Source: Cyclobacteriaceae bacterium | GTDB lineage: Bacteria > Bacteroidota > Bacteroidia > Cytophagales > Cyclobacteriaceae | Length of the DNA stretch: 24,572 bases | NCBI GenBank assembly: GCA_036515095.1 | Contig: DATBVZ010000665.1 | Location: forward strand, 1-24,572 | Direction of reading: 5' to 3' | Part shown: in pieces, positions 1-24,572 of the stretch | Layout of the letters: every line of letters starts with the position of its first letter | Numbering within the stretch: position 1 is the stretch's first letter | Notes under the pieces: generated by a model | Told to the model about the DNA's origin: nothing | The model's input: the letters and a program-made list of their open reading frames with translations, nothing else | Databases searched by the model: none | Made by a program: the position numbers and the translations under genes

Positions 1-195
1 GATTTCCCCTTCATTGCTGAAACTCGTTAGATCCGATCTGAAGGTAATCAGAATTTGGCGAAAATTTTGGGATATGCCTGTTGTGTGGGTGGGGGTGACG
101 GTGCCAGAGGTTATTGGCATAATGGGATTATGCCGTTCAGCAGTCTGGCGGAATGCGTGTGCCGGATATTCATCTTCCCTCACCTGTCACAAAAA

Positions 196-228
196 CTTGC
201 ACTACTCCAACAACTTCCTGTAAATTCG
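196..228 (+). promoter_or_regulatory. Putative Bacteroidota sigma70-type promoter for cimA (-33 TTG / -7 TAAATTCG)
   Basis: TTG at 197-199, a 21-nt spacer, then TAAATTCG at 221-228 (7/8 match to TAnnTTTG). It lies about 87 nt upstream of the proposed ATG at 315. Confidence 0.5.
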
Positions 229-314
229 CAGTTCTGATATTCAAAACAGCCCTGATTTGCTGGTTTGCACGAAAACAAGCTGGAGAGAGACGGGAAAATG
301 AACCGGAAAGCCAC

Positions 315-1832
315 ATGTACATCGAAATAATGGATACCACCTTGCGGGACGGGGAGCAGACATCCGGGGTGTCGTACTCGGCAACGGAGAAGCTCAATAT
401 AGCTAAAATGTTGCTGGAAGAGGTGAAAGTTGATCGCATTGAAGTGGCCTCTGCCCGCATTTCCGAAGGCGAATTTGAAGCCGCCGGCAAGATCGTCAGG
501 TGGGCAAAGGATAATGGTCTTCTCGATAAAATTGAGATCCTGGGTTTTGTGGACGACAATCGCTCGCTGGACTGGATTAACAGCGCCGGTGGCAAGGTGA
601 TCAACCTTCTGTGTAAAGGATCATTAAAGCATCTGCAGGGTCAGCTCAGAAAAACGCCCGAACAACACGTCAGTGATATCCGGAAGGCTATTGCATACGC
701 CGGGGTGTTGGATATAAAAGTGAACGTATATTTTGAGGACTGGTCGAATGGCATGCGAAATTCGCCGGACTATGTTTTCTTCCTCGTCAACGAACTCCGC
801 AATGAGAATATCCGGCGGTTCATGTTACCCGATACGCTGGGCGTGCTGAATCCTGACGAAGCCTTCACCTTTGTAAAGCAAATGGTGGAACGATTTCCGG
901 AATTAGGATTCGATCTCCATGCGCACAACGATTATGACCTCTCTGTTGCCAATTGCTTTGCCGGCGTGAAGGCAGGTGCCACCGGGCTTCATGTTACGGT
1001 GAACGGGCTGGGCGAGCGGGCAGGCAATACCCCATTGTCGAGTGTCGTGGCATTGTTGAAAGATCATCTCCATGCGGATTTTTCTGTGGATGAGACCAAA
1101 CTCTATGCAGTCAGCAAGCTGGTAGAGATATTCTCCGGTATAAGTGTGCCCAACAACAAACCTGTCATTGGCGAAAATGTCTTCACGCAGACCTGTGGTG
1201 TGCATGCGGATGGCGACAGCAAGGCAAACCTGTATCACAACGACCTGATGCCGGAACGGTTCGGCCGGACGCGCAAATACGCTTTAGGCAAAACCTCCGG
1301 TAACGCGAGTATCAAAAAGAACCTGGAAGAGCTCGGTATAGAACTTGACCCCGAGGCGCTGAAGAAGGTGACACAGCGCGTTGTCGAGCTCGGTGACAAA
1401 AAGGAGAACATCACCACGGAAGACCTTCCCTATATCATATCGGATGTGCTGGGAAGGGAACTGTTTCAGGAAAAGATCCGGATCCGGAATTACTACTCCA
1501 GTCACGTGTACAACCTTAAGCCGGTGTCAACGCTCAGCATCGAGATTGATGGGCACGTGTATGAAGCCACCTCAACGGGAGATGGCCAGTACGATGCATT
1601 CATGCAGGCCGTGAAGTCCATTTATGACCGCCTGAACAAGCGTCTTCCGCAGTTGGTGGATTACAGGATCTCGATTCCTCCGGGAGGTCGCACGGACGCT
1701 TTCGTGGAAACCATTATTACATGGGAAATGGATGACCGGCAATTCAAAACCCGCGGATTCGAAGCCGATCAGCAGGCCGCCGCAATTACGGCCACGCTGA
1801 AAATGTTGAACCTGATCGAAGGCAAAAATTAG
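315..1832 (+). CDS. cimA: (R)-citramalate synthase, Leptospira/Bacteroidota type (DRE-TIM + LeuA-like regulatory domain)
   Basis: Motifs DTTLRDGEQ, YFEDWSNG, LPDTLGVL, HAHNDYDL, NGLGERAGN, GVHADG and ERFGRTRKYALGK are characteristic of Leptospira-type CimA rather than LeuA. Start moved to ATG 315 (MYIEIMDTT); the ORF-track extension from 153 overlaps the promoter. Confidence 0.88.
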   Translation: MYIEIMDTTLRDGEQTSGVSYSATEKLNIAKMLLEEVKVDRIEVASARISEGEFEAAGKIVRWAKDNGLLDKIEILGFVDDNRSLDWINSAGGKVINLLCKGSLKHLQGQLRKTPEQHVSDIRKAIAYAGVLDIKVNVYFEDWSNGMRNSPDYVFFLVNELRNENIRRFMLPDTLGVLNPDEAFTFVKQMVERFPELGFDLHAHNDYDLSVANCFAGVKAGATGLHVTVNGLGERAGNTPLSSVVALLKDHLHADFSVDETKLYAVSKLVEIFSGISVPNNKPVIGENVFTQTCGVHADGDSKANLYHNDLMPERFGRTRKYALGKTSGNASIKKNLEELGIELDPEALKKVTQRVVELGDKKENITTEDLPYIISDVLGRELFQEKIRIRNYYSSHVYNLKPVSTLSIEIDGHVYEATSTGDGQYDAFMQAVKSIYDRLNKRLPQLVDYRISIPPGGRTDAFVETIITWEMDDRQFKTRGFEADQQAAAITATLKMLNLIEGKN

Positions 1833-2081
1833 CCACAGACACGCACCACCATCATCGGTTTTACAGCAATGGTTAAGGTTTGATTCAAACCCTCTAATTG
1901 ACTGTGGCTTTCATTTTCTTTATGCGATATCATCCATAATGGTTCACGGTGTGGGAGAGATGCAGAGCGGGTTGCTAAGGCAATTGCATTGAGGAGGAGG
2001 GGAGTTGGGGTGGGGGGTAGAGCCCTGTTTCGGGCAATGCGACAAATCTGTTAGATTGCATGCCGCTATCCATGATCAAGT

Positions 2082-3992
2082 ATGAAGGAGTTGTATGCTT
2101 TTCGCAGGGTAACAAATTGTCTCGTTGCGATCGCGTTACTTTTCGTGTGTGTTGGGCGGGTTGCTTCGCAGGGTAACAATTCGGGAAGTCCTTACCAGGA
2201 TCTTTCGCATTTCAGCCACGTATTCGGGAGGGAAAAACACTACCGGCTGTATTTGCCGAAAGGATATCAACAGGGGAGTCATCGTTACCCGGTGATCTAT
2301 TTCTTCCATGGCTGGGGCGGACGTCACTATATGGACCCAAGTGCAAAGCTGGAGTACGGAATGATCAAAGACCTGGTCGATACGTATCGGGCTATCCTGG
2401 TGATGTGGGACGGCAATTATGAGGAAGAACAGCCACGTCCGTACAATATGGGTTATCATGAAAACATCACCTCAGAAATCCAGATGAAGGATTATTTTCT
2501 TGAACTGGTGGCGCACGTGGACTCGACTTACCGGACACATGCGGATCGCGAACACCGCGGCATTATCGGTTTCAGCATGGGAGGAATGATGTCGTGGTTC
2601 CTGGCGGGAAAATATCCCGACAAGGTTTGCGCAGCAGTGAATATGACGGGAAGTCCGGAGTTTTTCATAGGCTACCCCGATAATCATACGCTTCTTCCAC
2701 TTCGCTACGCGTTCAAAAACCTGAAAGATGTGAGGATACGATTGCACAACAGCACCAACGGCGAACTCGCACACCTCAATGGAGAAGTCAATAAGGGCGC
2801 GCAATGGGAACGCGGCCTTGCTTATTCCTATGAACAGTTCCGCGGCGGTCACATGGTTGACGATCCCGGTGAGACAAAGGTATTCGAGACGGCGATGAAC
2901 TATGTTGTTGACGCATTTCGCCATCCGTTACCCAGGTCCGATCGCTGGTGGCATTATGATTTTTATCCTGAATTTGAAGTGTGGAATTACGCAGTCAGAA
3001 CCGACAAAAAGGAACCCGGCTTCGTGGTACTGAAGGGCGTTTCAAAAAGTGGTTTCGGAATTACCAGCATGAGATGGTTACCCGACGGCCCTCCCATTGG
3101 AGGACTGACAGCCCACGTGACGACAGCGCCTCTGTACGACATCAACACTACCTATAACGTTGTTGAATATTCTGTGAAATCCGGAAAGACGACCAAAACC
3201 ATAGCGAAATCTGACGGGGCAGGGAGATTGGAGCTTAGTTTCAATGAGGGTACTGAAGCTGGAATTTTCAAAGAGGGGGAATCAGCTGACCTCGTTGTTG
3301 TCGCTTACCAGATCGAGGGCAACAAACGCTTCTTGCGGACAGGGCGGGAGAGCGAGCTTACCGTCACGGTATTTAATCGTGGAGGACAACCGGCCAAGCA
3401 AGTTGAGGTGGAGTTGAATCCACAGGAAGGAGCTTCATTTTCGGTGGTGAACAAGACAGTCACCGTTGGAATGGGAGAAAAAGAACGCGTCGCGTCAGTG
3501 CCATTCCGGGTCCGTACTGACAAGGTTCCTCCGACCCACGCTGAGCCGGCGTGGATCAGGATTGGGGTTACGATGAAATCGGGAACGCGCTCATTTGAAG
3601 ATGAACTGGTCCTGCCCGTTTTTTTTGATGTGCCGCCGTTCGAAGAAGTTATTGTAGATGATGGCCGCGTCATCCGCGACAAGGCCTACGGGGAGGGTAA
3701 TGGTGATGGTGTGCCCGCGGCGGGGGAGGCGGTAATGCTTTATGCAGGTGACCATCGGCTAAGGCTTTATACGGATGATCCGTATGTCGATACGGAATCC
3801 GAAAGGCTGGCCGATGAGGTGATACCATCCAGATGGCCGGATGGCTTCAGCCTGAGTTCCATCATAAAGATCAGCGAAAACTGCCCGGCTGGGCACGTTA
3901 TCGAATTTCTGGCCAGCTACGACACCAAGGAATTCGAAACCATCGAAAGAAAGGTAACCTGGCGGACTGTCTCACTCCGGGTGGAGGAATAG
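2082..3992 (+). CDS. Secreted esterase (alpha/beta-hydrolase, PF00756/CE1-like) with long beta-rich C-terminal domains
   Basis: N-terminal signal peptide, YRLYLPKGY..YPVIYFFHGWGG, nucleophile elbow GFSMGG and a candidate catalytic His in GGHM. The C-terminal ~350 aa are Ig-like/beta-rich and include GNGDGVPAAGE. Confidence 0.75.
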   Translation: MKELYAFRRVTNCLVAIALLFVCVGRVASQGNNSGSPYQDLSHFSHVFGREKHYRLYLPKGYQQGSHRYPVIYFFHGWGGRHYMDPSAKLEYGMIKDLVDTYRAILVMWDGNYEEEQPRPYNMGYHENITSEIQMKDYFLELVAHVDSTYRTHADREHRGIIGFSMGGMMSWFLAGKYPDKVCAAVNMTGSPEFFIGYPDNHTLLPLRYAFKNLKDVRIRLHNSTNGELAHLNGEVNKGAQWERGLAYSYEQFRGGHMVDDPGETKVFETAMNYVVDAFRHPLPRSDRWWHYDFYPEFEVWNYAVRTDKKEPGFVVLKGVSKSGFGITSMRWLPDGPPIGGLTAHVTTAPLYDINTTYNVVEYSVKSGKTTKTIAKSDGAGRLELSFNEGTEAGIFKEGESADLVVVAYQIEGNKRFLRTGRESELTVTVFNRGGQPAKQVEVELNPQEGASFSVVNKTVTVGMGEKERVASVPFRVRTDKVPPTHAEPAWIRIGVTMKSGTRSFEDELVLPVFFDVPPFEEVIVDDGRVIRDKAYGEGNGDGVPAAGEAVMLYAGDHRLRLYTDDPYVDTESERLADEVIPSRWPDGFSLSSIIKISENCPAGHVIEFLASYDTKEFETIERKVTWRTVSLRVEE

Positions 3993-4080
3993 TCGCGCAC
4001 TTATCTCCCGGCACAATATTCTTGGCGTGTTTCCGGATAATATGTACATTCAAAAACCTAAAAACTTAACGTCATTAGTT

Positions 4081-4683
4081 ATGAAAGCGCTTCTTTCATG
4101 TGTTGCAACTGTGGCTATCCTGGTAACCCTGCAGGGCTTTGATCAGAATGATGGCTGGATCACCTTGTTCGATGGTAAAACCCTCAAGGGTTGGAAAGTG
4201 AATGAAAATCCCGGAACGTTCACCGTTGCTGACGGCATGATCGTAGCCTTTGGACCCAGGGCTCATCTTTTCTATGATGGGGAGGTCATGGACCATACGT
4301 TTAACGACTTTGAATGGAAGGCAGATGTAATGACCACACCGGGCTCCAACTCGGGAATGTATGTACACACCGCGTTCCTTGAGGAGGGATGGCCTTCGAA
4401 GGGCATTGAGATTCAGGTGAACAACTCACACAGCGACTGGCGCAGAACGGGCAGTGTGTATGCCTTGCAGGATGTCAAAGAGCCGCCTGCCAAAGACAAC
4501 GAATGGTTCACTCAGCACATTATAGTGAAAGGCAACACGATCACTGTAAAGGTAAACGGCAAGACCATCAACAAATACACCGACGCGGAAGGAAAGTTAA
4601 GCGGAGGTACGATAGCCTTGCAGGGTCATGACCCGGCGAGCAAAGTATTCTATAAGAATATTATGGTCCGGATGAGTAAATAA
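4081..4683 (+). CDS. DUF1080 (3-keto-disaccharide hydrolase/hydratase family) secreted protein
   Basis: WITLFDGKTLKGW, NSGMY, IEIQV, TGSVY and GTIALQGHDP motifs. ATG 4081 gives a clean signal peptide (MKALLSCVATVAIL); ATG 4042 is an alternative start. Confidence 0.88.
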   Translation: MKALLSCVATVAILVTLQGFDQNDGWITLFDGKTLKGWKVNENPGTFTVADGMIVAFGPRAHLFYDGEVMDHTFNDFEWKADVMTTPGSNSGMYVHTAFLEEGWPSKGIEIQVNNSHSDWRRTGSVYALQDVKEPPAKDNEWFTQHIIVKGNTITVKVNGKTINKYTDAEGKLSGGTIALQGHDPASKVFYKNIMVRMSK

Positions 4684-4685
4684 GG

Positions 4686-4713
4686 TTGAAGATTGAAGGG
4701 TTGAATAGTTGAA
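4686..4713 (+). repeat. Short tandem repeat with TTGAA core, 4 copies at 7-8 bp period, directly after the DUF1080 stop
   Basis: TTGAA at 4686, 4693, 4701 and 4709. Confidence 0.75.
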
Positions 4714-4731
4714 TAGAAGTTAAAATTAAAA

Positions 4732-6492
4732 GTGTTAGTAATCCCAAAACTTTCTGGTTTGGCGAAAGCGTTTTGCCGGCTTTGCCTATTGCCTGCTGCC
4801 CATTACCTACTCCTCATTGCCTACTGCCTGCTGTTATCGGGTTGTAATACAGCTTCAACCTCCGAGCATGAAATTGCCACCGATTCCGTTTCCATTGCAA
4901 ATGGACGTCAGTTGTTCGATCGCGATTGCAGTTCGTGCCATAACTTCAGACAGGATGGGATCGGTCCGCAACTGACAGGTATAGCTGGAGAAGTTTCCGC
5001 GGATTGGTTGCGCAGTTTTATCAGGAACCCGCAGGAGGTAATCAATTCCGGGGATGCACGCGCGCAAACACTGTTCACATCGTATCGTACGATCATGCCT
5101 TCATTTGCGCATTACTCGGACGAAGACGTCAACATGGTCATCGCATTTTTGAATTCCCGCAAGGAAAGGCCGGAGAGACGGCGCACCCGCAATCCGGATG
5201 CACTGGAAGATCCGATTCCTGAGGCCATACCCATGTCCGACCTGGTCGTGGGACTTGAAGAGATCACACAGATACCGCCTTCAGCCGAACCCCCTTTGCG
5301 CACCCGGATCGCCAAGCTCGACTTCAGGCCGGATACAAAGGAATTGTTCATGCTGGATCTGAGAGGCAAGCTTTATTATCTGGATAATGACCAGCCAGAA
5401 GTCTACATGGACATGGCAGCGGTACGGCCTGCCTTTATCAACACACCCGGACTGGCAACAGGTTTCGGCAGTTTTGCCTTTCATCCGGAATTCGGCAAGA
5501 ACGGGCTTCTGTACACCACGCACACCGAAGGCCCCGGGTCGGGAATAGCTGACTTCAGTTATAACGATTCTATTAAGGTCCTGCTTCAATGGGTGCTTAC
5601 CGAATGGAAGACGGATAAGCCGGAGGCCATTCCTTTTTCAGGGAAAGGGCGCGAGCTATTCCGGATCAACATGGTGCATTCGTTTCATGGGGTTCAGGAG
5701 ATAACCTTCAATCCCTTGTCGAAACCAGGCAGTGAAGACTATGGCCTGCTTTATATCGGGATCGGCGACGGATCCAGCGTGGAATTTGGATATCCGTTCC
5801 TGGTCCACTCCACGTCAACCATATGGGGAAGCATTGTTCGGATAGATCCGGCAGGAAGGAACAGCGCGAACGGGCAATACGGTATCCCCAGGACAAATCC
5901 CTTTGCCGGAAACAAAAAACCGAACGTACTTGGTGAGATCTACGCCTACGGTTTCAGGAATCCCCACCGGATAACCTGGAGCAGGTCGGGTCAGATGCTG
6001 GCGTCGAATATAGGCCACCACAATATCGAATCGCTGAACCTCATTCTTCCCGGTCACGATTACGGCTGGCACATCCGTGAGGGCACCTTCGTGATGGATG
6101 CCTACACTAACATGAGCGACGTGTTTGCATTGCCGCCTGATGACTCTATCTATCACGTTACCTATCCGGTAGCCCAATATGATCATGATGAAGGTAATGC
6201 GATTTCCGGCGGATATGAGTATTGGGGGAAGGTGGTCCCTGAACTGATAGGCAAATACATTTTCGGTGATATCGTTAGCGGCCGCTTGTTTTATGTAGAG
6301 ATGAACGACCTGAAGTTGGGAAGCCAGGCGCCCATCCGCGAATTCCAGGTCTCCCTCAACGGCGAACGGAAGACCTTCCCGCAAATTTGCGGGAATAACC
6401 GTGTCGACCTTAGATTCGGCCGCGACGCGCAGGGGGAGCTCTATGTTTTTACCAAACCGGACGGGAAGGTATACAAAATAATGAGTGAATGA
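4732..6492 (+). CDS. Lipoprotein: N-terminal cytochrome c fused to a PQQ-dependent glucose/sorbosone dehydrogenase (GSDH) beta-propeller
   Basis: Lipobox LLSGC, haem motif CSSCH with a downstream Met (IMPSF), and GSDH motifs YIGIGDG and IYAYGFRNPHRITW. GTG start; the exact start is uncertain. Confidence 0.85.
   Translation: MLVIPKLSGLAKAFCRLCLLPAAHYLLLIAYCLLLSGCNTASTSEHEIATDSVSIANGRQLFDRDCSSCHNFRQDGIGPQLTGIAGEVSADWLRSFIRNPQEVINSGDARAQTLFTSYRTIMPSFAHYSDEDVNMVIAFLNSRKERPERRRTRNPDALEDPIPEAIPMSDLVVGLEEITQIPPSAEPPLRTRIAKLDFRPDTKELFMLDLRGKLYYLDNDQPEVYMDMAAVRPAFINTPGLATGFGSFAFHPEFGKNGLLYTTHTEGPGSGIADFSYNDSIKVLLQWVLTEWKTDKPEAIPFSGKGRELFRINMVHSFHGVQEITFNPLSKPGSEDYGLLYIGIGDGSSVEFGYPFLVHSTSTIWGSIVRIDPAGRNSANGQYGIPRTNPFAGNKKPNVLGEIYAYGFRNPHRITWSRSGQMLASNIGHHNIESLNLILPGHDYGWHIREGTFVMDAYTNMSDVFALPPDDSIYHVTYPVAQYDHDEGNAISGGYEYWGKVVPELIGKYIFGDIVSGRLFYVEMNDLKLGSQAPIREFQVSLNGERKTFPQICGNNRVDLRFGRDAQGELYVFTKPDGKVYKIMSE
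4782..4830 (+). repeat. Seven tandem degenerate heptamers (consensus YTGCCTR) inside the signal-peptide coding region
   Basis: TTGCCTA TTGCCTG CTGCCCA TTACCTA CTCCTCA TTGCCTA CTGCCTG. Confidence 0.8.
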
Positions 6493-6516
6493 GTGAATGA
6501 GTGAATGAGCGAATGG
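6481..6516 (+). repeat. Octamer tandem repeat (ATGAGTGA)3 ATGAGCGA ATGG overlapping the GSDH stop codon
   Basis: Read directly. A 23-bp identical stretch recurs at 23365-23387. Confidence 0.9.
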
Positions 6517-6999
6517 AAGCTGAGTAAACTTTCCCCAGTGGACCATTCCGTAAAGCTTCCGGGCAAGCGTCAACGATACCCGAACACACCCGCCGGCGCT
6601 TTACGAAAACGGTCTTTTTGAGTTCCCACCAGGCAGTACAGTTTCCAGGCGCAATGCACTATGCCGGAGACCTTCGTGGAATTGTGGTGGCAGCTGGAAA
6701 CAAGGCAGAACATCACATTTTAGGTTAATGAAAGGCCAAGAAAGACACTGGTGATAGCCAGTGACATTGTGTTCTATGCGAATTTGTTGCCACAAATTCG
6801 GCTTACGGATTTTGACGCCTCAGATGCGATCACGGTTACAAAATTGTTCGATAAAGAGACAAAGGTGATCGAAAATGACACAGCGAATACGTCCCGGAGT
6901 CGGAAGAGTTTGTGAAGACCCGCGACTGATACCGAAATGGCAACAGATCACTTCCGGGGGTCATTCCGTGAATTTAGCGAAAGTGAACAATGGTGGCCG

Positions 7000-7371
7000 T
7001 TAATCCAGCGAGGTGCTGTAAATAACGTTCGATTCGTTGTAACCGGTAAGCAACTTCTCAAAATTCACAGCGCTATTGTCAAGCCTGTTCCCATTGCAGT
7101 CGTACAGTATGCATCCAAGACAACTCATGATCCAGGGCTGATGCATGATAACAGTAGCCCCATCAACCTGAATAGCATAGATGTTCCCCTGAAGCGATAC
7201 CTCGTGTTCTGATCGTTGAATCAATTCGTGAAGCCAGTCCAGCTGGTCAGGCGAACTACCGCACTTGTTGCTGGCTCTGAATAGCGCAGCCCTGGTTTCG
7301 TCATCGTAGATATCATCAGCGGTGCACGATAGGAAGATCACGAGACAGAACAGGCAGGTTTTGAGTAGCAT
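7000..7371 (-). CDS. Small Cys-rich hypothetical lipoprotein
   Basis: Lipobox FLSC (Cys16) followed by an acidic patch TADDIYDDE. The mature part has four Cys (KCG, SCLGC, YDCNG). Confidence 0.75.
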   Translation of the reverse strand: MLLKTCLFCLVIFLSCTADDIYDDETRAALFRASNKCGSSPDQLDWLHELIQRSEHEVSLQGNIYAIQVDGATVIMHQPWIMSCLGCILYDCNGNRLDNSAVNFEKLLTGYNESNVIYSTSLD

Positions 7372-7412
7372 GGCGGGTGGTTTAGGGCTTGTACCCGATT
7401 AGACACGGAAAC

Positions 7413-7468
7413 ACGGTGTATTGGTTGGAATCCCGGGCCGTACATCCGGGATTTGGAATGGACACCGT
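7413..7468. other. Imperfect inverted repeat (possible terminator/RNA stem) between the permease stop and the lipoprotein start
   Basis: AATCCCGG (7429-7436) pairs with CCGGGATT (7446-7453) around a 9-nt loop; outer ACGGTGT (7413-7419) pairs with ACACCGT (7462-7468). No clear U-tract. Confidence 0.45.
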
Positions 7469-7514
7469 ATTCCCGAATTCCGGTTCAACCAGGCTGGCGA
7501 TCTGAGAAGGCAAC

Positions 7515-9899
7515 TTACTCGTTCCTCAGGGTATCCACCGGGTTTGACCGGGCCGCTTTCAGGATCGTGGAGCTGGTCGTGAGAATTCCTATACCAAAGA
7601 TCATAAGCGCGCAAAGCACTACAGGAATTATTCCTACCGCGATGTGATAGGCGTAGATCTTGGACAACAGTGTATCCGTGAGGAAATAGCCACCGATAGA
7701 CCCGAGCACTGCGGCGACCGACAGTACGATTACAAACTCCCTGTTAAGCAGACTCATGATGTTGCTAACGGTCGCGCCCAGGGCTTTTCGGATCCCGATC
7801 TCCTTCGTTCGCCTGGCAATATTCAGTGAAGCCAGGGAAAAAATTCCCGATGCCGAAAGGAGGCCACCCAGTATGGTGATGAACAGGAATATCTTTTCCA
7901 GGTTAGCGTTGGTTTCTCTGCTTCCCTGCAGGACCACATCATCCTGGAACTGGCTTTCAAATGGCCGGGTAGGGAAGACCTCCTTCCAGGTAGCCTCCAG
8001 GTATTCTTGAATTTCCGGCAGATCCCTGTGTTCTGTTTTTACCAGCAGCGATATGTATTGGTTTTTCGCGGCCGGATAGAACACAAATGGCTCCGGCTCT
8101 TTCGAGCGGAACAGATTATCAACATGATTTTCCAGGACACCAAGGATCGTTCTCCGGTGATTGTGCAACACAATGATCTTGTCAATGGGATCTTTCATGC
8201 CGGTCTTTTCAAGGAAGGCCTTGTTCACAATTACACCATCTTCCTGATCGGATGCATTTTCAAGGTCAAACGTACGTCCTTCAGAAATCCGGAGTCCGAT
8301 TGTTTCGAAATAGTTCTTCCCTACACCCAGTGCCTGTACGTCGTACTGGCCGGTGTCGACGAGTATGGGTGTCTGGTACGTATTGCGTCCGATATTGCCA
8401 TCGCTTACCCCTATGCTAAGTATCTTATGGTTTCCGGTGATAGCATTCTTTATTACTTCGTAATCCCGTTCACCTTGCAAGCCAACGGTTATGAGCATGT
8501 CCTTATCATAGCCAAATTTGATCCGTTCCTGGTATTTGGTATTTTGTATGAAGACGACCCCCGCTACAAGGACGATAACCGACAAAGCAAACTGCATTGC
8601 TACCAGTGTTCGTGTAAGCGCAGTTGTTCCCTTGATCTTTACGCCGCCTTTGAGTAGCATTGTTGGTTTCAACCTACTGCTGGACAACGCGGGATAGATT
8701 CCGGCCAGGAACGAGGCCAGGAATACCATGAAGACGAGCGCCACCAACAAGTTGACGCCATCCAGGTCGGCGAGACCATACGGCAACCGCCACATGCTGG
8801 TAAAAGCCGGCACGATCAGTTGGGCCAACAGAAGTCCGACTGCCAGCGCCATGGAAATAGTGAGTAGGGTCTCCATGAGAAATTGCGTCATGATTTGTCC
8901 ACTGGCAGCTCCTACTGATTTTCTTACGCCAACTTCCTTCAGGCGTTTGGCGCTAATTGCAATAGACGTGTTGGTCAGGTTGAAGCAGGCAATGAGAAGT
9001 ATGAGCAAAGCCATCGACGTAAAAACAATAAGGGGCACAGCGCTCATCCTGTGCGTTACCCAGTTGTAACGAATGTCGTCCTGAGTATAGGCTGACTTGA
9101 AGGGCACCAGCTCATAGGATTCCACTACAACATCCGTTCTGAGCTTGTTCCGATTGGGTATGTATTTATCGAACTGCTTGCTAACCTGTGCCGCAATATC
9201 CGGTGAGGATAGTTTCACAAAAGTTGCGGGGTTTCGCCAGTCGCTCCAATCGTCGGTAGCAATCTTGTTGATGTCCATGAAGTTCTCAATCCGCATCAAG
9301 GCATCCATCGTAAAGGTACTGTTCAGGGGAACCTTCCTAAGGACCCCCCCAACCAACATTTCAATTTCGGTCTCATTCACAGTGCTTAACACCATGAGTT
9401 TCCCCACCGGATCCGCATCGCCGAAATATTTTTTGGCCAGCTTTTCGCTCAGGAATATGCTGTTCTTTTCTTTGAAAAATTTATGACTTCCCGTTACCAG
9501 CGGATAATCAAAAAGATCAAAGAAGGTGCTGTCGGTAAAAGCAATCCCCCCCTCATTAAATGCCTTATCCTCGTAGCGCAAGGCGCCACCACCATAAAGA
9601 AAACGCGCATATGCTTCTATCCCGGCAATTTCTTCGGCAGCTATGGGTGCCATAACGATCGGAGCCTGAACATCCCTGGCGATCCTGCCGTCTTTTTCCT
9701 TTGACAGGGTATGGAATTTGAATATTCGGGAGACCCTCTCAGAATCGTGAAACTTGTCGAACTCAATATTGAAAGCGAGAAGGAGATAGGCTGTAATGCA
9801 ACAGGCGAGGGATATGCCAAGCCCAAGGGTGTTGATGACCACGTAGCTTTTGTTCTTCAGAAGGGTTCTGAATGCAACCCGTAAATAATTCTTTATCAT
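7515..9899 (-). CDS. ABC transporter permease, duplicated MacB-PCD/FtsX type (Bacteroidota family)
   Basis: MIKNYLRVAFRTLLKNKSY start, ACFNLTNTSIA..KRLKEVGVRKSVGA and RRTKEIGIRKALGA repeats, NPVDTLRNE C-terminus. Confidence 0.93.
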   Translation of the reverse strand: MIKNYLRVAFRTLLKNKSYVVINTLGLGISLACCITAYLLLAFNIEFDKFHDSERVSRIFKFHTLSKEKDGRIARDVQAPIVMAPIAAEEIAGIEAYARFLYGGGALRYEDKAFNEGGIAFTDSTFFDLFDYPLVTGSHKFFKEKNSIFLSEKLAKKYFGDADPVGKLMVLSTVNETEIEMLVGGVLRKVPLNSTFTMDALMRIENFMDINKIATDDWSDWRNPATFVKLSSPDIAAQVSKQFDKYIPNRNKLRTDVVVESYELVPFKSAYTQDDIRYNWVTHRMSAVPLIVFTSMALLILLIACFNLTNTSIAISAKRLKEVGVRKSVGAASGQIMTQFLMETLLTISMALAVGLLLAQLIVPAFTSMWRLPYGLADLDGVNLLVALVFMVFLASFLAGIYPALSSSRLKPTMLLKGGVKIKGTTALTRTLVAMQFALSVIVLVAGVVFIQNTKYQERIKFGYDKDMLITVGLQGERDYEVIKNAITGNHKILSIGVSDGNIGRNTYQTPILVDTGQYDVQALGVGKNYFETIGLRISEGRTFDLENASDQEDGVIVNKAFLEKTGMKDPIDKIIVLHNHRRTILGVLENHVDNLFRSKEPEPFVFYPAAKNQYISLLVKTEHRDLPEIQEYLEATWKEVFPTRPFESQFQDDVVLQGSRETNANLEKIFLFITILGGLLSASGIFSLASLNIARRTKEIGIRKALGATVSNIMSLLNREFVIVLSVAAVLGSIGGYFLTDTLLSKIYAYHIAVGIIPVVLCALMIFGIGILTTSSTILKAARSNPVDTLRNE

Positions 9900-9938
9900 G
9901 GGCGAGGGGTTAGCGTATTTTGATAGCCTTCAAAGGCG

Positions 9939-9946
9939 CAAATATG
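9939..9946 (-). promoter_or_regulatory. Putative -7 promoter box for the ABC permease
   Basis: Minus strand reads CATATTTG(CG), a 7/8 match to TAnnTTTG, about 40 nt upstream of ATG 9899. Confidence 0.4.
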
Positions 9947-10134
9947 TAGCCAATAAGGAATGTTTCTTACCAACACGTTACAGCCGATTTGTCAAAAACC
10001 AGATTGTTCGAAAGCGGATAATAGTGTACGAAGATGTACACCTCATCTTGATCTTTCCGGTTAGACGCAACTTCAGGGACAGAGGTTGCTTTCACAGCGG
10101 AACTGCCCCCAATCCGGTGATTCATATCATGTCC

Positions 10135-11046
10135 TCAACGAACACCCTTCACTTTCATCCTCAATACATATACCGACTTTGATGCAGTGATAAACAAAGT
10201 CTTCCCGTCCTTGCCGCCGAAACAGACATTGGCGGTCCAGGGTTCGTCGACGGAAATGTATTCGATCTGTTTTCCCCTTGAATTGAAAACGGTAATGCCG
10301 CGGCCCGTGATGTACACGTTGCCCTTGTTATCCACGGTCATTCCATCAGAACCCATTTCAGTGAAAAGTCGCCGGTCCGACAGCGTGCCCTCCGGGTTAA
10401 TACGGAACGCATACGTTTTCTTATCGTTGATATCCGCTACATACAGCGTTTTGCCATCCCGCGCGCCCACGATTCCATTGGGCCTGACAAATCCTGTCGC
10501 GGCCACGGACAATGTTTTTCTATCGGGGGAAACGTAGTAGACGTCTTCTTCTTCTATTTCCCGGGTTGTTCTTGTCCAATAGTCCCGCTTGTAGAAGGGA
10601 TCAGTAAAATAAATCCCGCCCCTGGAGTCCACCCACAAATCATTCGGACCGTTGAGTTTCTTTCCTTCGAAATCCCTGACCAGCACCGTAACGTTCTTAT
10701 TCCGGTCGATCAGCCACAACTGGTTGTCCCGGTCGGCGCACGAGATCAGATTTCCATCGTTGTCAAAATACAGTCCGTTTGACCGCCCTGCGCCTTCCAT
10801 AAATACCGTCATCGCCCCATCCGTTGACCACTTCATGATCCGGTCATTGGGCTGGTCGGTGAAGAACACGTTTCCCTCCGGATCGACCGCGGGTCCTTCT
10901 GTGAATTTGAATTCCGACGATAGTTTGGTAAGCACAGCGTCTTTGGCTATTACGTTGCCGACCGCTGCTTTTTCCTGTTGTGCCACAGCGATATTCCAGT
11001 GTACTGCCAGCAGCAGAAGGGGAATTAAGGACAACGAGCATTTCAT
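10135..11046 (-). CDS. SMP-30/gluconolactonase/LRE family protein, secreted
   Basis: FTEGPAVD, GRSNGL, LNGPNDL, RPNGI, GSDGMTVD and WTANVCFGG motifs. ATG 11046 gives a signal peptide (the track starts at TTG 11052). Confidence 0.92.
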   Translation of the reverse strand: MKCSLSLIPLLLLAVHWNIAVAQQEKAAVGNVIAKDAVLTKLSSEFKFTEGPAVDPEGNVFFTDQPNDRIMKWSTDGAMTVFMEGAGRSNGLYFDNDGNLISCADRDNQLWLIDRNKNVTVLVRDFEGKKLNGPNDLWVDSRGGIYFTDPFYKRDYWTRTTREIEEEDVYYVSPDRKTLSVAATGFVRPNGIVGARDGKTLYVADINDKKTYAFRINPEGTLSDRRLFTEMGSDGMTVDNKGNVYITGRGITVFNSRGKQIEYISVDEPWTANVCFGGKDGKTLFITASKSVYVLRMKVKGVR

Positions 11047-11151
11047 GCGCAATTTGTTCGGCCTGTGCCAGGGTCTGCAATGTAGTAAGGACAGTATGGT
11101 ATAGCAAGATGAAATATTCCGATGGTCACGCTACCACGAACAAAGAAATTC

Positions 11152-12090
11152 CTATTGACCTGCGCGTTCATGACTTGTTTCCTTCGGAAAATGCACGCAG
11201 ACTTCATCGTGCATGGTGTAGAGACGGTACTGGTAGCCGTCGTGCACCAGGATCGGGCTGGATTTATTTTCGCGCATGATAGGATTGTGCTCGTATTTGG
11301 TCCAACGAATGAGATCATTGGAAATGGCTACGCAACTGGTCCATTCATGCCAGTCCTCATACGCGGTGGCGTGGTAATAGGCATAATACTTTCCCTCATG
11401 ATATACGATCTGGTTTACGGCCACACCGTATTGATCATACGTTTCAGGTCCTGTTTTTATCACCGGTTCATCCTGGATGTTTGTCCACGTCAGGCGGTCC
11501 GTTGAACGGGCCAGCCATATGCCCCGGTCGCCGCGTTCATAGAAGAGGTACCAGACTCCGTCTTCAATCCACACGGTTGGTGTGCCATAAGGACCGTTGT
11601 CAATCGGGTTGCCATTGACCTTCCGGACATCCAGGGGACCGTATTCCTTCCAATTTACACGATCGGGAGACGTGAGCATATGGGCGATGTCGTCAGTGCC
11701 TTCCGCAAACATGTAGTAGAGGCTATCGGACTTAACAACCATTATGTCCTCAACCCAGCCGGAATCAACGATCGGATTTTCCGCATAGCGTGTCCATACC
11801 AGCCCATCCGGCGAGGTGGCATAACCCAGGTGCATCGACTCTTCTGGTCCTTCGCGGAAACCGGTGTACCACATGTGGTATTGTCCCTCTTCCCGGAGTA
11901 TAAATCCGCGTTCACGGATTTTCTGGTCCCAGGTATCTGTGCCCGTGCCTTTGAAGACGGGATTTTTTTCGTAGGAAGTAAAGTCAAGAATTTCCGAAGG
12001 ATACCGGACGGATCCGGGCCCTTTTTCCTGCGGGTTTGGTTGCCTGCATCCGGCAGCCACCAGTACAAACAGTACGATAAATCCTTTCAT
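11152..12090 (-). CDS. Lipoprotein with a five-bladed beta-propeller glycosidase/phosphorylase fold (GH43/32/117/130-like); family not assigned
   Basis: Start moved to ATG 12090 (MKGFIVLFVLVAAGC lipobox). Blade repeats: YATSPDGLVWTRYAENPI, LTSPDRVNWKEYG, LARSTDRLTWTNIQDEPVI, AISNDLIRWTKYEHNPI. Confidence 0.78.
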   Translation of the reverse strand: MKGFIVLFVLVAAGCRQPNPQEKGPGSVRYPSEILDFTSYEKNPVFKGTGTDTWDQKIRERGFILREEGQYHMWYTGFREGPEESMHLGYATSPDGLVWTRYAENPIVDSGWVEDIMVVKSDSLYYMFAEGTDDIAHMLTSPDRVNWKEYGPLDVRKVNGNPIDNGPYGTPTVWIEDGVWYLFYERGDRGIWLARSTDRLTWTNIQDEPVIKTGPETYDQYGVAVNQIVYHEGKYYAYYHATAYEDWHEWTSCVAISNDLIRWTKYEHNPIMRENKSSPILVHDGYQYRLYTMHDEVCVHFPKETSHERAGQ

Positions 12091-12192
12091 AGAGCAGGTT
12101 TCGCAGTCAAAAATCGGGGTTGTTCCATTGCCTAGTGCCAACTTTTCGCGTTCTTGAGAGCAGGGAACAAAATACACAAATCGGAGTAAGAT

Positions 12193-13533
12193 ATGAAACG
12201 CAGAAAATTCATTAAGGGCACGGGTGCAGCGCTCGCAGGAACAGTTTTGGCACATGCGGGAGTGATGAGTGCCGCGGCCAGTTGCATGCTTGCCGACAAA
12301 CTCAACATTGGCGTGATCGGATGCAATGGCATGGGATGGTCAAACACAAACTCGTTGTTGAAGATGAAGGATGTGGATCTGGTTGCGATTTGCGATGTGG
12401 ATGACAACGTGGTTCAGCAACGGGTAGCCGACTATAAGAAACTGAGGAATAATAAACCGAAAACATACAAAGACTATCGTGAACTACTCAATAACCAGGA
12501 GATCGATGCTGTTGTGATCGGCACGCCGGACCATTGGCATTGCCGGATCATGGTCGATGCCGTAAATGCCGGGAAGCATGTATATGTGGAAAAACCCATT
12601 GCAAACAGCATCGAGGAAAGCCGGATCATGGTAGCTGCCCAGGAAAAAACCGGGAAGGTGGTACAGGCCGGGCAATGGCAGCGAAGCGGACCGCACTATA
12701 GAAAGGCCATTGAGATCGTGCAATCTGGTGTCCTTGGCAGGATCCGTCTTGTCAAGGTGTGGGCTTACCAGGGATGGATGAAACCGGTTCCCGTAGTTGC
12801 CGACTCAACCCCGCCGGCTGGAGTCGACTATAAGTTCTGGCTCGGTCCAGCCCCTGAGAGACCGTTTAACCAGAACCGTTTCCACTTTAATTTCCGGTGG
12901 TTCTGGGATTATGCGGGCGGCTTGATGACCGACTGGGGTGTGCACGAAATCGATATTGCTTTATATGCCATGCAGACGGAGTCGCCGATTTCCGTTATGG
13001 CGTCGGGCGGCAAGCTGGCTTATCCCGATGATGCCTCTGAAACACCCGATACACTACAGACCGTCTTTCAATACAAAGATTTCAATATGCTCTGGGAACA
13101 TGCCACGGGCATTGACAATGGTCCTTATCATCGTACCGAGGGCATAGCATTTATTGGAAACAACGGTACCCTCGTGGTAAATCGGGGTGGTTATGAAGTG
13201 CTGGTAGAAAACGAATCAGAAGGTTATTCCAGCACGGGCAAACCGAAGATGGAACTTATAGAAACCTATGCCAAACCTGCCGAACTAAATTACCTGGACC
13301 TGCACACGCAGAATTTTGTGGAAGCCGTGCGGAAGAACAGTCAGGAAGCGCTCAATACACCTATCCGTTCCGGAAGTATTGCAGCAATAAACGCCCACAT
13401 GGGCAACATTGCCTATAAGACCGGGAAAAAGGTCTTCTGGGACGAGAAGAGCAATGGCTTCGTTGACAACACCGCCGCAAATGACCTGATCACCCCGGAG
13501 TACCACAACGGATGGAAGATCCCCGTTGTATAG
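12193..13533 (+). CDS. Tat-exported Gfo/Idh/MocA family oxidoreductase
   Basis: MKRRKFIK twin-Arg signal, GVIGCNGMG Rossmann motif, IGTPDHWH, HVYVEKP and GGLMTDWGVH. Confidence 0.93.
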   Translation: MKRRKFIKGTGAALAGTVLAHAGVMSAAASCMLADKLNIGVIGCNGMGWSNTNSLLKMKDVDLVAICDVDDNVVQQRVADYKKLRNNKPKTYKDYRELLNNQEIDAVVIGTPDHWHCRIMVDAVNAGKHVYVEKPIANSIEESRIMVAAQEKTGKVVQAGQWQRSGPHYRKAIEIVQSGVLGRIRLVKVWAYQGWMKPVPVVADSTPPAGVDYKFWLGPAPERPFNQNRFHFNFRWFWDYAGGLMTDWGVHEIDIALYAMQTESPISVMASGGKLAYPDDASETPDTLQTVFQYKDFNMLWEHATGIDNGPYHRTEGIAFIGNNGTLVVNRGGYEVLVENESEGYSSTGKPKMELIETYAKPAELNYLDLHTQNFVEAVRKNSQEALNTPIRSGSIAAINAHMGNIAYKTGKKVFWDEKSNGFVDNTAANDLITPEYHNGWKIPVV

Positions 13534-13548
13534 GTGTTGAGGTGTTGA
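13533..13548 (+). repeat. GGTGTTGA x2 octamer tandem beginning at the Gfo stop codon
   Basis: Copies at 13533-13540 and 13541-13548. Confidence 0.5.
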
Positions 13549-13566
13549 TGTATCGAGGGGACGCCA

Positions 13567-13589
13567 GTGCCTTCGACAAGCTCAGTCAT
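13567..13589 (+). repeat. Degenerate REP-like extragenic element (core TTCGACAAGCTCA)
   Basis: GTGCC-TTCGACAAGCTCA-GTCAT with imperfectly paired flanks, between convergent genes. I recall the core as a widespread extragenic repeat in Bacteroidota. Confidence 0.6.
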
Positions 13590-13633
13590 CGCCGACACCC
13601 GTGCGAGCGTAGGAGGAAATCCTCGAACCTTAT

Positions 13634-14050
13634 TTATAACTTGAATGCCTGACGGGCGACAAGCTTCCATGCGTTCCCGTCTTTCTGCCATACGAGGAGT
13701 ATGCCCAGATTGACCGGACTGTTATTTGCTTCGCCATGAAGTTCGTGCCGGACAAGCGCGATGTTGCCTGCGATCTTCACGGTTTGATTGGTGAGGTTAA
13801 TGGTGCTAAAGTCGGATTTGCCGCTGGTCAATGCGTCAACGAATGCGGCCTTGTCTTCGATAAGTCCGTTTGAATGTCCGTAGGTCAGATCAGCGGAAGT
13901 TAGTGCCTCCAGCGCTGCCTTGTCAGCGTCGAGCATAGCTTTACGCAGCCCTTCGACGGCATTGGCAACTGCTTTCTCATCCCGGGACTGTGCGTTGGAC
14001 AAGGAACAGGAAAAGAGGAATGCGATAAGTAATACGTGTGACTTCTTCAT
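13634..14050 (-). CDS. Secreted NTF2-like/DUF4440 protein
   Basis: Signal peptide, ADKAALEAL..LTYGHSNGLIEDKAAF and LLVWQKDGNAWKLVARQA. Confidence 0.88.
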   Translation of the reverse strand: MKKSHVLLIAFLFSCSLSNAQSRDEKAVANAVEGLRKAMLDADKAALEALTSADLTYGHSNGLIEDKAAFVDALTSGKSDFSTINLTNQTVKIAGNIALVRHELHGEANNSPVNLGILLVWQKDGNAWKLVARQAFKL

Positions 14051-14096
14051 AACTATTCGTATGTGAATTCAATGTAGGAATGATTCCTGAACGGGC

Positions 14097-14104
14097 GAAA
14101 TATA
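14097..14104 (-). promoter_or_regulatory. Putative -7 box for the NTF2-like gene
   Basis: Minus strand reads TATATTTC (7/8 match), about 47 nt upstream of ATG 14050. Confidence 0.35.
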
Positions 14105-14188
14105 TTTTATGGAAGGTCGGAGACCGGTAAAGCGCCTCAACAAAAATTGCCTTCTGGGAAATGAAGGCGTATAACTTCTCCAAAAATA

Positions 14189-15349
14189 ATGCGAATTTTG
14201 CCGCGCATGGAGTTACAGCGCAAGCATCGCTTTTTTATAAGCGTCTTCTTTTTTCTTTCCGGATTTTGTTTTTCTACCTGGGCATCCAGAATCCCCACCA
14301 TCAAGACACTCTTCGCCTTTAATGATGCGGAGCTGGGGACCATGCTTCTTCTGATGCCCCTGAGTTCACTCGCCGGACTCCCCATCTCGGGATGGCTGGT
14401 CTCCCGTTACAACAGCCGTGGGCCGCTCATTGTATCCCTTGCTCTGCTTGCGGGCTCTCTCACCCTGATCGGAATGGCAACGTCTGTCGTTGTACTTGGA
14501 GTGGGTATGAGCTTGTTCTCCTTCCACTTGAGAATACTGGGTATCGCCATTAATTCGCAGGGTCTGACGCTTCAAAAACAGACCGAAAGGAAGATCTTCG
14601 GATCGTTTCATGGCCTGTGGAGTACCGGAGGTATTGCCGGTGTTGGTTTCTCCACTTTTGTAATTGCGGCAGGGATAAAAATGCCCCTGCACCTGGTAAT
14701 TGTTTCGGTGATCACCCTATTGACGGGCCTGTATTCCTATCGGTTCCTTTTGCGCAACGACCGCTCGACCACGGGCAATAAATTGATCCTGGGAAAACCG
14801 GATCCCCTCCTCGTTATTCTGGGAATGCTCGTTTTCCTTGCCTCCATTTGCGAAGGAGGGATGTTTGACTGGAGTGGGGTGTACTTTAAAGAAGTGGTAA
14901 AAGTTGATCTTTTCACCTGGGGGTACCTGATTTTCATGATCTGCATGGCGCTGTCCCGGTTTGCCACCGACTGGTTTGTCGAAGAGGTCGGAATGCCAAT
15001 GACGTTTGGGTTCAGCGCCCTGTTTATATTTGCAGGAATCGGACTCGCCGTAATGTTCCCGGCGTTCTGGCCTTGCATGGCCGGTTTTTGCCTGGTTGGT
15101 CTGGGGACAGCCCCCGTCATTCCCATAACCTTTATGCTGGCTTCCACGGTCGAGAAATACGCACCGCCCATGACGATCTCTATCATTGCCACCTATGGTA
15201 TTGCCGGTGTATTCCTCGGCCCGCCCCTGATCGGGTACCTGGCTCACGCGTTCGATCTGCGGATCGCCTTTATCACGTTTGCCATCTCCGGACTTATGCT
15301 GATCCCCGTTTCCCGAATGTTTTTCAGAAGACAACGTAAGCGAAGGTAA
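14189..15349 (+). CDS. MFS transporter (YbjJ-like)
   Basis: About 12 hydrophobic segments with motifs TWASRIPTIK, FHGLWSTGG, CEGGMFDWSGVY and GPPLIGYLA. The start may be ATG 14207. Confidence 0.9.
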   Translation: MRILPRMELQRKHRFFISVFFFLSGFCFSTWASRIPTIKTLFAFNDAELGTMLLLMPLSSLAGLPISGWLVSRYNSRGPLIVSLALLAGSLTLIGMATSVVVLGVGMSLFSFHLRILGIAINSQGLTLQKQTERKIFGSFHGLWSTGGIAGVGFSTFVIAAGIKMPLHLVIVSVITLLTGLYSYRFLLRNDRSTTGNKLILGKPDPLLVILGMLVFLASICEGGMFDWSGVYFKEVVKVDLFTWGYLIFMICMALSRFATDWFVEEVGMPMTFGFSALFIFAGIGLAVMFPAFWPCMAGFCLVGLGTAPVIPITFMLASTVEKYAPPMTISIIATYGIAGVFLGPPLIGYLAHAFDLRIAFITFAISGLMLIPVSRMFFRRQRKRR

Positions 15350-15390
15350 GCCTTTTGAACGGGAGGATCATATCGCAGTTAACACGGCAT

Positions 15391-16320
15391 TCACACAACC
15401 TCACTCACCACCTTTTTCATTTTTTCCAGACCGGTCCTGGCAACGGTAAGCGGATCCTGTGCCCAGTAGTCGCGGTTGAAAAGTTCGAGCGACAGGATCT
15501 TTTGGCCACTCATATTCTTCAGGTGAGTAAGGAGTTGTTTCAGGGGAGCTACGCCATCGCCGGGATAGATGCGGTCTCTGTCCTGCAGCTGCTCGCGCGG
15601 AATGGACCCTGGGTAGTCATTCATGTGAAAGATCTCCACGACACTGCCGTCCAGCATCTTCATGCAGTCAAACCCGGAGTTGCCGCGGTGCAGGTGGTAA
15701 ACGTCTGCCAGAATACGGACACCTGGATCGTTCGCCACTGCCGCTGCCATCAGTGCCTGCCCAAGGTGATAGAACACGGACGCTCCCCAGACTTCAAGCT
15801 GAGGAGTAACGCCGGTCTGACGACCAAGGTCAAGGAGTTCCTTGTATCGCTGTCCCACTTTATACAGATCGGGAGCAGTGGTGACTCCCGCAGCGGGCGC
15901 CGCAATGCGCGGGCAGTCGAGAGCAGCCATGATCTCCATTTCCTCTTTCATCTGAACAAACCCTGCCTTGCGCTTTTCGTCATCATCGGTCATCCACGGA
16001 GCGAACCCGATGGCATTGACAACAGGCAGTTTGCTGTCGGTCGTCAGCTTTCTTAACGCGCTCAGTGATTTGCCGCTATCCATGTACGCCCGGAGATCTC
16101 CGATCCATACTTCAATGCAGTCGTAGCCGGCACGGGCCGCGATGTCAATGTATTTCTCGACACCCAACTTTTGTCCGCTGATGGTGCTGGTGTTCAAGGA
16201 AAACGTAAACTTGTCTTTCTTTTGAGCGGCGGAATCGCCTCCGGCAGAATAACCCAATGGTCCCATCAATGACAGTCCGGCAGCGACAGATGCTGTTTTC
16301 AGGGCGTCTCTTCTTTTCAT
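15391..16320 (-). CDS. Tat-exported sugar phosphate isomerase/epimerase (AP_endonuc_2, xylose-isomerase-like TIM barrel)
   Basis: MKRRDALK Tat signal; metal-ligand motifs PQLEVWG, LADVYH, IFHMND, YPGDG and LSLELFN. Confidence 0.9.
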   Translation of the reverse strand: MKRRDALKTASVAAGLSLMGPLGYSAGGDSAAQKKDKFTFSLNTSTISGQKLGVEKYIDIAARAGYDCIEVWIGDLRAYMDSGKSLSALRKLTTDSKLPVVNAIGFAPWMTDDDEKRKAGFVQMKEEMEIMAALDCPRIAAPAAGVTTAPDLYKVGQRYKELLDLGRQTGVTPQLEVWGASVFYHLGQALMAAAVANDPGVRILADVYHLHRGNSGFDCMKMLDGSVVEIFHMNDYPGSIPREQLQDRDRIYPGDGVAPLKQLLTHLKNMSGQKILSLELFNRDYWAQDPLTVARTGLEKMKKVVSEVV

Positions 16321-16336
16321 GGCGATCGGTATGCTG

Positions 16337-16376
16337 GTTTGTTTTCAGGAAAGATAGGAAAAGTTTGTTTTCCTGA
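16337..16376 (-). promoter_or_regulatory. Putative promoter/operator of the Tat isomerase gene
   Basis: -7-like TATCTTTC on the minus strand (16349-16356). It is flanked by an exact 10-bp direct repeat GTTTGTTTTC (16337 and 16363) and the palindrome AGGAAAA-N5-TTTTCCT (16356-16374). Confidence 0.45.
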
Positions 16377-16524
16377 TGAAGCAATTCTGTCAAGCGGCAG
16401 GAAGCGAGCACGATTGAAGGAGTTCCTTTACATGGTGCGGGAGCTTCGGAGGGCAAAGGCCGATCACTGGTTACTGATCATCGTTCTCCACGGTCTTCAC
16501 CGTAACCTAATCGTTTGCTTGTGT

Positions 16525-16545
16525 GTGCCTACTCGCTACTGCCAA
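16525..16545. repeat. Degenerate CTGCCTA-type heptamer tandem downstream of the MBL gene
   Basis: GTGCCTA CTCGCTA CTGCCAA. A further GCCTACTGC lies at about 16577-16585. Confidence 0.45.
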
Positions 16546-16568
16546 CTAATCTTGCTTCCGCTCCTTTT

Positions 16569-17438
16569 TTACCTCGGCCTACTGCGATGCAAACAAGCGC
16601 ATCCGAACATTTCCCCGCCCCGGAGTACCTTATAGCGCTGTCCGACTTTTTCCGCTTCCCTGACAAATTCACTCACGTCGGCGGTATTAAATGTGAACAT
16701 ATCGTAATGACAGGGGATAACCCATCCCGCATTGATGGCACGTCCAAGCTCCGCCGCTTCCCTGCAATTGAGATTTCCGGCAACTCTCCGTGCAGGATCG
16801 TTGCCATTGATCGGAAGAATGGCGACATCCACGGAAAAGGGTCTTAGCAGATCGACCATGCCATCATACCAAAGTGTGTCTCCGCTGTGGTAGATCGTGC
16901 GATCGCCGAATTGGATAACGTATCCCATGAACCGGCAGTTGCCGTTCTCGTCACGTTCAATCTCGTTGTGCTTCGCCGGGACACCGGTAAAAGTGAATTC
17001 ACCTGCTGTTACGGATGATCCGTCCGTCAGGCCGGTCGGGAAATTCAATCCACATCCGGTTCTTTCGGATACAAACTGCCGGTTGGCTTCCGGGATAATG
17101 AACGTAATTCCCGGGCTATTTTTCAAAACAGGTATCAGCGTCTCTGCATCCAGATGGTCGGTATGATTATGACTTGATGTGACCACCGTGATATTCTTCA
17201 GTAATCCCGGGTCCACCACGCGTTCGCTCATTCGTACGTGCGGCTTTTCAGTCTGTGCATACTTTATGGTAAGGGAATCTGATAAGTACGGATCGATGAG
17301 CACACGTTGACCCCTCCACTGCAGTAAAAATCCGCTTTGACCGAGCCACCAGATATAGAAATTATCTTCATCCGGAACAAAGGCGTCCATCTCAGCGATC
17401 AGGGCCTCATCTTTCTTTATGGCCGGTATATGTTTCAA
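16569..17438 (-). CDS. MBL-fold metallo-hydrolase (UlaG/L-ascorbate-6-phosphate lactonase-like)
   Basis: WWLGQSGFLL, LIDPYLS, SSHNHTDHLD (HxHxDH), IYHSGDT, DVAILPING and IPCHYDMF. The proposed TTG start at 17438 overlaps the upstream TGA (TTGA); the track start at 17570 lies deep inside the upstream gene. Confidence 0.87.
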   Translation of the reverse strand: MKHIPAIKKDEALIAEMDAFVPDEDNFYIWWLGQSGFLLQWRGQRVLIDPYLSDSLTIKYAQTEKPHVRMSERVVDPGLLKNITVVTSSHNHTDHLDAETLIPVLKNSPGITFIIPEANRQFVSERTGCGLNFPTGLTDGSSVTAGEFTFTGVPAKHNEIERDENGNCRFMGYVIQFGDRTIYHSGDTLWYDGMVDLLRPFSVDVAILPINGNDPARRVAGNLNCREAAELGRAINAGWVIPCHYDMFTFNTADVSEFVREAEKVGQRYKVLRGGEMFGCACLHRSRPR

Positions 17439-18463
17439 AGTGTTTCCCTGACGATTTTTGCTCCGCTTACCATGTTCTTCAGCTTCAACCTGGCGGCCCA
17501 ACGGGCAGTCTGGCTCAGGCCGCAATCGGGAGCCACGGAGAAGCGATCGGCAGGAACAAACTGCAGGCAACGCCTGATCCTTTCCGCAACATCGTCGGGC
17601 GTTTCTATGTAGTAGTTCTTTACATCGACTATCCCCGCCGCTACGTGCATTTTTTCCCCGAAGACCTTTAGTAATTCAAGCTCGGCAAATTCACGGTTGG
17701 CCATCTCCACGTGGATCTCGTCTACGGTCAGATCGAGAAAATCCGGGAGCATCGGTTTGATACTGCGGTAGCCGACGGACCTTCCCCTGAAGTTCCCGAA
17801 GCACAGATGCGTACTTAACCTTGTTTTTCCGGTGATGGGTTTTACCGTGCGATTGAAAATATCGACAAAGCGCCTGGTGTCTTCCCGGTACGCGTAACAA
17901 CTCATGGAAGGTTCATCCACGGTGACCTCTTCGCATCCGGCCGCCACCAGGTCTTCAAGCTCTTTGCTTACGATGGGAAGCAGGGCCTCCGTGATTTCAT
18001 AGCGGTCTTTGTAGGTTTTGTTGGGCAGGAGTCGCCCGCTGAGGGTGTAGGGCCCTGGAATGCTTGCCTTCAACACGGGTCCCTTCGGAGCGAGCTTCTT
18101 CAGCCGCACGAATTCCTTTACTGCTCCCAATCCTTCCGGCGCATGAAGTTCGCCCACAATAGTATTCCTCCCCCGCTGGTCATGGGCCGGTGGACCAAAT
18201 TTGCGGGTTTCGGATTGGTTGTTCTCAATTCCTTTTATATAACCGTAAAAGGACAGGTTGAAATCCAGCCGGGTCTGCTCGCCGTCGGTAATAACATCCA
18301 GGCCGGCATTCACCTGATCGTGAATGGCGGCGACAACCGCGTCCTCAATCATCTCTTCAATGTCGGCTGCGCCAAACTTGTCCAGATTCTGTGAAGCAAA
18401 TTCCAACCATCCTGGAAAGGGATAACTGCCGATCACCGTTGTACGAATGGGAATTGATTGCAT
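17435..18463 (-). CDS. Cobalamin-independent methionine synthase II family (Meth_synt_2) single-barrel Zn enzyme; function uncertain
   Basis: TTVIGSYP, GLDVITDGEQ.R, VDEP, Zn ligands HLC (STHLCFGN), Glu in HVEMA and Cys in APDCG. At 342 aa it lacks the N-terminal folate-binding barrel of MetE. Confidence 0.88.
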   Translation of the reverse strand: MQSIPIRTTVIGSYPFPGWLEFASQNLDKFGAADIEEMIEDAVVAAIHDQVNAGLDVITDGEQTRLDFNLSFYGYIKGIENNQSETRKFGPPAHDQRGRNTIVGELHAPEGLGAVKEFVRLKKLAPKGPVLKASIPGPYTLSGRLLPNKTYKDRYEITEALLPIVSKELEDLVAAGCEEVTVDEPSMSCYAYREDTRRFVDIFNRTVKPITGKTRLSTHLCFGNFRGRSVGYRSIKPMLPDFLDLTVDEIHVEMANREFAELELLKVFGEKMHVAAGIVDVKNYYIETPDDVAERIRRCLQFVPADRFSVAPDCGLSQTARWAARLKLKNMVSGAKIVRETL

Positions 18464-18485
18464 GCTCTTCGATTTTTTGAGGTAG

Positions 18486-19271
18486 TTACTTTTTCATACC
18501 TACGCCGGCGTATAGCCTGGCTAGACGATGCGCGTGTTCGTCGTAGGCGCTTTCAAATAAGGATACGGCCCGTTCCTTTCCGACGATCGCTGCGCTGGTT
18601 AGCACCTTTGGAGGATCGCCGGCATCCGTCAACAACTTGGCTACTTCGGCTTTGATGCAGTTAATGAGCATGGCACCGCCTACCGTGGAACCCGGTGATA
18701 CAGGGGTATCCAACCCGGGAACGTGAACCATTGCATCACCCACGGGCGCACCGGTATCCAGTACGATGTCGGCAAAGTCGGTGAGCTTTTTGCCGTCACC
18801 GCGTTTGCTCTCGGTTTTTTCCAGGTGTGCCAGGGTGACCAGGGCTACAACCCGGATCTTGTTTTGCCGGAAAAGCTCGGCCACCTCAACGGGAACGTTA
18901 TTGCAGCCGCTGGATGATATCACCAGGGCAGAGTCCTTCGCGTTCAGGTCATAGTTGCGCAGTATGCGTTCGGCCAATCCCGAAACATTTTCCAGAAACA
19001 TGGCCTGACGCTGGCCGTTGGCACCGACGACGAGGTTGTGAAACGTGAGTGACAACTCTACTATCGGATTATAGCCCGGATAGGATCCGTATCGCGGCCA
19101 CATCTCCTCAACCATAATGCGGCTGTGGCCACTGCCGAATACGTGCACCATACGGCCGGAAAGTATGGTTTCGGCAAACCAGCGCGCGGTCTCTGTGATC
19201 TTATGCTGCTGCGCGGTAACGGTGTCAATGATTTCGCGGCACCGCTGCAGGTACATTTCCGTAAGACTCAT
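18486..19271 (-). CDS. SIS-domain protein, UPF0309/NagS-like
   Basis: VHVFGSGHS, PRYGS, FLENVSGLA, VISSSGCN.VPVE, DIVLDTGAPVGDA and SPGSTV. Confidence 0.87.
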   Translation of the reverse strand: MSLTEMYLQRCREIIDTVTAQQHKITETARWFAETILSGRMVHVFGSGHSRIMVEEMWPRYGSYPGYNPIVELSLTFHNLVVGANGQRQAMFLENVSGLAERILRNYDLNAKDSALVISSSGCNNVPVEVAELFRQNKIRVVALVTLAHLEKTESKRGDGKKLTDFADIVLDTGAPVGDAMVHVPGLDTPVSPGSTVGGAMLINCIKAEVAKLLTDAGDPPKVLTSAAIVGKERAVSLFESAYDEHAHRLARLYAGVGMKK

Positions 19272-20176
19272 ATGGCTGACAATTCTAATCCCTTGATTAC
19301 GTCTCCGGCATAACAGGCTGCGCCGATAGCCCCGGCCAAATCGCCTTGCTGTGCTTTTACGATCTCAACCCGGTTTCCACCCGCTCTCCATTCGTATTCG
19401 GCAACAAGCCTTTCGAGCGGTTCAAAGAGGTCCTTACCAGCCTCGGTGATGCCGCCGCCCAGCACAATGACTTCCGGAGAAAGGATGTTGGTGATCGAAA
19501 CTATACCTACCGCCAGTTTTCTTAGGGAGGTAGTCCAGACTTCGTTGGCAAAACCATCACCATTGCGCACAGCCTTCAACAACCCGTGTGTGGAAGAGAA
19601 CCTTCCCTGAGAGCGTTTCGACACGGTGGCATTGCCAATGGAATCCTCCAGGCTTCCCGGTGTGCCGGTTACCCCCGCGTCGCCCTGGTCGTTGATCACC
19701 ATATGCCCGATGTGACCGGCTTTGTTGAAAGCACCGAGGTACGGTTTACCATCGATCATGATCGCTCCGCCAACCCCCGTCCCCAGAGTAAGCATCACCA
19801 CATGTTTCCTGTCCTTTGCTGCGCCAAACTTTGCCTCGGCGATCATCGCAGCAACCGCATCGTTCAATACCACAGTTTCAATGCCGAGAAGATCTTTCCA
19901 AATAAGATTTTCGAGTCCCTGCATCCGCCCCGGCATTACCGCTATCGCCGAATGATCGGCGTTGGGCAGGCCGGGCGCGGCAATCCCAACCCGCGCCTGG
20001 TTGCCGGACTTCTTTCTCAGGTCGGCAACGATAGTGGCAATGGCATTTTTCCAAATGCGGCTGTCGCCATCATGCGTTGAAGTATATTGCTGATGCAATA
20101 CGGTCCCTGTTTTGTCCACCAACACGGCTTTTATCCGCGTGGCGCCAAGGTCAACTCCAATTTCGGCGGCTTCCAT
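19268..20176 (-). CDS. ROK family sugar kinase with atypical substrate and Zn motifs
   Basis: GVDLGAT, NDAVAAMIAEAKFGA, LTLGTGVGG, LGGGIT and AGAIGAA. Its TGA overlaps the SIS ATG by 4 nt. Confidence 0.9.
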   Translation of the reverse strand: MEAAEIGVDLGATRIKAVLVDKTGTVLHQQYTSTHDGDSRIWKNAIATIVADLRKKSGNQARVGIAAPGLPNADHSAIAVMPGRMQGLENLIWKDLLGIETVVLNDAVAAMIAEAKFGAAKDRKHVVMLTLGTGVGGAIMIDGKPYLGAFNKAGHIGHMVINDQGDAGVTGTPGSLEDSIGNATVSKRSQGRFSSTHGLLKAVRNGDGFANEVWTTSLRKLAVGIVSITNILSPEVIVLGGGITEAGKDLFEPLERLVAEYEWRAGGNRVEIVKAQQGDLAGAIGAACYAGDVIKGLELSAI

Positions 20177-20206
20177 CCCTTGTTCCCGATTTATGTTAAA
20201 CGCTTC

Positions 20207-21004
20207 TCATTCGTTAATCTGTCCATCGCTTACGCTCCAGGCACCATCCACCGCTACGACCTGCCCGGTGGTGAATTTTGAGGCTTCGCTCATAAAATAT
20301 ACCGCAAGTCCGTCGAGGTCGTCAGGACGGCCAATCCTTCCCCCGTCCAGTGGCTGTTTGGTTGTTGTAAATGACATGATCGCCTTGTCCCCGGCAGCGC
20401 GCTGAGCCATGGGCGTTTCGATCAGTCCCGGGGCGATCACGTTTATGCGTATGTTGTATTTCGCGTAGTACGACGCAATGGATTTGCTGAATCCTATAAC
20501 TGCAGATTTTGCCGCAGCATACGCGTGGGTTGTAAAGTATTGCGATGAAGGAGAGGTAGCAAGTACGGATCCCATATTCAGGATGGTCCCTGGTTTCTTG
20601 CGGTTGAGCAAATAATTGATCGCTGCCCGGTTGGAAAGCATGAGTGAGGTCAGGTTTAAGGCCAGTGTCTTGTTCCATCCGTCCAGTGACAGCTCGTGCA
20701 GCGGCCCGTCGCCAACTTGTCTGCCGCTGCCACCGGCAACGTGATACAATCCGTCGAAACCCCCGAATTCGTTATGGCATAGTCCGATGGCATTGGTGGC
20801 TGTTCCTTCTTCCACGGCATCTCCCTGAATAGCGATCGCCTTTTTGCCCAGGCGCGTTTGCGCTGCGTAGCTACTGGCATCATCCATCCCCACGATTACG
20901 ACCCTTGCTCCACTTTCAATGAATGCAGCGGCCGCTGAAAGCCCGATACCGGTGGTACCGCCGATGATCACTAACGATTTATTCTCCAGATGTATGCCCT
21001 TCAT
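20207..21004 (-). CDS. Classical SDR NAD(P)-dependent oxidoreductase
   Basis: IIGGTTGIG, NMGS, YAAAK (YxxxK), RINVIAPGLIETPM and FTTGQVVAVDG. Confidence 0.93.
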   Translation of the reverse strand: MKGIHLENKSLVIIGGTTGIGLSAAAAFIESGARVVIVGMDDASSYAAQTRLGKKAIAIQGDAVEEGTATNAIGLCHNEFGGFDGLYHVAGGSGRQVGDGPLHELSLDGWNKTLALNLTSLMLSNRAAINYLLNRKKPGTILNMGSVLATSPSSQYFTTHAYAAAKSAVIGFSKSIASYYAKYNIRINVIAPGLIETPMAQRAAGDKAIMSFTTTKQPLDGGRIGRPDDLDGLAVYFMSEASKFTTGQVVAVDGAWSVSDGQINE

Positions 21005-21214
21005 GGGTGTAGCACTGTCATTATTTCCTCAGCAATAATGCAGTATGAATTGGCATTAAGTTAAGGTAATCATTTGTTTTTTTGCCAACTTGGATGGCAT
21101 TTTAGTTGCCGGTTGTTTGGTGCAGCCTGACACAAAAACGGGCATAATTAGGTGTATTGTGTAAGGGCACATACCACCGGGCACAATGCCTGCAGTTTCA
21201 TTCACAATCAAAGC

Positions 21215-22276
21215 ATGCTGATGCGAATCTTTGTAACCGTTTTGATGCATGTGCTTCTTTGCCCGGATCTCCGTGGCCAGCCAAATGATCCGCCTTCATT
21301 CATTAAAGGAGTGTATGGCAATCCAGGTGCGTTATTGACAGAAGGGCATTCTTTCCGGTCACTGGGAGTGAATGCCGTCTTTGTGAGAAGCATTTCACTG
21401 GATGAATCATTGATGCGGTCGGCGAAGCAACAGGGCGTTCGTGTTTACGTGGAATTTCCAACCTTGAACGGGAAGGGATACGTGGAAGAACATCCTGAAG
21501 CATGGCCAGTCAATGAACGTGGTCAAAAATCCCCCGCCGCCGATTGGTTCATGGGTGTTTGCCCGACGGACCCGGATTTCAGGTCTTACCGGATGACTCA
21601 GCTGCGATCCATTCTAAGCTCTTTCGACGTAGACGGTATCTGGCTTGATTATCTCCACTGGCATGCGCAGTTTGAAACACCTGAACCAATTCTTCCGGAA
21701 ACCTGCTTCTGTGACCGCTGCATTAAACAGTTTGCAAATGCACAGGATCTTACCGTTCCGGAAGGCGAGACCGCATATCGAGCACACTGGATACGCTCCA
21801 ATCAGGATTCATCGTGGAGGGAATGGAGGTGCGGTATTGTAACGAACTGGGTAAGGGATATAGGGAACGAAGCAGATGCCTTGCGCCCTGGCATCTTGCT
21901 GGGCCTTTTTTATTGTGCGTGGTATCCTGATGATTTCGATGGCGCGCTTACGAGGATAATGGGCATCGATTTGAAAGCGCTGGCGGAAATTGCGGACGTA
22001 TTTTCGCCGATGCTATTCCATAGCATGATGGGCCGGTCTGTAACCTGGGTCAAGGAATATCCCGCGTGGCTTCGATCGTATGTCGGACCAGCGCCACTCA
22101 TCTGGCCGATTGTACAGGCGCACAACAAGCCTGGTATGGTCACCGCTAACGAATTCCGGCAGGTGATGATCAATGGATCGGCGCCGCCTTCCAGCGGGAT
22201 AATGATGTTTTCGGAGCAGTCGCTACTGGCCGATGATGAAAAGCTTCTGGTTTTGAAGTTACTTTATAACGACTAG
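21215..22276 (+). CDS. Secreted glycosyl-hydrolase-like 10 (GHL10/DUF187-type) TIM-barrel protein; tentative
   Basis: Signal peptide from ATG 21215 or 21221; GVCPTDP...FDVDGIWLDYLHW, CFCDRC and DVFSPMLFH resemble GHL10-type proteins. Confidence 0.65.
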   Translation: MLMRIFVTVLMHVLLCPDLRGQPNDPPSFIKGVYGNPGALLTEGHSFRSLGVNAVFVRSISLDESLMRSAKQQGVRVYVEFPTLNGKGYVEEHPEAWPVNERGQKSPAADWFMGVCPTDPDFRSYRMTQLRSILSSFDVDGIWLDYLHWHAQFETPEPILPETCFCDRCIKQFANAQDLTVPEGETAYRAHWIRSNQDSSWREWRCGIVTNWVRDIGNEADALRPGILLGLFYCAWYPDDFDGALTRIMGIDLKALAEIADVFSPMLFHSMMGRSVTWVKEYPAWLRSYVGPAPLIWPIVQAHNKPGMVTANEFRQVMINGSAPPSSGIMMFSEQSLLADDEKLLVLKLLYND

Positions 22277-22301
22277 CGCAGGGCACCATACCTTTTATAC
22301 A

Positions 22302-23372
22302 ATGCTGCTGAATCTCACAGGTGGTTTTCTGGGAAGCGGTAAAACTACGGCCATTGCAGGCGCATGCCGGCAGTTGATGGCTGCCAACAGAACGGTGGGC
22401 GTGATCACCAATGACCAGGGTGAACAACAGGTGGATACGCTTTCGCTGGAGAATTTGGACATACCGGTACGCGAAGTGGCAAACGGTTGCTTTTGCTGCA
22501 ACTACGATCAGCTCGATGCGCATATCCGATCCCTGGAACTGCAACGGCCGCCGGATGTGCTCTTCGCGGAATCTGTCGGCACGTGCACTGATCTGATAGC
22601 AACAATCGCAAAACCCTTGAACCTTGATCGACCGGACATCAGTGTTGTCATTTCTGTTTTTGCCGATGCGGCCTTTCTGGCTTCTTTACTGGAAGGTACT
22701 TCCCTGTTTATTGAAGAGACGGTCCGCTATATTTATCGAAAGCAATTGGAGGAAGCCGACCTGTTGATAATAAATAAAGTTGACCTGGTACGGCCTCCGC
22801 AAAGAGAAAGAATAGCGGGCATGCTGGCTTCGGAGTATCCGGGTAAGACGGTTTTGTACCAGAACTCCAGAAAGGATTCGGACATAACCCGATGGATTGA
22901 ATTAGCCGGAAGTTGCCGGCCTGCACGGCGAGTATCCCTGGAACTGGATTACGCTGTCTACGGAGCAGGAGAAGCGCAGCTGGCCTGGCTTGACAAGAGG
23001 ATAAGCATAGTGGGCCAGGGTGGGGCAGTAGTGATTGCCCGCAGGATCATGGATGGCATATTCCGCCGCATTCAGGAGCAGCGATTGTTTATCGGGCATC
23101 TCAAGTTTTTTGTTGAAACGGAGCGGTGGAAAAAAAAGATCAGTTTTACTCCTTCCACGACCGATTTTCCTTTGTTGCCGGACGATCGTGACATAAGAAA
23201 TGTGAATATGGTCATTAATGCAAGAGTTCAAACCGATCCTCAACTGCTAACCGGAATAGTTGATGAAGTCATTGAACGTGCTTCACGGTCCGGCAATGTG
23301 ATCATCCCGGGCGACTGGTCGGCTTTCGTTCCGGGATATCCGAGGCCTGCGCGGAGGATAGTAGGTGAATGA
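22302..23372 (+). CDS. COG0523/CobW-P47K family G3E GTPase (putative metallochaperone)
   Basis: Walker A GGFLGSGKTT, ITNDQG, GCFCC metal motif, AESVGTC, QLEEAD and NKVD. The C-terminal domain contains GEAQLAWL and IGHLK. Confidence 0.9.
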   Translation: MLLNLTGGFLGSGKTTAIAGACRQLMAANRTVGVITNDQGEQQVDTLSLENLDIPVREVANGCFCCNYDQLDAHIRSLELQRPPDVLFAESVGTCTDLIATIAKPLNLDRPDISVVISVFADAAFLASLLEGTSLFIEETVRYIYRKQLEEADLLIINKVDLVRPPQRERIAGMLASEYPGKTVLYQNSRKDSDITRWIELAGSCRPARRVSLELDYAVYGAGEAQLAWLDKRISIVGQGGAVVIARRIMDGIFRRIQEQRLFIGHLKFFVETERWKKKISFTPSTTDFPLLPDDRDIRNVNMVINARVQTDPQLLTGIVDEVIERASRSGNVIIPGDWSAFVPGYPRPARRIVGE

Positions 23373-23392
23373 GTGAATGAGCGAATGAATGG
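23365..23392 (+). repeat. Octamer tandem repeat GTGA ATGAGTGA ATGAGCGA ATGA ATGG overlapping the GTPase stop codon
   Basis: 23 bp are identical to 6493-6515. Confidence 0.88.
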
Positions 23393-23468
23393 TAGGACGC
23401 GGCCGCTTCTGCACCTGCTCCTGACCATTCTCCGGAAACCATTATCTTGGAAGCCTAAATGATATTTT

Positions 23469-23678
23469 ATGGCAAAGTTTATAGAACTCCAGGTGTCGGA
23501 TGATGAGGAAATAAAGACGGAACTGATCAATGTGGATTCCGTGGGCAGGATCTATCCAAGCCCCCAAAACAGCACAAAGAGTATCGTGGAATTGAGTTAT
23601 CACAGCATGAACGACGCCCCGGTCTACCTCGAGGTGAATATGCCCTATGAGCGTTTGCGATTGAAGTTCTTGGAATGA
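23469..23678 (+). CDS. Small hypothetical protein (69 aa), possibly FlbD/SwrD-like beta fold
   Basis: AT-rich leader typical of Bacteroidota translation starts and a clean fit between neighbouring genes. Pattern FIEL...ELINVDSVGRIYP...YLEVNMPYERL. Confidence 0.65.
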   Translation: MAKFIELQVSDDEEIKTELINVDSVGRIYPSPQNSTKSIVELSYHSMNDAPVYLEVNMPYERLRLKFLE

Positions 23679-23788
23679 TGTTGTAAATTGTGCACCCTCT
23701 CCTCTTAGTTTTTGCGGGAAACCATACATTTTCCGCCAAATTCGTCTGGAAATGGATATTTTAATATAAAATTACACAAGTAAAAGCT

Positions 23789-24247
23789 ATGGGTAAGTCA
23801 CGGGAAACATGGAATAAGAAAGAGACCGAGAAAAAAAAGCGCAAAAAGCGGATGGACAAGGAGCAAAAGAAGGAGGAGAGAAAGGCCAGCGCGAAAGAAG
23901 GCGGTACCTCCCTTGACGACATGATTGCCTATGTGGATGAGGACGGCAATATCACATCAACCCCTCCGGACCCTGCAAAAAAGAGGGTCATTAAGGAAGA
24001 GGACATAAGGATCGGTATCCCCAGACAGGATCCGTCGCAACAGCTGGACCCCATTCGGAAGGGAACAGTTTCATTCTTCAACGACTCCAAAGGATACGGC
24101 TTTATTAAGGATCACGAGACCCAGGAAAGTATTTTTGTTCACGCCAACGGACTGGTCGATCAGATCAGAGAAAATGATAAAGTAACCTTTGAAGTGGAAA
24201 TGGGTCACAAGGGACCGAATGCAGTTGGTGTAAAACTAATCCGCTAA
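23789..24247 (+). CDS. Cold-shock domain protein with Lys/Glu-rich N-terminal extension
   Basis: RNP-1 KGYGFI and RNP-2 IFVH, plus GTVSFFN and KGPNAV. The N-terminal MGKSRETWNKKE and YVDEDGNITSTPPDP motifs are typical of the Bacteroidota form. Confidence 0.93.
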   Translation: MGKSRETWNKKETEKKKRKKRMDKEQKKEERKASAKEGGTSLDDMIAYVDEDGNITSTPPDPAKKRVIKEEDIRIGIPRQDPSQQLDPIRKGTVSFFNDSKGYGFIKDHETQESIFVHANGLVDQIRENDKVTFEVEMGHKGPNAVGVKLIR

Positions 24248-24257
24248 TGTGGAACGA

Positions 24258-24310
24258 TTGAAGAATTGAATAATTCCGCCTCCCTTTACTTAGTAAGTCC
24301 CTAAATTGAA
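24258..24310. repeat. TTGAA-core short repeats between convergent stop codons
   Basis: TTGAA at 24258, 24266 (8-bp period) and 24306. Confidence 0.4.
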
Positions 24311-24571
24311 TTAAACAAGGTCCCATTTTTTTCGGTGCTCTCTTGAGAGGTATCGGTTTGCCTCCTTATCGCGAATGAATTTTTCTTTTTGAGGATTCCA
24401 GTTGAGCTTGCGCCCGAGCTGCCAGGAAATCAGGGCCAGGTGCATGGGGAGGGTCATGCCGCGGACGTATTCCAGATTGGATTCCGGTTCCTTCCGCGAC
24501 TTTACCGCGTCAACAAAATTTTGCTGGTGACCGGGCGACCGTAAGACGGCTTGCGGGATCCCGGGTATGTC
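24311..24571 (-). CDS. C-terminal fragment of a Gfo/Idh/MocA oxidoreductase, running off the window end; not in the ORF track
   Basis: Manual translation: DIPGIPQAVLRSPGHQQNFVDAVKSRKEPESNLEYVRGMTLPMHLALISWQLGRKLNWNPQKEKFIRDKEANRYLSREHRKKWDLV*, a typical Gfo C-terminus. Confidence 0.85.
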   Translation of the reverse strand, partial: DIPGIPQAVLRSPGHQQNFVDAVKSRKEPESNLEYVRGMTLPMHLALISWQLGRKLNWNPQKEKFIRDKEANRYLSREHRKKWDLV

Positions 24572-24572
24572 T

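What the first reader, a model, noticed from the sequence alone, without database searches (positions are those of the whole stretch)
16569..21004. Candidate undescribed sugar/amino-sugar catabolic operon built around a MetE-like Zn enzyme
Seen: five co-oriented cytoplasmic genes (no signal peptides) in the order SDR, ROK, SIS, Meth_synt_2, MBL, with gaps of 30, -4, 22 and -4 nt. Known: ROK phosphorylates sugars, UPF0309/NagS-type SIS proteins act on sugar-6-phosphates, UlaG-like MBLs are sugar-phosphate lactonases, and the MetE/XecA fold uses Zn to activate a thiol or nucleophile. No methionine, folate or corrinoid gene accompanies them. Inference: a pathway for a modified sugar (thio-, methyl-, anhydro- or amino-sugar) involving oxidation, phosphorylation, dehydration or isomerisation, a Zn-dependent addition or transfer step, and lactone hydrolysis. 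I know of no characterised pathway with this gene set, and the substrate and reaction order are unknown.
Basis: partly seen in the sequence, partly recalled or inferred. Interest (0 to 1): 0.82.

Follow-up and report, generated by a model that had tools for sequence, protein, structure and literature searches.

The report
Sugar operon with MetE-like zinc enzyme
A real, widely shared five-gene cytoplasmic sugar-phosphate operon contains a single-barrel relative of methionine synthase that keeps its zinc and homocysteine sites, sits beside the same sugar-phosphate enzyme in three bacterial phyla, and has no known reaction.

Summary
Five co-oriented minus-strand genes (SDR, ROK, SIS_2/UPF0309, single-barrel Meth_synt_2, MBL) lie at 16569-21004 with gaps of 30, -4, 22 and -4 nt. 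All five recur in 55 of 80 related Bacteroidota loci.

New findings:
- The invariant core is SIS_2 + MetE-like. It is also adjacent in Verrucomicrobiota and Chloroflexota, where the MetE-like protein is 70-72% identical.
- In sister clusters the MetE-like/MBL pair is replaced by a FAD oxidoreductase + phosphotriesterase-type lactonase, or by a GFO/IDH/MocA dehydrogenase + the same MBL, next to sugar-acid genes such as a KDPG aldolase.
- NagB-like deaminases entered the cluster at two positions.
- The SIS protein keeps the four essential NagS catalytic residues. The MetE-like protein keeps all zinc and homocysteine ligands.
- MetH is present in 49 of 50 carrier genomes. No riboswitch was found.

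Best reading (low confidence on the key step): a hexose or hexosamine-6-phosphate to sugar-acid route. The MetE-like enzyme uses a zinc-activated aminothiol on the carbonyl product of the SIS enzyme, and the MBL hydrolyses the resulting ester or lactone.

Rivals are methyl transfer to homocysteine and a fifth core methionine synthase system. No paper describing this gene set was found. The scan found the same operon earlier on other DNA (e1-5247124).

The parts
20207..21004 (-). SDR oxidoreductase, 265 aa, first gene of the operon
   Evidence: adh_short_C2 4e-49. Best NCBIfam hit is glucose 1-dehydrogenase at 157 bits, below the cut-off of 215. The TGxxxGxG and YxxxK motifs are read from the sequence. 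Orthologue present in 58 of 80 loci, 61-78% identical.
19268..20176 (-). Atypical ROK-family sugar kinase, 302 aa
   Evidence: ROK 2.7e-52. Below every NCBIfam equivalog cut-off. In the alignment to glucokinase 3vgk, the N-D catalytic pair is kept, ExGH reads H-I-G-H, and the zinc-binding Cys motif is lost. It overlaps the SIS start by 4 nt.
18486..19271 (-). SIS_2 / UPF0309 sugar-6-phosphate enzyme, a relative of NagS and MurQ, 261 aa
   Evidence: NF002805 262 bits, cut-off 135. PDB hits 3cvj 1.5e-30 and NagS 9eol 6e-25. NagS residues H53, R64, E94, D179 and the phosphate serines 54/119/121 are conserved; S91 is Met and N228 is Ala. It is adjacent to the MetE-like gene in Bacteroidota, Verrucomicrobiota and Chloroflexota.
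17435..18463 (-). Single-barrel MetE-like zinc enzyme (Meth_synt_2), 342 aa
   Evidence: Meth_synt_2 6.8e-31. Below the cut-offs of all methionine synthase models: NF003317 212 vs 406, NF006589 136 vs 392, TIGR01371 79 vs 930. Nearest structure is MesD 3rpd, 1.2e-29. H-x-C, E and C zinc ligands and the Ser, Glu (DGEQTR) and Asp (DEP) homocysteine ligands are conserved. 80-86% identical across Bacteroidota families and 70-72% identical in two other phyla.
16569..17438 (-). MBL-fold hydrolase, UlaG-like, probable sugar(-phosphate) lactonase, 289 aa
   Evidence: Lactamase_B_2 4.7e-22. HxHxDH plus the later His, Asp and His ligands are invariant in 17 orthologues. AF2 model pLDDT 89.6. Best folds are UlaG 2wyl (TM 0.75), 3bv6 and UPF0173. 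Its 52-57% identical orthologues follow a GFO/IDH/MocA dehydrogenase in other Bacteroidota.
21005..21151 (.). Divergent intergenic region upstream of the SDR gene, the presumed promoter region
   Evidence: The only long non-coding stretch upstream of the operon. It contains one sigma-70-like match at 21049-21020, no better than chance. No Rfam family matches here or anywhere else in the window.

Best explanation
This is a horizontally spread cytoplasmic module that carries a hexose or hexosamine through a 6-phosphate to a sugar acid.

Layer 1 (well supported):
- ROK phosphorylates the sugar.
- The SIS_2 enzyme has the catalytic His/Arg/Glu/Asp set of NagS and phosphate-binding serines like those of MurQ. 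It opens and enolises the sugar-6-phosphate at C2 and isomerises it or eliminates the C3 substituent, giving a reactive enal or 2-oxo-aldehyde.
- The SDR is a sugar dehydrogenase.
- The MBL is a UlaG-like lactonase or esterase that releases the free acid.

Layer 2 (inferred, the real unknown): the MetE-like protein acts directly on the SIS product. It uses its zinc site to activate the thiol of homocysteine, or of a closely similar aminothiol. The thiol adds to the sugar carbonyl or enal carbon, and the adduct is converted to an acyl or ester species that the translationally coupled MBL hydrolyses, freeing the thiol again. This is a glyoxalase-like, thiol-assisted route from aldehyde to acid. 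It would be the non-oxidative counterpart of the 'dehydrogenase + lactonase' pairs (GFO + MBL, FAD oxidoreductase + PTE lactonase) that occupy the same position in sister clusters.

Shown: gene order, synteny, residue conservation, module replacement. Inferred: every chemical step.
For: - Synteny: all five genes are present in 55 of 80 loci, and ROK/SIS and MetE-like/MBL overlap by 4 nt.
- The SIS_2 + MetE-like adjacency recurs in Verrucomicrobiota (esterase-SIS-MetE-like-MBL) and in Caldilineaceae (sulfatase-SIS-MetE-like) at 70-72% identity. Homologues at 47% identity or less lack it.
- Even where the genes are unlinked (G286, G370), all three orthologues are in the genome. In 401 sampled Bacteroidota, 7 of 7 MetE-like carriers also have the SIS and MBL orthologues.
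- Module replacement: G330, G199 and G331 carry SDR-ROK-SIS-FAD oxidoreductase-PTE lactonase without MetE-like or MBL. In G330 a KDPG aldolase and a KDGal kinase lie next to it, and in G331 an enolase-type acid-sugar dehydratase lies inside it. G299, G303 and G115 carry GFO/IDH/MocA followed by the MBL orthologue, with SIS and SDR nearby in two of them. L043 carries both modules.
- The SIS protein keeps the NagS essential residues. NagS produces an unsaturated aldehyde and binds 6-phosphogluconate (PMC12680351).
- The MetE-like protein keeps the zinc and homocysteine ligands.
- The MBL fold is UlaG-like. By established knowledge, glyoxalase II belongs to the same superfamily.
- Amino-sugar feeders: NagB-like genes at two positions in 29 of 80 loci.
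Against: - No MetE-fold enzyme is known to perform such chemistry, and homocysteine would be an unusual catalytic thiol.
- The MBL resembles UlaG and UPF0173, not glyoxalase II specifically.
- The 'same slot' argument rests on gene position in a handful of lineages, and L043 carries both modules, so they may be sequential rather than alternative.
- The SDR, not the MetE-like protein, may supply the lactone for the MBL, which would leave the MetE-like step unexplained.
- The GbcA/Stc2-like Rieske gene in 11 of 80 loci points towards methyl chemistry instead.
- No substrate was identified, and there is no expression or biochemical data.
Confidence: 0.3

Rival explanations
1. Catabolism of a methylated (most plausibly N-methylated) amino sugar. 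After phosphorylation, the MetE-like enzyme transfers a methyl group from the protonated or quaternary amine of the sugar-6-phosphate to homocysteine, making methionine. Remaining methyl groups are removed oxidatively, and the hexosamine-6-phosphate is deaminated or isomerised by the SIS and NagB-like enzymes. The SDR and MBL run a parallel aldonate branch.
For: The zinc and homocysteine ligands are intact, as in true methionine synthases (criteria of PMC7857596). A GbcA/Stc2-type Rieske N-demethylase homologue (362 bits to GbcA; 3vca 1.6e-89) lies inside the cluster in 11 of 80 loci, together with a LacY-like MFS transporter. NagB/AgaI-like deaminases were recruited at two positions. The FAD oxidoreductase in sister clusters could be an oxidative dealkylase. 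The trio of methyltransfer, Rieske and flavin enzymes mirrors glycine betaine demethylation (established knowledge; PMC12478193).
Against: I know of no abundant natural N-methyl hexosamine. The Rieske gene is confined to a minority of loci that probably share ancestry. A GFO/IDH/MocA dehydrogenase in the same position is not a demethylase. The PF12831 flavoprotein has no characterised relative. The constant SIS adjacency is not specifically explained.
Confidence: 0.2
2. A fifth family of folate- and cobalamin-independent 'core' methionine synthases. The neighbours (SIS_2, MBL and lineage-specific feeders) make the methyl donor from central sugar-phosphate metabolism, as MesX is thought to do for MesD. 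The system would serve as a B12-independent back-up to MetH.
For: All functional residues used to predict MesA-D are conserved (PMC7857596). Cross-phylum identity of 70-86% resembles that of MesD, which is defined at about 72% identity across phyla (PMC7857596). The partner genes are constant. MetH is present in 49 of 50 carrier genomes and canonical MetE in 0 of 50, compared with 50 of 401 in the phylum sample. G000 has MetH but no MetE.
Against: - No cobalamin or SAM riboswitch in the window or in 7 other loci.
- The distribution is patchy, 7 of 401 genomes.
- G370 has both MetE and the cluster.
- MetE is rare anyway in the carriers' families (1 of 21 and 0 of 12), so the anticorrelation is weak and kin are not independent.
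- The MBL orthologues work in ordinary sugar-acid clusters.
- The feeder genes differ by phylum (kinase, esterase, sulfatase), as expected of catabolism.
- The MetE-like/MBL module is replaceable by oxidoreductase + lactonase.
- No chemically plausible sugar-derived methyl donor is known.
Confidence: 0.12
3. The MetE-like enzyme does not use homocysteine. Its conserved amino- and carboxylate-binding residues hold a 2-amino-2-deoxy-aldonate(-6-phosphate), which is itself an alpha-amino acid made from a hexosamine by the SDR, MBL and ROK. The zinc acts as a Lewis acid on a hydroxyl group for deaminating dehydration to a 2-keto-3-deoxy-(phospho)aldonate.
For: SDR + lactonase + kinase would yield such an acid. 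The amino-sugar context includes NagB-like genes, GH20 and a GntR/UTRA regulator. KDPG aldolase, KDGal kinase and acid-sugar dehydratases lie in sister clusters, and a GD_AH dehydratase lies next to the Chloroflexota pair. NagS binds 6-phosphogluconate tightly (PMC12680351). GbcA/Stc2-type Rieske enzymes act on amino-acid betaines.
Against: A Cys2-His-Glu zinc site in this fold is the hallmark of thiol alkylation. D-glucosaminate has the D configuration at C2. The role of the SIS enzyme on an aldonate is chemically awkward. There is no precedent.
Confidence: 0.13
4. The adjacency has no functional meaning: an ordinary sugar operon and an unrelated methionine synthase paralogue travel together by descent.
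For: Most of the 80 loci come from related Chitinophagaceae, so their synteny partly reflects shared ancestry.
Against: The SIS + MetE-like adjacency holds in three phyla with otherwise different neighbours. Start and stop codons overlap. The rearranged order in L011 and L022 keeps both sub-modules intact. The orthologues co-occur when unlinked.
Confidence: 0.04

Closest known systems
MesD/MesX core methionine synthase (PDB 3RPD; Price et al. 2021, PMC7857596)
   Same: Single MetE C-terminal-type barrel of about 340 aa. Zinc ligands H-x-C, E, C and homocysteine ligands Ser, Glu, Asp are conserved. It is very highly conserved across phyla, depends on (or is at least always found beside) non-corrinoid partner genes, and co-occurs with MetH.
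   Different: Only 136 bits to the MesD model (cut-off 392), and it lacks the MesD-specific insertion that carries Tyr226. No MesX was found in the genome (though the control did not ring). The partners are a SIS_2 sugar-phosphate enzyme and an MBL hydrolase. It is embedded in carbohydrate genes. Methionine synthase activity is untested.
NagS GlcNAc-6-phosphate dehydratase and MurQ etherase (PMC12680351)
   Same: SIS_2/UPF0309 fold. The essential His, Arg, Glu and Asp residues and the three phosphate-binding serines are conserved, which implies C2 enolisation and C3 beta-elimination on a sugar 6-phosphate.
   Different: The match to NagS is distant (6e-25). The residues that shape the GlcNAc pocket (S91, N228) are replaced by Met and Ala. 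The paper shows that homologues about 30% identical have no NagS activity. There is no dmdR1 synteny.
UlaG L-ascorbate-6-phosphate lactonase / UPF0173 MBL hydrolases
   Same: Best structural neighbours (TM 0.75, E 1e-20), with a full binuclear metal motif and an operon context of sugar phosphates.
   Different: About 21% identity, 63 bits against a cut-off of 306 for the UlaG model, and shorter than UlaG. No ascorbate (ula) genes are present.
Oxidative sugar-acid routes (Entner-Doudoroff / De Ley-Doudoroff type: dehydrogenase, lactonase, dehydratase, kinase, aldolase)
   Same: The SDR resembles glucose 1-dehydrogenase and is accompanied by a lactonase. Sister clusters carry a KDPG aldolase, a KDGal kinase and an enolase-type dehydratase.
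   Different: The window's operon has no dehydratase or aldolase of those families. Instead it has a SIS_2 enzyme and a MetE-like enzyme, neither of which belongs to any described variant.
Glyoxalase I/II and other thiol-dependent aldehyde-to-acid systems (functional analogy only)
   Same: The same logic: a reactive 2-oxo-aldehyde, a metal enzyme plus a thiol, then an MBL-fold hydrolase that releases the acid and the thiol.
   Different: Glyoxalase I has a VOC fold, not a MetE barrel. The thiol there is glutathione, bacillithiol or mycothiol. The MBL here is not of the glyoxalase II subfamily. The analogy is an inference, not a test result.

Membership tests
MetE, cobalamin-independent methionine synthase (TIGR01371) | Two-barrel protein of about 750 aa with an N-terminal folate-binding domain; score above 929.95 bits | tested here: not met
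   342 aa, a single barrel, 78.9 bits.
MetE / core methionine synthases | Zinc ligands His-x-Cys, Glu, Cys | tested here: met
   H219, C221, E253 and C314 align with the ligands of 3rpd and of fungal MetE, and are invariant in 16 orthologues.
MetE / core methionine synthases | Homocysteine-binding Ser, Glu and Asp (E. coli S433, E484, D599) | tested here: met
   S13 (IGSYP), E62 (DGEQTR) and D183 (DEP) are conserved (residues as defined in PMC7857596).
MesD core methionine synthase | Family-level similarity (NF006589 at least 392 bits; about 72% identity to ACIAD3523) and a MesX (DUF1852) partner | tested here: not met
   135.6 bits. PF08908 was not found in G000, but the control genomes did not ring either, so the partner test alone is inconclusive.
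MesA/MesB/MesC core methionine synthases | Corrinoid-protein methyl donor and a strictly anaerobic host; the model score of NF003317 (an archaeal core methionine synthase model whose Mes family I did not verify) was used as a sequence check | tested here: not met
   NF003317 scores 212 bits against a cut-off of 406. No corrinoid gene lies in the window. The hosts are soil, sediment and freshwater Bacteroidota.
Any methionine synthase | Converts homocysteine to methionine in vivo or in vitro | not testable with these tools
   This needs complementation of E. coli delta-metE or an enzyme assay.
NagS (GlcNAc-6-phosphate dehydratase) | Essential residues H53, R64, E94, D179 | tested here: met
   All four align identically (residue roles from PMC12680351).
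NagS (GlcNAc-6-phosphate dehydratase) | Substrate-pocket residues S91 and N228; orthology (at least 58.7% identity within Streptomycetaceae) | tested here: not met
   S91 is Met and N228 is Ala. The match to NagS is distant (6e-25), and the paper reports that distant homologues are inactive on GlcNAc-6-phosphate (PMC12680351).
UPF0309 / NF002805 sugar isomerase domain protein | Score above the curated cut-off | tested here: met
   262.3 bits against 135.
UlaG-type phospho-sugar lactonase | MBL fold with the full HxHxDH / His / Asp / His metal site and UlaG-like architecture | tested here: met
   The motif residues are invariant. UlaG 2wyl is among the best folds, TM 0.75.
UlaG-type phospho-sugar lactonase | Equivalog score (NF008688 at least 306 bits) and a ula operon context | tested here: not met
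   63 bits. No ula genes in the window.
ROK sugar kinases | ROK domain with the catalytic Asn-Asp pair | tested here: met
   PF00480 2.7e-52. N-D aligns with 3vgk.
ROK sugar kinases | ExGH sugar/zinc motif and the CxCGxxGC zinc-binding cysteines | tested here: not met
   The motif reads H-I-G-H, and the three cysteines are replaced.

The most novel reading that the evidence does not exclude
The SIS_2 + MetE-like (+MBL) trio is a fifth, cobalamin- and folate-independent methionine synthase system. Its methyl (or one-carbon) donor would be generated from a sugar phosphate by the partner enzymes, making it a second case, after MesD/MesX, of methionine methyl groups drawn directly from central carbon metabolism.
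Probability: 0.12. Interest if true: 0.9.

Novelty: new variant of a known kind. Interest (0 to 1): 0.66.

Why it matters
The MetE barrel is known almost only as a methyl (or, in XecA, epoxide) transferase to thiols. Here a very strongly conserved branch, found in three phyla with thousands of soil, sediment and freshwater metagenome copies, is locked to a MurQ/NagS-type sugar-phosphate enzyme and a lactonase.

Whichever reading is right would be new enzymology. The candidates are thiol-assisted sugar oxidation, methyl salvage from a modified sugar, or a new B12-independent route to methionine.

The result would also correct the automatic 'methionine synthase' label these proteins carry. That label affects predictions of B12 dependence and methionine auxotrophy in abundant environmental Bacteroidota and Verrucomicrobiota.

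The module-replacement pattern (MetE-like/MBL, GFO/MBL, FAD oxidoreductase/PTE) gives a concrete handle for experiments.

Tried and rejected
- **Complex prediction of MetE-like with MBL:** no verdict and no support. It is not evidence either way.
- **Riboswitch or other RNA search on the window and 7 loci:** nothing found.
- **S-ribosylhomocysteine salvage idea:** G000 has AhcY but no Pfs and no LuxS, so there is no endogenous source. Dropped.
- **Bacillithiol link:** BshC is present, but nothing ties it to the cluster. Left as a note.
- **MesX partner:** not found, but the control was silent.
- **MetE anticorrelation:** 0 of 50 carriers have MetE, but MetE is rare in these families anyway and kin are not independent, so this is inconclusive.
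- **Homologues at 38-47% identity:** unrelated contexts, so uninformative for this orthogroup.
- **PF12831 flavoprotein:** the PDB and NCBIfam searches found no characterised relative.
- **Literature searches for the gene combination:** no paper found.
- **Sequencing runs:** the 24 runs returned were all DNA metagenomes from soil and sediment (searched with kind 'any', not specifically for RNA), so there is no transcript evidence and read laying was not used.
- **Promoter and terminator scan:** no better than shuffled sequence.
- **Genome look-up for the Chloroflexota locus:** the record is not held.

Full report
**1. Observation**

The minus strand of 16569-21004 carries five tightly packed genes:
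- SDR, 20207-21004
- ROK, 19268-20176
- SIS_2, 18486-19271
- Meth_synt_2, 17435-18463
- MBL, 16569-17438

The gaps are 30, -4, 22 and -4 nt. The MBL start is a TTG overlapping the preceding TGA. Sixteen orthologues align from that residue, so the shorter start is right.

Pfam and NCBIfam confirm every domain. Only the SIS protein passes a curated cut-off (NF002805, 262 vs 135 bits). The MetE-like protein is below every methionine synthase model (best NF003317, 212 vs 406; MesD model, 136 vs 392; MetE, 79 vs 930).

None of the five has a signal-like N-terminus. The flanking xylose-isomerase-like and GFO genes have Tat-type RR leaders. The rest of the window holds periplasmic oxidative glycan genes, a CobW-type GTPase and leuA, with no methionine, folate or corrinoid gene.

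**2. Synteny**

A scan of species-representative genomes gave 80 loci with an 80-86% identical MetE-like orthologue. They come from Chitinophagaceae, Cyclobacteriaceae, Saprospiraceae, Flammeovirgaceae and Sphingobacteriales.

| Feature | Loci |
|---|---|
| MBL present | 76 of 80 |
| SIS present | 69 of 80 |
| ROK present | 60 of 80 |
| SDR present | 58 of 80 |
| All five genes | 55 of 80 |
| Same order and strand | 53 of 80 |
| All five, among loci with enough flank | 50 of 55 |

Flanking genes are conserved only in the three closest genomes, so the five genes are the unit. L011 and L022 carry the order MetE-like-MBL-SDR-ROK-SIS, which shows two sub-modules.

In an even sample of 401 Bacteroidota genomes the orthologue occurs in only 7, scattered over three families. 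It is an accessory, horizontally mobile cluster under strong purifying selection.

**3. Beyond Bacteroidota**

A search seeded with the 65% identical representative P0121 found hundreds of 72-75% identical proteins named from Verrucomicrobiota, Caldilineaceae and Binatia. The contexts are:
- Verrucomicrobiota: alpha/beta-hydrolase, SIS_2, MetE-like, MBL, N6_N4 methylase, with GH20 and an SSF transporter upstream.
- Caldilineaceae: GD_AH-type dehydratase, sulfatase, SIS_2, MetE-like, without MBL.

Identity to the window proteins is 70-72% for MetE-like, 65% and 48% for SIS, and 53% for MBL. Homologues at 47% identity or less have unrelated neighbours and no SIS gene.

So the invariant pair is SIS_2 + MetE-like. 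The MBL is nearly constant. The feeder genes differ by phylum (kinase + dehydrogenase, esterase, sulfatase).

**4. Co-occurrence and module replacement**

Where the genes are unlinked (SIS on another contig in G286, MBL on another contig in G370), all three orthologues are still in the genome.

Across the 401-genome sample:
- All 7 MetE-like carriers have the SIS and MBL orthologues.
- Three further genomes have the SIS orthologue without MetE-like.
- Six further genomes have an MBL orthologue.

The three 'SIS-only' genomes carry SDR-ROK-SIS-FAD oxidoreductase (PF12831)-phosphotriesterase-family lactonase. The lactonase's best model is phospho-furanose lactonase. In G330 a KDPG/KHG aldolase and a 2-keto-3-deoxygalactonokinase lie next to the cluster. 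In G331 an enolase-superfamily acid-sugar dehydratase lies inside it.

L043 has both modules: SIS-FAD oxidoreductase-PTE-MetE-like.

Of the 'MBL-only' genomes, three have a cytoplasmic GFO/IDH/MocA dehydrogenase just upstream of the MBL on the same strand: overlapping it in G299 and G303, and separated by two ORFs in G115. In G299 this sits beside Zn-ADH, FAH-family and SDR genes typical of non-phosphorylative deoxy-sugar acid routes. In G115 and G303 a 47-49% identical SIS and an SDR lie nearby, and G115 also has a GntR/UTRA regulator. A fourth genome (G399) pairs the MBL with a 46% identical MetE-like gene.

Two conclusions follow:
- The MBL is a sugar(-phosphate) lactonase-type hydrolase, in line with its UlaG-like fold (pLDDT 89.6; TM 0.75).
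- The position just upstream of the hydrolase is filled by a GFO dehydrogenase, a flavoprotein or the MetE-like protein.

**5. Accessory genes inside the Bacteroidota cluster**

- NagB/AgaI-like deaminases occur in 29 of 80 loci. They fall into two orthogroups at two positions: on the opposite strand between ROK and SIS, and on the same strand between MetE-like and MBL. This looks like independent recruitment and ties the pathway to hexosamine-6-phosphates.
- A LacY-like MFS transporter occurs in 13 of 80 loci.
- A Rieske oxygenase close to glycine-betaine and stachydrine demethylases occurs in 11 of 80 loci (362 bits to GbcA; 3vca 1.6e-89).
- A GNAT gene lies in G370's cluster.

**6. Residue-level tests**

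MetE-like against MesD 3rpd and fungal MetE, and across 16 orthologues: the zinc ligands H219, C221, E253 and C314 and the homocysteine ligands S13, E62 and D183 are all conserved. These are the criteria Price et al. used to call core methionine synthases (PMC7857596). The MesD-specific insertion is absent.

SIS against NagS: the essential H53, R64, E94 and D179 and the phosphate serines are conserved. The pocket residues S91 and N228 are Met and Ala. [quoted passage not shown]

ROK against glucokinase 3vgk: the catalytic N-D pair is kept, ExGH reads HIGH, and the zinc cysteines are lost.

**7. Methionine context**

G000 (92% complete) has a split MetH, no MetE, AhcY and BshC. LuxS, Pfs and MesX were not found.

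MetH is present in 49 of 50 carrier genomes and MetE in 0 of 50. MetE occurs in 50 of 401 genomes of the phylum sample, but only in 1 of 21 and 0 of 12 in the carriers' main families, and G370 has both MetE and the cluster. This is compatible with a B12-independent back-up role but does not establish one.

No cobalamin or SAM riboswitch, nor any other Rfam family, lies in the window or in 7 other loci.

**8. Interpretation**

Shown:
- a real operon
- a cross-phylum SIS_2 + MetE-like core
- a lactonase-type MBL
- amino-sugar and sugar-acid associations
- intact thiol and amino-acid-binding zinc site
- module replacement by oxidoreductase + lactonase pairs

Inferred: the pathway runs from a hexose or hexosamine through the 6-phosphate (ROK) to a carbonyl or enal intermediate (SIS, NagS/MurQ-type chemistry) and on to a (phospho)sugar acid.

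I commit, at about 0.3, to the MetE-like protein adding a zinc-activated aminothiol (homocysteine or similar) to that intermediate. The aldehyde carbon then ends up as an acyl or ester species, which the MBL hydrolyses. This would be a glyoxalase-like alternative to the dehydrogenase + lactonase pairs.

This reading accounts for the SIS adjacency, the MBL coupling, the replacement pattern, the sugar-acid neighbours and the conserved thiol site. It does not explain the Rieske gene, and it has no precedent in this fold.

Rivals:
- methyl transfer from a methylated amino sugar to homocysteine, 0.2
- an amino-aldonate substrate without thiol, 0.13
- a fifth core methionine synthase system with partner-made donor, 0.12
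- meaningless adjacency, 0.04

**9. Comparison and novelty**

The protein is not a member of MetE, MesA-C (as far as tested) or MesD by score or architecture, although it shares their catalytic residues. The SIS protein is UPF0309 but not NagS. The MBL is UlaG-like but not UlaG. I found no paper describing this gene set.

The same operon was noted earlier in this scan on other genomes (e1-5247124, e1-4196951, e1-4245121). My results agree with those notes and add the cross-phylum core, the phyletic co-occurrence, the module replacement, the accessory genes and the MetH/MetE census.

I rate it a new variant of known kinds, with real potential for new enzymology.

Noticed in passing
window 22302-23372 (+): A CobW/COG0523-type GTPase (cobW 3.5e-26, with weak hits to the zinc chaperone ZigA) lies just beyond the divergent neighbour of the operon. 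It is next to the SDR gene in the three closest genomes (L002-L004). It could be a zinc chaperone for the zinc enzyme(s) of the operon, or the proximity could be coincidence.
   Followed up: partly
window 4027-6492, 10135-13533, 15391-16320: A set of exported oxidative-glycan genes: a DUF1080/3-keto-disaccharide hydrolase, a GSDH-cytochrome c fusion, an SMP-30 gluconolactonase, a GH43-like protein, a Tat-signal GFO/IDH/MocA oxidoreductase and a Tat-signal xylose-isomerase-like barrel. They resemble the periplasmic 3-keto-glycoside route. They are conserved with the operon only in L002-L004.
   Followed up: partly
window 21152-22276 (+): A 374-aa protein with only sub-threshold hits to GHL10/GHL6 glycosyl-hydrolase-like families, divergent from the operon. 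It was not detected at the corresponding position in L002-L004.
   Followed up: no
window 23789-24247 (+): A cold-shock domain protein with an unusual, highly charged Lys/Glu-rich N-terminal extension of about 90 residues.
   Followed up: no
G000 contig C121:3235-6784: MetH is encoded as two adjacent ORFs (a homocysteine-binding part and the remainder). The same split appears in most of the 50 carrier genomes.
   Followed up: partly
L100-L102 10948-12287; L086 9939-11216: In Verrucomicrobiota a 445-aa N6_N4-type 'DNA' methyltransferase follows the MBL gene after only 8-18 nt, apparently in the same operon as SIS, MetE-like and MBL. GcvT, GcvH and a ferredoxin-reductase-like gene converge on it. 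This is a possible methyl-cycle link, so far unexplained.
   Followed up: no
L090 106-6905; L098 5803-8050: More distant core MetE-like proteins (38-41% identical) also sit in non-methionine contexts: GFO/IDH/MocA + SDR + an adenylosuccinate-lyase-like gene in L090, and a FAD_binding_3 monooxygenase under a LysR regulator in L098. This suggests several unexplored functions in this fold.
   Followed up: no
P0124 (L088): A 44% identical homologue has lost zinc ligands (His to Gln, Cys to Asp) and the DGE and DEP motifs. It is probably a non-catalytic or differently functioning paralogue.
   Followed up: no
window 11152-12255 (-) and 12193-13533 (+): The listed starts of the divergent GH43-like and GFO genes overlap by 63 nt. 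The GH43-like ORF's N-terminus looks non-native, so its true start is probably further downstream.
   Followed up: no

Follow-up and report, generated by a model that had tools for sequence, protein, structure and literature searches.

Many aerobic bacteria have Mes-like, single-barrel proteins related to MetE, whose function is recognized in the literature as unsettled (PMC7857596, PMC12478193, PMC12366255). The core methionine synthase MesD (Acinetobacter ACIAD3523, Shewanella PDB 3RPD; PMC7857596) is a single barrel of ~345 aa that occurs in aerobes, needs no folate domain and is paired genetically with one helper gene, MesX. The functional roles of the Zn site and of a Ser/Glu/Asp homocysteine-binding triad have been described for MetE and MesD (PMC7857596, PMC539065), and the pterin contacts of Tm MetE are Trp539 and Glu583 (PMC539065). 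The split MetE of archaea (PRK04326; Sulfolobus, Pyrococcus) has a catalytic subunit with the same functional residues. XecA, the epoxyalkane:coenzyme M transferase of Xanthobacter Py2 (pXAUT01), is a MetE-family barrel that works in catabolism: together with SDR and FAD enzymes, it uses a Zn-thiolate to attack carbon in a catabolic intermediate. Related sugar phosphate chemistry is known from pathways built on NagS/MurQ-type SIS proteins with a ROK kinase (PMC12680351) and on UlaG- or Lmo2620-type phospho-sugar lactonases, none of which includes a MetE-like enzyme. Homologues of NagS with ~30% identity from outside the Streptomycetaceae had no NagS activity on GlcNAc-6P (PMC12680351).

Genes of the cassette

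A single-barrel MetE-like protein (P0001) is encoded in the window, which is the whole 24,572-nt stretch of DNA that was analyzed, within a cassette of sugar genes on the minus strand. The cassette and the genes beside it are as follows:

22302..23372, plus strand: CobW/COG0523-type metallochaperone GTPase, beside the cassette
20207..21004, minus strand: SDR oxidoreductase, first gene of the cassette
19268..20176, minus strand: ROK-family sugar kinase, with a 4-nt overlap with the SIS gene
18486..19271, minus strand: SIS_2/UPF0309 protein (PRK02947) that binds phosphosugars; its relatives include NagS and PDB 3CVJ
17435..18463, minus strand: single-barrel MetE-family Zn enzyme (P0001), 342 aa, ATG start
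16569..17438, minus strand: MBL-fold metallohydrolase, UlaG-like, with an HxHxDH motif (SHNHTDHLD)
15391..16320, minus strand: xylose-isomerase-like TIM barrel (IolI-like), downstream of the MBL gene

The SIS_2 gene lies upstream of the MetE-like gene and ends 22 nt before its ATG; its product matched the NagS structure 9eol at 6e-25. At the other end, the TGA stop of the MetE-like gene (17437-17435) overlaps an in-frame TTG start at 17438 of the downstream MBL ORF (TTGA). Use of this TTG is supported because the residues that it adds (KDEALIxEMD) are conserved in 33 homologues. The first-pass annotation of this DNA had described a 342-aa frame with an intact HxC...E...C Zn site, lacking an N-terminal folate barrel and translationally coupled to a lactonase-like gene. 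The overlap of stop and start bears out the coupling, and "lactonase-like" was a fair label, as the nearest solved relatives of the MBL protein are UlaG-type L-ascorbate-6-phosphate lactonases (3bv6, 2wyl) and its HxHxDH motif is intact; the frame, the Zn site and the missing barrel were likewise confirmed by the alignments and searches given below. Although the SIS_2 protein resembles NagS and the MBL protein resembles UlaG, as the PTE lactonase of sister cassettes (see below) resembles 3pnz, all three scored below the cut-offs of these families.

The IolI-like gene is tied to the cassette only in the closest relatives (loci L005 and L024). The CobW/COG0523 gene also adjoins the cassette in these two loci, and either the Zn enzyme or the MBL hydrolase is a possible client of the GTPase. 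At E<=1, Rfam gave no hit in the window, for riboswitches or any other RNA, and a scan for sigma-70 promoters and terminators at the cassette gave matches at chance level only. Literature searches for UPF0309 and for the combination of MetE-like, SIS and ROK genes returned no description of the cassette.

Family assignment and active-site residues

The Pfam profile PF01717 (Meth_synt_2) spans residues 7-336 of P0001 (E 6.8e-31; 108.2 bits against a cut-off of 21), covering profile positions 2-323 of 324. In alignments, the Zn ligands H219, C221, E253 and C314 (motif H219-L-C221 ... E253 ... C314) match H641/C643/E665/C726 of MetE in E. coli numbering, and the homocysteine-binding triad S433, E484 and D599 of E. 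coli MetE is kept in full as S13, E62 and D183. All seven functional residues (four Zn ligands and three homocysteine-binding residues) are kept in P0001 and 81 clade members. The pterin contacts of MetE (W561/E605 in E. coli numbering; W539/E583 in Tm) are replaced by R144/C189. The N-terminal barrel is absent from P0001, whose upstream neighbor is the SIS_2 gene, and a search of the host genome (92% complete) did not turn up a Meth_synt_1 gene standing on its own.

An AF2 model of P0001 (pLDDT 90) gave its best structural matches to MesD (3RPD) and to MetE C-terminal barrels, at TM 0.8-0.84. MesD was the best solved-structure match both by sequence (E 1.2e-29) and by fold (TM 0.84). The two proteins share the Zn ligands, the Ser/Glu/Asp triad and a GEQTR motif, and both are single barrels of aerobes that stand without a folate domain beside one genetically linked helper gene. 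They differ in that identity is only 25-29%, the clades are separate, and the helper is MesX for MesD but the MBL hydrolase for P0001, which is embedded in sugar genes. The catalytic subunit of archaeal split MetE was the best HMM match and the best Swiss-Prot structural match (29-32% identity, TM 0.87); unlike that subunit, P0001 has no N-terminal-half partner gene in its 92%-complete host genome and has not kept the pterin contacts, and a role as a split-MetE subunit was rejected for want of the partner half. XecA provides a precedent for the catabolic use proposed here for P0001. In the alignment, however, XecA has lost two of the three triad residues (homocysteine Ser to Asn, Glu to Arg), both of which P0001 keeps, and there is no sign of CoM metabolism in the host.

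Comparison with methionine synthase families

P0001 scored below the cut-off of every curated methionine synthase model to which it was compared. On the MetE model TIGR01371 it reached 78.9 bits (cut-off 929.95) and on the MesD model NF006589, which was validated with the A. lwoffii MesD encoded beside MesX (687 bits), 135.6 bits (cut-off 392). The split-MetE model NF003317 (PRK04326) gave 212.3 bits (cut-off 406), compared to 530 bits for a true member (P0209) and 183 bits for XecA. Scores on NF002119, taken to represent MesA (the core synthase of methanogens) by assumption and with a cut-off that was passed in 1 of 14 control genomes, were 95.8 and 94.5 bits (cut-off 258). The YxjG/YxjH models NF005085 and NF004875 gave 72.8 (cut-off 313) and 73.5 (cut-off 576); a Priestia YxjG/YxjH-type comparator scored 459 on the former, above its cut-off, and 431 on the latter, below 576. 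A further model, NF002272, was dropped as a stand-in for MesC, its cut-off having been passed in no control genome.

In the tree, MesD paired with P0256 (100/98), XecA paired with P0271 (99/98), and the P0001 clade fell in a separate 25-row group (97/100) apart from both; the YxjG/YxjH type formed the most distant branch. The P0001 clade, which is uncharacterized, stands apart from MetE, MesD and XecA. A phylogeny against MetE, Mes proteins, YxjG/H and XecA had been suggested as a check by the first-pass annotation; among the validated methionine synthase families to which it was compared, P0001 belongs to none. A CoM- or XecA-type transferase was rejected in view of the retained residues and the tree.

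The host genome encodes MetH, and on the reading preferred below MetH, not the MetE-like protein, is the methionine synthase of the cell. No match to PF08908 (MesX, DUF1852) was found in the 92%-complete genome, a search that matched in no control genome either, and MesX was not among the genes of 79 cassette neighborhoods. A cobalamin riboswitch (RF00174) was found upstream of all four of four true metE genes of the same bacterial family; Rfam searches found no cobalamin or SAM riboswitch at the window cassette or at 8 other cassette loci. True metE was present in 3/19 genomes with the MetE-like gene and in 27/182 without it, and the MetE-like gene occurs independently of true metE. On the strength of this regulation (no riboswitch) and of the co-occurrence with metE, a role as backup methionine synthase without need of B12 was rejected.

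Conservation and co-occurrence

The MetE-like gene is accessory, being present in 19 of 201 genomes of the host's family. The MBL gene accompanies it in 75/75 loci with room, and is present in 19/19 carrier genomes. Where room allowed, SIS2 was found in 58/59 loci and ROK and SDR in 53/59 each. The SDR-ROK-SIS cassette is present in 18 of the 19 carriers; the sole exception (G084) has a locus that ends at a contig end. Co-occurrence of the MetE-like gene and SIS2 across the 201 genomes was strong (Fisher p 1e-18, with kin not independent) and extends to two genomes (G108 and G109) in which the two loci are unlinked. One of the unlinked MetE-MBL loci (L031) has an esterase gene and two genes of the VOC/glyoxalase family on its flanks.

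The neighbors of the cassette are glycoside hydrolases and sugar oxidoreductases, placing it in glycan-utilization loci. A NagB-like deaminase lies within the cassette in 29/79 loci, and in 11 loci the cassette is interrupted by genes for a NagB-like deaminase, an MFS sugar transporter and a GbcA-like Rieske oxygenase, the last of an N-demethylase family. Sulfur amino-acid genes were never among the neighbors in the 79 loci surveyed. In this respect the first-pass annotation, which inferred a substrate derived from a sugar, is supported: the phosphosugar cassette is present in 18 of 19 carriers, in a glycan-utilization setting. Relatives of 38-47% identity showed no partner in common, and their contexts differ (thioesterase and MaoC dehydratase; GFO and SDR; FAD monooxygenase).

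A candidate replacement module in sister genomes

Twenty-six genomes carry the SIS gene. Of these, 14 have the MetE-like and MBL genes, 8 have an FAD oxidoreductase with a PTE-type phospho-sugar lactonase, 4 have both pairs and none has neither, a complementary distribution (one-sided p 3e-4 over the 26 SIS2 genomes). In G002 both pairs are interleaved in one operon. The four genomes with both pairs fit complementary as well as alternative roles. The PTE of the sister cassettes is closest to phospho-furanose lactonases (3pnz, 9.5e-45) and the MBL protein is closest to UlaG; phospho-sugar lactonases of two different folds therefore appear to be used by the two modules. For the FAD oxidoreductase, the AF2 model was of middling quality (pLDDT 67) and matched only generic two-dinucleotide-fold flavoenzymes in the PDB (TM 0.26-0.39), which are uninformative about its chemistry.

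Proposed function and alternatives

Cassette linkage, accessory status, lack of a riboswitch, independence of metE and the replacement module together argue for a sugar-pathway enzyme rather than a housekeeping synthase. The conserved cassette points to an undescribed reaction that joins sugar breakdown with sulfur amino-acid chemistry, rather than to routine methionine synthesis. We tentatively prefer, as the best of several explanations, a Zn-dependent, thiol-alkylating MetE-domain enzyme that was recruited into a catabolic cassette for phosphorylated (amino)sugars, with removal of a methyl or alkyl group to homocysteine as its most likely activity. As the homocysteine triad is kept in P0001 and two of its three residues are changed in XecA, a homocysteine-type thiol is the likeliest nucleophile. 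Briefly, Zn would play the part that it has in MetE, MesD and XecA and activate a thiolate, here that of L-homocysteine or of a closely similar amino-thiol, and the thiolate would attack an sp3 carbon of a phosphosugar-derived substrate placed where MetE holds methyl-folate; R144, R7 and C189 are predicted to line the substrate side of the site. A methyl or other alkyl group would leave the modified (amino)sugar phosphate to give methionine or S-alkyl-homocysteine as by-product, and the MBL hydrolase would then open a phospho-lactone or ester form of the sugar product for entry into central metabolism, by way of the NagB-like deaminase in the 29 loci that contain one. The FAD oxidoreductase and PTE would be the oxidative, thiol-independent version of the same two steps.

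Several points count against this explanation. A thiolate does not readily take a methyl group from O- or N-methyl sugars, and we know of no such donor in the MetE family. Strict pairing within the MetE-like/MBL and FAD oxidoreductase/PTE modules is not obviously required by a demethylation model, the conserved Ser, Glu and Asp might bind another amino-bearing ligand (for instance an amino sugar or sugar amino acid) in place of homocysteine, and conservation as high as that of the MetE-like protein is seen more often in core enzymes than in catabolic accessories. In its most specific form, which we consider unlikely, the MetE-like/MBL pair would remove methyl or alkyl groups from an (amino)sugar phosphate onto homocysteine independently of oxygen and cofactors, as a "sugar-dependent methionine synthase" of catabolism that could be exchanged for a flavin oxidase and lactonase and is sometimes found beside a GbcA-like Rieske demethylase. 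If true, this would be for carbohydrates what the BHMT / GbcAB / flavin-dehydrogenase trio is for glycine-betaine catabolism.

An unlikely alternative for the MetE-like/MBL pair is a glyoxalase-like scheme in which a thiol serves to detoxify or convert a sugar phosphate with a reactive carbonyl. Dehydration (in effect deamination) of a hexose or hexosamine 6-phosphate by the NagS-like SIS protein would give an enone or 3-deoxy-2-oxoaldehyde, to which the MetE-like enzyme would add its Zn-thiolate, and the MBL enzyme would hydrolyze the thioester or lactone with regeneration of the thiol; the FAD oxidoreductase and PTE lactonase would do the same job oxidatively. Such a scheme accounts for the strict pairing of each hydrolase with its own partner, and glyoxalase II is itself an MBL-fold enzyme. 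The host genome makes bacillithiol (BshC was found), and the VOC/glyoxalase-family and esterase genes at L031 also suit this chemistry. Hemithioacetals form without an enzyme, however, no PF01717 member is to our knowledge able to add a thiol to a carbonyl, the MBL sequence resembles UlaG and not glyoxalase II, and the retained homocysteine-shaped site would be left unexplained. NagS chemistry does yield 2,3-unsaturated and imine products and the cassette SIS protein is NagS-related, but the activity was missing from distant homologues of NagS (PMC12680351), and the "dehydrated SIS product" named as a substrate by the first-pass annotation is therefore a lead only. A non-thiol enzyme, whose Cys2-His-Glu Zn would be a Lewis acid toward an oxygen atom of an amino-sugar acid or amino-sugar phosphate (a 2-amino-aldonate 6-phosphate mimicking an alpha-amino acid, for instance), is improbable. 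This lyase, hydratase, isomerase or decarboxylase corresponds to the main option of that annotation. A comparable set of Zn ligands acts on oxygen ligands in alcohol dehydrogenases, and the UROD/MetE superfold contains non-transferases, UROD being among the structural matches of P0001. The NagB-like deaminase of many cassettes would suit an amino-sugar substrate, whose amine might be held by the Glu and Asp and whose carboxylate or phosphate by the Ser. Every characterized PF01717 enzyme known to us alkylates a thiol, though, and we know of no precedent; moreover, the same seven residues are found in superclade relatives with quite different neighbors, so the triad looks ancestral and substrate-defining.

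It is also quite unlikely that the protein represents a fifth kind of "core" methionine synthase that works without folate, in which the MBL protein would be an obligatory helper, like MesX for MesD, and the sugar genes would be mere neighbors or an indirect source of the donor. The Zn and homocysteine residues are complete, EQTR is shared with MesD, 181/342 positions are invariant with 70-86% identity across genera, the MetE-MBL pair stands as a two-gene module apart from the sugar genes in G108 and G109, and MesD likewise co-occurs with MetH in most genomes (PMC7857596). Yet no well-assembled genome has the MetE-like gene without the SIS cassette, the cassette lacks the cobalamin or SAM riboswitch that metE genes of the same family carry, and there is no anticorrelation with metE. 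In 8 genomes the slot is filled by an FAD oxidoreductase and lactonase unable to make methionine, and a Mes-like homologue from Phaeobacter did not support methionine prototrophy (PMC12366255, PMC12478193). The claim that the enzyme is probably not making methionine is nevertheless not supported as it stands, because the triad is fully retained, unlike in XecA, and methyl or alkyl transfer to homocysteine is the best reading. Of the activities offered in its place (lyase, hydratase, thiol transferase or methyl salvage from a methylated sugar), methyl salvage, which would itself produce methionine, is no less likely than a lyase or hydratase, while a CoM-type thiol transferase is disfavored. 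Salvage of S-ribosylhomocysteine was set aside: the genome has AhcY, LuxS was not found, S-ribosylhomocysteine offers no free primary hydroxyl to the ROK kinase, and the NagB-like and glycoside hydrolase neighbors do not fit.

Significance and distribution

The P0001 clade is a tractable case among the Mes-like proteins, being abundant and having an obligate partner, a defined five-gene cassette, a natural replacement module and two named isolates. Solving its function would yield either a new class of methyl or alkyl donor for Zn-thiolate transferases or the first non-transferase activity of the family, and would end the routine misannotation as "methionine synthase" in metabolic reconstructions of Bacteroidota. 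At least 8000 database homologues of P0001 were found, the best 120 of which are all >=81% identical to it, and an Atlas search placed relatives in Verrucomicrobiota and Pseudomonadota also. The operon is distributed in soil and freshwater Bacteroidota, and the isolates that carry the MetE-like gene are Ferruginibacter paludis CECT 8366 and Flavihumibacter profundi KCTC 62290.

The MetE-like gene and its protein

The single-barrel MetE-family protein under study is encoded in the window as follows:

17435-18463, minus strand: MetE-like ORF, ATG start, 342 aa

In a profile search, Pfam Meth_synt_2 covered the protein end to end (E 6.8e-31). Residues were aligned with Citrobacter MetE, Acinetobacter MesD, a Priestia YxjG-like protein and Xanthobacter XecA, and the MetE zinc ligands H641/C643/E665/C726 corresponded to H219, C221, E253 and C314, bearing out the intact Zn site described in the first-pass annotation. 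The folate barrel that it had reported missing from the N-terminus is indeed absent: the 5' gene is SIS_2, ending 22 nt before the ATG, and no separate Meth_synt_1 gene was found in the 92%-complete genome. The proposed translational coupling to a lactonase-like gene also held. The stop codon (TGA) and an in-frame TTG of the MBL-fold ORF that follows overlap as TTGA, and this 4-nt overlap is considered real because the residues gained from the TTG start (KDEALIxEMD) are kept among homologues; all of the HxHxDH motif is preserved in the MBL protein, whose nearest relatives are UlaG lactonases. In structure searches with an AlphaFold2 model of the MetE-like protein (pLDDT 90), TM was 0.8-0.84 for MesD 3RPD and the C-terminal barrels of MetE, and 0.87 for the catalytic subunits of archaeal split MetE.

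Family placement

NCBIfam equivalog models were checked with real members, and the MetE-like protein fell under the cut-off of each model scored: PRK04326 (split-MetE catalytic subunit), 212 vs 406; PRK09121, 136 vs 392; PRK00957, 96 vs 258; TIGR01371, 79 vs 930; and YxjG-type models, ~73 vs 313 and 576. PRK09121 was identified as the MesD model from the score of 687 obtained by an A. lwoffii protein whose gene adjoins a "putative oxygenase MesX". The match to PRK04326 is generic, since XecA scores about as much (183; a real member, P0209, scores 530). In a maximum-likelihood tree without MesA, MesB and MesC references, the clade of the MetE-like protein fell among 25 uncharacterised single-barrel proteins that form a well-supported group (97/100), apart from MetE and split MetE, MesD and XecA. 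Some members of the same uncharacterised superclade (P0125, P0164, P0165) have lost Zn ligands, showing patterns such as Q-x-C...E...D or L-x-G...E...G, which excludes Zn-thiolate catalysis in them; of these, P0125 is the closest outgroup to the clade of the MetE-like protein.

Active site

The homocysteine contacts of MetE, Ser433, Glu484 and Asp599 in E. coli numbering (PMC7857596, Price et al.; PMC539065, Pejchal & Ludwig), are retained in the alignment as S13, E62 and D183. Their equivalents are invariant across 81 clade members. XecA uses coenzyme M as its thiol and differs at the first two positions (Asn and Arg), whereas the MetE-like protein keeps all three, so these positions do tell thiols apart. 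In place of the MetE pterin contacts (Tm Trp539/Glu583, E. coli 561/605) stand R144/C189, and R7 and T181 are clade-specific, all other sequences having Gln at the latter position. The site therefore looks built for a homocysteine-type amino-thiol and a non-folate second substrate, which may be anionic; residue roles were carried over by alignment at 22-32% identity.

The cassette and its neighbours

The gene belongs to a minus-strand cassette of SDR, ROK, SIS_2, MetE-like and MBL genes. Database searches returned at least 8000 homologues, and the best 120 of these were at least 81% identical and mostly from Chitinophagaceae-type Bacteroidota. Eighty genome loci were taken for neighbourhood study, including Ferruginibacter paludis CECT 8366 and Flavihumibacter profundi KCTC 62290. 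By ORF clustering, among loci with room, MBL was present in 75/75, SIS_2 in 58/59, and ROK and SDR in 53/59 each; other locus samples agreed, and a marine relative (65% identical) retained SIS_2-MetE-MBL alone. Further neighbours were DoxX, GMC and GFO/IDH/MocA oxidoreductases, esterases and glycoside hydrolases (GH43, GH3, GH144-like, GH29, GH97), with no sulfur amino-acid genes among the neighbours at the 80 loci. The SIS protein is nearest 3CVJ and NagS, and the authors of the NagS study found no activity on GlcNAc-6P in homologues of ~30% identity (PMC12680351).

A NagB-like hexosamine-6-phosphate deaminase is a cassette member in 29 loci. Inserted in 11 (L062, L067, L076, L078, L082, L089, L091, L097, L105, L112, L123) are an MFS_1_like sugar transporter and a Rieske oxygenase that resembles GbcA (371 bits against a cut-off of 670), joined in 10 of these by the NagB-like gene; the usual site is between ROK and SIS_2. 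These insertions hint at an N-substituted amino sugar as substrate. Locus L149 (G075:C6:3846000-3865999) has an MBL orthologue (55% identity) beside ROK-like genes, without MetE-like and SIS_2.

Other genes of the window are:

22302-23372, plus strand: CobW/COG0523 metallochaperone GTPase, divergent from the cassette
21152-22276, plus strand: GHL10-like protein (weak match), divergent from the cassette
4027-6492 and 12193-13533, plus strand: genes of oxidative (3-keto) glycoside-cleavage type

The Zn enzyme or the MBL hydrolase could be the client of the CobW GTPase, whose gene also adjoins the cassette in L005 and L024. The oxidative type is assigned from a 3-keto-disaccharide hydrolase, a GSDH-cytochrome c fusion and a GFO/IDH/MocA protein, the last partly matching the model for the BT_2158 glycoside 3-dehydrogenase (190 bits vs 750 cut-off).

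An alternative FAD oxidoreductase and PTE module

In a 201-genome family sample, an MBL orthologue was present in 19/19 MetE-like carriers and SIS_2 in 18/19, the exception (G084) being truncated by the end of its contig; the MetE-like and SIS_2 parts are both present, though unlinked, in G108 and G109. SIS_2 occurs in 26 genomes. Eight, without MetE-like and MBL, carry SDR-ROK-SIS_2-FAD oxidoreductase (PF12831)-PTE family hydrolase, a second cassette version (L141-L148, L150, L151) with no copy in the window. As the FAD enzyme and PTE orthologues share the same 12 genomes, each with SIS_2, the 26 divide into 14 with MetE+MBL only, 8 with FADox+PTE only, 4 with both and 0 with neither, a pattern that could not be more complementary (one-sided Fisher p 3e-4, ignoring phylogenetic relatedness). 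G002 has one operon, SDR-ROK-SIS_2-FADox-MetE-MBL-PTE. The PTE protein is nearest phospho-furanose lactonases (NF045706; PDB 3pnz, 9.5e-45) and is predicted to be an amidohydrolase-fold analogue of UlaG. The post-SIS_2 slot therefore always holds one chemistry enzyme and one phospho-sugar-lactonase-like hydrolase. The flavin pair is unable to make methionine, so the purpose common to both pairs must be part of the sugar pathway.

Housekeeping methionine synthesis

The MetE-like gene is no housekeeping methionine synthase. The window's genome encodes a split MetH, and among the 201 genomes the MetE-like gene occurs in 19 and true metE in 30 with no relationship between them (metE in 3/19 carriers vs 27/182 non-carriers). 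A cobalamin riboswitch (78-102 bits) lies just upstream of 4/4 true metE genes examined (L049-L052, in G109, G169, G038 and G057), three of them in genomes that also have the cassette; no Rfam match was found in the window (E<=1) or at eight other cassette loci. L052 has a TPP riboswitch in addition.

Proposed reaction and alternatives

The favoured reading, tentative and short of probable, keeps to the chemistry known for the family. A Zn-activated homocysteine-type thiolate would attack a carbon of a substrate that derives from a phosphosugar and lies in what was the folate site, most likely taking off a methyl or alkyl group and giving methionine or S-alkyl-homocysteine as by-product; the MBL hydrolase would then open a lactone or ester form of the sugar product. 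The demethylation version draws on family precedent, the retained homocysteine site and a parallel with glycine-betaine catabolism. There, N-methyl groups are removed in three known ways, by Zn/homocysteine transferase, GbcA Rieske oxygenase and flavin dehydrogenases, and all three enzyme kinds also appear around the cassette. Against this version stand the poor leaving-group chemistry of methyl sugars and the strict hydrolase-partner pairing, which it leaves unexplained.

That pairing is well accounted for by a second, unlikely reading, in which a reactive dicarbonyl or enone made by the SIS enzyme would be handled through a thiol adduct, much as glyoxalase does; this route has no known precedent in the MetE family. 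More doubtful still is that the protein is a fifth methionine synthase of the Mes type, helped by the MBL protein. An enzyme that needs no thiol and works as a Lewis acid on an amino-sugar acid is given the same low probability.

Recent papers state the role of Mes-like homologues in aerobic bacteria to be unknown (PMC12478193, PMC12366255), and no description of the cassette was found in the literature searched. The fold is already known, and probably the Zn-thiolate chemistry also; what is new in the system is the pathway, the partner and the second substrate. The new evidence comprises the controls with riboswitches and true metE, the counts of co-occurrence across genomes, the FAD oxidoreductase/PTE module that complements MetE+MBL, and the insertions of Rieske, MFS and NagB-like genes.

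The presence of BshC (G000:C751:9816-10904) in the window's genome points to bacillithiol, which is a cysteinyl-glucosamine thiol, as the probable main low-molecular-weight thiol of the cell, and this bears on any thiol-dependent model.
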